Shown: positions 1 through 64,000 of the stretch, in pieces
Position numbering within the stretch: position 1 is the first letter of the stretch
Layout of the letters: each line of letters starts with the position of its first letter
Source: Squalus acanthias
Taxonomy: Eukaryota
Length of the DNA stretch: 64,000 nucleotides
Direction: 5' to 3'
Assembly (NCBI GenBank): GCA_030390025.1
Contig: CM059431.1
Location: forward strand, 149,670,001-149,734,000
The notes under the pieces: model-generated
What the model was told of the DNA's origin: nothing
Database searches by the model: none
The model's input: only the letters and a program-made list of their open reading frames with translations
Program-made: the position numbers and the translations under genes

Positions 1-1662
1 CAGATCTGCCGATTGGATGACATATCGGCCTCCTCCTGAGGTCCCCACCATCACAGGAGCTAGTCTTCAGCCAATTCGATTTACTCCACGTGACATCAAA
101 AAATTACTGAGCCCATTGGATAAAACAAAGGCCCCGACAAATCCCGGCTATCGTGCTGAAGACGTGTGATCCAGAACTAGCCGAGCCTCTAGCCAAGCTG
201 CTCCACTGCAGCAACAACACTGGCATCTATCCGACAGTGTGAAAAACTACCCAGGTATGTCCTGTCCACAAAAAGCAGGACAAATCCAACCCGGCCAATT
301 ACCGCCCCATCAGTTTACTCTGAATCATCAGCAAAGTGATGGAAGGTGTACTCGACACTGCTATCAAGTGGTACTTACTCACCAATAACCTGCTCACTGA
401 TGCCCAGTTTGGGATCCGCTAAGACCACTCCTCTTCCGACCTCATTACAGCTTTGGTCCAAACATGGACAAAGTAGATGAATTCCAGAGGTGTGGTGAGA
501 GTGACTTCCCTTGACATCAAGGCAGCATTTGACCGAGTCTGGCATCAAGGAGTCCTAGTAAAATTGAAGCCATTGGGAATCAGAGGGAAAACGCTCCACT
601 GGCTGGAGTTATACCTAGCACAAAGTTAGATGGTTGTAGTGGTTGAAGGTCAATCATCTCAGCCCCAGTACTTCGCTGCAGGAGTTCCTCAGTGCAGTTT
701 CCTCGGCCCAACCATGTTCAGCTGCTTTATCAATGGCCTTCCCTCCAGCATAAGATGAGAAATGGGAATGTTCGCTGATGACTGCACAGTTTTTCTTCCA
801 CCACAAATCCTCAGATAATGAAGCAGTCCATGCCCGCATGCAACAAGTCCTGGACTACGTTTAGGCTTGGACTGATAAGTGGCAGGTAACATTCACGCCA
901 CAGAAGTGCCAGGGAATGATTATCTCCAAAAAGCGAGAGTCTAACCACTGCTCCTTGACATTCAACGGCATTGCCATTACCGAATCACCCACCATCAACA
1001 ACTGGGGTTCACCATTGAACAGAAACTTCACTGGACCAGCCACATAAATACTGTGGGAACAGGAGCAGATCAGAGGCTGCGAGTGTCTCAGCTTTGACTC
1101 CCCAAAGTCTTTTCTCCATCTACTTGCCACAAGTAAGGAGTGTGATGGAGATAAACTCCACTTTCCTGGATGAGTGCAGCGCCTACAACACTCAAGAAGC
1201 TCGACATCATCCAGGACAACGCAACCCACTTGGTTGGCACCCAATCAAAAATCTTAAACGTTCACTCCCTACACCACCGGCGTACCGTGGCTGCAGTGTG
1301 TACCATCTACAAGATGCACTGCAGCAGCTCATCAAGGCTTCTTCGGCAGCACCTCCCAAACCCGTGATCTCTTCCACCTAGAAGGACAAGGGAAGCAGGC
1401 GTATGGGAACACCACCACCTCCAAGTTCATCTCCAAGTCACACATGATCCTGACATAGAAATATATCGCCGATACTTCATCGTCGCTGGGTCAAAACGCT
1501 GGGAATTTCTCCCAAACAGCACTGTGGGAGTACCTTCAGCACATGGACTGCAGCGGTATTAGAAGGCGGCTCACCAACGCCTTCTCGAGGGCAATTATAG
1601 ATGAAGAATAATTGCTGGCCTTTCCAGGGACGCCCAAAGCACAGCAACGAATAAAAAAAAAA
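1..1662 (+). mobile_element. Decayed non-LTR retrotransposon (CR1/L2-group LINE): RT domain, C-terminus and 3' UTR with short poly(A); 5' part lies outside the window
   Basis: RT motifs are readable through stops: NYRPISL (~297-320), LDIKAAFDRVWH (~510-545), GVPQ (~680) and FADD (771-782). C-terminal segment KKLDIIQ...LHHRRTVA (ORF 1170-1367). Ends in aataaaaaaaaa at ~1650-1662. Confidence 0.85.
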
Positions 1663-1675
1663 TCATAACGCTCCA

Positions 1676-1905
1676 ACGCTGCAGCGCTCCCTCAGTACTG
1701 CCACTATAACAGAGGAGCGGTCCCTCAATACTGGTCCCTCAGAAAGTGCAGCGCTCGCTCTGTACTGATCCTCCCACAGTGAAGCGCTCCCTCAGTACTG
1801 CTCCACTGACAGTGTGGCGTTCCCTCAGTAACGCCCTTCGACAGTGCGGTGCTCCCTTAATACTGCCCCTCCGACAGTGTGGCGCTCCCTCAGTTCTGCC
1901 CCTTG
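1676..1905. repeat. Short array of 33-bp repeat B (ACAGTGCAGCGCTCCCTCAGTACTGCCCCTCCG)
   Basis: About 7 degenerate copies; same unit as 22632-25915. Confidence 0.85.
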
Positions 1906-2049
1906 GCTGCCCGAATAGTTTCTATGGAAGGGAGGTGTTTATGTTAGTGACGTACCAATCCTGATTGGGCTTGGATCTTTTCCTCAACTTTAGGGATTAG
2001 CCACCAAATTGGCATATTTGTGGGAAAACAACAACTGGTTGACTCCTCG

Positions 2050-3626
2050 GAACAGGAGTAGGCCAATCAGCCCCCTCGAGCCTGTTACTATAGGAACAGG
2101 AGGCGGCCAATCAGCACCCTGGAGTCTGTTAATATAGGAACAGGAAGGGGCCATTCAGCCACACTCGAGCCTGTTACATTGGAACAGGAAGAGTCCCATT
2201 CATCCCTCGAGCCTGTAACACAGGAACAGGAGGAGGCCATTCAGCCCCTCGAGCGCATTACACAGCAAAAGGAGGAGGCCCATTCAGATACTCGAACCTG
2301 TTGCCTAGGAATAAGAGTAGGTCCATTCAGTCCATTACACAGGAACAAGAGGAGGCCCATTCAGACCCTCGAGCCCGTTACACAGGAAGAGGAGGAGGCC
2401 ATTCAGCCCCTCGAGCTCGTTTTACAGGAACAGGAGGTGGCCATTCAGCCCCACTCGAGCCTGTTACTAAAGGAACAGAAGGAGGCCATTCAGACCCTCG
2501 AGCCTGTTACACAGGAACAGCTGGCCATTCTGCCCCTCGAGCCCGATACACAGGAACAGGAGGAGGCCCATTCAGCCCCTCAAGCCTGTTACTCAGGAAC
2601 AGGAGGAGGCCGTTCAGCACATGGAGCCCGTTACACAGGAGCAGGAGGATACCCTTTCAGCCCTTCGAGCCTTTTCCATTGGAACAGGAGGAGGCCATTC
2701 AGCCCCATGAACCCGTTACACAGGAACAGGAGGAGGCTATTCAGCCCCTCGAGCCCAATACACAGGAACAGGAGGAGGCACAATCAGCCCCTCGAGACAG
2801 TTACACAGGAACAGGTGGACATTCAGCCCCTCGAGCCTGTTACACAGGAACAGGAGGAGGCCCATTCAGCACCTCGAGCCTGTTACACAGTAACAGGAGG
2901 AGGCCCATTCAGCTCCTCAAGCCTATTACACAGGAACAGGAGTAGGCACATTCAGCCCCTCGAGCCTGTTACACAGGAACAGGAGGAGGCCATTCAGCCC
3001 CTCGAGCAAGTTACACAGGAACAGGAGTAGGCCATTCAGCCTCTCGAACCTGTTACACAGGAAAAGGAAGAGGCAATTCAGCGCCTCGAGCCCGTTACAC
3101 AGGAATAGGAGGAGGCCATTCAGCCCCTCGAGCCCATTACAGAGTAGTAGGAGGAGGCCATTCAGCCCCTCGAGCCCGTTACACAGGAACAGGAGGAGGC
3201 CATTCAGTCCCTCAAGCCTGTTACACAGGAACAGGAGTAGGCCCATTTAGTCCCTCGAGCCTATTACACAGGAACAGGAGGTGGCGATTCAGCCCTCTAG
3301 CCCTTTCCACAGCAACAGGAGTGGGACATTCAGCACCGCAAAACTGTTACACAGGAACAGGAGGAGGCCATTCAGCCCCTCGAGCCTGTTACACAGAAAC
3401 AGTAGTATGCCATTCAGCCGCTCGAAACTGTTACACAAGAAAAGGAGGAGGCCATTCAGTCGCTCGAGCTCGTTACACAGGTTTAGGAGGAGGCCATTCA
3501 GCCCCTCCTGCCCGTTATACAGGAATAGGAGGAGGCCATTCAGCCCCTCGAGCCCGTTTCACAGTCACAGGAGGAGGCGATTCAGCCCCTCGAGCCTGTT
3601 CCGTCATTCAGTGAGATTCTGGCTGA
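2050..3626 (-). repeat. 42-bp tandem array derived from the CR1/HE1 3'-terminal sequence
   Basis: Unit AGGAACAGGAGGAGGCCATTCAGCCCCTCGAGCCTGTTACAC, which gives a 14-aa periodicity in the ORFs. It matches the CR1 3' end at 35758-35795 (AGGAGCAGGAGTAGGCCATTCGGCCCCTCGAGC). The last unit runs on into further CR1 3'-UTR-like sequence (cattcagtgagattctggctgat). Confidence 0.9.
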
Positions 3627-3628
3627 TT

Positions 3629-4425
3629 TGTTGTTCAGGGAAGGGAATCTGCCGTTTCCACCCAAACCACCCGCTGCTGCCTACACGGGACTCGCGTCCC
3701 ACTCTGCTGAGGCTGACTATCGCTGCATCCCCACAACCGCTGAATTGTGCCCGGACCCAATCGGAGAGGGCTGGCAACCTGGAGCGGGCGGGGTGCGAGC
3801 GAATTTATCCCTGTCAGCCTCGCACATCCTTCCATCCCCGTCATCTCGTGCTGTGGTTGTGGGGGGAGGGGAGGGGCGATGGACTGATCCGTCCTGGAGC
3901 TTGCGATCGAACCGGAACTTTGACCGACCGCCCGGGGATCAAAGCGCGAGACGGATCTGGTCGGGATATGAGCGGAATTCCAAATCGATTGAAGATATTA
4001 CACGCTGCCCGCATAAAGTGCCTTTAGACGGGGTTGGGGGAGCCTCAATCACCCCATCTCCCCAAACCCCAGCCTCTCCCCAACACCCACCACGGATAGA
4101 GGAGTTTGACCTCTGGTCCTGGTGACCTGTGCCTTTAACTGCACTTTATCTGTGAATGTTGCTCTCACTGAACCCTCTCGAGTGCCCGAGGTTTATCATT
4201 GGAAATAGACTGTGTGACGGCTGTAATATGTTCAGTCAATGAATAAAGAGTTATATGGTCAGACCGTACCAGACGGGTGCAATAAAATAACATTTCATAT
4301 CACCTGAAAGTCGTTGAATCATCGTGTTCACTTTAAAGCCATTGCCATAGCTTGCATCGCCATCTCTCCATCAGCGACTTGCAAATGCATTTGTGCAGGA
4401 CTCCTGTCTTTAATATGGTGCAAGG
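3629..4425 (+). other. Non-tandem ~0.8-kb segment, possibly an LTR or other TE fragment
   Basis: Begins TGTTG, has a CpG-rich 5' half and AATAAA at ~4242 and ~4281. No clear CA end or TSD, and no convincing protein. Confidence 0.3.
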
Positions 4426-5790
4426 CACACTGACAGGGTAATGTAGAGGGAGCTCTATACTGTTTCTAACCCGTGCTGTACCTTCCCTGGGAGCGCTCGA
4501 TGCTGACACTGTGTATAAAGTGGGGGGGGGGGAGGGGGGGGGGGGACACAGTCAGTGTAATGTAGAGGGAGCTTTACACTGTATCTAACCCATGCTGTAA
4601 ATGCCCTGGGAGCGCTCGATGCTGACACTGGTTATAAAGTGGGGACACACTGCCAGGGTAATGTAGAGGGCGCTCTACACTCTATCTAACTCGTGCTATA
4701 CCTGCCCCGGGAGCGCTCGATGCTGACACTGGGTATAAAGTGGGGGAGACACGGTCAGGTTAATGTAGAGTGAGCTGTACACTGTGTCCAGCCCGTGCTG
4801 TACCTGCCCTGGGAGACCTTGATATACACACAGGGTATAAGGTGGGGGACACACTATCGGGGTAATGTAGAGTGAGCTCTACACTGTATCTAACACGTGC
4901 TGTACCTGCCCAGGGAACGCTCGATGCTGACAGTGGGCATAACGTAGGGGTCACACTGTCAGGCTAATGTAGAGTGAGCTCTACACTGCATCTAACCCTT
5001 GCTGTACCTGCGCTGGGAGCGCTCGATGCAGACACTGGGTATACAGTGGGGGACACAATGTCGGGTTATTGTAGAGGGAGCTCTACACTGTATCTAACCC
5101 GTGCTGTACCTGCCCTGGGAACGCTCGAGCTGACACTGGTTATAAGGTGGGGGACACACTGTCAGGGGTAATATAGAGGGAGCTCTACACTGTATCTAAC
5201 CCGTGCTGTACCTGCCCTGGGAACGCTCGATGCTGACACTGGTTATAAAGTGGGGACCCACTGTCAGGGTAATGTAGAGGGAGCTCTACACTGTATCTAA
5301 CCCGTGCTGTACCTGCCCTGGGAGCGCTAGATGCTGACACTAGTTATAAAGTGCGGAGACACTGTCAGGGTAATGTAGAGGGTGCTCTACACTGTATCTA
5401 ACCCGTGCTGTACCTGCCCTCGGTGCGCTCGATGCTGACAGTGGGTAAAAAGTAGGGGACACACTGTCAGGCTAATGTAGATGGAGCTCTACACTGTATC
5501 TAACTAGTGCTGTACCTGCCCTTGGAGCGCTCGATGCTGCCACTGGGTATAAAGTGGGGGACACAATGTCGGGGTAATGCAGATGGAGATCTACGCTGTA
5601 TCTAACCCGTGCTGTACCTGCCCTGGGAGCGCTCGATGCTGACTGGTTATATGGTGGTGGACACACTGGAAGGGGTAATATAAAGGGAGCTCTATACTGT
5701 ACCAACCCGTGCTGTACCTGCCCTGGGAGCGCTCGATGCTGACACTGGTTATAAATTAGACGGGGCACACTGTCAACGTAATGTATATGC
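4426..5790. repeat. ~101-bp tandem repeat, about 13 copies
   Basis: Unit GACACACTGTCAGGGTAATGTAGAGGGAGCTCTACACTGTATCTAACCCGTGCTGTACCTGCCCTGGGAGCGCTCGATGCTGACACTGGTTATAAAGTGGG. AATGTAGAG recurs at 5271 and 5372. Confidence 0.95.
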
Positions 5791-5814
5791 ATCTCTTCAC
5801 ACGTACCAAAGCAA

Positions 5815-6970
5815 TAGTCTCACCGTCAGAGACCCTGTTAAAGGGGGAGTTTTCCTATCAGGCGGCCGTTTTAAAAAGGGACTCTCACCATCAGAGACCC
5901 TTTTAAAGAGGGAGTCTTTCTTTCAGGGAGCTTTTTTAAAGAGAATCTTTCCATCAGGGACCCCTTTTTAGACGCCCTCTTTAAATGGGGTCCCTGATAG
6001 AAAGCCTCTCTTTTTAAAATGGGTCACCGAGGGTGACACTCCCTCTTTAAAAGGGGTCCCTGAAAGAAAAACTCTATCCTTAAAAGGTATTCTCGATGTT
6101 GAGACTCACTATTTAAAAGCGGTGCCTGATGGTGAGACTCTCTCATTAAAAGGGTGTCCTGATGTTGAGACTCACTGTTTAAAAGTTGTCGCTCATGACG
6201 AGACTCCCTGTTTTACAGGTATCCCTGATGGTGAGATTTTCTCTTTAAAAGGGGTCCCTGATGGTAAGACATCATCTTTAAAAGGGGTCCCTGATGGTGA
6301 GACTCTCTCATTAAAAGTGGGCCCTGACTGGGATACTCCCTCTTTAAAAGTTGCCCTTGATGGGGAGGCACCCTCTTTAAAAGGTGTCTCTGATGGCGAC
6401 ACACCCTCTTTAAAATGTCTCCCTGATGCTGAGACTCTCTCTTTAAAAGGGGTCACTGATGGAGTAACTCCCTCTTTTAAAGATGTCCCTGATGGTGAGA
6501 CACTCACTTTAAAAGTTGTCCCTGAATGTGAGACAGCCTCTTTAAAAGGGAACCTTGATCGAAAGACACACTCTTTAAAAAGCGTGAGACTCCCTTTTTA
6601 AAAGGGCTCCCTGATAGAAAGACTCCATCATTAAAAGGGATCCCTGATTCCGAGACTCTCTCTTCAAAAGGTGTCCCTGATCGAAACACACCCTGTTTAA
6701 AAGGTGTCCCTGATTTTGAGACTCTCTCCTTAAAAGATGTCCCTGATGGAAACAATTCCTCTTCAAAAGGTATCCCTGATGGTGAGACTCTCTCTTTAAA
6801 AGGGGTCCCTGATGGTGAGACTCCCTCTTTAAAAGGGGACCGTGTTCGAAAGACTCTCTCCTTAAAATGGTTCCCCAAGGGAGAGACTCCCTATTTAAAA
6901 GGGTTCCCTGATACAAAGACTCCCTCATTAAAAGGTGTTGCTAATGGAGAGACTCCCTCTTTAAAAGGTA
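5815..6970. repeat. 33-bp satellite A (CTCCCTCTTTAAAAGGGGTCCCTGATGGTGAGA); first ~150 bp in reverse orientation
   Basis: 11-aa periodicity ETPSLKGVPDG in the ORFs; strand switch near 5970. Confidence 0.95.
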
Positions 6971-6974
6971 ATGC

Positions 6975-9955
6975 TGTGGAGATGCCGGTGTTGGACAGAG
7001 GTGGACAAATGTGAGAGAAGTCGCACAACACCAGGTTATAGTCCAACAGTTTTATTTGAAATCACAAGCTTTCGGAGCGCTGCTCCTTCGTCAGGTGAAG
7101 TGAAGAGATGTATTTTGGCACAGCATATATAGTCAGAGAACACTGCCAGATGATTACAGTTCATCTTTCTAACTGCCCTTTATCACACCTCGGCAGAGAG
7201 ATAATCACAGCAATGAAAGGTGTGGATGGTGTCCAAACATGTCAGCCAGGAAAACATTACATCAAAGACAATGAGGTGGGGTCACGAGGGGTCATATGTG
7301 GCAGACGCTGGTGTCTGTATGGAAAACAAAAAACTTTTTTTGCTGGAAATCACAGCAGGTCCGGCCGCATCTGTGCAGAGAGAACATGCCAACAACGACA
7401 CGAGTCTGGATGACTCTACGTCAGGTGGGGTTAAATGTATCGTGACATGAACTCAAGATCCCGTTTGAGGCCGTCCTCATGTGTGCGGAACTTGGCTATC
7501 AGTTTCTGCCCTACGATTTTGCGTTGTCATGTGTCTCGAAGCCCGCCATGGAGAACGCTTACCCGAAGATCGGAGGCTGAATTTCCTTGACTGCTGAAGT
7601 GTTCCGCGACTGGGAGGGAACACTCCCGCCTGGCTATTGTTACGCGGTGTTCATCATAAGTTATTGCAGTGTCTGCATGGTCTCGCTGAGGTACCATGCT
7701 CCGGGGCATCCTTTCCTGCAACGTATGAGGTAGACAACGTTGGCCGAGTCACATGAGTATGTACCATGTACCTGGTGGGTGCTGTCCTCACGTGTGATGA
7801 TGGTATCTTTGTTGATGATCTGGCATGTCTTGCAGAGGTTGCCGTGGCAGTGTTGTGTGGTGTCGTGCTGGCTGTTCTCCTGAAAGTTGGGTAATTTGCT
7901 GCGAACGATGGTCTGTTTGAGGTTAGGTGGCCCTTTGAAGGCGAGTTGTGGAGGCGTGGGGATTGCCTTGGTGAGGTGCTCGTCGTTATCGATGACAAGT
8001 TGAAGGCTGCAAAGAACATGGAGTAGTTTATCCGCTCCGAGGAAGTACTGCATGACGTAGGGTACTCTTTTGGTTGTGGCCCGTGTTCGTCTTCTGAGGA
8101 GGCCTATGCGATTTTTCGCTGTTTACCGTCGGAACTGTCGATCAATGAGTCGAGCGTCATATCCCGTTCTTACGAAGGGCGTCTTTTAGCGTCTGTATGT
8201 GTCCGTCGCGTTCTTCCTCGTCTTAGCAGATCCTTTGAATTCGCAGGGCTTGTCCATAGGGGATGGCTTCTTTAACGTGGTTAGGGTGGAAGCTGGAGAA
8301 GTGGAGCATCGTGAGGTTGTCTGTGGACTTGCGGTAGAGTGAAGTGCTGAGGTGTCCGTCTTTGATGGAGATTCGTGTGTCCAATAATGAAACCGATTCT
8401 GAGGAGTAGTCCATGGTGAGTTTGATGTTGGGATGGAACTTGTTGATGTTATCGTGTAGTCTTTTCAGTGATTCTTCACCGTGGGTCCATAGGAAGAAAA
8501 TGTCGTCGATGTATCTGGTGTATAGCGTTGGCTGGATATCCTGTGCAGTGAAGAAGTCTTGCTCGAACTTGTACATGAAGATGTTGGCATATTGGGGTGC
8601 GAATTTGGTCCCCATGGCTATTCCGTTTGTTTGGGTAAAAAACTTGTTGTCGAAGGTGAAGACATTGTGGTCAAGCATGAAGTGGATGAGTTGCAGGATG
8701 GCGTCTGGAGATTGGCTGTTGTTGGTGTTGAGTACTGAGGCTGTCGCTACGTGGTGCTGTCATCGTGGGGGATACTGGTGTAGAGTGCCGAGACGTCCAA
8801 TCTTGGCGAGGAGTGTTCCTGGTTCAACTGGTCCGTGGGTGCTGAGTTTCTGTAAGAAGTCTGTAGTGTCGCGACAGAAGCTTAACGATGGGTTTCAGGA
8901 TGCCCACGACGTATCCAGAGAGGTTCTCGCACAGGGTTCCGTTGCAAGATATGAAAGTACGTCCGGGTGCGTTGGCTTTGTGTATCTTTGGGAGGCAGTA
9001 GAAGTCTCCCACGCGGGGAGTACGTGGGATTAGAGCGCATAGGATGCTTTGAAGTCTGGATCGAAGACTTGATCAGTCTATTGAGTTGGCGGGTGTGTTC
9101 TTTGGTCGGATCTGCGGGTAATTGTCTGTAGTGTTCCCGGTTGTCCAGTTATCGGTAATGCTTCTTTGCAATAGTCCATTCTGTTCTGTATGACGATGGC
9201 TCCTCATTTGTCCGCTGATTTGATGACGTGGTTGGGTTGGTCTTGAGAGCGTGGATGGCGTTGCGTTGTGCTAGGGTGACATTCTGGACTGTCTTGTGAG
9301 TGCGGCTGATGAATCTGGCTTTGATGCATATATTTCAAGCTTAGGGCAGCGACTTTCCGAGGGGTCCAATTTGACTCTTTCTTATTTGGTTGCTGCACTG
9401 CGGGTCCCTCTGTCTGCTGTTCGGATCATTGATTGTCTCAATGGGTTCGCTGCTGATATCTTGGGATTCGTGGAAGAATTCCCGGAGCCTCATTCTCCTG
9501 ATGAATTCCTCTGTGTCTGCCGCAAGACCGATGAGGTCCATTTTGATGGTGGGGCAGAAATTGAGCCCTCGGCTGAGAAGTTCGATTTCGTCTGGTTGCA
9601 GGGTGTGGTTGTAAAAGTTGACGATGGACTTCCCTGTGGTTGCAACCGTTATACCGGGGGAGGCTTGGTTGCTGCTGGTGGTGATGCCGAGTTTCTCAAG
9701 CTTTCTGTTATGGTGTGCATGTAGGTAGCGTAGTTCCGTTGCCTCATCTGTTTGTCGGTGTCTCATAGCTGCTCTGCTGTGTCCTGAGCACAGGCTGACA
9801 ACATGTACTCTATTTTGGTTTCAAGGTTGCGGCGTCTGCTGTAGAGCTGGTGTACGAGATGGTTGAGGAGTGTGCGACAGGTACGACGGCAGAGTCTCTC
9901 AGCCTAGTCTGTGTTGTATGTCGACTTGAGTGGGTTTGCGATCTGTATTCCTGAA
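6975..9955 (-). mobile_element. Penelope-like element (Neptune-type), decayed RT plus GIY-YIG endonuclease with 3' pLTR
   Basis: RT motifs GIAMGTKFAP and YTRYIDDIFF (8223-8678), LPKIHK (8824-9012), LLSRGLNFCP (9341-9766) and VIKSADK. Linker CHGNLCKTC and GIY-YIG-like SANVVYLIRC...WY (7661-8053). Hammerhead core and AATAAA in the 3' end. Confidence 0.92.
7062..7098 (-). ncRNA. Minimal type I hammerhead ribozyme in the Penelope pLTR
   Basis: Minus strand reads TCAC-CTGACGA-aGGAGCagcGCTCC-GAAA-GC-TT-GTGA: stem I (TCAC/GTGA), CUGANGA core, stem II, GAAA, and palindromic AAGCTT stem III. Confidence 0.8.
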
Positions 9956-12900
9956 ACTTTAAAAGGTGTCCCTGATGGTGAGGCTCTCTCTTTAAAATGG
10001 GTACCTGATTGTGAGACACTCTCTGTAAAAGGCATCCCTGATGGTGAGACTATCCCTTTAAAAGGTGTCCCTGATGGTGAGAGTCTCTCTTTAAATGGGG
10101 TCCCTGATGTTGAGACTCTCTTTAAAGAGGCCCCTAATGCTGAAAAACCGTCGTTATCAGGGATCCTGATGGTGAGACTCCCGCTTTAAAAGGTGTCCCT
10201 CATGGTGAGACTCACACTTTAAAATGGGTCCTGATGCTGAGTCTCACTCTTTAAAATTGGTCCCCGAGGTTGAGACTACCTCTTTAAAAGGGTCTCTGAT
10301 GGTGAGACAATCTCTATAAAATTGAATACGGATGGTGAGACACTCTTTAAAAGGGCTCCCTGATAGAAAGACTCCCTCTTTAAAATGGATCCCTGATGGA
10401 GAGACTCACTCTTTAAAACGCTTTGCTGATGGTGTGTCTCACTCTTTAAAAGGTGCCCCTGATGGTAACATTCCCTCTTTATAATGAGTCACTGACAGTG
10501 AGATTCTCTTTAAATGGGTCCCTGATGGGGCGACTCCCTCTTTAAATATATCCCTGATGTCGAGACTCCCGTCTTTAAAAGGGATCCCGATGGGGAGAAA
10601 CCCTCTTTAAAAGTTGTCCCTGATGGAGACACTCCCTCGTTAAAAGGGGTCCCTGATCGTACGTCTCTCTCTTCAAAATGAGACATAATGGGAAGACTCT
10701 CTCATGTTAAAAGGGGTCTCTGAGAGAAAGACTCTCTCTTTAAATGGGATCCCTGATGGTGAATCTCCCTCTCCAAAGTGGGACCGTCATGGCGAGATTC
10801 TCTCTTTAAAAGTGGTCCCTCATGGTGAGATACCCTCTTTAAAATTGGTCCCTGATGGTGACTCTCCCTCATTTAAAACGGTTCGTGGTGGAGAGAACTC
10901 TCATTAATAGGGGTCAATAACGGGGATACCTCCTCTTTAAAAGGGGTTCCTGATAGTGAGACTCTCTCTTTAAACGATGTCCCTAATGCGGAGACTCCAT
11001 CTTTAAAAGGCAACCCTGATGGTGAGACTCTCTTTAAAAGATGTCCCTGATGGTGAGACTCCCTTTTTAAAAGGGGCTCCTGATGCTGAGACTCCCTTTT
11101 TAAAAGTGGTCACTGATGCTCAGACATTCTCTATAAAACGGGGCCCTGATGGTCAGCCTCCCTCTTTAAATGACGTCCCTTAAGGTGAGACTCCCTCTTT
11201 AAATATGATCCCTATTACTGAGACTCCCTCTTTAATAGGAATCCCTGATTCTGAAACACCCTCTTTAAAAGTGGTCCCTGATGGTGAAACTCCCTCTTGA
11301 AAAGGGGTCCCTAATGGGTAGATACTCCATTTAAAAGGGGTCTCTGATAGAAAGACGTCTACTTTAAAAGGTGTCCCTGATAGAAAGTATCTCTTTAAAA
11401 TTGGTCTCCGATGGAGAAACTCTCTCTTTAAAAGTGGTCCCTGATAGTTAACATATCTCTCTAAATGGAGTCCCTGATGGTGAGTGTCCCTCTTTAAAAG
11501 GGGTTCCTGATTGTGAGACACCCTCTTCAAAAGTGGTAACTGATGGTGAGACTCTCTTTAAAAGGAGTCCCTAATAGAATGATTCTTTTTAAAAAGGGTC
11601 CCTGTTAGAAAGACCCCCTCTTTAAAAGGCAACGTTGATAGAAAGACACTCTCTTTAAAATAGGTCCACAAGGGAGACTGCCTATTTAAATGTGTTCCCT
11701 GATAGAAAGAATCCGTCTTGAAAAGGATCTCAGATGGCGAGACTCACTCTTTAAAAGGGTTATTGATGTTGAGACTCTCTTTTAAAATGGGTCCCTGATG
11801 CTGAAACACCCTCTTTAAAAGGGGTCGCTGATGGTGAGACTCCCTCTTTAAAAAGGGTCCCTGATAGAAAGACTCTCTGTTTAAAAGGGGTCCCTGATGG
11901 TGAATCTCTCTCTTTAAAAGCGGTCATTGATAGTGACTCCCTCTTTAAAAGGGGTCCCTGAAAGTAAGACTATCTTTAAATGGGCTCCCTGATAGAAAGA
12001 TTACCTCTTTAAAGGGTTCTCTGATGGTGAGACTCCCTCTTAAAAGGGCTCCCTGATCGAAAGCCTCCGTCATTTAAATGGATCCCTGATTGTGAGATTC
12101 TCTCTTTAAAAGTGATCCCTGAAGAAATACTCCCACTTTAAAAGTGTCTCTGATGCAGAGACTCCCTGTTCAAAAGTGATCAGTAATGGGATGATGCTCT
12201 CTTTAAAAGGGGTCCCTGAATGTGAGACCCTCTTTAAATGTGGTTTCTCTTTAAAAGGGTCCCTGATGGAGAGACTCCCTCTTTCAAAGGGGTCCCTGAT
12301 GGAGGGACTTTCTCTTTATATGTGCTCCCCGATAGAAAGACTTCTTCTTTAAAAGACTCTCTGATTCTGCGACTCTCTGTTTAACAAGTCTCCCTGATAG
12401 AAGGACTCCCTCTTTAAAAGGGATCCCTGATGGTGAGACTTACGCTTTAAAAGGGCTCCATGAGAGAAACGCACCCTCTTCAAAAGGTCTCTGACGGTGC
12501 GACTCTCTCGTTAAAAGGGATCCCAAATGCGGAGACTTTCTGTTTAAAAGGGGTATTTGATGCTGAGACTCCCTCTTTAAATGGGGTCCCTGATGGTGAG
12601 ACTTCCTCTTTAAAAGGGGTCCCCGATGGTGAGACAACCTCTTTAAAAGGGGTTCCTGATGGGGAAACACCCTCTTAAAAGTTGTCCCTGATGGAGACAC
12701 TCCCTCTTTGAAACGGTCCCTGATCGTGAGACTCTCTCTTTAAAATGTATCCCTAATGTGGAAACTGTCTCTTTAAAAGGGGTCCTTGATAGAAAGACTC
12801 CCTGTTTAAAAAGGTTCCCTGATAGAAACACTCCCTGAAACTGGGGCCCTATTTGGCGAGAATCTCTTTTTACAAGGGGTCCCTGATTGAGAGACTCCTT

Positions 12901-13627
12901 CATTAAATGGAGTGCCTGTGGAAAGACTTCCTCTTTAAAAGGTTTTCTGATGGTGAGACTCCCTCTTTAAAAGGGGTCCCTGTTAGAAGGACACCCGCTT
13001 TAAAAGGGGTCCTTGATAGAAATACTCCCTCTTCAAAATGGATCCCCGATGGGGAGACTCCCTCTTTAAAAGGGTCCCTGATGGTGAGACTCACTCTTTA
13101 AAAGGGGTCTCTGATGTTGAGACGCACTCTTAAAAAGGATCCGGGTTGGTGACATTCCTCATTAATAGGGGTCCCTTATGGTGAGACTTCATCTTTAGGA
13201 GGGGTCCCTGATGGGGAGATTCACTCTTTAAAAGGGGTCCCTGAAGGTGAGACTCTCTGTTAAAAAAATTTCCCTGATGGTGAGACACCTTCATTCGATG
13301 GGGTCCCTGATGGACAGACTATCTCTTTAAAAGCGGCCCCTGTTGCTGAAACTCCCTCTGCTAAAGGGCTCCATGATGGGTATACTACCTCTTTAAACGG
13401 CGTCCCTGATGGTGTGACATTCTCTTTAAAATGTCTCTCTGAAAGAAAGACTGCATCTTTAAAAGTGTCTCTGATGGTGAGACTCCGTCTTTAACAGTGG
13501 TCCATGGTAGAAAGACTCCCACTTTAAAAGGTATCCTTGATATGAAGCCACCCTCTTCAACATGGGTCCCCGAGAGTGAGACTCCCACTTTTAAAGGATC
13601 TCTGTTGGTGAGACTTTCTCCATAAAA
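9956..13627. repeat. 33-bp satellite A array
   Basis: Continuous degenerate units, including GATAGAAAGACT variant units. Confidence 0.95.
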
Positions 13628-14032
13628 CTGAGAAATCGCACAACACCAGGTTATAGTCCAACAGATTTATTTGAAATCACAAGCTTTCGGAGCGCTGCTC
13701 CTTCCTCAGGTGAAGTGAAGAGATGCATATAGGCACAGCATCTATAGTCAGAGAACACTGCCAGATGCTTAATCTTACTAACTGCCCTTTATCCCACGTC
13801 GGCAGAGAGATAATCACGGCAATCAAAGGTGTGGATGGTGTCCAAACAGGTCAGTCAGGAAAACATTACATCAAAGACAATGTGTCAGATGCTGGGGTCT
13901 GTATGGAAAACAAAAAACTATTTTTGCTGGAAATCACAGCGGGTCCGGCGGCAACTGTGTAGAGAGAACAAGCCAACGACAACTCGAGTCTGGATGACTC
14001 TACGTCAGGTGGGGTTACATGTAGCATGACAA
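13628..14032 (-). mobile_element. Second copy of the Penelope pLTR/3' end
   Basis: Close copy of ~7014-7450 (compare ORFs 7108-7413 and 13723-13962), with small indels. Confidence 0.9.
13677..13713 (-). ncRNA. Minimal type I hammerhead ribozyme, second copy
   Basis: TCAC-CTGAGGA-aGGAGCagcGCTCC-GAAA-GC-TT-GTGA. It differs from the first copy only at the variable N of CUGANGA. Confidence 0.8.
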
Positions 14033-14034
14033 GT

Positions 14035-17000
14035 AGCGGCGGCGGACCTGCGGGGAACCAGGCGGCGGCGGCGGCGGGACTGAAAGGATGCGGCTGAGAC
14101 CAGGAAGGCCTCAGAGCGGCGGCGGACCTGCGGGGAACCAGGCGGCGGCGGCGTGACTCAAAAGAGGCGGCAGAGACCAGGGAGCCCTCAGAGCGACGGC
14201 GGACTGCGGGGAAACAGGGGCGGTGGCGGTACTCTAAAGAGGCGGCAGAGGCCAGGTAGGCTTACCAATCTCCGAGCTCAGAGGGAGGGAGAGAACTAAA
14301 AAGTAATCGAAGTTTGACGTCACCAGAAAGCAGGTAATGTCATTCGTTGGTGAGTAGTTCTCTCTTTTTAAACTTAAACTCTGTGGTTTGTAGTTTTTAA
14401 ACTCTGTGTGGTTTAGTGGGGACTGTAGGTAAACCAGGGCCCTTAAGTATATCATTCAACTGTATTGTAATTGTTGGGATTGATTTGATTCAATTTAATT
14501 TGAATTAATTAAAGGGTAAGTCATGGCAAGAGAGCTCGGCCTCGTGGTATGCTCCTCTTACGCTTTGTGGGAACTCAGGGACACTTCCTGTGCCCCTGAC
14601 AATCATGTGTGCTGGACGTGTATCCAGCTACAGCTACTGGCAGACCGCATTGCGACGCTGGAGCTGCGATTGGATACATACTGCACCATTCGCAATGCTG
14701 AGGACTTCGTTGAAAGCACGTTTAAGCAGTTGGTCACACCACAGGCAAAGGATGCACAAGCAGAAAGGGAATGGGTGACCAACAGACAGAGTAGTAGGCG
14801 CAGGCAGGTACTGCAGGATTCAACTGTGGACATCCCCCTCTCAAACAGATATACCACTTTGAATACTGTTGGGGGGGATGGGTTATCAGAGGAAGGCAGC
14901 AGCAGCCAACTTCCTGGCACCAGGGGTGGCTCTGCTGCACAGCATGGGAGGAAAAAAGAGGGGTAGAGCTATAGGGATAGGGGAATAGATAGGCGTTTCT
15001 GCGGCCACAGACGAGACACCAGGATGGTGTTTTGCCTCCCTGGTGCAAGGGTCAAGGATGTCTCAGAGAGGCTGCAGAACACTTTGGAAGGGGAGGGTTA
15101 ACAGCCAGTTGTCGTGGTGCATATAGGTATCAACGATATAGGTAAAAAAGGGAGTGAGGTCCTAAATGCTTAATATTAGGAGTTAGGAGGTAAATTAAAA
15201 AATAGGACCTCAAAGGTAGTAATCTCCGGATTGCTACCAGTGCTACGAGCTAGTCAGAGTAGAAATAGAAGGATATTTCAGATGAATACGTGGCTAGAGG
15301 AAAGGTGCATGGGGGAAGGATTCAAATTCCTGCGACATTGGAAACGGTTTTGGGGGAGGTGAGACCAGTACAACCGGACGATTTGGATCTGGGCAGTGCC
15401 GGGACCGATGTCCTAGGGGGAGTGTTTGGTAGTGCTCTGGGGGAGGGTTTAAACTAAAATGGCAGGGGGTTGAAACCTGAGCAGGGAGAGAGAGGAAAGG
15501 GAAATAGTGATAAAAGCAAAATATAGGAAGGAGAAAAAAAAATAACAGTCAGATAAATCAACGGTTTAAATCAAACATGGCCACAGTAAATAATGGCCCA
15601 GAAATTAAACATGGATGGTTCCCGTGGGGATAAGGATTCCCCGCGATATCGCACTGCACGCCTACCTTTTTGCTCCGGGCCCACACGAACTTTAGTTTCA
15701 AAGGCTCTCTCTGCTGGAACCGTGCAGTGCTTGCCTGACCCAAAGGCGCAATTAGTTCGTGCGAGCTCTGGGATCACGTGATTCAGTTAGAGCCAATGGT
15801 AGCACACCATCTTTCATTCATAGTTTTGACGGCAAGAATACTATAAACCCCCAAAAGAACAGCTACACCTCAATTAAATTTAAAAAAAATGCCATCACAT
15901 GAATAAAATAAGTATAGTTAAATAAATTAACCACTTTAAACAAAAAATTAAATTTTTGAAGAAGTTTAAAATTATTTTAAAAGTTCTAAAAATAAACTTA
16001 CTTTTCTTTAAAGTCTCTAAAAAAGATAAACCTGTTGAAAACAATTTAAAATAACTGTTAATTAACTACTTATCTTGTTAAAATGGGGTCCTACGCCTGC
16101 TTTCTTTGTGTGTAAAATCTTCACCACTTACCTGCGCGTTCAAAGCTGAAAAAAAAACTAAGTGCACTGCGTGCGCACAGCCTGTAGTGCGCACGCGGTT
16201 CACTTAGGAACCGCCCCCTTTTCAATTCACGAAGTGCCAGTTTCCCACGCATGCGCAGTGCATGCAGGAAACCAGCAATTCGGATCTAATACGCGAGAGT
16301 ACACAGTGCGTACTCTCGCGTAGTAGGTTTAATTTTCGGGCCAATAACTCTAATAGGTCCAAGGGCGTTAAAAAAACACGCCTGAAGGCTTTGTGTCTTA
16401 ATGGGAGGAGCATTCGCAATAAGGTGGACATATTAGATGCACAAATAAAGGTAAACAAATAGGATTTGATTGGGATTACGGAAACATGGCTCCAGGGTGG
16501 CCAAGGCTGGTTACTCAACATCCAGGGGTATTCAATTTTCAGGAAAGATAGGCAAAACGGAATGGAGGTGGCGTAGCATTGCTGGTTAAAGTGGGGATTA
16601 ACACAATTGTAAGGAAAGATATTAGCTCTGATGATGTGGAATCTGTATGGGTAGAACTGAGAAATACCAAGTGGCAGAAAACGTTAGTGGGAGTGGTATA
16701 TATACCTCCAAACAGTAATGTGGAGTTTGGGGATGGCATTAAAATGGAAAGTAGACAGGCATGCAATAAGGGAACAGCAGTCATCATGGGTGACTTTAAT
16801 CTACATATTGATCGGACTAACCAAATTAGTAACAATACCGTGGAGGAGGAATTCCTGTAGTGTTTACGGGATGGTTTCCTGGACCAATATGTCGAGGAAC
16901 CAACCAGAGACAGGCCATCTTAGACTGGGTATTATGTAATGAGAAAGGATTAATTAGCAATCTTGTTGTGCGCAGCCCCTTGGATTGGAGCGATCATAAT

Positions 17001-18472
17001 ATGACATAATTCTTCATTAAGATGGAGAGTGAAGTAGATGACTCAGAGACTAGAGTCCTGAATGTAAATAAAGGAAAAAACGATGTTATGAGGCGCGAGT
17101 TGGTAGGATTGATTGGGGAATTTCACTCAAAGGTTGACGGTGGATAGGCATTGGCAAACATTCAAAGACCTCATGAATGAAGTACAGAAATTTTTCATCC
17201 CAGTATGGCATAAGAATAAAACAAAAAAGTTGACCCAACCATGGCTAACAAGGGAAATTAGTGATAGCATAAGATCGAAGGAGAGGACATATAAATTGGC
17301 CATAAAAAGCAGTAAACCTGAGGATTGGGAGCAGTTTAGGATTCAACAAAGGAGGACAAAGGGATTAATTAAGAAGGGGAAAATAAAATATGAGAGGAAA
17401 CCTGCAGGGTACAAAAAAAGTGACTGTAAAAGCTTTTATAGATATTTGAAAAGAAAAAGATTGGTGAAGACAAGCGTTGATCCCTTGCAGTCAGAATCAG
17501 GGGAACTTATAATGGCGAACAAAGAAATGGCGGACCAATTAAATACATATTTTTGTTCTGTCTTCACAAACGAGGACACAAATAACCTCCCAGAGATGTC
17601 GGGGAACATAGGGTCTGATGAAAAGGAGGAACTGAAAGAAATCAGTATTTGTAGGGAAATGGCATTAGGGAAATTGGCGGGATTGAAGGCCGATAAATCC
17701 CCAGGGCCTGATAATCTACATCCTAGGGAACTTAAGGAAGTGGCCCTAGAAATAATAGATGCATTGCTGATCATCTTCCAACATTCGATGGAATCTGTAA
17801 CAGTACCCATGGATTGGAGGGTAGCTAATGTTTCCCCACTATTCAAAAAAGGTGATAGAGAGAAAACGGGGAATTACAGCCCGGTAATCCTGACATCGGT
17901 TGTGGGGAAAATGCTAGAGTCCATTATAAAAGATGTAACAGCAGAGGAAGGATGTTCTTGCCATGGAGGGAGTGCAGCGAAGATTTACCAGACTGATACC
18001 TGGGATGGCAGGAATGACGTATGAAGAAAGATTGGGTCGATCAGGCTTATATTCGCTAGAGTTTCGAAGAATGAGAGGGGATCTCATTGAAACTTATAAA
18101 ATTCTAACAGGAATTCACCGACTAGATGCAGGATGGATGTTCCCGATGGCGGGGGAGTCCAGAATCAGAGGTCACAGTCTAATGATAAGGGGTAAGCCAT
18201 TTAGGACTGAGATCGGGAGGAATTTCTTCACCCAGAGAGTGGTGAACCTGTGGAATTCTCTACCACAGAAGGCAGTTGAGGCCAATTAATTAAATATATT
18301 CAAGAAGGAGATAGTTTTATTTCTTAAGGCTAAAGGGATGAAGGGATATGTAGAGAAGGCAGGGACAGGGTACTGAATTTGTATGATCAGCCATGATCTC
18401 ATTAAATGGTGGAGCAGGCTCGAGGGGCCGAATGGCCTACTCCTCCCCTTATCTGCTATGCTTCTATGTTTT
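14035..18472 (+). mobile_element. CR1 LINE: CpG-rich repeated 5' UTR, ORF1 (Zn finger/coiled coil + SGNH esterase), ORF2 with endonuclease and internally deleted RT, 3' UTR
   Basis: ORF1 start MARELGLVVCSS...CWTCIQLQLL (14523). APE endonuclease motifs VVYIPP and IMGDFN (16579-16860). KSPGPDNLHPR and NYSPV (17113-18024) join at ~17945 directly to the C-terminal VQRRFTRLIPG...RRMRGDLIETYKIL. CR1 3' tail ends ttctatg. Confidence 0.93.
15595..16342. mobile_element. Non-autonomous DNA transposon (MITE, Harbinger-like) inserted in the CR1
   Basis: Terminal inverted repeats GGCCCAGAAATTAAAC ... GTTTAATTTTCGGGCC, with AAT on both sides (15592-15594, 16343-16345). AT-rich interior and no transposase. 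Confidence 0.8.
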
Positions 18473-21400
18473 CAAAGGGGTCCCTGATGATCAGACTCCC
18501 TCTTTAAATGGGGTCCCTGATGATGAGACTCCCACTAAAAATTGGTTCCCTGATGGTGAGACTCTCTCTTTAAAAGGTGCCCCTGTTGGTGCGGCTCCTT
18601 CTTTAAATGGGGCCCCTGATGGTGAGACTCTCTCTTTAAAACTGCTCAGACGTGTATACTCCCTCTTTAAAAGTGGCCCCGATGGTAGGACTCCATCTTT
18701 AATAGGGGTCCCTCATGGCGAGACTCTACTTTAAAAGGGGTCGCTAATAGAAAGATATGCTCTTAAAAGGGGTCCCTGATAAAAATATACTCCCTTTAAA
18801 AGGGGTCCCTGATGGTGAGACTCCCTCTTTAAAAGAGGTTCCTTGTGGTGTGATACCCTCTTTAAAAGGTGTCCCTAATGGTGAGACTTTCTCTTTAAAA
18901 GCGTTCCCTGAAGCTGAATCTACCTGTTTAAACGTGTTCCCTGATAGAAAGATTCCCTCTTTACAAGGGTTTCTGAAGGCGAGACTCACTCTTTACGTAG
19001 GGGTCTCTGATGGTGAGACTCCCAATTCAAAATGTCTCCTTGATAAAAAGACTTTCTCTTCAAAATGTGTCCCTGATGTTGAGACTCCCTCTTTAATAGG
19101 AGTCCCTGATGTTGAAACACCTGCTTTAAAAGGGTCCCTGATGGTGAGCCTGTTATAAAGAGGTCCCTTATGGGGAGACTCTCTTTTTAAAAGGGGGCCA
19201 TGATACAAAGACACGCTCTTTAAAAAAGTCCCTGATGCTGAAACACCCTTTCTAAAAAAGGTCCCTGATGTTGAGCCTCTTTAATAGGGGTCCCTAATGA
19301 GGAGGCTCTCTCTTTAAAAGTGGTCCCTGATAGAAATATTCCCTCTTTAAAAGTGTTTTTGAAGGTGAGACTCTCTCTTTAAAAGTGGTCTCTGATGGTA
19401 AGTCTCGGACTTTAAAAGGGATCCTTGATAGAAAGACTTTCTCTTTAAAAGGTGTACCTGATGGTGAGACTTACTCTTTAATAGCGTTCCCTGATGCTGA
19501 AACACGCTCTTTAAAAGGCTCCCTGCTGGTGAGTCTGTTAAAAGGGATCCCAGATGGTGAGATTCCCCCTTTTATTGGGGTCCCTGACGCTGAACCACCC
19601 TCTTTAAAAGGCTCCCAGAAGGTGAGAATGTTAAAAGGTGTCCCTAATGGGGAGACTCTCTTTTTAAAAGGTGTTCCTGATAGAAAGATTCCCTCTTCAA
19701 AAAGAGTCCCTGATGCTGAAACACCCTTTTAAAAACGTCCCTGATGGTGAGCCTCTTTAATGGGGGAAGCTAATGGGAATGTTCTCTCTTTAAAATGGGT
19801 CGCTTATAGAAAAACTTCCACTTTAAAAGTGTCACCGTGGTTAGACTCCCTCTTTATAAGGGGTCCCTGATGGTGAGACTCCCTCTTTAAAAGGGTCTCT
19901 GGAGGTGAGATTCTCTCCTTAAAATGGATCCCTAAAGGTGAGTCTCCCTCTTTAGTCGGAGACCCTGATGCTGAAACACCCTTTTATTGTGGTCCCTGAT
20001 TGTGAGCATCTGTTAAATTCGTCCCGAATGGGGAGACGCTCTCTTTAAAAGTGGTACCTGATAGAAAGATGCTCTTTTTAAAAGTGGTCACTGATGGCCA
20101 GATTCCATCTTTAAAAGGGTTCCCTGATGTTGAGACGACCTCTTTAAATGGGGCCCTGATGCAGTTACTCCATCTTTAAAAGGTGTCCCTGATGGTGGGA
20201 CTCCATCTTTAAAAGGGGTCCCTGATGGTGATGCTCCCTCTTTAAAAGGGGTCCATGATTGTGAGAGTCTCTCTTTAAAATGTGTCCCTGATGGTGAGTT
20301 TCCCTCTTTAAAAAGGGGTCCCTGACCGGGATACTCCCTCTTTAAAAGGGGCCCCTGATGGTGAGTTTCTCTCTTTAAAAGGGGTCCCTAATAGGAAGAT
20401 TCTCTTTAAAAGAGGTCCCTGATAGAAAGACACATTCTTTTAAAGGGTCTCTGATGGCGGGACTCTCTCTTTAAAAGGGTCCCTTAAGGTGAGACTCGCT
20501 TTAAAAGGAATCCCTGATGCAGAAACTCCCTCTTTAAAGGGGATCCCTGATGGTGAGACGGCGTTTTTAAAAGATGTCCTTAATAGGAAGATTCCCTTTA
20601 AAAAGTGTCCCTGATAGAAAGACACCTTATTTAAAAGGGATCCTTGATATAAATACTCTCTTTAAAATGGGTCCCTGATGGTGAGACTCCCTCTTTAATA
20701 GGGTTTCCTGATGGTGAGCCCCTTTAAATGGTTTGCCTAATGGGCGGACTCTCTCTTTAAAAGGGGTCCCTGATAGAAAGATTAATTCTTTAAAATAGCC
20801 CCTGATGCTGAAATACCCTTTTAAATGGGGTCCATGCTGGTGAGCCTCTTTAAAATGTGTCCATAATGGTTAGACTCTCTCTTTAAAACGGGTCCCTGAT
20901 AGAAAGAGTTTCTCTTTAAAACGTGTCTCCGAGGGTGAGACTCCCGCTTTAACAGGGGTCCCCAAGAGAAAGACTCTATTTTAAAAGGCGTCCCTGATGA
21001 TGAGACTCCCTCTTTAAAAGGGGTCCCTGATGGTGAGACACCCTCTATAAAAGGACCCCTGATCATGAGCCTCACTCTTTAAACGCGGTCCCTGATGGTG
21101 ACTCCCTCTTTAAAAGGCGTCCCTGATGGCGAGAGTCCTTCTTTAAAAGGGTCCCCTTATGATGAGACTCCCTCTTTAAAAGGGAACCCTGACAGTGAGA
21201 CTCTCTTTAAAAGGTGTCCCTGATGGGAAGACTCCCTCTTTAAAAGGGGCGCCTGATGGAAAGGCTCCCTGTTTAAACGTGGCCCCTGATGATGTGTCTC
21301 TGTCTTTAAAAGAGGTCCCTGATGTTGAGACTCTCTCTTTAAAAGGGGTACCTGATAGAAAGATTCTCTCTTTAATTGTGGTCACTGATGGCCAGATTTC

Positions 21401-22630
21401 ATCATTAAAAGGGTTCCCTGATCGAGAGACTGCCTCTTTAAATTCAGTCCCTGATGCAGTTACTCCCTCTTTAAAAGGGTCCCTGATGGTGGGACTCCAT
21501 CTTTAAAAGGGGTCCGTGACCGGGATACTTCCTCTTTAAAAGGGGCCCCTGATGGGGAGACTCCCTCTTTAAAAGGGGTCCCTGATGGAAAGGCTCCCTC
21601 TTTAAAAGGGGCCCTGATGATGTGTCTCCCTCTTTAAAAGAGGTCTCTGATGGCGAGACTCTCTCTTTAAAAGCGTCCCTTATGGTGAGACTCGCTTTAA
21701 AAGGAATCCCTGATGGAGAGACTCCCTCTTTAAAGGGGATCACTGATGGTGAGACTGCCTTTTTTGAAAGGTGTCCTTAATAGGAAGATTCCCTTTAAAA
21801 AGTGTCCCTGATAGAAAGACACCTTATTTAAAAGGGATCCTTGATAGAAAGACTCTCTCTTTAAAATGGGTCCCTGATGGTGAGACTCCCTCTTTAATAT
21901 TGTTTCCTGAAGGTGAGCCCCTTTAAATGGTGTGCCTAATGGGGGGACTCTCTCTTTAAAAGGGGTCCCTGATAGAAAGATTCCTTCTTTAAAAATAGCG
22001 CCTGAGGCTGAAATACCCTTTTTAAATGGGGTCCATGCTGGCGAACATCTTTGAAATGTGTCCATAATGGGGAGACTCTCTCTTTAAAACGGGTCCCTGA
22101 TAGAAAGAGTTTCTCTTTAAAACGTGTCTCCGAGGGTGAGACTCCCGCTTTAACAGGGGTCCCCGAGAGAAAGACTCTATTTTAAAAGGAGTCCCTGATG
22201 ATGAGACTCCCTCTTTAAAAGGGGTCCCTGATTGTGAGACTCCCTCTATAAAAGGATCCCTGATCATGAGCCTCACTCTTTAAACGTGGTCCCTGATGCT
22301 GACTCCCTCTTTAAAAGGCATCCTTGATGGCGAGAGTCCTTCTTTAAAAGGGACCCCTTATGCAGAGACTCCCTTATTAAAAGGGAACCCTGACAGTGAG
22401 ACTCTCGTTAAAAGGTGTCCCTGATGGGGAGACTCCATCTTTAAAAGGGGTCCCTGATGGAAAGGCTCCCTCTTTAAAAGGGGCCCCTGATGATGTTTCT
22501 CTGTCTTTAAAATTGGTCCGGGATGGTGAGAATCTCTCTTTAAAATCGTTCCCTGATGCTGACACTCCCTCTTTAAGAGGGGTCCCTGATGATGTGGATC
22601 CCTCTTTAAAATGGGTCCCTGATGGTTAGA
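18473..22630. repeat. 33-bp satellite A array with an internal ~1.2-kb duplication
   Basis: Near-identical ORFs 20821-21075 and 22022-22276, offset 1201. Confidence 0.95.
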
Positions 22631-22631
22631 C

Positions 22632-25600
22632 TCGCTCAGTACTGCCCCTCCGACAGTGCAGCACTCTCTCAGCACTGCCCCACCGATAGTTCAGAACTTC
22701 CTCAGTATTGCCCCTCTGACAGTGCAGCGCTAACTCAATATTGCACCTCCGACAGTCCAGCGCTCCATCAGTTCTGACACTCCGACAGGGCAGCGCTCCC
22801 TCAGTACTGCCACTCCACCAGTGAAGCGCTCCGTAAAAACTGCCCCTACGACAGTGCGGCACTCCCTCAGTACTGCAGATAAGACAGTGCTGCGCTCCTC
22901 AGTACTGCCCCTCCGACACTGCAGCGCTCCTCAGTACTGCAGATCTGACAGTGCAGCGCTCCCTCAGTACCACCCCTCTGACAGTGCAGCGCTCCCTCAG
23001 TACTGACACACCGAAAGAGCAGGGCTCACTCAATAATGATCCTCTCATAGTGGAATACAACACTGGAAAGTGTGAGGTGATGCACTTTGGCAGGAAAAAT
23101 CCTAGAGCAATTTATTATCTTAATGGCAAGAAACTGGAGAGTACTGAAGTACAAAGGGATCTGGGGGTCCTGGTGCACGAAACTCAAAAGGTTAGTATGC
23201 AGGTGCAGTAAGTGATTCAGAAGGCAAATGGAATGTTGGCTTTCATTGCTAGGGGGATAGAATATAAAAATAGGGAGGTATTGCTTCAGTTGTACAAGGT
23301 ATTGGTGAGACCGCACCTGGAATATTGCATACAGTTTTGATGTCGTTACTTAAGGAAATACATCCTTGCTCTCGAGGCAGTGCAAAAAAGGTTCACTCGG
23401 TTAATCCCGGGGATGAGGGGGTGGTCATATGAGGAGAGGTTGGGTAGATTGGGACTCTACTCATTGGAGTTCAGAAGAATGAGAGGCGATCTTATTGAAA
23501 CATATAAGATTGTGAAGGGGTTGGATCGGTTGGATGCGGGGAGGATGTTCCCGATGACGGGTGAGACTAGAACTAGGGGACATAGTCTTAGAATAAGGGG
23601 CTGCTCTTTCAAAACTGAGATGAGGAGGAACTACTTCACTCAGAGGGTGGTAAGTCCATGGAATATGCTGCCACAAAAAGCTGTAGAAGCTACATCATTA
23701 AATAAATTTAAAACAGAAATAGACAGTTTCCCAGAAGTAAAGGGCATTAAGGGTTACGGGGAGCGTGCAGGAATTTGGACATGAGTCTAGGTTCGGATCG
23801 GTCATGGCCCTGTGGGTAGTGGAGCGGGCCCAGGGACCCTGTAGCCTGATTCTGCCCCTATTTCGTGTGTGCAATTCTGTTAGATGCAGGAGATGGTTCT
23901 ATGATAGATAGTAGATTGGCGGTTAGGATCAGATCAGCCATGATCTTATTGAATGGCGGAGCAGGCTCGAGGGGCCGATTGGCCTACTCCTGCTCCTATT
24001 TCTTATGTTCTTATGTTCTTATGTAGCGTTCCCTCAGTAAAACCACTCCGACGCTTCAGCAGTCACTCAGTACTGCACAAATGACATTGCAGCACTCCTT
24101 CATTGCTGCACTTCCGACAGTTTCGCGCTCCCTCAGTACTGCCATAAAACAGTGCAATGTTACCTCCATGGTGAACCTCCAATAGTGTAGCGCTCCCTCA
24201 GTACTGCCCCTCTGACACAGCAACTCTCCCTCAGTGCTGCCCCTCCGATATTGCAGCGCTACCTCTCTACTGCAAATCCTACAGCAAAGTGCACCCTCAA
24301 TACTAGCACACCGACATTGCACCACACCCTCAGTACTGCCGCTCCTTCAGTGCAGCACTCTCTCAATTCTGCCCCTCCAACATTGCAGTACTCCCTCATT
24401 ACTGGACCTCGGATAGTGCAGCACTCCCTCAGTACTGACACTTCGACAATGCAGCGCAGCCTCAATATTGCACCTCCGACAGTGCAGCGCTCCATCAGTA
24501 CTCACACTTCGACAGTGCAGCGCTCCCGAAATACTGCCCCGTCCGAGAGTGTGGCACTCCCTCAGTACCGCACATTCGATAGTGCATTTCAATCTCAGTA
24601 CTGGCACTCCGGCAGCGCAGCTCTTCCTCAACACTGTTCCTCCGACGCAGCAGCACTCCCTCAGTACTGCCCCTCGACTGAGCAGCACTCCCTGAGTACT
24701 GCCACTTCGACAGTGCAGCGTTCCTCAGTACTGCCACTCCGTCAGTGCAGCGCTCCTCAGTACTAACCCTCCGACAGTGCAGCACTCCCTCAGTATTGCC
24801 AATACGACAGTGCAGGCCCCCTCAATACTGATCCTCCGCTAGTCTACCGCTCCCTCAGTACAATCCCTCTGACACAGCAGCCACTCCATCAGTATTGCCG
24901 CTCCGATAGTGCAGCGCTCACTCAGTATTGGCACAGCGACACTACAGCGCTCCCTCAGTACTGCCCCTCCGACAATGCAGCGCTCCCCTAATGCTGCCCC
25001 TCAAACAGTGCAGCGCTCCCTCAGTACTAACCCTCTGACAGTGCAGCGCTCCCTCAGTACTGCCCCTCCAACAGTGCAGCGCTCCCTCAGTACTGCCCCT
25101 CCGACAATGCAGCGCTCCTCAGTACTAACCCTCCGACAGTGCAGCGCTCCCTCAGTATTGCCAATACGACAGTGCAGGCCCCCTCAATACTGATCCTAAG
25201 CGAGTGTACCGCTCCCTCAGTACAATCCCTCTGACACAGCAGCCACTCCATCAGTATTGCCGCTCCGACAGTGCAGCGCTCCCTCAGTATTGGCACAGGG
25301 ACACTACAGCGCTCCCTCAGTACTGCCCCTCCGACAGTGCAGCGCTCCTATAATACTGCCGCTCAAACAGTTCAGCGCTCCCTCAGTACTAACCCTCTGA
25401 CAGTGCAGCGCTCCCTCAGTAATGCCCCTCCAACAGTGCAGTGCTCCCTCTATACTGACTCTCCGACAGTGCAGCGCTCCCTCCGTACTGCCCCTCAAAC
25501 AGTGCAGAGCTCCCTCAGTACTGCCCCTCCGACAGTGCAGCGCTCTCTGAGTACTGACCCTCCGACAGTGCAGCTTTTTCTCAGTACTGCCCTTCCGACA

Positions 25601-25915
25601 GTGCAGTGCTGCCTCAATGCTGGCACTCTGTCAGTGCAGCACTCGCTCAATAGTGACCATCCGACAGTGCAGTGGTCCCTCAATATAGCGCCTCCGACAC
25701 TGCAGCACTCCCTCAGTACTTCACAAATGACACTCCAGCACTCCCTCAGTACTGCACACTCCGACAGTGGCATTCTATCATTGCTGCTTCTCTGACAGTG
25801 TAGCAGTCCCTCATTACTGCTCCTCCATCAGTGCAGTGCTCGCTCAGTACTGACCGTCCTCGACAGCGCGGCACTCCCTCAGTGCTGCCCCTCTGAATCT
25901 GCTGCACTCCCTATG
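22632..25915. repeat. 33-bp repeat B array, interrupted by a CR1 fragment
   Basis: 11-aa periodicity TVQRSLSTAPP; internal ~360-bp duplication (24909 vs 25271). Confidence 0.93.
23050..24024 (+). mobile_element. 5'-truncated CR1 LINE 3' end with (TTCTTATG)n tail
   Basis: YNTGKCEVMHFG and QKRFTRLIPG...RRMRGDLIETYKI. 3' UTR ends ttcttatgttcttatgttcttatg. Confidence 0.93.
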
Positions 25916-25974
25916 CACTCAGACTTTCAGACATGAAATTGGTCTTGGAGTTTATGTAGCCCTGAGTCACAAGA

Positions 25975-26275
25975 TTGATACGATTCTGAAAGTGTTAAAT
26001 TATGAGGAGAGGTTGCGAGGATTAGGTTTGTATTCCCTTGAGTTTAGAAGACCGAGAAGTAATCTGCTCGAGGTGTGTCATATCAGTAAAGTAATTTTTA
26101 GGGTAAATAAAAAGAAACGATTTCCTCATATAGTGAGTCCAGAATAAGGGAGCAGAACCTTATAATTCGAGCTGGAAAGTTCAGGGGGGTATTCAGGGAA
26201 GCGCTTCTTCACACAAAGTGTAGTGGAAATTTGGAACGCTCTCTCCCAAAAGTCTGTGGATGCTGGGGGTCAATG
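25975..26275 (+). mobile_element. Old CR1 ORF2 C-terminal fragment
   Basis: Degenerate YEERL..LGLYSLEFRR and FFTQ.VV..WN.L motifs. Confidence 0.7.
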
Positions 26276-26287
26276 AGCTTCTCCCAT

Positions 26288-26690
26288 AACAATGACAACT
26301 TGCATTTATATAGCGCCGTTCAAGTAATAAAATGTCCAAACGCGCTTCCCAGAATAGTTAAGAAACAAGCGTTGTCACCGAACCAGTTAAGGAGATATTA
26401 AGAGAGCTGACCGAAAGATTGGTCTAAGAGTAAATATATAAAAAGTACTAAAATGAGGAGAGGTTCAGTGAGGAAAATGCAGAGCTGAGGGTCTCGACGG
26501 CTGAAGGCACGGCCGTCAATGGAGTGGGGTTGCAAATCTGTGATTCAGTCGAGGTCAGAATTGGAGTAGCGAAGATATCTCGCAGGGTTGCAGAACTGGC
26601 GATGGTTGTACAGATAGGAAGGGGTGATGCGATGGAGAGTTCCGAACTCGGGAATGAACATATTAAATTGGAGGCCAGTGTGGATCAGCG
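26288..26690 (-). mobile_element. Old L2-type LINE/DeuSINE-like 3' end fragment
   Basis: ACAACTTGCATTTATATAGCGCC...GCGCTT is the reverse complement of a typical L2-group 3' terminus (recognised from memory). Confidence 0.55.
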
Positions 26691-26699
26691 AACACGGGA

Positions 26700-28190
26700 C
26701 CCGACAAACCTTGGTCCTTTTCAAAGAGTGACGTCAGAAGTTAAAAGTGACGTCGGCACAAAGGAGGGAGCTGATTGGTGAGTATCCGGTAAGTGTTTTT
26801 AATTTTTACTTGGCTTTCTTAAGGTTTTAAGTTTATTCCAACGAGGTTAGTAAATTCGAAATTAATTAGAGGTATAGCAGGGCAGCACACACCCGTGGAA
26901 TGCACATTCTGTGCCCTGTGGGAAGTACTGGACACCTCTCGTGATCTGGTCGACCACATGTGCGGGAAGTGTCGCCAGCTGGAGCAACTCCAGCACCGGG
27001 TTACGGAGCTTGACCGGCGGTTGCAGTCACTGCTGTGCATTCACGAGGCTGAGAGCTACGTGGCTAACACGTTTCGGGAGGTGGTCACCCCGCAGCTTAA
27101 GAGTGTGCAGGCAGAGAGGGAATGGGTGACGGTCAGACAGAAGGGGAGGACCAGGCAGGGTGTCCAGGAGTTCCCTGAGCCCATCTTGGTCACCAACCAG
27201 GATTCGGTACCGAGTACTGGTGAGGGCAATGGTTCCTCTGGGGAGTGCAGCCACAGCCAAGTCCACAGCACCGTGGAAGGCTCAGCTGCACACAAGCGCG
27301 GGCGGGGGGGTTGGCGTTGAAGAGGAGAGGTAGAGCACTAGTGTTTGGGGACTCAATAATTAGGGGAGCAGACAGATTGTTTATGCGGCCGCAGACGTGA
27401 CTCCAGGATGGTATGTTGCCTCCCTGGTTCCAGGGTCAAGAATATCACTGAACGGCTGCAGGGCATTCAGAGGGGTGACAGTGAGCAGCCAGAGGTCGTG
27501 GTCCAAATCGGTACCAACGACATAGGTAGGAAGAGCGATGACGTCCAGCAGGCAGAGTCTCGGGAGCTAGGAAATAGTTTAAAAAGCAGGATGTCAAAGG
27601 TCGTATATCCGGAATACTAACAGTGCCACGTGCTAACGTGGTAAGAAATAGAAAGATAGAGCAGATGAATGCGCGGCTGGAGAGATGGAGTAGGAGGGAG
27701 GGCTTTAAATTCCTAAGGAATTGGAAACATTTCTGGGGCAGGTGGGACCTCTACAAGCCAGACGGGTTGCATCTCAACGGAAACTGCACCAATATCCTCG
27801 CGGGAGAGTTACTATTGCTGTTGGGGAGGGTTTAAACTAGCTTGGCAGGGGGATGGGAACCTAAGTATAGAGTCAATAGGGAGGGAAGAAAAACTTGAAT
27901 TGGAAAACAAAAACGTAGAAAATAAATTGGAAGAACAGAGAGTCGATGGTAAGATAGTAGTCAACAAGGAGGTTTGCCTGCACTAAATGGTATATACTTC
28001 AATGTAAGGAATATAGCGAACAATGCAGATGAGCTGATGTTACAGGTAGACACTTGGTACTATGATAATATAGCTATTACATCGAGGTGGCTGAAATAAG
28101 GGCAGGTATGGCAGCTCAACATTCCTGGTTGCAGGATGTTCAGACGGGATAGAGAGAGAAGTAAAAAGGTAGGGGGTGGAGACGCGGTAC
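26700..28190 (+). mobile_element. CR1 LINE 5' part (5' UTR, ORF1, start of ORF2), 3'-truncated at the 32-bp satellite
   Basis: ECTFCALWE..HMCGKCRQL, VCCLPG..VVVQIGTNDIG and YKPDGLHLN (SGNH esterase), followed by the degenerate start of the endonuclease. Confidence 0.9.
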
Positions 28191-29205
28191 TGGGAGATTT
28201 ATTACTGAGTTCGACTACTCACTGGGGCATTTATTACTGAGTCCGACTCCTCAATGGGAGATTGATTACAGAGTCCAACTACTCACTGGGACTTATTACT
28301 GAGTTCGACACCTCACTGGGAGATTTACTCCAGAGTCCCACTCCTCACTGGGAGAATTATTACTGAGTCCGACTCCTCACTGGGACATTTATTACAGAGT
28401 CCGACTGCACACTGCGACATTTACTACAGAGTCCGACTCTTCACTGGAAGATTTTTTACAGATTCCGACTCCTCACTGGGAGATTTATTACTTAGGCCGA
28501 CTACACTCTGGGACATTTATTACTTAGGCCGACTACACACTGGGACATTTATTCCAGAGTCCGACTCCTCACTGGGAGATTTATTACCGAGTCCGACTTC
28601 TCACTGGGAGATTTATTACCGAGTCCGACTTCTCACTGGGAGATTTATTACCGAGTCCGACTTCTCACTGGGAGATTTATTACCGAGTCCGACTTCTCAC
28701 TGGGAGATTTATTACCGAGTCCGACACCTCACTGGGAGATTTATTACTGGGTCCGTCTCCTCACTGGGAGATTAATTACCGTGTCCGATTCCTCACTGGC
28801 GAATTTATTCCAGAGTCCAACTCTTCCTTGGAATGTATATTACTGAGTCCGACAGCTCACTGGGAGATTTATTACAGTGTCCGGCTCCTCACTTGCAGAT
28901 TTATTCCAGAATCCGTCTCCTCATTGGAAGATGTATTGCTGAGTCCGACTACTCACTCGGAGATTACTTCCTGAGATCGAATCCGCACTGCGACATTTAT
29001 TTCAGCGTTCGACACCTCACTGGTGGATTTAATCCAGAGTCCGACTCATCATTGGGAGATATATGACAGAGATCGACTTCTCACTGGGAGATTTATTACA
29101 GAGTCCGACTCATCACCGGGAGATTTATTACAGAGTCCGACTCATCAATGGTAGATTTATTAAAGAGTCTGTATCCGCACTGTGAGATTTATTACAGAGT
29201 TCGAC
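28188..29205. repeat. 32-bp tandem repeat (GAGTCCGACTCCTCACTGGGAGATTTATTACA)
   Basis: About 32 copies, with several identical consecutive units at 28589-28716. Confidence 0.95.
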
Positions 29206-30451
29206 TAAATGGATTATTACTAGTCATAGCCCATTTATGGCTAGCCCGGATCAGCCGTATTCCCCAGAATTTCACCTTCAACTAAATTTAGAGTTAGCCA
29301 AATCCTAAAAATCATTAAATGTGTCTAAAGGTCCAGACTATCTCTCCCTAAAGCAAAGGAATGAGCTGAAGATGTCACCGTCCTCCAGATAACACTTTTT
29401 AATAAGTTTAGCTAGACTGTAACCTTCCGGATATTATGAGGGTCCGGAAAATTCCCCCAGAATTCTGCAACTCCTCACCAAAGAATTTACACAGATTGAG
29501 TTTGGGAGTTGGATACAGAAATACTATTTGGGACAAATATAAAAATATATAGAATTATTTAAGAACCGAGATGTAATTACAGTTGTTGATTCAATCGCAA
29601 CTTTCACAATTCCAAAAAAAAATTATATTCTTATCATCAGAGATCTTTTTTTCTTATTTCTTACCTTCGTTACATTTTTACATTTCTTAGTCTATTCCAG
29701 GATATCTACCAAAATCAAATACAAGTACCTTTGATCCCCGAGACTTAAAGAGTTGAAAACTTACAGAGCTTGCCTCTAAAGCCTGCGAACCTCTTTGCCA
29801 CTTCAGCGACTCTATCTTCCTATTTGAAAGTTCTATATGTATACTCTTTCTCTCTGATGTATCCTTTGAAGTTTTCTGCTGATGTAAGCTAATTAACTCT
29901 AGTAAGTTTTCTGTTGACCCCTTCTATTCTTACAGTTAGTTCAGCTTGTAGCTTGTAGAATTGTGTCTGCTGTGTAGGTGTCTCAAACTTATCATAAAAA
30001 ACGGTGTAAAGATGTAATTCTTACCAAGGGCTTCTGTTTAATTCATAATTCACCTTAGCTGGTTGCAACACAGATTTGTGTCTCCTAGGTGTTCGAAGTT
30101 CAACACAAAAACAATGTGATGGCTGTTACATCTATTGATATCATTCTTACGAAAGCATATGTTTCTTTATCAATCTCTGTTTCTTTTCAAAGTGTTGGTT
30201 TAAGATACCTTTAACTGGGTATGGTATTGTCTTGTTTCCAAAGCTGCAGACATCTCGGAACCTTTAACCTTCTATTTCAATGAAGCTATTGTTCATGTTT
30301 CAAAAACTTATCTTATCTCAAAGGCCTGTATGCTGATTATAGCTTCTGATTGTTGAGGCTTTCTGATTTCCAAGCACAATTTGTAATGTTGAATACAGTC
30401 AGAATTATTTAATAGGATGTTGTATATTTCTGAAAATGGCATATTCCTTCA
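29206..30451 (-). repeat. 3' LTR of the foamy-like ERV
   Basis: Colinear with 40848-42125. Minus-strand start TGAAGGAATAT follows the PPT. Confidence 0.9.
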
Positions 30452-30455
30452 CACA

Positions 30456-30463
30456 CCCCTCTT
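30456..30463 (-). promoter_or_regulatory. Polypurine tract
   Basis: AAGAGGGG lies 4 nt upstream of the 3' LTR on the minus strand. Confidence 0.65.
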
Positions 30464-30622
30464 GACCAAAAAATGAACTGGACCATCTGGATAGAGTTTG
30501 GTCAATGTTTATAATAAGGTTACAACAGCACATTAATTTCAGGAGATTCACAATCATGTGCTACATGAAAATTTATTTTAATTCATCATAGGACAACGTT
30601 TTTCTCTTATTTTAAATTGAAC

Positions 30623-31068
30623 TCAATTTAAAAGGATGATAGGTACATAGTCATGCATGTAGCAAAACAGCATGTACTTAGAATCTTCAGTCGGCAGATG
30701 TACGTTCCGTAGAGATGAGTTATTCATACGAGTCAAGGAGACGTCATTTGGAATTTGCTGAAGCTTGACACGCTTTTCCGTCGATCCGGCATGTGTACAG
30801 ATTCTTGTTTTCACAAAGGCCTTGCCAGGCGCACAGTTGATTCCTTCTTCATCCGTGGTGTCTTTCGTCCTCGCTGACGAAACTCGTTGATCTTTCCTTG
30901 TTTCGGCTGTTGCTTTTCGTGACACCAATTCCTGATGCGCTGACAAGCATCGTGTGGAGGAGTCAGCGACACCATCAGATTAAACATCGTCAGTATTTCG
31001 ATCGCATCCATTTCTGTGTCGTGCTCCAAGCTGGGTCTTGAAAACCAGTGTGCGACTGCACCTTGCAT
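30623..31068 (-). pseudogene. Remnant ORFs between pol and the 3' LTR (env leader and/or accessory gene residue)
   Basis: Overlapping ORFs 30811-31068 and 30623-30946 start at the end of IN. No SU/TM sequence is recognisable. Confidence 0.4.
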
Positions 31069-31084
31069 TGTTCCTCCATTTCGG

Positions 31085-34000
31085 TATCCCCCAGGACATC
31101 TTTTTGAGATTTTCGATGGAAACAGTTTTAAGAATATGCTTGCCAGTCGGCTAATTAATATGTATTTGAACTGTTCTTTCGTTAATAACAGAATGTATTT
31201 GAACAGGTTTTTTCCACTTCGATCTTAAACCAGGTTTTTGCTCGAACTTCTATTCCTGTCCCATTCTCCTACTAGGGGTTGCCATGCTTTGTTTCTCAAT
31301 TTTTTCTGCCTATTTGCTTCCTTTATCTTCTGATCAATTTGATGAATCTCCTCTGTTACTTCTTTTTTCAAATCTAACTGTCGCTGTCGGGTCAAGTTCT
31401 CAGGTCTGTAGAGGCAATAAAAGAACTATGGGTAAGCGGTGTATGCAGCTCAACCCCATACATCAGATAATATTGATTTTTAAGGGTCACTGTCCCTGAT
31501 GCAGATGCGGGCTCATAATTGAGTGTTAGCTGCACCTCCGTAATGATGGTGGTCCACTTATTCCCCTGATTCTCAACAGTTTGAGCAATACCTTTTTTTA
31601 CTTCCTGGTTTTTACGTTCCAGCAGCCCCGCTGATTGCGGATGATGTGGAGTGCTCTGCTCTAACCCAATCCCCCTTTGTTCGCAGTAGTCTTCGAAGAC
31701 CTTGGATACAAAGGCTCAGCCTTGATCAGAGTGTAAGATTTTATGTGCACCGGCTACAGTAATAATGTCAGAAATAGCATTGGCGAGTGTGTTTTCTGAA
31801 ACAGTTTTTGTGTGGACCAGCCAGCAGAAGGAAATGCATCCATCTACACAAACGAGAACATGTCTGTATCCCAAAGACGGGGGAAGTGGTCCAATAAAGT
31901 CAATAAAGAATATTCCCATTGCCTCATCAGCTTTCAAACGAGCCAATAGAAACATAGCCCGTCGAGCCTGCTCCACCATTCAATACGATCATGGCGGATC
32001 ATCCAAATCCAGTACCCTGTCCCTGCTTTCTCACACAGAATCCCCATCGAGCCTGCACCGACACATATCACCCCCCTCTCCCCGTAACCCCACGTATTTA
32101 ATTCCTCCTAACATATCCCTTCCTATCTTAACCCCGTAACCCCACATATTCAATCCCCCCCTAACACTAAGGGTCAATTTATCTTAGCCAAATCAACCTA
32201 ACCCGCACATTTTTGGACTGTGGGAGGAAACCGGAGCACCTGGAGGAAACCCACGCAGACACGGGGAGAATGTGCAAACTCCACACAGACAGTCACCCGA
32301 GGCCAGATTCGAACCCGGGTCCCTGGCGCTGTGAGGCAACAGTGCTAACTACTATGCCACCGTGTTGCATAGTAGTTAGCAATGGTGGTGGGTTAATTAG
32401 TGCTAACTTATTGGTTGCATTGCATAGCTCACAATTTGCCACAAACTTTTTACAGGACTTAAGCATGCCTGGCCACCAATATTAGGGGGACAATTTGCAG
32501 AATGTTGTTCTGGCTCCACAGTGTGCTTGACTTATGCCCTCGTGAGCTTCTTTTACAATCTGTTCTCGTTTGTGTCTTGGGGGTACTTATCGATTTCCTT
32601 TGGGCAACTTAACTAGCACAGTACCCGTAGGGGATTCTGAGTAAAAGTACTTTTGTGGAAATCCTGGTGGATTCTCTTTTGTTGGGTCTAATAGCTGAAT
32701 CAGTTCCTCATCCTGATTAGCTGCCCGTTCTGCCCTAGTGATTACAATAACACTGGCAGGCCCCTCTCGAGGGGGTGATATGCAGACCGAGCGTTTCGCT
32801 TGTTCGTCTGCAAGACTGTTTCCTTTGAGTGTACTATCCCAGTTGTATGCCCGTTTACATGAATCACCTGACAATTCTGTTTCTCCATTCTAGAACGGAG
32901 AATGTCTTCCAACAATTACTTATGTTTTATTGGTTTACCTTATGGTTGGTAAGATTTGTTTGTTCCCAGAAAACTAGATCTTGGTTTTATCCTCTTTTAC
33001 AACAGTCACTATCCATACAGACCAGTTTGAGTTTAATAAGGTCTACCTTTTCTAATGCATACCATAATGCTGGGGCTTCAGCAATATTTCGCTGTCTTAT
33101 GGCCAAGGGTTATAGTCAGTAATTCTTCTGGATAAAAAGAATCGAAATCTCGAAATGTCCCTACTACTATCCCCATCCCAGCTGAGGATTGTTGGGATGT
33201 CCATTTTTAAATCATGATTGACGATCCATCGCAGTAAATTATTTGATCTTATTCTGTAAGCGGTCTCATAGGTTTTTGTTTTATTGCCTCTCCGTATCAT
33301 CATCCTCCATGATGGGGACATGCTGTAAGTCCATTTCCGGGGAGAAGAATTTACAAATGAGTGTAGAATCATTCAAGAACGATGCCCATTTATCATATCG
33401 GATCTGGGTGGCTCTTTTTTCATCAGACGCCATCATCAATACTGATCTTAAATCGGAATCTCAGTGTAGATGGTAATGGGGTATTTCCATTGAAGGGTTC
33501 GTGCCTTGAAGAGGCATTGGACTCCCATAATCATGACCCTTTCTTTTTTAATGTATCTCGTTTCGACGTTGGAAATGTTCTAAGAATGGAAATGAATGGT
33601 TACAATGCCCTTTTCATTATATAAAACTGCAACTGCCACTTTAGGAGATGACAGGAGATGAATATTAAGAGGAACTTTTAAGTCTCTCTGTTCCAGGTCT
33701 ATGGCATTATGTACATATCGGCATAATTGTTGCCATTTTGAGTAATTGTCTGGAGAAAATGTGAATGGTCCTTTTGCTGCTTCTCTCACTCTAGCATACA
33801 GGGGTGCTGAGAGCTCGGCAACGTTTGGCGTAAAGTATCGAGCAAAACTCAGGAGTCCTGAACTTGCTTGCAGATTTTTCAGAGTTTTAGGATATTGAAT
33901 ATTGGCTATTTTTTCTTAATAGGTTTTAGTTAATATTTATATTTTTCCCTCGTGATTCCAGAGAGAAGGGCTGTTAATTTTGCTGTTGTGCAGTATGTGT

Positions 34001-34730
34001 GGCGGGCACCCTATTTAAGGCTCTATAATCGACACTAATCTCCATATCCCATCTGGTTTAGCAACACCAAACAATGGTGACTTAGTTCTAGATGCCATTT
34101 TGATTAAGATATCTTACTCTGTTAGTTCTTTGAGCGTTTTTAGGAGATCTATTTTTCCTTTGTGGTCTTGAATAGGTCACTGTTTTTTAGGTTTGTGCCA
34201 GCCAGCATCAGGTGGGTGGGGTTTGATGTCTAGCTTTTCGCATTGAATTGGATGGCGTTATAGATAAGGGTTGTATCTATTAATTAGTTGCTCGAGGAGA
34301 TCTTTTCCTCCCCCCTCTTAGCAAGTTCGATCAAGCAGTGTCCGAACACGTTTTTCCCTGTCATTCTGGTCTGTTGATGCTTCTACAGGTCTGGTTGAGA
34401 TTTTAAGGTAATATTTCATGTCTGGTTTTCCTATAATGAGGGAACAGGCCAATTGTGGTACCAGTCCTACATCTAGGGTCACCGTGATTCCATATACAGT
34501 AATAGGTATTTTGTATAAATTAATTACTTTGGTTTTGTCTTGTGTGAATCCCCCAAATGATCTTTTACAAATTGGGCTCCCCAAATGTGTCCACTTAGTT
34601 TTTATAATTGCAGGATCTATTACAGTTTAATCAGCACCCGTTTCAAACAGGGCCTTCACTTGTGTGTTTGTGTGTAAGGTTGCCAGGGCATAGGGGAATT
34701 CAAGAGGACCTGGCTGGGTGCCAGCCCTGC
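31085..34730 (-). pseudogene. pol: Foamy-like pol (PR-RT-RNase H-IN) with stops, frameshifts, an RT-palm deletion and a SINE insertion
   Basis: PR KALFETGAD. RT PLFGVAKPDGIWRLV.DYRALN and PKTLKNLQ..GLLSFARYF. Connection KRATQIRYDKWASFLND. RNase H IYCDGSSI and KGNSLADEQAK. IN N-terminal extension ELIQLLDP..PGFPQKY, HHCC (AHEG..AHCG..WWPGM..CELC), core FFIDFIGPLPPSLGYRHVLVCVD..HSDQG, and CTD WQPLVGEW.QE..LRSKWKKP..INERTV..KTVSIENLK. Confidence 0.92.
31946..32368 (-). mobile_element. HE1-like tRNA-derived V-SINE inserted in the integrase
   Basis: Head with A box (TGGCATAGTAG) and B box (GGTTCGAATC), V-domain-like GTGTGGAGTTTGCACATTCTCCCCGTG, and CR1-type tail. Near-identical to 60835-61262. Confidence 0.9.
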
Positions 34731-35724
34731 AATCCTGGGATTTTTCATTATCAGGATCCTGAGTTTCATTTGCTGCTTTGTCTTTAATTATTTTAAATGA
34801 TTTTTGTTCCTCCCTCTTTGGGGTTTTATATTTTCCAGATCCCTGAGGGGGTTTTTCGGACCGTTTATTATCTTGACGATTCTGTTGTTGGGCTGGATTT
34901 TGGTTCTGCTGGGAATCTTTTTGATCGCCATTTCTGTTTTCCATGGCTGTCTGATAAATTTGGCCAGTGTAAAAGCTGTCCCCATAGGGAGTCCACGGTC
35001 CTTCGCTTTTGTTTCGAGATCTTGCCACTCGTCTTTCCCATCTTTCTGGGGAGAAATCTTTCTCATATTGTGGGCGAGTTGGGGGTGTAAACCTTCTGGA
35101 ATACCCTCTTAGGTGTCCCGAGCCACGGCTTTGTGTCTGGGCGGGGTGGATTGAGACTTGAGTCCATACGTCCCTTCTTTCTGAGTACCAAAGCTATCAT
35201 CTCCGGTTTTTTTCCCCGAGTTTCAGATCTCATTACAGGTTTACTTCGAGGTAGACCTAAGAGGTCATGATTTAATTGTACCATGCGATTCACAATATCC
35301 CATCTTGGTTGGTTATCTCGATAATCGTTTAGTGCACACTCACAGGCAAGTTTGAGGGCTGTATTTCGGTATTGATTGGCGAGGCAACCATGGAAAATGT
35401 CCCAGTTATCCTGTGTAACTACTTTGCCTAATCTGTAGGCAGTTACCAGCCTCATAGTTGTGGCTGCATTAGTGAGTATTTCCTTAATGGAAACCATTAC
35501 ATGCCCTCTTTGAGTTGCCCTGAGAACATAGGCGTATATTTTAAACCAATTTTTACACTGGTTTAATGGGTAAATTTAGTCTGAACTTAGTATCATTTGC
35601 AGTAGTTGTCGGAGGGGTTGGGCATTCCAATCTAGGCAACAGGATTCCAATTTATCAAGGTTAGTTAGAATCCAGCAGGTTTTTTTCCCGACTGGTGTTT
35701 CCCGGTCTACCAGACATTGTGTAG
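34731..35724 (-). pseudogene. gag: Foamy-like gag, capsid-like central and basic C-terminal part
   Basis: RLVTAYRLGKVVTQDNWDIFHGCL...QLNHDLLGLP resembles the foamy Gag central domain (TAFNLG...NWSLVWG...YTMLGL, recalled). Q/N/K/R-rich tail with no CCHC knuckle. Confidence 0.8.
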
Positions 35725-38700
35725 ATAGAAGCATAGAAGCATAGAAGCATAGAAGATAGGAGCAGGAGTAGGCCATTCGGCCCCTCGAGCATGCTCCGCT
35801 TTTTAATGAGATCATGGCTGATCATCGAAATTCAGTACCCTGTCCCTGCTTTCTACCCATATCCCTTGATCTCTTTAGTCTTAAGAAATATATCTGTCTC
35901 CTTCTTCAATATATTTAATGAATTGGTCTCAACTGCCTTCCCGTGTAGAGAATTCCAGAGGTTCACCACTCTCTGGGTGAAGAAATTCCTCCTCATCTCA
36001 GTCCTAAATTGATTACCCCTTATCCTTAGACTGTGAGCTCTGGTTCTGGACTCCCCCGCCATCGGGACATCCTTCCTGCATCTAGTCTGTCTAGTCCTGT
36101 TAGAATTTTATAAGTTTAAATGTGATCACCCTCATTCTACGAAACTCTATCGAATATAAACCTGACCGACCCACTCTCTCTTCATACGTCATTCCGGCCA
36201 TCCCAGGTATCAGTCTGGTAAATCTTCGCTGCATTCCCTCCATGGCAGGAATATCCTTCCTCAGATAAGGCGAACAAAACTGCACACAATACTCAAGGTG
36301 TGGTCTCACCAAGGCCTTGTACAACTGCAGCAAGACATCCTTGCTCATGTACTCGAATCCTCTCGCCTATGAAGGCCAACATACCATTTGCCTTCTTAAC
36401 AGCCTGCTGCACCTGGATGCTTACCTTCAGTGACTGGTGCACAAGGACACCCATATCATGTTGCACTTCCCCTTTTCCAAATGTATTGCCTTTCAGATAA
36501 TAATCTGTCTTCCTGTTTTGGAAACAAAGTGGATAACCTCGCATTTATCCACATTATACTGCGTCTGCCATGCATCTGCCCAATCACCCATACTGTCCAA
36601 ATCATACTGGAGTTTCTCTGCATCCTCCTCACAGCACACACGCCCACCCAGCTTTGTGTCGTCTGCAAATTTAGAGATATTACATCTAGTTCCCTCGTCT
36701 AGATCATTAATATATATTGTGAATAGCTGGGGTCCTAGCACCGATCCCTGTGGTACCCCACTAGTCATTGCGTGCCACTCAGAAAAATACCCGTTTATTC
36801 CAACTCTTTGCTTCGTGTCTGCAAAACAGTTCTCTATCCAAATCAGTACCTCACCCCCAATCCCATGTGCTTTAACTTTTTTACGCTAATCTATTATGCG
36901 GGACCTTATCGAAAGCCTTCAGAAAGCCCAAATACACCACATCCACTGTTTTTCCCTTGTCTATTCTAACAGTTAGATCCTCAAAAAATTCCAGCAGATT
37001 AGTCAGGCATGATTTCCATTTTGTAAATCCATGTTGTCTTTGTCCGATCCTGTCACTGTTTTCCAAGTTCTCTGCTTTTACAGCTTTTATAATGGACTCT
37101 AGCATTTTGCCTACTATCGATGTCAGGCTTACCGGTCGATAATTCACCGTTATTTCTCTACCATTTTTTTAAATAGTGGGTTAACATTAGCTACCCTCCA
37201 ATCCATGGGAACTGTTCCAGAGTCTATAGAATTTTGAAAGATGATCAGCAATGCTTCTATTATTTTTAGGGCCACTTCCTTAAGTACCCTAGGATGTAGA
37301 TTACCAGGCGCTGGGGATTTATCGGCTTTCAATCCCGTCAATTTCCCTAACACCATTTCCCTACAAATAGTGATTTCATTTAGTTACTCCCTCTCATTAG
37401 ACCTATGTTCTCCGACATCGCTGGGAGTTTATTTGTGTCCTCCTTCCTGAAGACAGAACCAAAGTATGCATTTAATTCGTCAGCCATTTCTTTGTTACCC
37501 ATTTTAAATTCCCCTGATTCTGACAGCAAGGGTCCTACGCTTGAATTCATCTATCTTTTTCTCTTCACATATCTATAGAAGCTTTTACGGTCAGTTTTTA
37601 TATTCCCTGATGCTTACGCTCATATTTTATTTTCCCCCTCTTAATTAATTCCTTTGTCCTTCTTTGCTGAATCCTAAACTGCTCCCAATCCTCAGGTTTG
37701 CTGCTTTTTCTGCCCAAATTCTATGTCCTCTCCTTGGATCTTATGCTATCCCTAATTTCCGATGTTAGCCACGATTGAGTCACCTTTTTTTTTATTCCAA
37801 TCAGGGATGAACTAATTCTGTAGTTCATTCTTGCGATCTTTAAATGTTTGCCATTGCCTATCCACCATCAAACCTTTAAGTAACACTCCCCAATCCACCT
37901 TAGCCAACTCGCGCTTCATAACATCATAGTTATCTTTAATTAAATTCAGGACCCTAGTCTCTGAGTCAACTACTTCACTCTCCATCTTAATGAAGATTTC
38001 TATCATATTATGATCGCTCCTCCACAAGGGGCCTAGCACAACAAGATTTCTAATTAATCCTTTTCATTATATAATACCCAGTCTAAGATGGTCTGAACTC
38101 TAGTTGGTTCCTCAACATATTGGTCCAGGAATCCATCCCGTATACACTCTAGGAATTCCTCCTCCACAGTATTGTTACTAATTTGGTTAGCCCAATCTAT
38201 ATGTAGATTATAGTCACCCATGATAACTGCTGTGCCCTTATTGCACTCATCTCTAATTTCCCGTTTAATGCTATCCCCAACCTCAGTATTACTGTTTGGG
38301 GGTCTGTATACAACTACCACTAACGTTTTCTGCCCGTTGGTATTACAAAGCTCGACCCATGCAGATTGCAATTCATCAGAGCTAATATCCTTCCTTACTA
38401 TTGTGTTAATATCGCTTTAACCAGCAAAGCTACCCCACCTCCTTTTCCTTTTTATGTCCTCCTGAATATCGAATACCCTTGGATGTTGAATTACCAGCCG
38501 TGGTCACCCTGGAGCCATGTCTTCGTAATCCCAATTATATCATATCCACGTACATCTATTTGCGCAGCTAATTCATCCACCTTATTGCGAATGCTTGTCG
38601 CATTAAGACACAAAGCCTTCAGACTTGTTTTTAATACACTCTTAGTTCTTTTATAATTATTTATACTCTAGCCGTGTTGGATTTACACACTTGATTTCTC

Positions 38701-40003
38701 TGCCTTCCACAATTGCTTTTCTCCCTCCTGTCTTTTGCTTCTATCCTTGCTTCACTTTCCTCTGTTTCGCTGCACAGGTTCCCAACCCCCTGCCATTTTA
38801 GTTTAAACCCTCCCCAACAGCACTAGTAAACACTCCCCCTGGGACATCGGTCCCGGTCCTGCCCAGGTGCAAACCGTCCAGTTTGTACTGGTCGCAGCTC
38901 CCCCAGAATTTGAATCCCACCCCCTTGCACCATTCCTCTAGCCACGTATTAATCAGCAATAGCTTTCTATTTCTGCTCTGACTAGCACGTGGCACCGGTA
39001 GCAATCTGAGATTACTACCATTGAGGTCCTATTTTTTAATTTACCTCATATCTTCCTATATTCAGCTTTTCGGACCTCATCCCGTTTTTTACCTGTATCG
39101 TTGGTACCTATATGCATCACAACAACTGGCTGTTCACCCTCCACCAACAGAATGCCCTGCAGCCGCTCCGAGTCATCCTTGACCCTTGCAACTGGGAGAC
39201 AACATACCATCCTGGAGTCTCGTTGGCGGCCGCAGAAACGCCTATCTATCCACCTGACAATCGAATCCCCTATCACTATAGCTCTCCTGCTCTTTTACCT
39301 CCCGTCCTGTGCAGCAGAACCACCCATGTTGCCAGGAAGTTGGTTGCTGCTGCCTTCCACCGATCAGCCTCTCCCTCAACAATATCCAAAGTGGTATATC
39401 TGTTTGAGAGGGGAATGTCCACAGGGGACCCCTGCACTACCTGCCTGCACAAACTACTCTGCCTATTGGTCACCCATTCCCTTCCTGCCTGTGCAGCTTT
39501 TACCTGCGATGTGACCAACTCGCTGTACGTGCTATCCACGATGGCCTCAGCATCGCGAATGCTCCAGTATGCATCCATTTGCAGCTCCAGTGCCGCAATG
39601 CGGTCTGCCAGTAGCTGCAGCTGGATACACTTCCCGCACACATTGTCAACAAAGACAAAGGAAGTGTCCCTGATTTCCCACATAGTGCAGGAGGAGCATG
39701 CCACGTGGCTGAGCTGTGCTGCCATGACTTATCCTTTAATTCTAACAAATTAACTCTAATCAATACCACAAATTGCATTACAATTAAATGATATACTCAA
39801 GGGCCCTAGTATACTAGCACTCCCTGCTACACAACAGAGACATTAGAAACAATAACCACTAAACTTTATAAACTATTAAACTCAACTGTCAAACTACAGA
39901 GTAGTATAAATACTCACCTGGCCGTACTCACCCAATCAGCTGCTTCCTCTTCTCCACATCACTTTTTGAATTGTGATGTGCTCTGGAACGCCGCCGCCGG
40001 TCA
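35725..40003 (-). mobile_element. Essentially full-length decayed CR1 LINE inserted into gag
   Basis: ORF1 (39725-38798: CSSC..CGKC, GDS, GTND, DGLHL), endonuclease (38371-37812), RT (NYRPVSL, KAFDKVPH, GVPQGSVLGP, FADD) and (TTCTATGC)3 tail at 35725-35756. Confidence 0.95.
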
Positions 40004-40599
40004 GTTTTACTTGAACTAGGGGTGCAATTTGTGATTGTTGGGGTTGGCTTACTGGACCAGTATTCACCGGGCCTCCAGCATTCATATAAGATTGAGCTAG
40101 TGCCTGTCGGCATTGATTATACTGGATTCCAAGCTCTCCATAGGATTCTAAGCACTCTGTAATATTCTCGAAGATTCTTGTCATTTATTTCATCATGAGC
40201 TTTCCAGCTTAATCGGAATCCATGGCCCCCAGGAGCATAGGCTGCTCCGAGTCCTATTATTCGCCCATGGTTGCCACCACCGTGTTGGGCACCGATCATT
40301 AGGCCTCCGTATTGTGCGGGTGTGCACCTTATCATTAAGGAATTTAGTGGATTTGGAGTATTTGTTTGATTATCCCACTGGGTATTCTGTATCACCTAGT
40401 TCTGGGGATCAACATCAATTGTGCCATAATTTCTAATGGCACCGTCGGCATCAAAGCCTTCTATTTCATAAATTATCACTTGTTTTTGTGGAGGTAAAGG
40501 GAGAGGATTATTTCCCCTAATAAAGCAATCGTGTGAATTTCCTAATAAAAATTCTTGGCCAATTCCGACAAGGTTTGCCATTTCGTCAGGACCTAACAT
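40004..40599 (-). pseudogene. gag: Foamy-like gag, N-terminal part
   Basis: First ATG ORF ~230 bp downstream of the PBS. ORFs 40396-40599 and 40117-40395 are in frame and frameshift into 39936-40184. Assigned mainly by position. Confidence 0.65.
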
Positions 40600-40827
40600 C
40601 GGTTAGGGTTTAACATGAATTTTATAAGAAATTTCTAGAACTCAATGTTATATTGAGGGAGTTCTAACTTATGTTCTACAAAAAAACATGGTCAGGGACA
40701 TGTCGTCTCTAGAGACTTAAATCTGTGTCTTAGTACCACTGTCAGTAAAACACTCCTTCTGTACTTAACACTCTACAAGATGGATTTAGATATAAATATA
40801 AGTATAGGTTTCGTATCAACTCATTAA

Positions 40828-40845
40828 CACACACATTGGGCGCCA
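40828..40845 (-). promoter_or_regulatory. Primer-binding site, tRNA-Lys1,2 type
   Basis: TGGCGCCCAATGTG lies 2 nt after the LTR-terminal CA; the canonical foamy PBS is TGGCGCCCAACGTGGGGC. Confidence 0.9.
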
Positions 40846-40847
40846 AC

Positions 40848-42125
40848 TGAAGGGATAATTACTAGTCCTTGCCCCTTTAGGGCTCCCCAGATCAGGCGTA
40901 TTTCCCAGCCGTTCACTTTCAGCTAAAGTTTGAGGTAGCCGAATCCTAAAGACATTTAACTGGATCTAAAGGTCCAGACTATCTCTCCCAAAAGGAAAGG
41001 AACAACCTGAAGATGTTACCGTCCTCCAGAAAGCACTTTTAGTAAGTTAAGCTGGATGGTAACGTTCCGGATATTATGAGGGTCTGGAAAACTCCCTCAG
41101 ATTTCTGCAACTCCTCACCAAAGAATGTACAGAGATTGAGTTCGTGAGTTTCATACAGAAGTATTAAGTGAGACAATTCTAAAAATATATAGATTTATTA
41201 AAGAATCGAAATGTAATTACAGTTGGTTTTTCAATCGCAACTTTAGCAATTCCAAAAAGAGTAAGCTTTTACGATCTTATTATCAGAGATACTTATTATC
41301 GAAAACTTTACTGCGTTACATTTTTACATTTCTTAGTCTTATTCCTGGATATCCACCAAAATCAAATACAAGAACCTTGATCCCCGAGATGCAAAGAGTT
41401 GAAGACTTACAGAGCGTGCCTCTGAAGATGAGAATCGCTTTGCCCCTTTAGAGCGAATCTATCATCCCATTTGAAAGTTCAATTTTTATAAATATTTACA
41501 ATGGGATTATTTCCTTTGAAGATTTCTGCTGATGTCAGTTAAATATCTCCAGTCATTTTTATTCTCACCCCTGCTATTCTTACAGTCAGTTCAGCTGGTT
41601 GCATTAAGAATCGTGTCTCCAACATTAGGTGTTCGAAGCTTAATATAAAAACGATGTGACAGCAGATGTATCTATTTGATGTCATTCTTACCAAGGTCTT
41701 CTGTTTGTGTTTTTTTACGACGTGTAAATCAAAAACACCTCAACCGGGTGCACCATTGTTTTCTTAGTTACCTCAACTGGTTGCAACACAGAATCGTGTC
41801 TCCTGTGTTTCATTTGATGTCATTTTTACGAAGGCATATGTTTCTTATTTTTCTTCGTTTCTTTCTAAAGTGTAATTTAGGACAGCTTAACAGGGTGTAC
41901 CATTATGTTCTTTCCAAAGCTTCAGACTTCAAGAGCTTCCAACCTACTGTTTCAATAAGGTTATTGATTCAGTGTAAAGAAATTATCTTATCTCAAAAGG
42001 CTGTATGCTGTTTACAGGTTCTCCAATGTTAGGTTTTTAGATTTTCAAGCCCAGTTTGTCATGTTACAAATGCCAGAATTATTTCATAGAATTGTGTATT
42101 TTTCGGAATATGGCTTATTCCTTAA
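40848..42125 (-). repeat. 5' LTR of the foamy-like ERV
   Basis: Ends ...ATCCCTTCA, an inverted repeat of the TGAAGG start. Minus-strand TATAAAA at ~41484-41490 and AATAAA at 41194-41199. Confidence 0.9.
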
Positions 42126-45100
42126 GAGTCTAACCATCAGCGATCCGTTTTGAAGAGGGAGACTCACCATAAGGGATCAATTTTAAAGAGGGAGTCTCAC
42201 CATCATGGATCCCTTTTAAAGAGGGAGACTCAACATCAGGGACCTCTAAAATGAGGGAGTCTTTCTGTCAGGTACCTCTTTTAAAATGAGAGTACCCCCA
42301 TGAGGGACCCCTTTTAAAGAGAGAGTCTCACCATCAGGGACGCCTTTTAAAGTGAGAGTTTACATATTAGGGAACACTTTTAAAGATTAAGTCTCGTGAT
42401 CAGAGACCGTTTTAAAGTGGGAGTGTTTCTATCAGGGAGCCCTTTTAAATCGGGAGTCTCACCCTTGAGAACCCTTTTAAAGTGAGAGACTTTCTATCAA
42501 ATTCCCCTTTTAAAGAGGGAGTCTTTCTATCAGAGACCCCTTTTAAAGAGAATCTTCCTATTATGGACACCGTTTAAGGAGAGTCGCACCATCAGGAATA
42601 TCTTGTAATGAGAGAGTCTCATCATCAGTGACCCCTTTTAAAGAATGAGTCTCATCATCAGGCACTCCTTTTAAAGAAGGAGCCTCACCATCAGGGATCC
42701 ATTTAAAAGATTGAGTCCCACATCAGGGACCCCATTTAAAGAGGGTGTCTCACCATCAGGGACCCCTTTTAAAGAGGGAGTCTCACCATCAGGGACGCCT
42801 TTTAAAGAGGGTGTCTCACCATCAGGGACCGATTTTAAAGAGGAAGTCTCCCCATCAGGGATACATTTTTAGGAGGGAGTCTTTCCATCAGGGAGTCCTT
42901 TTTAAAGAGTGATTCCCACCATCAGAGATACTTTCAAAGAGGGATTATTTCTCTCAAGGAGTCCTTTTAAAGTGAATCTTAACATCGGGGACCCCTTTGA
43001 AAGAGAGATTCTCACAGTCATGGACCTCAGTTAAAGAGGGAGCCTCACCATCATAGACTGTTTTAAAGAGGGAGGCTTTCTATCAGGGAGCCCTTTTAAA
43101 AATTCACTCTTAGCCTCGGGGACCCATTTGAAAGAGAGAGTCTTTCTATCAAGGTCGACATTTAAAGAGAATCTTCCTGTTAGGCACACATTTTAAAGAG
43201 AGAGTTTCACCATCAGGGACACCAATTTAAGAGGGAGTATCCCCATCAAGGGACAATGTTAAAGAGGGTGGCTCACAACCAGGGACCCCTTTTTTTGAGG
43301 GAGACTCACCATCAGGGATCACTTTTAAAGAGAGATACTCGCCCTCAGGGTCACCTTTTAAATTGGGAGTCTCACCATCAGGGACACCTTTTAAAGACCG
43401 TGATTAAGCATCACTTTTAAAGAGAGATGCTCACCATCATGGGCCCCTTTTAAAATGTAAGTCTCACCATCAGGCAAAGCTTTTAATGAGGAAGTCTTCC
43501 TATCAGCGACCACTTTTAAAGAGGGAGTCACACCATCAGGGACCCCTTTTAAAGAGAGAATCTCTGCACCAAGGACCCCTTTTAAATAACGAGTCTCACC
43601 ATTAGGGACACATTTTAAATAGGGAGTCTCACCATCAGGGAAACCATTTTAAAGATGGTGAGTCACCATCAGGGAACCAATTAAAGAGGTTGTCTCATCA
43701 TCAGGTACCACTTTTAAAGAGAGAGTCTCACCATCAGAGACCCCTTTTAAAATGATAATCTCCCCATTAGGGATCCCATTTAAAGAGGGAGTCTCGCGAT
43801 CCGAGACAATTTTAAAGAGGGAAACTTTCCATCAGGGAGCCCTTTTAAATCGGGTGTCTCTCCCTTTGGGTCCCATTTTAAAGAGAGAGTTTTTCTATCA
43901 AGGCCCCTTTTAAAGAGAGAGAATTTCTATCAGTGGCCACTTTTAAATATAATCTTCGTATTCGGGGCAACATTTAAAGAGTGTCTCACCATCAGGGATC
44001 CCTTTTGAAGAGTGTGTGTCTCAATCAGGGATACATTTTAGATCGGGTATGTCACCATCAGGGAACTCTTTTAAAGATGGTGTCTCACCATAATGGACCC
44101 CTTTTAAAGAGGGATTCTCAACATCAGGTACCACCTTTAAAGATGGAGTCTCGCCATCATGGGCTATTTTAAAGAGTGAGTGTTCCCATCAGGGAACGCA
44201 TTTAAAGTGGGATCTCATCATCAGGGACACCTTTTAACGAGAGAGTCTCCCCATTAGGGATAACTTTAAAAGAGGAAGTCTCACCATCAGGGATTCCTTT
44301 TAAAGAGGGAGATTTTCTATCGGAATCGTTTTAAAGAGGGAGTCTCACCATCAGAGACCCTTTCAAAGAGAGAGCCTCACAATCAAAGAGCCATTTAAAA
44401 GAGGGGGCCTTTCTATCAGGGAGTCCTTTTAAATAGGGAGTCTCTGCCTTGGGGCCCCATTTTAAAGAGAGAGTCTTTCTATCAGGGACCTCTTTTAAAG
44501 TGGAACTTCCGATTGGGAAACCGTTTAAAGAAAGTGTCTCACCATCAGTGACCCCATTTGAAGAGGGCGTGTCCCCATCAGGGACACCTTATAAAGAGGG
44601 AGTCTTTCTATCAGGGACCCATTTTTAAGAGAACCTCCTATTAGGGACATCTTTTATAGAGAGAGATTCCCCATCAGGGACCCATTTAAACAGGTAATAT
44701 TTTTATCAGGGATCACTTTTGATGAGGGAGTATCTCCCTCAGGGACACCTTTTAAAGAGAGTCTGTCTATCAGGGACCACTTTAAAAGGGAGAGTCTCGA
44801 CCAGGTATCCCTTTTAAAGGAGAGTCTCACCATCAGGGGTTCCTTTTAGAGAGGGAGCCTTACCATCAGGGACACGTGTTAAAGAGGATGTTGCAGCATC
44901 AGGTACCCCTTTTAATGAGAGAGTCTCTTCACCAGTGACCCCTTTTAAAGAGGGAGTTTCAGCATCAGGGACCCCTTTTCTAGAGATAGTCTCTCCATCA
45001 GGGAGCCATTTCAAAGAGGAGTCTCACCATTAGGGACCACTTTTAAAGATTTTATTTCAGCATTAGGGTCTCATATTAAAGAGGGTGTCTCACCATCAGG

Positions 45101-48100
45101 GACCCATTTTAAACAGGGAGTCTCACCTTCAGGGACCACTTTTAAAGAGAAAGTTTTGTTAATGAGGAAGTCCCACCCTTGGGGATATATTTTAAAGTGA
45201 GAGTCTTTCGATCAGCGACCCCTTTTAAAGAGGATGTCTTTCTATCAAGGAGGCCATTTAAATATGCAGTCTCACCCTTGGGGAACCATTTTAAAGAGAG
45301 AATCTTTCTATCAAGGTCCCCTTTTAAAGATGGAGTCTTTCCATCAGGGACCCCTTTTAAAGAGAATGTTCGTTTTAGGGACTCCGGTTAAAGAGAAAAT
45401 CTCACCATCAGGGACCCTTTTTAAAGATGGAGCATCGCTATTAGGGATCCAGTTTAAATATGGATTATCTCCATCAGAGACCATTTTAAAGATGGAGTAT
45501 GTCTATCAGGCTGCCCATTTAAAGAGCGTGTCTGACCATCAGGGATCCATTTTAAAGACGGACTCTCACCATGAAGGACACCTTCTAAAGAGTGAGTCTC
45601 ACAATCAGGGTTCACTTTTAAAGAGAGTTTTCTCACGGTCAGTGACCCATTTAAAGAGAGAGTCTACCCATCAGGGATCCCTTTTAAAGACGGAGTAGCA
45701 CCATCAGGGATACCTTTTAAAGAAGGAAACTCAGCATCAGGGACCCCTTTTAAAGAATGAGTCTCGCCATCAGGCACTCCTTTTAAAGAGGGAGGCTCAC
45801 CATCAGGGATCCATTTTAAAGAGTGAGTCCCCCATCAGGGACCCCATTTAAAGAGGGTGTCTCACCATCAGGGACCCATTTTAAAGAGGGAGTCTCACCA
45901 TCAGGGACGCCTTTTAAAGAGGGTGTCTCACCATCAGGGACCCCTTTTAAAGAGGAAGTCTCCCCATCAGGGATACATTTTTAGGAGGGAGTCTTTCCAT
46001 CAGGGAGTCCTTTTTAAAGAGTGATTCCCACCATCAGAGATACTTTCAAAGAGGGATTCTTTCTCTCAAGGAGTCCTTTTAAAGTGAGTCTTACCATCAG
46101 GGACCCCTTTGAAAGAGAGATTCTCACACTCATGGACCTCAGTTAAAGATGGAGCCTCACCATCAGGGACCTCTTTTAAAGAGAGAGTCTCACCATCAGA
46201 GACTGTTTTAAAGAGGGAGGCTTTCTATCATGGAGCCCTTTTAAAAATTCACTCTTAGCCTCGGGGACCCATTTGAAAGAGAGAGTCTTTCTATCAAGGT
46301 CGACATTTAAAGAGAATCTTCCTGTTAAGCACACATTTTAAAGAGATAGTTTCACCATCAGGGACACCAATTTAAGAGGGAGTCTCCCCATCAGGGACAA
46401 TGTTAAAGAGGGAAGCTCACAACCAGGGACCCCTTTTTTGAGGGAGACTCACCATCAGGGATCACTTTTAAAGAGAGAGACTCGCCCTCAGGGTCACCTT
46501 TTAAATTGTGAGTCTCACCATCAGGGACACCTTTTAAAGACCGTGATTAAGCATCAGGTAGCCCTTTTAAAGAGAGATGCTCACCATCATGTGCCCCTTT
46601 TAAAATGTAAGTCTCACCATCAGGCACAGCTTTTAATGAGGAAGTCTTCCTATCAGCGACCACTTTTAAAGAGGGAGTCACACCATCAGGGACCCCTTTT
46701 AAAGAGAGAATCTCTGCACCAAGGACCACTTTTAAATAACGAGTCTCACCATTAGGGACACATTTTAAATAGGGAGTCTCACCATCAGGGAAACCATTTT
46801 AAAGATGGTGAGTCACCATCAGGGAACCAATTAAAGAGGTTGTCTCATCATCAGGTACCACTTTTAAAGAGAGAGTCTCACCATCAGAGACCCCTTTTAA
46901 AATGATAATCTCCCCATTAGGGATCCCATTTAAAGAGGGAGTCTCGCGATCCGAGACAATTTTAAAGAGGGAAACTTTCCATCAGGGAGCCCTTTTAAAT
47001 CGGGTGTCTCTCCCTTTGGGTCCCATTTTAAAGAGAGAGTTTTTCTATCAAGGCCCCTTTTAAAGAGAGAGAATTTCTATCAGTGGCCACTTTTAAATAT
47101 AATCTTCCTATTCGGGGCAACATTTAAAGAGAGTGTCTCACCATCAGGGATCCCTTTTGAAGAGTGTGTGTCTCAATCAGGGATACATTTTAGATCGGGT
47201 ATGTCACCATCAGGGAACCCTTTTAAAGATGGTGTCTCACCATAATGGACCCCTTTTAAAGAGGGATTCTCAACATCAGGTACCACCTTTAAAGATGGAG
47301 TCTCGCCATCATGGGCTATTTTAAAGAGTGAGTGTTCCCATCAGGGAACGCATTTAAAGTGGGATCTCATCATCAGGGACCCCTTTTAACGAGAGAGTCT
47401 CCCCATTAGGGATAACTTTTAAAGAGGAAGTCTCACCATCAGGGATTCCTTTTAAAGAGGGAGATTTTCTATCGGAATCGTTTTAAAGAGGGAGTCTCAC
47501 CATCAGAGACCCTTTCAAAGAGAAAGCCTCACAATCAAAGAGCCATTTAAAAGAGGGGGCCTTTCTATCAGGGAGTCCTTTTAAATAGGGAGTCTCTGCC
47601 TTGGGGCCCCATTTTAAAGAGAGAGTCTTTCTATCAGGGACCTCTTTTAAAGTGGAACTTCCGATTGGGAAACCGTTTAAAGAAAGTGTCTCACCATCAG
47701 TGACCCCATTTGAAGAGGGCGTGTCCCCATCAGGGACACCTTATAAAGAGGGAGTCTTTCTATCAGGGACCCATTTTTAAGAGAACCTCCTATTAGGGAC
47801 ATCTTTTATAGAGAGAGATTCCCCATCAGGGACCCATTTAAACAGGTAATATTTTTATCAGGGATCACTTTTGATGAGGGAGTATCTCCCTCAGGGACAC
47901 CTTTTAAAGAGAGTCTGTCTATCAGGGACCACTTTAAAAGGGAGAGTCTCGACCAGGTATCCCTTTTAAAGGAGAGTCTCACCATCAGGGGTTCCTTTTA
48001 GAGAGGGAGCCTTACCATCAGGGACACGTGTTAAAGAGGATGTTGCAGCATCAGGTACCCCTTTTAATGAGAGAGTCTCTTCACCAGTGACCCCTTTTAA

Positions 48101-49177
48101 AGAGGGAGTTTCAGCATCAGGGACCCCTTTTCTAGAGAAAGTCTTTCCATCAGTGAGCAATTTTAAAGAGGAGTCTCACCATTAGGGACCCCTTTTAAAG
48201 AGTTTGTTTCAGCATCAGGGTCTAATATTAAAGAGGGTGTCTCACCATCAGGGAGCCATTTTAAACAGGGAGTCTCACCTTCAGGTACCCCTTTTAAAGA
48301 GAACGTTTTTTAATGAGGAAGTCTCACCCTTGGGGATATATTTTAAAGTGAGAGTCTTTCGATCAGCGACCGCTTTTAAAGAGGAAGTCTTTCTATCAAG
48401 GAGGCCATTTAAATTTGGAGTCTCACCCTTGGGGAACCAGTTTAAAGAGATAATCTTTCTATCAAAGTCCCCTTTTAAAGATGGAGTCTTTCCATCAGGG
48501 ACCCCTTTTAAAGAGAATGTTCGTTTTAGGGACTCCGGTTAAAGAGAAAATCTCACCATCAGGGACCCTTTTTAAAGATGGAGCATCCGTATTAGGGATC
48601 CCGTTTAAATAGGGATTCTCGCCATCAGAGACCATTTTAAAGAGGGAGTATGTCTATCAGGCTGCCCATTTAAAGAGCGTGTCTCACCATCAGGGATCCA
48701 TTTTAAAGACGGACTCTCACCATCAAGGACACCTTCTAAAGAGTGAGTCTCACAATCAGGGTTCACTTTTAAAGAGAGTGTCTCACGGTCAGTGACCCAT
48801 TTAAAGAGAGAGTCTACCCATCAGGGATCCCTTTTAAAGACGGAGTAGCACCATCAGGGATACCTTTTAAAGAAGGAAACTCAGCATCAGGGACCCCTTT
48901 TAAAGAGGGAGTCTCCCCATCAAGGAACCTCTTTTAAAGAGGGAATTTCAATATAAGGGAACCCTTTTAAAGAGGGAGTCTAACCCTCGTGGACCATTTT
49001 AAAGATAGAATATTTCTATCAGGGACCCCTTTTGAAGGGTAAGTCTCGAAATCAGGGACCCCTTTTAAAGAGGGAGACTTACCATCAGGAATCCATTTTA
49101 AAGAGAGAGACTAACCATCAGGGACCACTTTTAAAGAGGGAGTCTCACCATCAGGGACCCCGTTTAAAGAGGGAGTC
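42126..49177. repeat. 33-bp satellite A, reverse orientation, with a ~3.1-kb higher-order duplication
   Basis: Identical ORFs 43981-44172 and 47133-47324 (offset 3152); also 44814 vs 47966. Confidence 0.95.
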
Positions 49178-50684
49178 GGTAAGATTCTCAAAATTCACAG
49201 ATCCCCCAAAACTCGAAGACATAACCTAAGGAAAAAGACTTAGGACTGTTTTATAACTATTACAGGGTAACGAAATGCTTTGGGTTTAACAGAAGGACAT
49301 TTTAGAGTAAAAAACAAGATTTGGTATTTTAAAAGACATGTCTGGACTTGTAAGGGAGAAAAGGTTGTAAAGGAAGGTGGGCTCAAACTCTGTAAAGACA
49401 GTTTGGATATTGGAGTTAATGGGAACTGTCTCTGGAACCGCATGACCTCGCTAGGAATTAAATCGGCCCCTATCAGACATTAATATCCTAACAAAAGAAG
49501 AGGAAAAACAGTCTCCACCCAAATTTACAGAACCCATCCAAACATGCATAAAACAGATTGCTAAGACCTACTCTATATAAATCCCAGACCCAGTCAAGAA
49601 ACTCAAAACCTTGGAACAATTCAACTACAATTAAACAACAAATCGCCAGGATGAAGCCATCCCGAAACAACTTCACACATTTACAAACACGTTACTGTTG
49701 ACGAGCCCGCAAAATCTTACAATAAACCGGAACTGATTGGTAGCACCCAATTAGTATAACTGAGGCCTGTTTTCTGAAGAAGTCAGTTCAGCAGTTACAA
49801 AAAGTTCTCTACAAGTTCAAGGGTGGAGCAGTTACACAGTTACAACAGAAAGGAGTCCTCGAGTGCAACTGCACACAGTTCAAGAGTTACACAGCAGTTC
49901 AAGGAGACAAGCAGTTCAAGAGTTACACACCAGTTCATGGAGACAAGCAGTTCAAGAGTTACACACCAGTTCATGGAGACAAGCAGTTCAAGAGTTACAC
50001 AGCAGTTCAAGGAGACAAGCAGTTCAAGAGTTACACACCAGTTCATGGAGACAAGCAGTTCAAGAGTTACACAGCAGTTCAAGGAGACAAGCAGATATAG
50101 AGTTACACAGCAGCAAGGAATTCTGCAAGCATTTAAACAAGAAGCTGTTCAGGGAGTTTAGCAAGAAGCAGCAAGGAGTTCAGCAAGCAGAAAGGAAGCA
50201 TCTCTCCAGTACAATCGTTCAGCAGTTACTTGTCCAGCCAGGAGGTCGACAGCTCGAAAACAAGACCGTTCAACAAAGGAGGCCAACAGCTCCAGAAAGG
50301 GCCGACACGCAAGAAGAGACCAGAGCGACCGCCTCAGTGACCATCGGAAAGCTCGCAGCAACAAGGGCCTTACGAAACGTTTTACTGAAAACGTCTCTAA
50401 ACCCTCCCTCTAACCAAAGAAAAGTGGGTACTCACCCGATCCAATCCAGCGAACGCCGAAACCGCGAACCAGCTCAACTGTCAAGGATTGATTTGCTGAG
50501 CATTATCCCTGGTTCTGTAGAGCCCTCTTGAATAAAGATCAAAAGTTCTTGCACCAAACCAGTTGTCTGCTGCACATTTGTCACAACCCCCAAATAACTC
50601 CAAGGTCTAGTACCAAGTGGGTGGGAGCAAATCAAACCTCTCAGAAGTCAGAGGTGAAGCTGACACACCCCACCATCCGTTACA
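49178..50684 (+). mobile_element. Solo LTR (~1.5 kb) with 4-bp TSD AGTC
   Basis: Starts (G)GTAAGATTCTC (TGTAAG in the second copy) and ends TTACA. AGTC at 49174-49177 and 50685-50688. AATAAA at 50531. Confidence 0.88.
49877..50112 (+). repeat. 36-bp minisatellite inside the solo LTR
   Basis: AGTTCAAGAGTTACACAGCAGTTCAAGGAGACAAGC, about 6.5 copies. Confidence 0.92.
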
Positions 50685-53600
50685 AGTCCCAACATCAGGA
50701 CCCCTTTCAAAGAGAGCGTCTTCCCATTAGGAACCCCGTTTTAAAGAGGGAGTCTCACCATCAGCGACCCCTTTTAAAGAGGGTGGTTCAGCAACAGGGA
50801 CACATTTTATAGAGAGAGTCTCCCCATTAGGAATCCCTTTTAAAGAGAGATTCTCGCCATCAGATAACCTTTTAATTATGGAGTCATTCTATCGTTTAAA
50901 TAGGGAGTCTCACACTTGGGGACCTATTTTAAAGAGAGAATCTTTCTATCAAGGTCCCCTTTTAAAGATGGAGTCTTTCCATCAGGGACCCCTTTTAAAG
51001 AGACCCGTCCTTTTAGGGACATCGCTTAAAGAGAGCATCTGACCATCAGGTACCCTTTTTAAAGAGGGAGTCTCCCCATTAGGGATTTCTTTTATATAGG
51101 GATTATCGTCATCAGAGATCATTTTAAAGAGGGAGTCTTTCTATCAGGGAGCACATTTAAAGAAGTAGTCTGACTATCAGGAACCCATTTTAAAGAGGGA
51201 TTCTCACCATCAGCGAAACCTTTTAAAGAGTGTGTCTCAGCATCAGGGACCCATTTTAATGACAGTGTCTCTCGATCAGTGACCCACTTTAAGAGGCACG
51301 AGCACCATAAGGGACCACTTTTAAAGAGGGAATCTCACCATGAGGGATCAATTTGAAAGAGGGAGTCTCACCATCAGGGACCCATTTTAAAGAGAGAGAC
51401 TCCCCATGAGGGATACATTTTTAAGAGGGAGTCTAACCATCAGCGACCCCTTTTAAAGAGAGTGTCTCACCATCAGAGATCAATTTTAACGATAGAGTCT
51501 CACACTCGGGGACCCCTTTAAAATATGGAGTCTCACCAGCAGGGTTGACTTTTAAAGAGAATGTCACTCATTCAGAGTCCCTTTTAAAGAGGGATTCTTG
51601 CTATCAGGGAGCCCTTTTAAGAGAAAGTCCCACTTTCGGGGACCCATTTTAAGGAGAGAGTCTTTCCATCACGTGCCCCTTTTAAAGAGAGAGTCTTTTT
51701 TATCAGGGACACATTTTAAAAAGGGAGTATCTCCATAAGGGACACTTTTAAAGTGAGTGTGTCTCCATCAGGGACAACATTTAAAGAGGGGGTCTCACCA
51801 AGATGGACCCCTTTTAAAGAGGGAGTCTCACAATCAGGAAACCCTTTTAAAGAGGGAGTCTCCCCATCAGTGACTCCTTTTAAAGAGGGAGGCTCACCAT
51901 CAGGGGCCTGTTTTAAATTGGGAGTCTCACCATCAGGGACCCCTTTTAAAGAGGGAATCTCACCATCAGGGATCAATTTGAAAGAGGGAGTCTCACCATC
52001 AAGGACCCATTTTAAAGAGAGAGTCTCCCCATTAGGGACCCATTTTAATGACAGTGTCTCTCGACCAGTTAATCATTTTAAAGAGGCACTAGCACCATCA
52101 GGGACCACTTTTAAAGAGGGAATCTCACCATCAGGGATCAATTTGAAAGAGGGAGTCTCACCATCAGGGACCCATGTTAAAGAGAGAGTCTCCCCATTAG
52201 CAATACCTTTTTAAGAGGGAGTCTAACCATCAGCGACCAATTTTAAAGAGGGTGTCTCACCATCAGGGATCAATTTGAAAGAGGGAGTCTCACCATCAGG
52301 GACTCATGTTAAAGAGAGAGTCTCCCTTTAGTGATGCCTTTTTAAGAGGGAGTCTAACCATCAGCGACCACTTTTAAAGAGGGTGTCTCAGCATTAGGGA
52401 CACATTTTAAAGAGACTGTTTCACCATCAGAGACCCTTTTAAAGAGGGATTCTTTATATCAGGGAGCCATTTTAAATAGTGAGTCACTCCATTGGGGAAC
52501 CATTTTAAAGAGAGTTTCTTTCTATCAGGAATCCCTTTTAAAGAGGGAGTCTTTCTATCAGGGACCCATTTGAAAGAGAATCTTCCTATTCGGGACACCG
52601 TTTAAAGAGAGAGTCTCTCCATCAGGGTTCCCTTTTAAAGAGAGAGTGTCAAAATCAAGGACACATTTTAAAGAGGTAGTCTCCCCATCAAGGAACCCTT
52701 TTAAAAAAGTCTCACGATCAGGGACCCCTTTTAAAGCGGGAGTCTTACCATCAGGGACCCTTTTACTGAGAGTGTCTCAACATTAGGGACACCTTTTATA
52801 GAGAGTGTAACCATCATTGACGCCTTTTAAAGAGAGAGTCTCACCATCAGAAATCAATTTGAACGATAGAGTCTCACACTCAGGGACCCCTTCAAAATAT
52901 GGAGTCTCACAAGCAGGGTCGACTTTTAAAGAGAGTGTCACACCTTCAGAGTCCCTTTTAAAGATGGAGTCTTGCTATCAGGGACCTCTTTTAAGAGGAA
53001 GTCCCACTCTCGGGGACCCATTTTAAAGAGAAAGTCTCTCCATCACGTGCCCCTTTTGAAGAGAGAGTATTTTTATCAGCGACACCTTATAAAAAGGGAG
53101 TGTCTCCATCAGGGACACTTTTAAAGAGGGGGCTCACCATCATGGACCCCTTTAAAAGAGGAAGTCTCACCATCAGGAAACCCTTTTAAAGAGGGAGTCA
53201 CCCCATCAGTGACTCCTTTTAAAGAGGGAGGCTCACCATCAGGGGCCCCTTTTAAAGAGGGAATCTCACCATCAGGGATCAATTTGAAAGAGGCAGTCTC
53301 ACCATCAGAGACCCATTTTAAAGAGAGAGTCTCCCCATTAGCGATACCTTTTTAAGAGGGAGTCTAACCATCAGCGACCACTTTTAAAGAGGGTGTCTCA
53401 CCATCAGAGACCCTTTTAAAGAGGGATTCTTTATATCAGGGAGCCATTTTAAATAGGGAGTCACTCCATTGGGGAACCTTTTTAAAGAGAATTTCTTTCT
53501 ATCAGTAATCCGTTTTAAAGAGGGAGTCTTTCTATCAGGGGCACATTTGAAAGTGAATCTTCCTATTAGAGCCACCGTTTAAAGAGAGAGTCTCTCTATC

Positions 53601-56600
53601 AGGGATCCCTTTTAAAGAGAGAGTCTTTTTATCAGGGACACCTTTTAAGAAGGGAGTGTCTCCATCAGGGTCACTTTTAAAGAGGGTGTGTCTCCATCAG
53701 GGACAACATTTAAAGAGGGGGTCTCACCATCATGGACCCCTTTAAAAAAGGGAGTCTCACCATCAGGAAACCGTTTCAAAGAGGGAGTCTCCCCATCAGT
53801 GACCCCTTTTAAACAGGGAGGCTCACCATCAGGGGCCCCTTTTAAATTGGGAGTTTCATCATCAGGGACCCCTTTTAAAGAGGGAATCTCACCATCAGGG
53901 ATAAATTTGAAATTGGGAGTCTCACCATCAAGGACCCATTTTAAAGAGAGAGTCTCCCCATTAGGGACCCATTTTAATGACAGTGTCTCTCGACCACTGA
54001 ATCATTTTAAAGAGGCACGAGCACCATCAGGGATCAATTTTAAAGAGGGAATCTCACCATCAGGGTTCAATTTGAAAGAGGGAGTCTCACCATCAAGGAC
54101 CCATTTTAAAGAGAGAGTCTCCCCATTAGCGATACCTTTTTAAGAGGGAGTCTAACCATCAGCGACCACTTTTAAAGTGTGTGTCTCACCATCAGAGACC
54201 CTTTTAAAGAGGGATTCCTTATATCAGGGAGCCATTTTCAATAGGGAGTCACTCCATTGGGGAACCTTTTTAAAGATAATTTCTTTCTATCAGTAATCCC
54301 TTTTAAAGAGGGAGTCTTTCTATAAGGGGCACATTTGAAAGAGAATCTTCCTATTAGGGCCACCGTTTAAAGAGAGAGTCTCTCTATCAGGGATCCCTTT
54401 TAAAGAGAGAGTCTTTTTATCAGGGACACCTTTTAAAAAGGGACTGTCTCCATCAGGGTCACTTTTAAAGAGGGTGTGTCTCCATCAGGGACAACATTTA
54501 AAGAGGGGGTCTCACCATCATGGACCCCTTTAAAAAAGGGAGTCTCACCATCAGGAAACCGTTTTAAAGAGGGAGTCTCCCCATCAGTGACCCCTTTTAA
54601 ACAGGGAGGCTCACCATCAGGGGCCCCTTTTAAATTGGGAGTTTCATCATCAGGGACCCCTTTTAAAGAGGGAGTCTCACCATCAAGGACCCATTTTAAA
54701 GAGAGAGTCTCCCCATTAGGGACCCATTTTAATGACAGTGTCTCTCGACCACTGAATCATTTTAAAGAGGCACTAGCACCACCAGGGATCACTTTTAAAG
54801 AGGGAATCTCACCATCAGGGATCAATTTGAAAGAGGGAGTCTCACCATCAAGGACCCATTTTAAAGTGAGAGTCTCCCCATTAGGGACCAATTTTAATGA
54901 CAGTGTCTCTCGACCAGTGAATCATTTTAAAGAGGCACTAGCACCATCCGGGATCACTTTTAAAGAGGGAACCTCACCATCAGGGATCAATTTGAAAGAG
55001 GGAGTCTCACCATCAAGGACTCATTTTAAAGAGAGAGTCTCCCCATTAGGGACCCATTTTAATGACAGTGTCTCTCGACCAGTTAATCATTTTAAAGAGG
55101 CACTAGCACCATCAGGGATCACTTTTAAAGAGGGAATCTCACCATCAGGGATCAATTTGAAAGAGTGAGTCTCACCATCAGGGACCCATTTTAAAGAGAG
55201 AGTCTCCCCATTAGTGATGTCTTTTTAAGAGGGCGTCTAACCATCAGCGACCCCTTTTAAAGAGGGTGTCTGAGCATCAGGGACCCATTTTAAAGAGACT
55301 GTCTCACCATCAGAGACCCTTTTAAAGAGGGATTCTTTATATCCGGGAGCCATTTTAAATAGAGAGTCACTCCATTGGGGAACCATTTTAAAGAGAGTTT
55401 CTTTCTATCAGGAATCCTTTTTAAAGAGGGAGTCTTTCTATCAGGGACCCATTTGAAAGAGAATCTTCCTATTCGGGACACCGTTTAAAGAGAGAGTCTC
55501 TCCATCAGGGATCCCTTTTAAAGAGGGAGTGTCAAAATCAAGGACACATTTTAAAGAGGTAGTCTCCCCATCAAGGAACCCTTTTAAAAAAGTCTCACGA
55601 TCAGGGACCCCTTTTAAAGCGGGAGTCTTACCATCAGGGACCCTTTTACTGAGAGTGTCTCAACATTAGGGACACCTTTTATAGAGAGTGTAACCATCAT
55701 TGACGCCTTTTAAAGAGAGAGTCTCACCATCAGAAATCAATTTGAACGATACAATCTCACACTCAGGGACCCCTTCAAAATATGGAGTCTCACAAGCAGG
55801 GTCGACTTTTAAAGAGAGTGTCACACCTTCAGAGTCCCTTTTAAAGATGGAGTCTTGCTATCAGGGACCTCTTTTAAGAGGAAGTCCCACTCTCGGGGAC
55901 CCATTTTAAAGAGAGAGTCTCTCCATCACGTGCCCCTTTGAAGAGAGAGTATTTTTATCAGCGACACCTTATAAAAAGGGAGTGTCTCCATCAGGGACAC
56001 TTTTAAAGAGGGGGCTCACCATCATGGACCCCTTTAAAAGAGGAAGTCTCACCATCAGGAAACCCTTTTAAAGAGGGAGTCTCCCCATCAGTGACTCCTT
56101 TTAAAGAGGGAGGCTCACCATCAGGGGCCCCTTTTAAAGAGGGAATCTCACCATCAGGGACCCCTTTTAAGAGGGAATCTCACCATCAGGGATCAATTTG
56201 AAAGAGGGAGTCTCACCAGCAGAGACCCATTTTAAAGACAGAGTCTCTCCATTAGCGATACCTTTTTAAGAGGGAGTCTAACCATCAGCGACCCATTTTA
56301 AAGAGGTCGTCTCACCATCAGAGACCATTTTAAAGAGGGATTCTTTATATCAGGGAGCCATTTTAAATAGGGAGTCACTCCATTGGGGAACCATTTTAAA
56401 GAGCATTTCTTTCTAGCAGGAATCCCGTTTAAAGAGGGAGTCTTTCTATCAGGGATCCCTTTTAAAGAGAGAGTCTTTTTATCAAGGACACCTTTTAAAA
56501 AGGGAGTGTCTCCATCAGGGACACTTTTAAAGAGGGGTACTCACCATCCTGGACCCCTTTTAAAGAGTGAGGCTCACCATCAGGGAGCCCTTTTAAAGAG

Positions 56601-58563
56601 GGAGTCTCACCCTCGTGCACCAATTTTAAAGATAGAGTCTATCTCTCAGGGAACCCTTTTGAAGAGGACGTATTTCAATCCGTGAACCCTGTTAAAGATA
56701 AAATCTCTCCATTAGGGAGCCCTTTCAAAGAGCGAGTCTAACCATCAGTGACCACTTTTAAATAGAGAGTCTTTATATCAGGTACCGCTATTAAAGAGGG
56801 AGTCTCACACTCGGATAGCATTTTAAAGCGGGAGTCTTTCTATCAGGGAGCCCTTTTAAGGAGTGAGTCTCACCATCTGGGATCACTTTTAAAGAGGGAG
56901 TCGTTCTATCAGGGAGGCCTTTTAAAGGAAGTCTCCCCATCTGAGACCCTTTTAAAGAGGGAGTCTTTCTATCAGGGAGCCCGTTTAAAGAGGAAATGTC
57001 ACCATCAGGGACCCTTTTAAAGAGGGAGATTTTTTAAGGAAGACTTTTTAAAGAGTGTCTTCCACTCAAGGAAACCTTTTAAAGAGAGCGTCTCCCACTC
57101 AGGTACCCTTTTTAAAGAGGAAATTTCGCCATCAGGGACATCTTTTAACTAGAGTGTCTCCCCATCAGGGATCCCTATTAAAGAGGAAGTCTCAATATCA
57201 GAGACACATTTTAAAGAGTGTGTGTCACCATCAGGGATCCCCTTTTAATGAGATAATCTCTCCATCCGGGCCCCCTTTTAAAGAGAGAGTCTCACCATCA
57301 GTGACCCATTTTAAAGAGGTTGTCTCACCATCAGCGACACCTTTTAAAGAGAGGTTCTCACAATCAGGGATCCCTTTTAAAGAGAGAGTCTCGCCATCAG
57401 TCACGCATTTTAAAATGGAGTCAGCATCAGGGATGACTTTTAAAGAGGGTGTCTCCCCATCAGGGACCTTATAAAAGAGGTGTCTCAGCATCAGGGACAC
57501 CTTTTAAAGATGGAGTCCCACCATCAGGGAGCACTTTTAACGAGTGAGTCTCACCATCAGGGACCTCCTTTAAAGAGAGAATCTCAGCCTCAGGGACACC
57601 CTCTTTAAAAGGGGTCCGTGATTGAGACAGTCCCTCATTATAAGGGGTCCCAAATGGTGAGAATCTCTCTTTAAAATATTTCCCTAAGCGGACGATCTTC
57701 TTTAAAAGGGGTCCCTGATAGAACGACTGCCTCTTTCAAAGGGTCTCAGATGGTGAGACTCCCTCTTTAAAAGGGGTACCTGATATAAAGACTCCCTTTA
57801 AAAGGGCAACCTCATGGAGAGAATCCCCCTTTAAAAGGGATCCCTGATGGCGAGACTCCTCTTTAAAAGGTGTCTCACCATCGGGGACACCTTTTAAAGA
57901 GGCAGTCTCACCATCAGGGACCCCTTTTAAAGAGGGAGTCTCACCATCAGGGACCCATTTTAAAAAGTGGATGTCACCATCAGGGACCCCTTTTAAAGAG
58001 AGAGTCTTTGTCTCAGGGACCCTTTTTAAAGAGGGCGTCTTTCTATCAGGGAACGCTTTTAAAGAGAGATTCTCCCCACTGGGGACACCTTTTAAATAAA
58101 GATTCTCGCCATCAGGATCCCATTTTAAAGAGGTTGTTTCAGCGTCACGGACGCCTTTTAAAGAGGGAGTCTCACCAGCAGGGATACATTTTAAAGAGAG
58201 AGTCTCGCCATCAGGGACCACTTTTGAAGAGAAAGTATTTCTATCAAGGACCCCTCTTAAAAAGGGAGTCTTTCATTCAGGGACCCCTTTTAAAGAGAAT
58301 CTTCCAATTAGGGACACCCTTTAAAGAGTGAGTCTAACCTCAGGGATACCTTTAAAGAGGCAGTCTTTCTATCAGGGTGCACTTTTAAACACAGTGTCTC
58401 ACCATCAGGGACAACTTTTAAAAAGAGTGTATCGCCATCATTGACGCCTTTTAAACAGGGAGTCTCAGCATCAGGTACCACTTTTAAAGAATGAGACTCA
58501 CATCAGGGACCCCTTTTAAAGAGAGAGTCTCACTATCAGTGACCCCTTTTAAAGAGAGAGACT
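50685..58563. repeat. 33-bp satellite A, reverse orientation, with nested duplications and a short inverted block at ~57597-57870
   Basis: Offsets of 2883 (52407/55290, 52817/55700) and 788 (53688/54476). The strand flips at ~57597 and flips back at ~57865. Confidence 0.95.
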
Positions 58564-60038
58564 TGCAGGGGTTGGTGGTTTGTGTCAGCTTCACCTCTGA
58601 CTTCTGAGCGCTTCGAATCGCTCCCACACCCTTGGTTCTAGACCTTGGACTTATTTGGGGGTTGTGACAAAAGTGCAGCAGACAACTGGTTTTGATGCAA
58701 GAACTTTGATCTTTATTCAAGAGAGTAAAACACAACACTACAATCTTAACACTCTAAAAGTCGGGAACACTTCGGTACAAACGAGGGAAATAACATTAGA
58801 AGAATGCTTCATCAATCCCAATCCCACTTCCCTAGCTAGGCTGGACTCCAGAGAAATGGGGATGATACTCACCAGAATCCTTGACATTTGGGCTTGTTCG
58901 TGGTATTGGGGTTGTTGGTTGGTGTCTGCCGTACTCTGTACGCGGTAGAGGAGTTCAAATGCGAAGCTGGTCAGTCTTCGCGAGTCCGCTGATGCGGAAG
59001 GGTGTGTATTGGATCTATCAGGTGAGTACCCACTTGTCTTTGCTTTAGAAGTAGGGTTTAGAGTTTTTTAAGGGAAAATCTTACCCAGGGGTAAGTCAGG
59101 AGTAGATTATAAAGTGGAAACTTTGCGGATCTTCGATTTTTCTTCGAGTGTGTTTTCTTTGGTCGCGATGGTCCAATATTCGTACTTGGTGTTCGTTACT
59201 TTTTTTCGTGAGGGCCTTGTTGCCGTGAGGTGTCCGATGATCACTGAGGCGGTCGTTCTGGTTTCTTCATGTTTCGGCCTACGTTGCTGGATCGTCTGGC
59301 CTTCGAGCTGTCGACCTTCTGGCTGGACACGGAACGCTGAACGATGGTGTTTTAGAACTGTGTTGCGGAGAATGACTCCATGGCTGTCTTCTTATTCTTC
59401 CTTCCTCTTCTTCTTTTTTCAGTTTGAGAACGGCCTTCAATTATACCAATTGAAGCTCCCTTATCTGCGAGCCAAATCAGATCCCGGTCATTGTTAGATT
59501 TTGGCAGGCTCGTCAATGGTAACTTGTTTGTTAAGATGTGAAGTTGTTTTGGGATGGCCCCATCCTGTCGATTTTCCACTTAATAGTAGTTGACTGTCCT
59601 CATGTTTTGGGTTATCTTGACTGGGCCTGGGATTTATATAGAGTAGGCCGAAGTAATCTGTTTTATGCATGTTTTAATGTGCTCCGTAAATTGAGGTTGA
59701 GACTCGTTTACATCGGGTGTATTGTAAGGATGTTAATGTCTGATAGGGGCCGATTTAACTCCCAGCGAGGTCATGCGGTTCCCCAGAAAGTTTCCACTAG
59801 CTCCAATACACAAACTTTCTCTGCAGAGGTTGAACCCACCTCCTTTCACAGCTTTTTCTCCCTTACAAGTCCAGACATGTCGTTTAAAATACCAAATCTT
59901 TCTTTTTGCTCAATATGTGCTTCGCTTAGGCCCCATGCACTTCACCACCCTGTATTAGTTAGAAAAGTGTCCAAAGTATTTTTTCTTAGTGTCTGTCTTC
60001 GAGTTTTAGGGGGATCTGTGAATTTTGAGAATCTTACA
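58564..60038 (-). mobile_element. LTR of the same family as 49178-50684, inverted, without matching TSD
   Basis: Minus strand reads TGTAAGATTCTCAAAATTCACAGATCCCC ... CCCCTGCA and is colinear with the solo LTR. Flanks are GACT (satellite) and GCAT (env). Confidence 0.88.
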
Positions 60039-62474
60039 GCATCTTAAAGCTGAAGAATGTGACATAGTTTTGAAGGTTGATAATGATTTTCCTGACAGTG
60101 AGGTGAACAGTGGAGGGTTCAGGAATGGGGACAATCCATTCCTGGGCCACTTGAACTTCTGCTTCGGCTCTAAAGCAGAAACTGCTGTCACTTACCGGAC
60201 ACCAGATGTGCAAACCATGCTGGTAGTGGGGCGCACTTGTGGTGACACAATATATCCCACCCCGTATGAATGCGAACTGTGGGGCAACATGGCCTTGTGC
60301 CAATACCTTCATGATACAGTTGACAGGTCGTGCGCCAACAGCTTTAAACCCGTACTGTGGTCTACAATAGGCATTCAAGTGCTCGGGACACAGTATTATT
60401 TGTGCACCCTGTCTGCGACTCCCGGAGAGGTCAGTGCCTGCCAAAGTGTGCTCCCACTTCATGAATTAATGTGGGACCACTGCGAAGCGGACGTGTGCAC
60501 CCCCTTGAATGATCCCAATGTTCTCAACCCTGTATACCGGTGCGGGCCTGGCTGTCCCACCCATGACCGGCATCCTCACTACTATCCCCATGATAGAGTG
60601 ATTGGAACGCCCACAATCTACTGGAACAGGGTAGGCTTCAGATGGTAGGCGGAGCTGACACGGGCTCAGCGAATTGCTAAACGGGTGGAGGCCTGCGAAG
60701 TGCTTGTTGCTGATACAGGAGGGGACTAAACCTTGTTTTAAATCCTCCACGTTGCTACGGCCCTCGCCCTTCAAACATGCCACATGTAGCACACACACCT
60801 AATTCTGTGCAGCCTGCTCCGAAACATTCCTATCGCAACACGGTGGCATAGTGGTTAGCACTGGTGCCTCACAGCGCCAGGGACCCGGGTTCGAATCTGA
60901 CCTTGGGTGACTGTCTGTGTGGAGTTTGCACATTCTCCCCGTGTCTGCATGGGTTTCCTCCGGGTGCTCCGGTTTCCTCCCACAGTCCAAAAATGTGCAG
61001 GTTAGGTTGATTTGGCTATGATAAAAAAATTGACCCTTAGTGTTAGGGGGGGATTGAATATGTGGGGTTATGGGGATAGGATGGGATATGTTGGGGGGAA
61101 TTAAATGCGTGGGGTTGCGGGGGTAGGGTGGGATGTGTGTACTGTGGGGATTGGGGCAGGGACAGGGTGCTGGATTTGGATGATCAGCCATGATCGTGTT
61201 GAATGGTGGAGCAGGCTCGACGGGCCGAATGGCCTACTCCTGCTCCTAGATTCTATGTTTCCGTATGAGTGCATTTACTGTTTTTGCGTTTCTCTCTAGC
61301 TCAGCAATGATCTCCTTTAAATGGACTGTCATAGCTTGGTCCTCGTGTAGCTCTGAGCCTACCACTTTAGTTTTTTCCGTTAGGATTTTTCATGGTTTGT
61401 TTTTTAGACCATCTATCTGTGTTTGCAGTTCTATATTGTCCAGGCTATTTATTGCAGAGGATCCTGTATTGTAGAAAGTGAAAATATCGTTCCAGGTCCC
61501 TGTCCGTTGACTCCCTGCGCTCATAGTGTGCTCTGCGTTTAATGTGTACAGCTCTGCATTGTCTATGTTGGCAAAGTCGAATTCGTAGAATTTCCTAAAC
61601 ATTTATTACAGCAGGGCCTGGTATAGCTGTTCTGTCTCCTCGGGACACCATTCAGATAAGTGTACTTCGGTAACGTTTGGGATAACTGAAGCTAATGCAT
61701 AGTGTACACCCTGGTATTGTACCTTTTCGTTCGGCACTAGCACAAGCCCATTCTCTGGTCCCTTGTTGGTGGTAGGACACCTCTCTATCACTGCCCGTGA
61801 TGTCATGGTCGTGGGCAGGGGCTATCGGGTGCGTGCTACGAGTTCGGTGGCGTTGACTGGGATCGGGGAGAGTGCGAGCGCGCACGCATGCAGGCTAGTA
61901 TCCCACCCCATCCACTTCCTGGTATCTTGCCATTGTCTGGAGAAGATGATGGCTATGCCTGTGGGGCAGGCTCTCTATGATCCCCACATACAGACATAGA
62001 TTCCCTTTTCCACCACTAATTCCAACACACACACACTCCCCCTGGGGTCCCTGTGATCGTCCGGTAGTTGTCGTTCCCAGTCAGCTGTATTGTCCCCTAT
62101 ATCCATGCTCAGCATCCTGAGCCACCACCACCTATCCAGGGGAATCCGTCCGTTGCATGTGAGAAACACACGTTTCCCTTCAGTGACGCTGACACTTGTA
62201 GCAACGACCTGTACCCTGGGGCACGGGATGGAGGCCTCCACGTAGGTGAACCCGGTCTGGCAGGAGTATTTTGCAGAGTTAGACCCTAGCCACCCTGGCC
62301 ACCTTCCGTCATGGAAGTAAATAGCCAGCAACTCCACACCTGGTTTGCCACCCCCAGCGGTAACGATCGGCGCTCTCTCTCTCCCGAGCACCCATAAATG
62401 TGGGAGTCCTCCACGTCACCTCGGTCACCGATGCTCACCCCTACCAGGGCGAGCAGGAGCAGAACCTTCCTCAT
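60039..62474 (-). pseudogene. env: Lokiretrovirus-like env: signal peptide, Ig-like domain(s), Mononegavirales-F-like class I fusion protein; SINE-interrupted, TM region missing
   Basis: MRKVLLLLALVGVSIG signal. VSVTEGKRVFLTC..WWW..EKGIYVC. Decayed cleavage site SQRT|G followed by fusion-peptide-like TWNDIFTFYNTGSSAINSLD and a heptad. Then VVRMPV..VYRVENIG, TDLSG..IILCPE and IYCVTT. Fragments share one frame across stops (62391-61265 and 60834-60034). Confidence 0.75.
60835..61262 (+). mobile_element. HE1-like tRNA-derived V-SINE inserted antisense in env
   Basis: A box TGGCATAGTGG, B box GGTTCGAATC, V-domain, and CR1-type tail GGAGCAGGCTCGACGGGCCGAATGGCCTACTCCTGCTCCT..TTCTATG. Confidence 0.92.
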
Positions 62475-62828
62475 GCCGATTTCCTCTTTGTAGGTACACA
62501 CAAAACAGATAGTGATGTCCCGAGAAGGTTGTCTGGTTTGACAGGTGATCGAGTCTCGAAAATTTAAACATACTTAATTAAAATAATTGATTAAATCTAA
62601 AACTACCAAAACTGTAAAACACACCTAAATACCTAAAGCTCTGTACATCCGCGGTCCGTCTCCGGACAGCCAGGATAATTCCTGTTTGACCTCTATTTTG
62701 GGCAGCTTCTGAGCAGCCTGTACGCCTGGGCATAAGCTGGCCTGTATAGCAGGACCCGGAGAGTCCTTTTTAAAACAACTCAGGGTTTCCCTGAATCCCT
62801 GATAATCCGGGGAGTGTCCCCTAAAGTT

Positions 62829-64000
62829 CTATATAATACTACCCCCATTGGTGTGGCTGCTGAGTCCCTGTCCTGTCCTCTGGGTTCCTCGCAGCCTGAG
62901 GCCGCAGGCTTGTGAAACCCTCTTCTTAGAATGATCCCTGACTTTGCGTATCCCTTTTCGGGATGCGGCCCTTGCTGGGCTGAACCATTGATGTGCTGGT
63001 GGCCACGGTAGTTTTGGCTGTGGTGTGCGAGGAGACCTTCTCAGGACTCTGGCTACTGGGGGCTCGGCGTCCGAGTCCCACGTAATTGGTGGGGTAGCCC
63101 CTCCGGTGACACAAACCACTGCCCCTAACGGTGCGGTCTGTGAATCTGCCACAGTCGCTAGCTGTGGATCTCTACCTTTTGGGTGGTTCGTCCTTGCTGG
63201 CTGTTCCCCTTTGGGGTTAAAGAGCTTACACTGTATAATATGCAATCACTTCGTGTGGCGGGGCATTTTTATGGCGTAGAACATGGGGCTTGCCTTGTCG
63301 ACTATGCTGTAAGGACCCATGTACAGTGCTTCGAAACTCCATACCTGGGCAACATTTCTAACTATCACCTGATCCCCTATCTCCCAATCATGTTGCTTGC
63401 GGGGTTCTAGCAGCAGTCGGTTACTCCGATGCTGTTTTCCCATGTTGCTAGCAGCCTGCCAGTGAACCTGTTTAAGATGTTCAAACAGATTCCTGACGAA
63501 GCTGTCTCGGTTCACCTCTCAGCACCGGGGCTAGCACATGGGTGGGTACCACATAATACTACCAGTCATGAGCTGGTGTCGGGAATATTCCATGATTTTT
63601 GACTGGCTGGCTCGGATCCCCATTAGGACCAACGATAAGACTTCTACCCACTTCTTCGGTGAGTCTCCCGTTTCCTTCCATAGCCTTTTCTTAATGGTAT
63701 GGTTTAAATGCTCCACAGGACCCGATGACTGCGGGTTGTGGGCGATGTGTCATTTCCCTTCAATGCCGAATAACCTGAGCGTCTCTTGCAAGGCCTGCCC
63801 GGTTAAATGACTTCACTGGTCGGACTCCACATACTGCGGTAGTCCCCATCGTGAGAACACTTCCCTGAACAGGATCCTAGCCGTACCCAGTGCGGTAGCA
63901 GTACAGCATGGGAACGCTTCCACCCACATTGAGAACACATCCACCAGGACTAGGGAGTACTTAAAGCCTCCATGGGCGGTGGGTAGGGGCCCAATGTAAT
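62829..64000 (-). pseudogene. pol: Integrase core, GPY/F C-terminal domain and low-complexity tail of an LTR retroelement (lokiretrovirus-like pol end); continues beyond the window
   Basis: IGPLPTAHGGFKYSLVLVDVFSMWVEAFP..WGLPQYVESDQ..HIAHNPQSSGPVEHLNHTIK, then WEIGDQVIVR..YMGPYSIV. Confidence 0.88.

Follow-up and report, generated by a model that had tools for sequence, protein, structure and literature searches.

The window (the whole stretch of DNA analysed, 64,000 nucleotides of Squalus acanthias) contains a dead copy of an endogenous foamy-like retrovirus, which lacks env and carries a deletion in reverse transcriptase (RT). The main interest lies in the history of its family within the host genome, and not in this decayed copy. 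We put a probability of about 0.75 on a history in which the family entered the germ line enveloped, lost env and spread inside cells with the aid of helper copies.

The order LTR–PBS–gag–pol–PPT–LTR given by the original prediction, with a Lys1,2 PBS and inserted CR1 and SINE elements, is borne out on the minus strand, and its coordinates hold. Starting at the 5′ terminus, the 5′ LTR (40848..42123) merges into a 33-bp satellite so that its terminal TGTG is unreadable, and it ends in CA. A 2-nt GT spacer precedes the primer binding site (PBS) for tRNA-Lys(CTT) (40828..40845). In the family, 14 nt of the PBS correspond to the 3′ terminus of the tRNA-Lys(CTT) encoded by the host itself (13 of 14 in the window copy), and the two diverge beyond. 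The 5′ part of gag (40001..40581, from the ATG at 40581) is interrupted by stops and frameshifts, and is followed by a CR1-type LINE inserted in gag on the same strand (approximately 35730..40000). The RT piece of this LINE is 66–75% identical to named cartilaginous-fish proteins, compared with 45–57% for bird, turtle and frog proteins, which supports the predicted shark or ray host. The 3′ part of gag (34732..35729), also broken, encodes a Gag_FV_central domain (Pfam match above cut-off, E 5e-8) and a G/R/Q-rich tail without a Cys-His box. The gag/pol boundary codon (34729..34731) is a sense codon in this copy, with gag and pol in the same frame. The broken pol (31040..34728, end approximate) comprises protease, RT, RNase H and integrase. 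Its RT has a 364-bp deletion at ~33933 that is also found in six other copies, and its RNase H–integrase region contains eight stops and eight frameshifting indels. A SINE-like insertion, to which no strand is assigned, lies in integrase (~31948..32379). The segment 30468..31063 holds an env remnant of ~80 N-terminal codons (the only env in this copy), the family-wide env deletion junctions and the 3′ untranslated region. Next come the 3′ polypurine tract (PPT; 30454..30467), with a GGGTG PPT/LTR border of the kind described for foamy viruses (PMC5210030), and the 3′ LTR (29206..30453), 81% identical to the 5′ LTR and of the same subfamily. The flanks are two different satellite arrays, with 32-bp units (28189..29206) and 33-bp units (42125..48302), and no target duplication of this copy is readable.

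The integrase motifs ELIQLL..GFPQKY and FFIDFIGPLPPSLGY, on which the foamy assignment was first based in part, are present in the window as claimed. The C-terminal integrase motif is also present, but is split over two frames with stops. Like the exogenous foamy viruses (PFV, SFV and FFV), the family has a Lys PBS, YVDD, a GGGTG PPT border, a 4-bp target duplication (in 12 of the 13 scorable copies; unreadable in the window copy) and long LTRs as predicted, exceeding 1.1 kb. Gag has the central capsid domain, a G/R-rich tail and no Cys-His box; the predicted lack of a zinc knuckle agrees with the absence of CX2CX4HX4C from all 37 natural Gag C-terminal pieces.

The foamy-like identity is confirmed by solved-structure matches, Pfam domains, Env matches in the family and the RT tree. 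The Pol of a natural relative is ~40% identical to simian foamy Pol over RT, and the solved structures matched are foamy Pol (E 3e-141), Ty3 (6e-48) and MLV-type RT (2e-33). The Pfam domains found in the family are Gag_FV_central, Spuma_A9PTase (weak), SH3_11 and Foamy_virus_ENV. Members that retain env match foamy Env, the TM match being PDB 8rm1/8ozh. A database search with the open frame of the 5-kb deleted copies described below (minis) returned no relatives other than one simian foamy Pol and proteins of the Gypsy-like type.

The foamy-like clade of the RT tree has a support of 100/100, ERV-L itself not being among the named rows, and within it the element groups with tetrapod foamy viruses (97/99). 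It stands apart from the gamma-type, Gypsy and frog class III rows. The AU test rejects grouping with the Callorhinchus row (p 0.003) or the teleost rows (p 0.0008), the third AU p value obtained being 0.004; these rows are stand-ins named by host only, and the Callorhinchus row P0072 may not be CmiFLERV. The tree was built without coelacanth, newt NviFLERV, reptile, bird or named teleost FLERV sequences, and seven rows stand outside it (two Gypsy-like, one second Pleurodeles and four unnamed). These conclusions rest on RT; an integrase tree, which lacked support values, was set aside. On this placement the lineage is not basal: it is nested among tetrapod foamy viruses and separate from the Callorhinchus row. 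The suggestion of an undescribed deep lineage stands in that the element differs from the published catshark element ERV-Spuma.0-Sca, and falls as regards depth.

ERV-Spuma.0-Sca (small-spotted catshark, PMC10699275) is likewise a shark foamy-like element present in hundreds of copies. It is 9,220 nt long, with 866-nt LTRs that start differently and a 1.3-kb env ORF, and is reported to group with teleost Aci/AliFLERV. The present element is not ERV-Spuma.0-Sca, being set apart by that description and by the opening 400 nt of the catshark sequence. The family also resembles the fish foamy-like elements CmiFLERV (PMC5512871) and the teleost FLERVs (PMC5210030), which have a Lys PBS, a 4-bp target duplication, the GGGTG border and a GQR-rich Gag tail. 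CmiFLERV (Callorhinchus milii) is known from pol only, and teleost FLERV gag and env have no detectable foamy homology in the latter paper, whereas in the shark family homology of both is detected. The nearest rows of the RT tree (96/94) are a Logan protein of 1,687 aa (P0007) and a Scyliorhinus torazame predicted protein (P0008), which are only 36–42% identical to the element. P0007 is one continuous Gag-Pol frame and, like the shark family, has a DTG protease. P0008 consists of an incomplete RT joined to a PR/SET gene model.

Unlike those of exogenous foamy viruses, gag and pol of the family occupy one frame with an intervening UGA, there is no pol AUG and the protease motif is DTG. The family lacks the separate, AUG-initiated pol of mammalian foamy viruses. 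The boundary codon is UGA in 31 of 42 copies, the commonest spacing of the gag-pol motifs is 450 nt, in frame (16 of 32 copies), and 24 of 25 copies have no Met between the boundary stop and the protease site. Since the shared frame is split by UGA in most copies, Pol was likely made by readthrough rather than from an AUG of its own. Against this, the boundary is a sense codon in 10 of the 42, including one of the two readable env-bearing copies. Hairpins folded from six natural boundary stretches differ and were obtained without a shuffle control, so no readthrough structure is claimed.

The family is almost wholly env-less and high-copy, again unlike the exogenous viruses. The genome-wide count called for by the original prediction gave ~325 PBS-bearing copies by an exact-motif pattern search (327 with the leader pattern) and 6,021 LTR ends, with env DNA at only seven places. 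Each of the five pattern searches gave 0 in its backward control. A figure of 11,913 integrase candidates was rejected as a copy number in favour of the ~325 proviral copies given by exact motifs. One env deletion junction is common to 79 of the 80 env-less copies with both anchors; L145 retains 234 nt more. The gag-pol DNA of env-bearing loci is 84–94% identical to that of the env-less copy L011. No clear shared accessory ORF of >=70 aa follows env in four decayed env-bearing copies. Minis of ~5 kb make up 51 of 88 classed copies. In these the start of Gag is fused in frame to RNase H–integrase, at junction A (65 by pattern search) or junction B (66), both of which end immediately upstream of the first acidic residue of RNase H, and 1.76–1.78 kb of 3′ pol is retained. 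Splicing was rejected as the source of the mini and env junctions because the junctions have 1–4 nt of microhomology and no GT donor.

The family probably reached the germ line as an enveloped virus, after which one lineage would have lost env and then likely spread by intracellular retrotransposition. Defective copies such as that in the window were probably carried along by helper copies, and the in-frame Gag-start/RNase H–integrase fusion may have brought the minis a further cis advantage. PFV deficient in Env does retrotranspose in cells (PMC3185757), whereas with feline foamy vectors no intracellular retrotransposition was detected, which counts against such spread. Movement of env-less copies between cells, relying on the Env of env-bearing proviruses or of a circulating virus acting in trans, is an improbable alternative. 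The reported requirement of Env for foamy capsid export would favour it, as would the alleles that B minis share with env-bearing haplotypes. The LTR divergences also overlap, being 0.032 and 0.059 for env-bearing copies and mostly 0.02–0.07 for env-less ones, a range that leaves out L079 and L091, which are not LTRs, E_C20, whose partner is a nested LTR, and the doubtful pairs L085, L088 and L098. Yet the env loci are few beside the PBS-bearing copies, the gag-pol env-less haplotype has linked variants of its own, and by LTR it clusters separately from the env-bearing copies.

Intracellular spread with deleted followers has a parallel in the mouse IAP/IAPE/1-delta-1 series (PMC6466679), where an enveloped ancestor gave rise to an env-less intracellular spreader and then to a common non-autonomous form with an in-frame gag-pol deletion. 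That series is betaretrovirus-like, whereas the shark family is foamy-like and has at least two separate in-frame minis, each with ~1.8 kb of 3′ pol.

The placement of the deletions suggests a reason for this retention. All seven repeated deletions leave the integrase frame untouched (p ~0.011 for uniform placement; p ~0.03 for the four large ones), though they are partly dependent, the 111-nt deletion travelling with D1, D2 and D3. Integrase DNA is missing from none of 21 leader-sampled copies with both ends visible (in the other 19 of the 40 sampled, the two ends are not both in view). The CAS-II of foamy vectors spans ~1.8 kb of 3′ pol (PMC5035957). Every repeated deletion retains the 3′ 1.7 kb of pol along with the leader and 5′ gag, and would do so because these RNA regions act like the packaging signals CAS-I and CAS-II; the 5-kb minis would be natural vector-like genomes. 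Such conservation of what present-day foamy viruses require for packaging would likely attest the age of the packaging rule. Several observations run against a CAS-II-like function. Integrase DNA is absent from the single copy L097 and in part from L063 (L092, at one time taken as an integrase deletion, was dropped as it proved to be an inserted LTR). The sole internal PPT-like copy found, in L011, precedes integrase, whereas in PFV the retained region has a PPT copy at its 3′ end. If Pol was fused to Gag, moreover, the Pol-encapsidation role of CAS-II would be unneeded.

The 3′ pol might instead be kept mainly because the Gag-start/RNase H–integrase protein of the minis, or its translation, aids its own RNA in cis, with no packaging signal involved; we regard this as unlikely, though less so than Env supplied in trans. 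Junctions A and B preserve the frame, as do the single variants L020, L117 and L145 (net 3270, 3306, 3324, 3351 and 3462 nt), the two junctions both fall just short of the acidic residue, no mini subfamily is marked by a shared non-CpG frameshift, and the mouse 1-delta-1 fusion works in cis (PMC6466679). The three single variants are, however, possibly derived from B. Deletions that break the pol frame have also been copied with integrase DNA kept, namely those of 364 nt (seven copies) and 1272–1273 nt (six copies, four of them 1273). Among RNase H–integrase transversions, linked shared variants comprise nine synonymous and seven replacement changes compared with 88 and 484 for singletons (Fisher p 3e-4), a sign of purifying selection on the linked variants that counts in favour of the family history proposed above; transitions alone give no significant signal (p 0.12). 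The minis have no variant set of their own, the linked variants occurring also in helper and env-bearing haplotypes, so that selection cannot be assigned to the mini protein, and no mini-private variants are under selection. A signal within the mini lineage (A, p 2e-4) was accordingly reinterpreted, the shared variants being inherited helper or ancestral haplotypes. Packaging-like retention remains the preferred reading.

The LTRs of the window copy differ by 90 transitions and 136 transversions (K2P 0.21), and this 19% mismatch is likely to reflect local hypermutation rather than great age, a locally raised, transversion-rich mutation rate having probably produced it. An origin of the two LTRs in different subfamilies is not supported, both having the diagnostic alleles of the same one. 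Recombination between two insertions, or an element far older than the family, could also explain the mismatch; the unreadable target duplication, the differing satellites on the two sides and the 33-bp satellite in both orientations within the window are consistent with this. It is nonetheless rather unlikely, falling between the other two alternatives. Besides the common diagnostic alleles, the 364-nt deletion is shared with copies of ordinary age (LTR K 0.041 and 0.032), and the interior is similarly transversion-rich (59 transitions, 73 transversions), at 7.5% compared with 2–5% for most other copies. Two neighbours at the same chromosome end are transversion-rich as well. The neighbour L147, 0.5 Mb away, has kept its target duplication and yet has an LTR K of 0.143 (66 transitions, 101 transversions). 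A rearrangement between two copies of the same subfamily may have taken place.

It is possible, at somewhat short of even odds, that the family represents an elasmobranch foamy lineage nested with tetrapod foamy viruses that combines UGA-readthrough Pol, an env-less spreader and repeated vector-like minis. No prior report of its history, layout or tree position was found in the literature searched, which took in neither subscription journals nor Repbase and Dfam. PMC8922424 calls endogenous foamy viruses rare; in this cartilaginous-fish family, foamy Gag, Pol and Env can still be recognised, and more than 6,000 LTRs remain. One genome would record the passage from an enveloped foamy-like virus to an intracellular retroelement, intermediates included. 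The position apart from the chimaera row would suggest either a cross-class jump or the existence of several ancient lineages of foamy virus among cartilaginous fishes, and the one-frame gag-UGA-pol layout bears on the timing of separate Pol expression in foamy viruses. The repeated natural deletions serve as a mapping experiment for cis signals, in which the part kept matches the CAS-II of laboratory vectors. If the combined reading of the lineage given above is true, the two-part CAS-I/CAS-II signal would predate, and be separable from, the spliced-Pol strategy regarded as a foamy hallmark.

The window copy lies on the minus strand and has the predicted order LTR-PBS-gag-pol-PPT-LTR, with a CR1 and a SINE inside it. 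Starting from the 5′ LTR (about 42123–40848), a GT spacer leads into the PBS, which in this family is complementary to host tRNA-Lys(CTT) over 14 nt, in agreement with the lysine primer proposed. Gag starts at 40581 and is split by the CR1 (about 35730–40000), beyond which its remainder lies. The strand continues as pol, which contains the SINE (about 31948–32379) and ends at about 31040, and then passes through the PPT into the 3′ LTR (30453–29206). Env is present only as a remnant. The integrase motifs listed in the original prediction are all found, the C-terminal one being split by a frameshift. This copy is a dead element, because its RNase H–integrase region has 8 stops and 8 frameshifting indels and its RT carries a 364-nt deletion, common to six other copies (L094, L096, L103, L106, L134 and L143). 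The inserted CR1 suggests a cartilaginous host: its RT shares 66–75% identity with proteins of Leucoraja, Chiloscyllium, Hypanus and Callorhinchus, against 45–57% with those of bird, turtle and frog. The surrounding region looks rearranged. A 33-bp satellite reverses its orientation between one side of the element's surroundings (6046–22633) and the other (42125–57597), and the window also holds several further tandem arrays as well as CR1 copies.

Identity was examined with the natural open pol frame of L011, a copy 89–90% identical in DNA to the window copy, with broken gag and neither 5′ LTR nor env. Its best PDB matches are foamy Pol (PR-RT, E 3e-141; PFV integrase, E 4e-78), with Ty3 (E 6e-48) and MLV-type RT (E 2e-33) weaker. 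It is 38–40% identical to simian foamy Pol, and its top match among 1.8 billion representatives is feline foamy Pol. Pfam matches in the family are Gag_FV_central, SH3_11 and, weakly and partially, Spuma_A9PTase. In an RT-connection tree of 25 rows (7 left out), which carry host names only and do not include published foamy-like ERV sequences, the element groups with P0007, a Logan protein of 1,687 aa, and a Scyliorhinus torazame RT (96/94). The proposed grouping with foamy viruses thus stands (97/99), the position being nested beside the mammalian foamy viruses and a Pleurodeles row rather than deep. The teleost rows (99/99) and the Callorhinchus row fall apart from this clade. In AU tests three alternative groupings of the element were rejected: beside the Callorhinchus row (p 0.003), beside the two named chondrichthyan rows together (p 0.004) and beside the teleost rows (p 0.0008). 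The S. torazame gene model (P0008) joins its foamy-like RT piece to a PRDM-type PR/SET domain, and this fusion is probably an artefact.

The foamy-like lineage is real and, as claimed, probably undescribed. Foamy-like ERVs of sharks are already known; the available parts of that literature (PMC10699275, PMC5512871, PMC4422223, PMC5210030, 10.1101/2020.12.18.423569) and of related papers (PMC5035957, PMC3185757, PMC6955096, PMC12642411, PMC6001957, PMC8922424, PMC6466679) contain no match to the family. Nor was a report of env loss, minis or one-frame gag-pol found in the parts covering shark elements. Since gag and pol share a frame, departing from a defining feature of mammalian foamy viruses, the element is filed as foamy-like and not as a strict-sense member.

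At the gag–pol boundary, 16/32 natural copies have 450 nt between the Gag G/R motif and the protease motif, and in 19/32 the two motifs are in frame. Of 42 copies, 31 read UGA at the codon lying 24 positions ahead of the protease motif; ten have a sense codon instead and one a different stop. Among env-bearing copies, one shows a stop at this site and another a sense codon. No Met precedes the protease active site in 24/25 copies, and the nearest tree row, P0007, is a single continuous Gag-Pol frame. The simplest reading of these sequences is that Pol would be made by stop readthrough, while splicing onto an upstream AUG may be the source instead. At this codon (window 34729–34731 and its homologues) the third position departs from UGA in nine of the 42 copies and the other positions in two; the third-position departures exceed expectation from the 2–4% background.

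The searched genome has 6,021 occurrences of the LTR end motif against 325 LTR-PBS junctions and 327 leaders, so the majority of family LTRs are likely solo. Family copies end in TG...CA, with a 4-bp target duplication in 12/13 scorable copies. The Foamy_virus_ENV profile matches 11 places at six loci, and an env DNA probe seven places. Each of the six env loci examined is a family member with env immediately 3′ of pol, and an env piece matches foamy Env structures (E 7e-13). Both anchors of the env deletion are present in 80 other copies. In 76 of them the spacing across it is identical, three deviate through an insertion or small indels, and L145 retains more env. L145 (G000:C6:104353007–104363006) is a ~5-kb mini whose LTR clusters with those of env-bearing copies, possibly an early or separate deletion form.

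LTR-pair divergence in the family is mostly K 0.02–0.07. A K of 0.04 would correspond to about 40 My (0.5e-9, PMC10699275) or 90 My (2.2e-10, PMC4422223), rates that those papers assume. The window pair has K 0.21 with an excess of transversions. Its two LTRs have alleles of one subfamily, and the interior of the copy diverges by 7.5% from the column yardstick (most other copies, 2–5%). The copy L147, 0.5 Mb distant, retains its target duplication intact and has K 0.143 with the same transversion skew. Local hypermutation is the likely cause of the high divergence, judged from these patterns; rearrangement is also possible, because the two flanks of the window copy differ. The window copy, L147 (G000:C7:149159746–149169745) and L148 (G000:C7:149636320–149646319) are 8–11% from their relatives with transversions exceeding transitions, whereas control pairs elsewhere are 5–7% apart and transition-rich. 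All three lie in a satellite-rich part of C7, suggesting a local mutation hot region or an assembly-quality effect.

Before later insertions, 15 of the 20 first-fetched copies were ~5 kb minis, the LTR not being visible in some. These comprise the leader, 19 or 38 gag codons, RNase H–integrase, PPT and LTR. Two junctions recur, A 65 times (≤1 mismatch) and B 66 times (≤2 mismatches). To escape integrase-based sampling, the first 100 leader matches listed were taken; by position 20 were A, 16 B and 12 RT-probe matches. Forty of the other 52 were fetched (12 left out, giving 88 classed): 12 A-type, 3 B-like, 11 gag-kept but RT-deleted, and 14 of gag-pol type or truncated, with full env in none of the 40. 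Minis are thus 51 of the 88. Contigs from four organisms with different codes contain junction B as well as a gag deletion of 993 nt (L121:1739–5093 and 2124–3118); both forms are likely older than the split of these organisms, unless the labels denote close relatives.

The reading frame is kept across A, B and three single variants, and broken by the 364-nt deletion family and most of a 1273-nt family. All seven repeated deletions spare integrase (p about 0.011 under uniform placement; 0.03 for the four large ones alone, independence being imperfect). Integrase DNA is missing in 0/21 leader-sampled copies with both ends in view and in 2/36 others, each a single case. According to the available parts of PMC5035957 and PMC3185757, PFV requires two regions for RNA packaging: CAS-I, which spans the leader plus at most about 200 nt of gag, and CAS-II, some 1.8–2 kb of 3′ pol. 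The minis retain 57–115 nt of gag and 1.76–1.78 kb of 3′ pol. By this comparison the retained region is a putative packaging signal. The 3′ pol might instead be kept through a cis-acting fusion protein, as in the mouse gag-pol deletion form IAP 1-delta-1 in the available part of PMC6466679.

In RNase H–integrase, singleton variants look neutral (N/S about 3). Among transversions, linked shared variants are synonymous to replacement 9:7, against 88:484 for singletons (p 3e-4); the enrichment is not significant for transitions (p 0.12). The linked variants define two haplotypes, the older found in env-bearing copies and B and the later in env-less gag-pol copies. Both haplotypes occur among A minis, and no variant in the shared sets is private to minis. 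Because the linked variants are synonymous-enriched and none is mini-private, selection was acting on the replicating lineage and is not assigned to the mini protein. In this region A minis (L049–L088, L014–L030) are mosaics, some with the later gag-pol haplotype and others with the older one common to B minis and env-bearing copies. Their mosaicism for two haplotypes points to repeated recombination of A minis with helpers.

Follow-up and report, generated by a model that had tools for sequence, protein, structure and literature searches.

Near the end of the 64,000-nucleotide stretch of Squalus acanthias DNA analysed here (the window), a broken retroviral env gene seems to place an immunoglobulin (Ig)-like segment ahead of a fusogen resembling the paramyxo- and pneumovirus F proteins. 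The locus thus raises the question of whether both parts belong to a single viral protein and to which retrovirus that protein belonged. A first-pass annotation had read the gene as a lokiretrovirus-like Env with captured host Ig domains, in an architecture that it did not know as described. No description of an Ig V-type domain joined to an F-type fusogen was found in the literature searched, so that the last of these points stands. The present analysis indicates that this env probably does join an Ig V-type domain to an F-type fusogen, the product being a putative trimer, presumably cleaved and receptor-binding, with an Ig part plausibly of old host origin, in a virus of apparently epsilon-like lineage.

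An old and decayed provirus of a high-copy endogenous retrovirus family lies on the minus strand, the window containing its 3' half. Its parts are the following (residues in P0001 numbering):

62832..63998, minus strand: 3' part of pol, integrase core and C-terminal region (rve, SH3_Tf2-1), in three frames, running off the window end
62474 to 60041, minus strand: broken env gene, downstream of the integrase
62427..62474, minus strand: env start and signal peptide, residues 1-16, a Met then a hydrophobic run, aligned to the L003 frame
62224..62426, minus strand: N-terminal segment, residues 17-83, without confident fold; 2-base insertion near 62383
61966..62223, minus strand: Ig-like V-type domain, residues 84-175 (profile, sub-threshold Pfam matches, domain model)
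61780..61965, minus strand: T/P-rich linker, residues 176-237, low confidence (pLDDT < 50 for residues 171-245); stop at 61822-61824
61513..61779, minus strand: F2-like segment, residues 238-326, two long strands and two helices (pLDDT 85-91)
61501..61512, minus strand: position of the furin-type cleavage site, SQRT in the window, RQRR in other copies
60643..61500, minus strand: fusion-peptide-like stretch and helical HRA/domain-III-like region, residues 331-475, by fold match to F
60835..61260, no strand assigned: interspersed repeat (SINE-like) inserted in env, absent from L003, not a gene part
60205..60642, minus strand: beta-rich, Cys-rich region, residues 476-621, like F domains I/II (pLDDT 68-92); stop at 60466-60468
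60041..60204, minus strand: last retained ectodomain piece, ending at a 609-bp deletion at ~60040
58567..58913, minus strand: 3' end of the 3' LTR, with AATAAA signal; its counterpart at the other end of the provirus is L051 7807-8154

The integrase that had been noticed upstream of env matched Pfam rve at E 6.6e-6 (63816-63998), together with a weak SH3_Tf2-1 match (63249-63518), and in other copies the 3' region of pol is an open frame of 440 amino acids with rve at E 6.4e-15. The damage to the window env comprises three frameshifting indels, eight in-frame stops between 62018 and 60466, the 426-bp repeat insertion and the 609-bp deletion. The signal peptide lies at 62474-62427, and the frameshift reported in a GA run corresponds to the 2-base insertion near 62383. 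The Ig-like domain is broken by an 11-bp deletion at ~62076 and a 7-bp deletion at ~62007, and it carries stops at 62016-62018 and 61975-61977. Two further stops fall in the F2-like segment (61606-61608 and 61603-61605) and two in the fusion-peptide/HRA-like region (61390-61392 and 60799-60801), which the 426-bp insertion splits. The 609 bp of L003 that are absent at ~60040 encompass the second heptad repeat, the membrane anchor, the tail and ~280 bp after env, and the part of env lost in this way is readable in other copies. The insertion at 60835-61260, taken for a SINE in the first-pass annotation, is indeed a discrete interspersed repeat, since 40 scored of 5791 candidates displayed 96-97% identity, nearly all of them spanning its full length; ARAGORN found no tRNA-like head in it. 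The LTR ends of the window and L051 are 88.8% identical over 349 bp and, as only these 349 bp are common to both ends, neither full LTR bounds nor a target-site duplication were set.

Better copies encode one env precursor of ~790 residues. At 7 of 19 other loci of the 3.7-Gb genome the signal peptide, the Ig-like domain, the RQRR site and the fusogen lie in one open frame, counted as a frame open from upstream of the Met through at least residue 495. Frames running from the Ig-like domain to the tail were found at further loci (L041, 655 amino acids; L050, 628 amino acids), and none of the 30 loci that span the whole env carries a complete env frame. The N-terminal half of the precursor consists of the signal peptide, a ~220-residue extension with a single V-type Ig-like core, the T/P-rich linker and the F2-like segment. 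These are followed by RQRR, then by a fusion-peptide-like stretch, a helical heptad region and a Cys-rich beta region, and finally by a second heptad repeat, the anchor and a short tail. The linker, heptad region and Cys-rich region that had been described after the Ig part are all present, as is the furin-like site, decayed to SQRT in the window. In better copies a single RQRR occupies residues 327-330, followed by helices, and the N-terminal subunit counts ~310 residues after the signal peptide. By eye, the residues that come after the cleavage site show only weak hydrophobicity in the shark family, the frog and bamboo-shark relatives having a more typical stretch. Windows with a heptad pattern begin at residues 492-526 of the L050 frame, hydrophobic ones at 576-581.

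Selection on env was estimated from 52 copies. Variants present in at least 3 copies gave pN/pS values of 0.28 in the N-terminus, 0.27 in the Ig-like region, 0.35 in the linker plus F2-like segment and 0.27 in the F1-like part, and singletons gave 0.94, 1.00, 0.72 and 1.00 for the same regions, in a count that ignores transition bias and CpG effects and in which segmental duplication may account for some of the shared variants. During the spread of the family, purifying selection acted on the Ig-like region as it did on the fusogen. Since its pN/pS of ~0.27 equals that of the fusogen, the domain was a working part of Env. Four copies picked as a more divergent subfamily proved to be ~90% identical to L003 too, so that no deep comparison of subfamilies within the genome was possible.

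Relatives of this env family occur in sharks, a skate, frogs and the coelacanth, the whale shark being among the carriers. Gene models with the same order of parts were found in a skate, in a bamboo shark (739 amino acids) and in frogs (723 and 677 amino acids), a sawshark is among the further sharks that have the Ig-like stretch, and the cleavage site of the skate relative is RHRR. The layout of Ig-like domain plus F-type fusogen is common to divergent relatives from a skate, from sharks and from frogs. A full-length relative from Mustelus (673 amino acids) has an N-terminus in which no Ig pattern is visible by eye.

From residue 238 on, the predicted fold is that of a prefusion paramyxo/pneumovirus F. 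The predicted structure of residues 238-621 matched prefusion F in the PDB with a best Foldseek E of 4.8e-9; there were 217 matches at E <= 0.001, and every one listed was a paramyxo/pneumovirus F. VIA-align placed 218 of 999 chains at Z >= 8, the top 50 being all F (Z 12.8 to 10.9) and the best Langya F (Z 12.8, 322 residues aligned, rmsd 8.7). Both methods thus agree with the F-like C-terminal part proposed in the first-pass annotation, at TM-scores to F of 0.23-0.42 and rmsd values of 6-9 Å or more. The full env model has a mean pLDDT of 61, its F2-like and head parts 85-92, with helices at residues 344-371, 392-412 and 417-444. In the VIA-align superposition residues 238-621 run along F residues ~20-430, and residues 238-244 lie on residues ~20-33 of mature F proteins; as the match begins at residue 238, residues 17-237 constitute an N-terminal extension. 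BFVD yielded 44 matches at E <= 0.001, mostly lispi-, arli- and chu-related negative-strand glycoproteins, paramyxo/pneumovirus F0 and baculovirus F, and these also take in walleye epsilonretrovirus Env. The nearest ESM Atlas clusters were Baculo_F/Gypsy env (0.94) and Fusion_gly (0.92).

At the sequence level, Fusion_gly (PF00523) gave no match at E <= 1 for P0001 nor at E <= 0.1 for 17 relatives, and it is absent among the 25 of 83 Pfam families listed for 57 family members. Baculo_F (PF12259) matched one chimeric relative at E 0.0011, below cut-off. The whole-Env profile retrieved no F protein among its 7 matches at E <= 10 against PDB sequences, the best being a coronavirus spike stem, and for the env part of the window pieces, the L003 frame and the 57 members nothing in Pfam rose above cut-off. 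Matches above cut-off fall on host parts (zinc fingers) of chimeric gene models. Matches to Tricorn_C1 and LRS4 were weak and were set aside as chance. Env would work as a trimeric class I fusogen of the F type, cleaved at RQRR; trimerisation and six-helix-bundle formation are predicted from the fold match.

An F-type Env raises the possibility that the provirus is a lokiretrovirus, as the first-pass annotation held; it would then come from the sister lineage of canonical retroviruses and have an F-type Env to which Ig domains were added. Lokiretrovirus Env is likewise a paramyxo/pneumovirus F-type protein (Wang and Han, Mol Biol Evol 2021, PMC7947760). By eye, several short features recur in the Loki-Xtr Env consensus given there and in the shark family: the way the F2-like part starts, a motif that follows the first heptad region, and four similarly spaced Cys. 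The frog consensuses Loki-Xtr and Loki-Rca of the same source nevertheless have an N-terminal subunit of ~110 residues with no Ig domain, and PF00523, reported there at 2.2e-7 for Loki Env, finds no match in the shark env family. A dual RNase H in Pol and some RT motifs in common with the Loki RTs shown in PMC7947760 (by eye) speak for this assignment too. So does the report of lokiretroviruses from frogs and coelacanth (PMC7947760), both carriers of this env family. Against it, five pol motifs of the shark family and its frog relatives are absent from the supplement with the Loki Pol consensuses, a sixth matches only MuLV and FLV in that supplement, and, by eye, the shark-family RT retains the LPQGF-type motif as well as a segment preceding YVDD that is missing from the Loki rows (PMC7947760). 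Also against it, the genome table of that paper marks Xenopus and coelacanth and leaves whale shark and elephant shark unmarked, the mark apparently meaning presence, yet this env family occurs in whale shark.

Along with RT and integrase, Pol holds both a tether-like and a retroviral RNase H, and Gag carries a CCHC knuckle (zf-CCHC E 5.1e-6). The best PDB match of the RT was MLV (5.6e-48), with foamy virus at 9e-33 and Ty3 at 8e-27, and comparison by eye found motifs in common with canonical RTs as well as with lokiretrovirus RTs. In the RT-RH tree, which contains no Loki, epsilon or foamy reference, a clade of shark and frog sequences (8 rows, SH-aLRT 92) is sister to 42 class-I-like ERVs. 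A foamy-like ERV was considered because the integrase is nearest to PFV (1.8e-30), and was rejected on the Gag knuckle, the RT scores and the start of Env, which is a short signal of cleavable type. With Loki consensuses devoid of an Ig domain, PF00523 unmatched and the RT beside class-I-like ERVs, the lokiretrovirus label is not supported and a lokiretroviral origin appears unlikely. The virus would instead belong to a class-I-related (epsilon-like) lineage.

Residues 84-175 of this Env behave as a V-type Ig domain, the evidence from fold being weaker than that from sequence profiles. P0001 displays Cys103/106, Trp115-117 and Cys167 in a Q-G-I-Y-V-C strand, in agreement with the V-set pattern of B- and F-strand Cys, C-strand Trp and an acidic-x-G-x-Y-x-C strand. 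When a profile of 8 N-terminal domains was compared with PDB sequences, all 60 of the 60 matches listed were IgSF members, the best among them being pIgR (6e-6), JAM-A (9e-5) and TCR mu (1e-4), in domain-long alignments with the marks aligned; matches in a single stretch reach 9e-5 (JAM-A, profile positions 4-96). Taken singly, the bamboo shark domain and the frog domain matched nothing but V domains of antibodies or butyrophilins (best E 0.0036 and 0.0041). Pfam scores were lower: Ig_3 reached E 0.0071 and 17.3 bits in the window, 13.8 bits in P0001 and 17.0 in P0013 against a cut-off of 30, and V-set reached 14.4 bits in P0042 against 26. With phmmer, the window Ig piece and P0001 found in PDB sequences only matches at E >= 0.14, the lone Ig-type lead being basigin (0.87 to 1.3), and residues 17-225 in the ESM Atlas gave scores of only 0.84 to 0.87, with Ig families among the matches as a lead only. 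The domain model has 8 strands and a mean pLDDT of 58. With this low-confidence model the best Foldseek E was 6e-3, none being <= 0.001, and the ten best rows had TM-scores of 0.42-0.51, their reading as V domains being taken from titles and chain letters. A wide VIA-align search with the same model returned Ig folds in its top 50 rows, mostly V-type (Z 7.1 to 5.0), led by TREM-1 (Z 7.1, rmsd 3.0, 91 aligned), CD300a (6.6) and TREM2 (6.5); Z 7.1 is in the range that the tool rates as middling, and no row for the domain model attained Z >= 8.

The Ig-pattern segment described in the first-pass annotation is real as regards the B-strand Cys, the WWW run and GIYVC. It does not lie in a single frame, given the two additional frameshifting deletions, and the stretch read between them (~62076 to ~62007) departs from the native frame; better copies show the native pattern, which comes closer to Ig than the window reading. 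A second, upstream Ig domain, read within 62224-62426, is not supported: its second Cys is Ser in the L003 copy, the skate, the sawshark and other relatives, the segment is only ~55 residues long, and residues 1-88 were modelled below pLDDT 50 with no strands. The plural in the earlier claim of captured host Ig domains must accordingly be given up, only one such domain being supported, and host capture of that one is plausible. The central proposal, an Ig-like domain ahead of a paramyxo/pneumovirus-F-like fusogen in one ORF, is borne out by the open frames, the profile and the fold matches.

On the N-terminal subunit, the Ig-like domain may be a receptor-binding module that triggers refolding, by analogy with the additional receptor-binding domain (RBD) of foamy virus Env. 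Alternatively, while still a genuine part of Env, the domain could have had the role of an immune decoy or shield, or have been bound as a ligand by an immune receptor of the host. Its nearest neighbours in structure and sequence are V domains of immune receptors (pIgR, CD300, TREM, NKp44), and its pN/pS of 0.27 is no higher than that of the fusogen, unlike many receptor-binding domains, which evolve fast. Such a function is nonetheless quite unlikely. The domain sits where other class I proteins built on an F-like core have their receptor-binding module, the foamy RBD residing in the N-terminal subunit (PMC11468914), and the model displays no other candidate binding domain in that subunit. 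Moreover, lokiretrovirus Env as published and paramyxovirus F have no Ig-like part, which makes the domain an add-on to a fusogen otherwise in need of a binding function and counts against a decoy.

The Ig-like domain would derive from an old capture, the source being a host gene of the pIgR/CD300/TREM type; any capture must be old, since divergent shark and frog relatives also begin with a V-like domain. Among 1.84 billion representatives, profile positions 1-223 retrieved no host protein above E 0.001, and the matches examined to these positions (all but P0051) were env-family proteins or chimeric gene models. This absence, together with Pfam matches that all stay below cut-off and a domain model of low confidence, would suit a viral beta sandwich that resembles Ig with no common descent from host IgSF and no capture. 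The presence of canonical V-set marks, the domain-long profile matches of 6e-6 to 1e-4 with the marks lined up, and the V-domain matches arising independently from three divergent family members render that reading very unlikely. That the Ig-like stretch is an unrelated host exon or insertion in the window copy, its single ORF a read-through artefact, has nothing in its favour beyond the broken window copy itself and is scarcely credible given its in-frame position with the fusogen at 7 of 19 other loci, its occurrence in a skate, a sawshark and other sharks, and its purifying selection.

The preferred reading, an Ig V-type domain of host origin working in Env, can tentatively be carried further. 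Perhaps an ancient retrovirus of early jawed vertebrates took the ligand-binding V domain from a host immune receptor of the pIgR/CD300/TREM kind and fused it to the N-terminus of an F-type fusogen as a receptor-binding module. The resulting lineage, distinct from loki- and foamy viruses, might then have spread in sharks, skates, coelacanth and frogs, and it may tie the Env of fish epsilonretroviruses to the F family. F-type retroviral Env is a recent finding, made by sequence for lokiretroviruses (PMC7947760) and by cryo-EM for foamy viruses (PMC11468914). How such Envs bind cells is largely open, and this family presents a recognizable, selectable add-on at the position of a receptor-binding module, with a fold whose ligands can be searched for. 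It extends F-type Env to the endogenous retroviruses of cartilaginous fish, and its pol, which does not look lokiretroviral, matters for the question whether F-type Env is ancestral, was acquired a single time or was exchanged among lineages. Should the fold match of walleye epsilonretrovirus Env hold, the 'distinct' Env of that genus would acquire a structural home.

Comparison with known systems places this Env as follows. As in the F proteins of hPIV3, Nipah, Langya, hMPV and RSV, there is an internal furin-type site and a large C-terminal subunit holding the globular head. Those F proteins differ in starting at the equivalent of residue ~238, without an N-terminal Ig-like extension, and no match to them was found at the sequence level. 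In paramyxoviruses the attachment protein is a separate one. The predicted structures of the epsilonretrovirus WDSV and WEHV-1 Envs in BFVD match the shark Env model (E 3.7e-7 and 3.8e-8), at low TM-scores of 0.10-0.27 and with much longer proteins (1159 and 1317 amino acids); HMMER against a representative library found no sequence similarity to them. Reviews describe the Env of exogenous epsilonretroviruses as lacking the marks of gamma-type Env, and elephant-shark ERV lineages were grouped with walleye and amphibian epsilonretroviruses (Han 2015). With lokiretrovirus Env, as described in PMC7947760, the shark Env has in common a signal peptide, a basic site for cleavage, a fusion peptide, a coiled coil and an anchor. 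It differs in that no cartilaginous fish is among the Loki hosts reported there and in RT motifs that partly diverge. Foamy virus Env likewise has an F-like core, with domains I-III, plus an extra continuous module in the N-terminal subunit, which is the RBD (Fernandez et al., Sci Adv 2024, PMC11468914). That RBD has a fold of its own, not Ig V-like, and comes after a membrane-spanning leader peptide (PMC11468914). Unlike foamy viruses, the shark family has a Gag with a CCHC knuckle and an RT nearer to MLV in PDB scores. The Nectin3 captured by the crocodilian CrocERV31 resembles the present case in that a host IgSF sequence, under purifying selection, occupies the place of env in an endogenous retrovirus (Chong et al., Retrovirology 2014, PMC4299795). 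There the host gene replaces env and is ~76% identical to its host counterpart (PMC4299795), whereas the shark Ig-like domain, with no close host match, is fused in frame ahead of a complete fusogen.

The layout predicted by the first-pass annotation for the window env, an Ig-like region followed by an F-type fusogen within a decayed endogenous retrovirus (ERV), is real and that reading was mostly correct, with one Ig V-like domain in place of the one or two proposed. It belongs to a large ERV family, of which the window holds a decayed copy. L003, a better env copy of the same genome whose 621-residue frame provides the residue numbering, aligns with window positions 62600-61261 (90.8% identity) and 60834-60041 (89.7%), after which a 609-bp deletion has removed the env 3' end from the window copy.

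Features of the window copy
63816-63998, minus strand: integrase (rve, E 6.6e-6), cut by the window end
From 62474, minus strand: env start downstream of the integrase, a Met and then a hydrophobic run (read from the sequence)
Near 62383, minus strand: 2-base insertion in env (comparison with L003)
Near 62076, minus strand: 11-bp deletion in env (comparison with L003)
Near 62007, minus strand: 7-bp deletion in env (comparison with L003)
Between 62018 and 60466, minus strand: eight in-frame stops in env (comparison with L003)
60835-61260: 426-bp insertion in env, between the two L003-aligned blocks (alignment to L003)

The 2-base insertion is the frameshift that had been placed in a GA run. Owing to the 11-bp and 7-bp deletions the stretch between them is out of the native frame; hence, in the Ig string originally read here, the flanking marks are native and the part between the deletions was taken from the wrong frame. 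A discrete interspersed repeat makes up the 426-bp insertion; its 40 scored copies (of 5791 candidates) show 96-97% identity, almost all of them across its full length. Between the 3' LTR and the far end of the provirus, 13 kb off, identity is 88.8% over the final 349 bp of the LTR (58567-58913), and the provirus is an old insertion. A 33-bp satellite array (52003-58560, about 200 copies, 71% matches) comes as close as 7 bases to the end of this LTR, and none of the satellite was found in the 9 kb past the window on the opposite side of the provirus.

Across the 3.7-Gb genome a 1.2-kb env query produced 40 scored copies of 1850 candidates, and a second query 40 of 2638. That the Ig-like part and the fusogen share one ORF is borne out by seven of 19 other loci, in each of which a single frame stays open from a point 5' of the Met, across the Ig-like part, as far as residue 495 or beyond. 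In other loci reading is continuous between the Ig-like part and the tail (655 and 628 aa), and a complete env frame was found in none of the 30 loci that span the whole gene. The product pieced together from the copies has about 790 residues.

Parts of the Env, in order
Signal peptide, then N-terminal segment
Ig-like domain (84-175), then T/P-rich linker
F2-like part (238-326)
RQRR (327-330); SQRT at the same place in the window
Weakly hydrophobic stretch, then helical heptads
Cys-rich beta region
Second heptad region, hydrophobic anchor, tail

The RQRR agrees with the earlier view of the window's SQRT as a decayed furin-like site.

In 15 of the 19 sampled loci (L004-L013, L015, L016, L018-L020) env is cut off at the same point after residue ~495 (about position 3017) and is followed by ~1 kb of another repeat, beyond which, in 12 of the 15, an antisense frame with motifs of LINE-type RT stays open over a long stretch (up to 369 aa). 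Contig C9 holds many of the cut-off loci, in its 119-138 Mb part. It seems that an env-defective derivative was amplified, via duplication or retrotransposition. The same repeat is present in the window's own provirus between RNase H and integrase, just past the window (L051, the DNA beyond it, 2828-3787), with 89.6% identity over 963 bp and the same orientation relative to the element. At another locus (L053 1043-3700) an env 3' end with anchor and tail is followed ~1.7 kb on, in one contig, by the gag of another family copy; the arrangement looks like two tandem proviruses, possibly with one LTR in common.

In Pfam the Ig-like part matched Ig_3 and V-set, both below threshold. A profile built from eight N-terminal domains (four of shark/skate type, one of bamboo shark, two of frogs and one other) matched 890 PDB sequences at E ≤ 10, and all 60 of the matches listed are Ig-superfamily proteins. 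The best were pIgR (6e-6), JAM-A (9e-5) and TCR mu (1e-4), in domain-long alignments with the two Cys, the Trp and the G-x-Y-x-C strand in register. Single-domain queries with the bamboo-shark and frog sequences gave V domains of antibodies or butyrophilins and nothing else (best 0.0036 and 0.0041), and the bamboo-shark relative is named 'Ig-like domain-containing protein' in UniRef. Modelled alone, the domain is all-beta, with eight strands and low confidence (pLDDT 58). Foldseek with this low-confidence model gave no match at E ≤ 0.001; its best rows, at 6e-3 and up, are V domains judging by titles and chain letters. Of the 48,161 representatives compared with the model by VIA-align, 52 chains reached Z ≥ 5, all of them below Z 8; the best 50 of the 52 are Ig-fold, mostly V-type, led by TREM-1 (7.1), CD300a (6.6), TREM2 (6.5) and NKp44 (6.2). 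Therefore, sequence and fold both suggest one V-domain subgroup, which as a pointer to the donor family is a lead rather than a finding. Capture from a host is a plausible origin of the domain. The second Ig domain proposed upstream was not supported.

The fusogen was recognized by structure: in the env family Pfam Fusion_gly gave no match, and a profile search of PDB sequences returned no F protein. The AlphaFold2 model of the L003 frame, made with 57 aligned sequences, has a mean pLDDT of 61, the F2-like part and head reaching 85-92. Foldseek against the PDB gave 217 matches at E ≤ 0.001 (best 4.8e-9), those listed being all paramyxo- or pneumovirus F, and the best 50 VIA-align rows were all F (Z 12.8 to 10.9), placing model residues 238-621 on F residues about 20-430. 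The F-type assignment of the C-terminal part is thus upheld by these two comparisons, where sequence methods gave no placement. The mature N-terminus of F corresponds to env residue ~238, so that everything upstream is extension. BFVD matches included glycoproteins of lispi-, arli- and chu-related negative-strand RNA viruses and baculovirus F, as well as the predicted Env structures of two viruses, walleye epidermal hyperplasia virus 1 (3.8e-8) and walleye dermal sarcoma virus (3.7e-7), both with probability 1.00 and low TM; the closest ESM Atlas clusters were Baculo_F/Gypsy env and Fusion_gly (0.94 to 0.91). TM-scores of the F match are low (0.23-0.42) and rmsd high, and the predicted likeness is one of overall architecture rather than close superposition.

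Selection was analyzed on 52 copies aligned to the L003 frame, separating singletons, which mostly represent post-insertion decay, from variants common to at least three copies, which mostly date from the family's replication.

pN/pS by region: singletons; variants in ≥ 3 copies
N-terminus (residues 1-80): 0.94; 0.28
Ig-like (residues 81-175): 1.00; 0.27
Linker plus F2-like (residues 176-335): 0.72; 0.35
F1-like (residues 336-621): 1.00; 0.27

Constraint on the Ig-like region is as strong as on the fusogen, by a simple pN/pS count with transition/CpG bias left in. Common variants perhaps come partly from duplication, the effect of which would be to bring the ratios nearer 1.

Among relatives, a word-based search detected skate and sawshark proteins at 60-73% identity, and 50 proteins reached E ≤ 0.001 in a profile search of 1.84 billion representatives, with values ≤ 1e-30 for 17. 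Sources were examined for 20 of the 50 and for six word-search proteins (five also among the 50); those with a named host represent sharks (six genera), a skate, frogs (three genera) and coelacanth, and none is from a ray-finned fish. In full-length relatives (673-749 aa) the profile match starts only at about position 224, and their N-terminal parts have diverged past HMMER's reach; by eye, four of five begin with a V-like pattern, the exception being the Mustelus protein. Several annotated 'host' proteins (P0006, P0007, P0014 and P0034, from sawshark and others) are chimeric gene models joining env pieces to zinc-finger, Niban, cadherin or F-box sequences. Upstream of its capsid part, gag (L051 7060-7799) encodes long coiled-coil-like stretches, and in a whale-shark gene model (P0033) such a stretch is joined directly to the env N-terminus, which may stem from splicing of the env message or be an artefact of the gene model.

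Pol contains RT, a tether-like RNase H, a retroviral RNase H and integrase, and Gag a CCHC knuckle. Among PDB sequences RT is closest to MLV (5.6e-48), followed by foamy virus (9e-33) and Ty3 (8e-27), and integrase to PFV (1.8e-30); for pol the nearest proteins belong to frogs, at 40-45% identity, with class-I-like ERVs of fish and amniotes next (about 30-35%). In a quick ML tree of RT-RH, rooted on 12 gypsy rows and sampled outside the Loki, epsilon and foamy references, the shark and frog sequences form a clade of 8 rows (SH-aLRT 92), with 42 class-I-like rows (99) as its sister group. Lokiretrovirus hosts span five vertebrate classes, none cartilaginous, according to Wang and Han 2021 (PMC7947760), whose genome table leaves Rhincodon and Callorhinchus without the mark that Xenopus and Latimeria bear; two Rhincodon proteins are nevertheless members of the window's env family. 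The Loki-Xtr and Loki-Rca consensus Envs in its supplement combine a short N-terminal subunit with a fusion peptide of the classical hydrophobic kind. They have several short features in common with the window family by eye, so that the two Envs are probably distant kin; likewise by eye, some RT motifs of the window family are as in Loki RTs and others as in MLV-type RTs. Given the sister group in the RT tree and the short Loki subunit, the lokiretrovirus label was not retained. We lean to a class-I-related, epsilon-like lineage because of the RT-RH tree, the Env fold match to walleye viruses and the placement by Han 2015, in which ERVs of elephant shark group with the epsilonretroviruses of walleye and amphibians.

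F-type retroviral Envs have been described in lokiretroviruses (PMC7947760), foamy viruses (PMC11468914) and invertebrate errantiviruses, and a crocodilian ERV carries a captured host Ig-superfamily gene in place of env (PMC4299795). Reviews treat walleye virus Env as distinct from the gamma type and do not term it F-like. Searches, mostly of open-access literature, turned up neither a paper calling an epsilonretrovirus Env F-like nor, for Ig-like or V-set domains in retroviral Envs, a description of the present layout.

Going by its F-like fold and cleavage site, together with the pair of heptad regions and the anchor, the Env would act, as its family does, as a trimeric class I fusogen, primed by furin and refolding to drive fusion. 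In paramyxoviruses receptor binding is performed by a separate protein. Apart from the V-like domain, the N-terminal subunit of the window family has no folded add-on, hence receptor binding is the most economical reading of the domain's role, with about an even chance of being right; the main alternative is an immune decoy or immune ligand. As a receptor-binding module, the V-like domain would parallel the foamy virus Env, where the N-terminal subunit brings an additional receptor-binding domain to an F-like core (PMC11468914).
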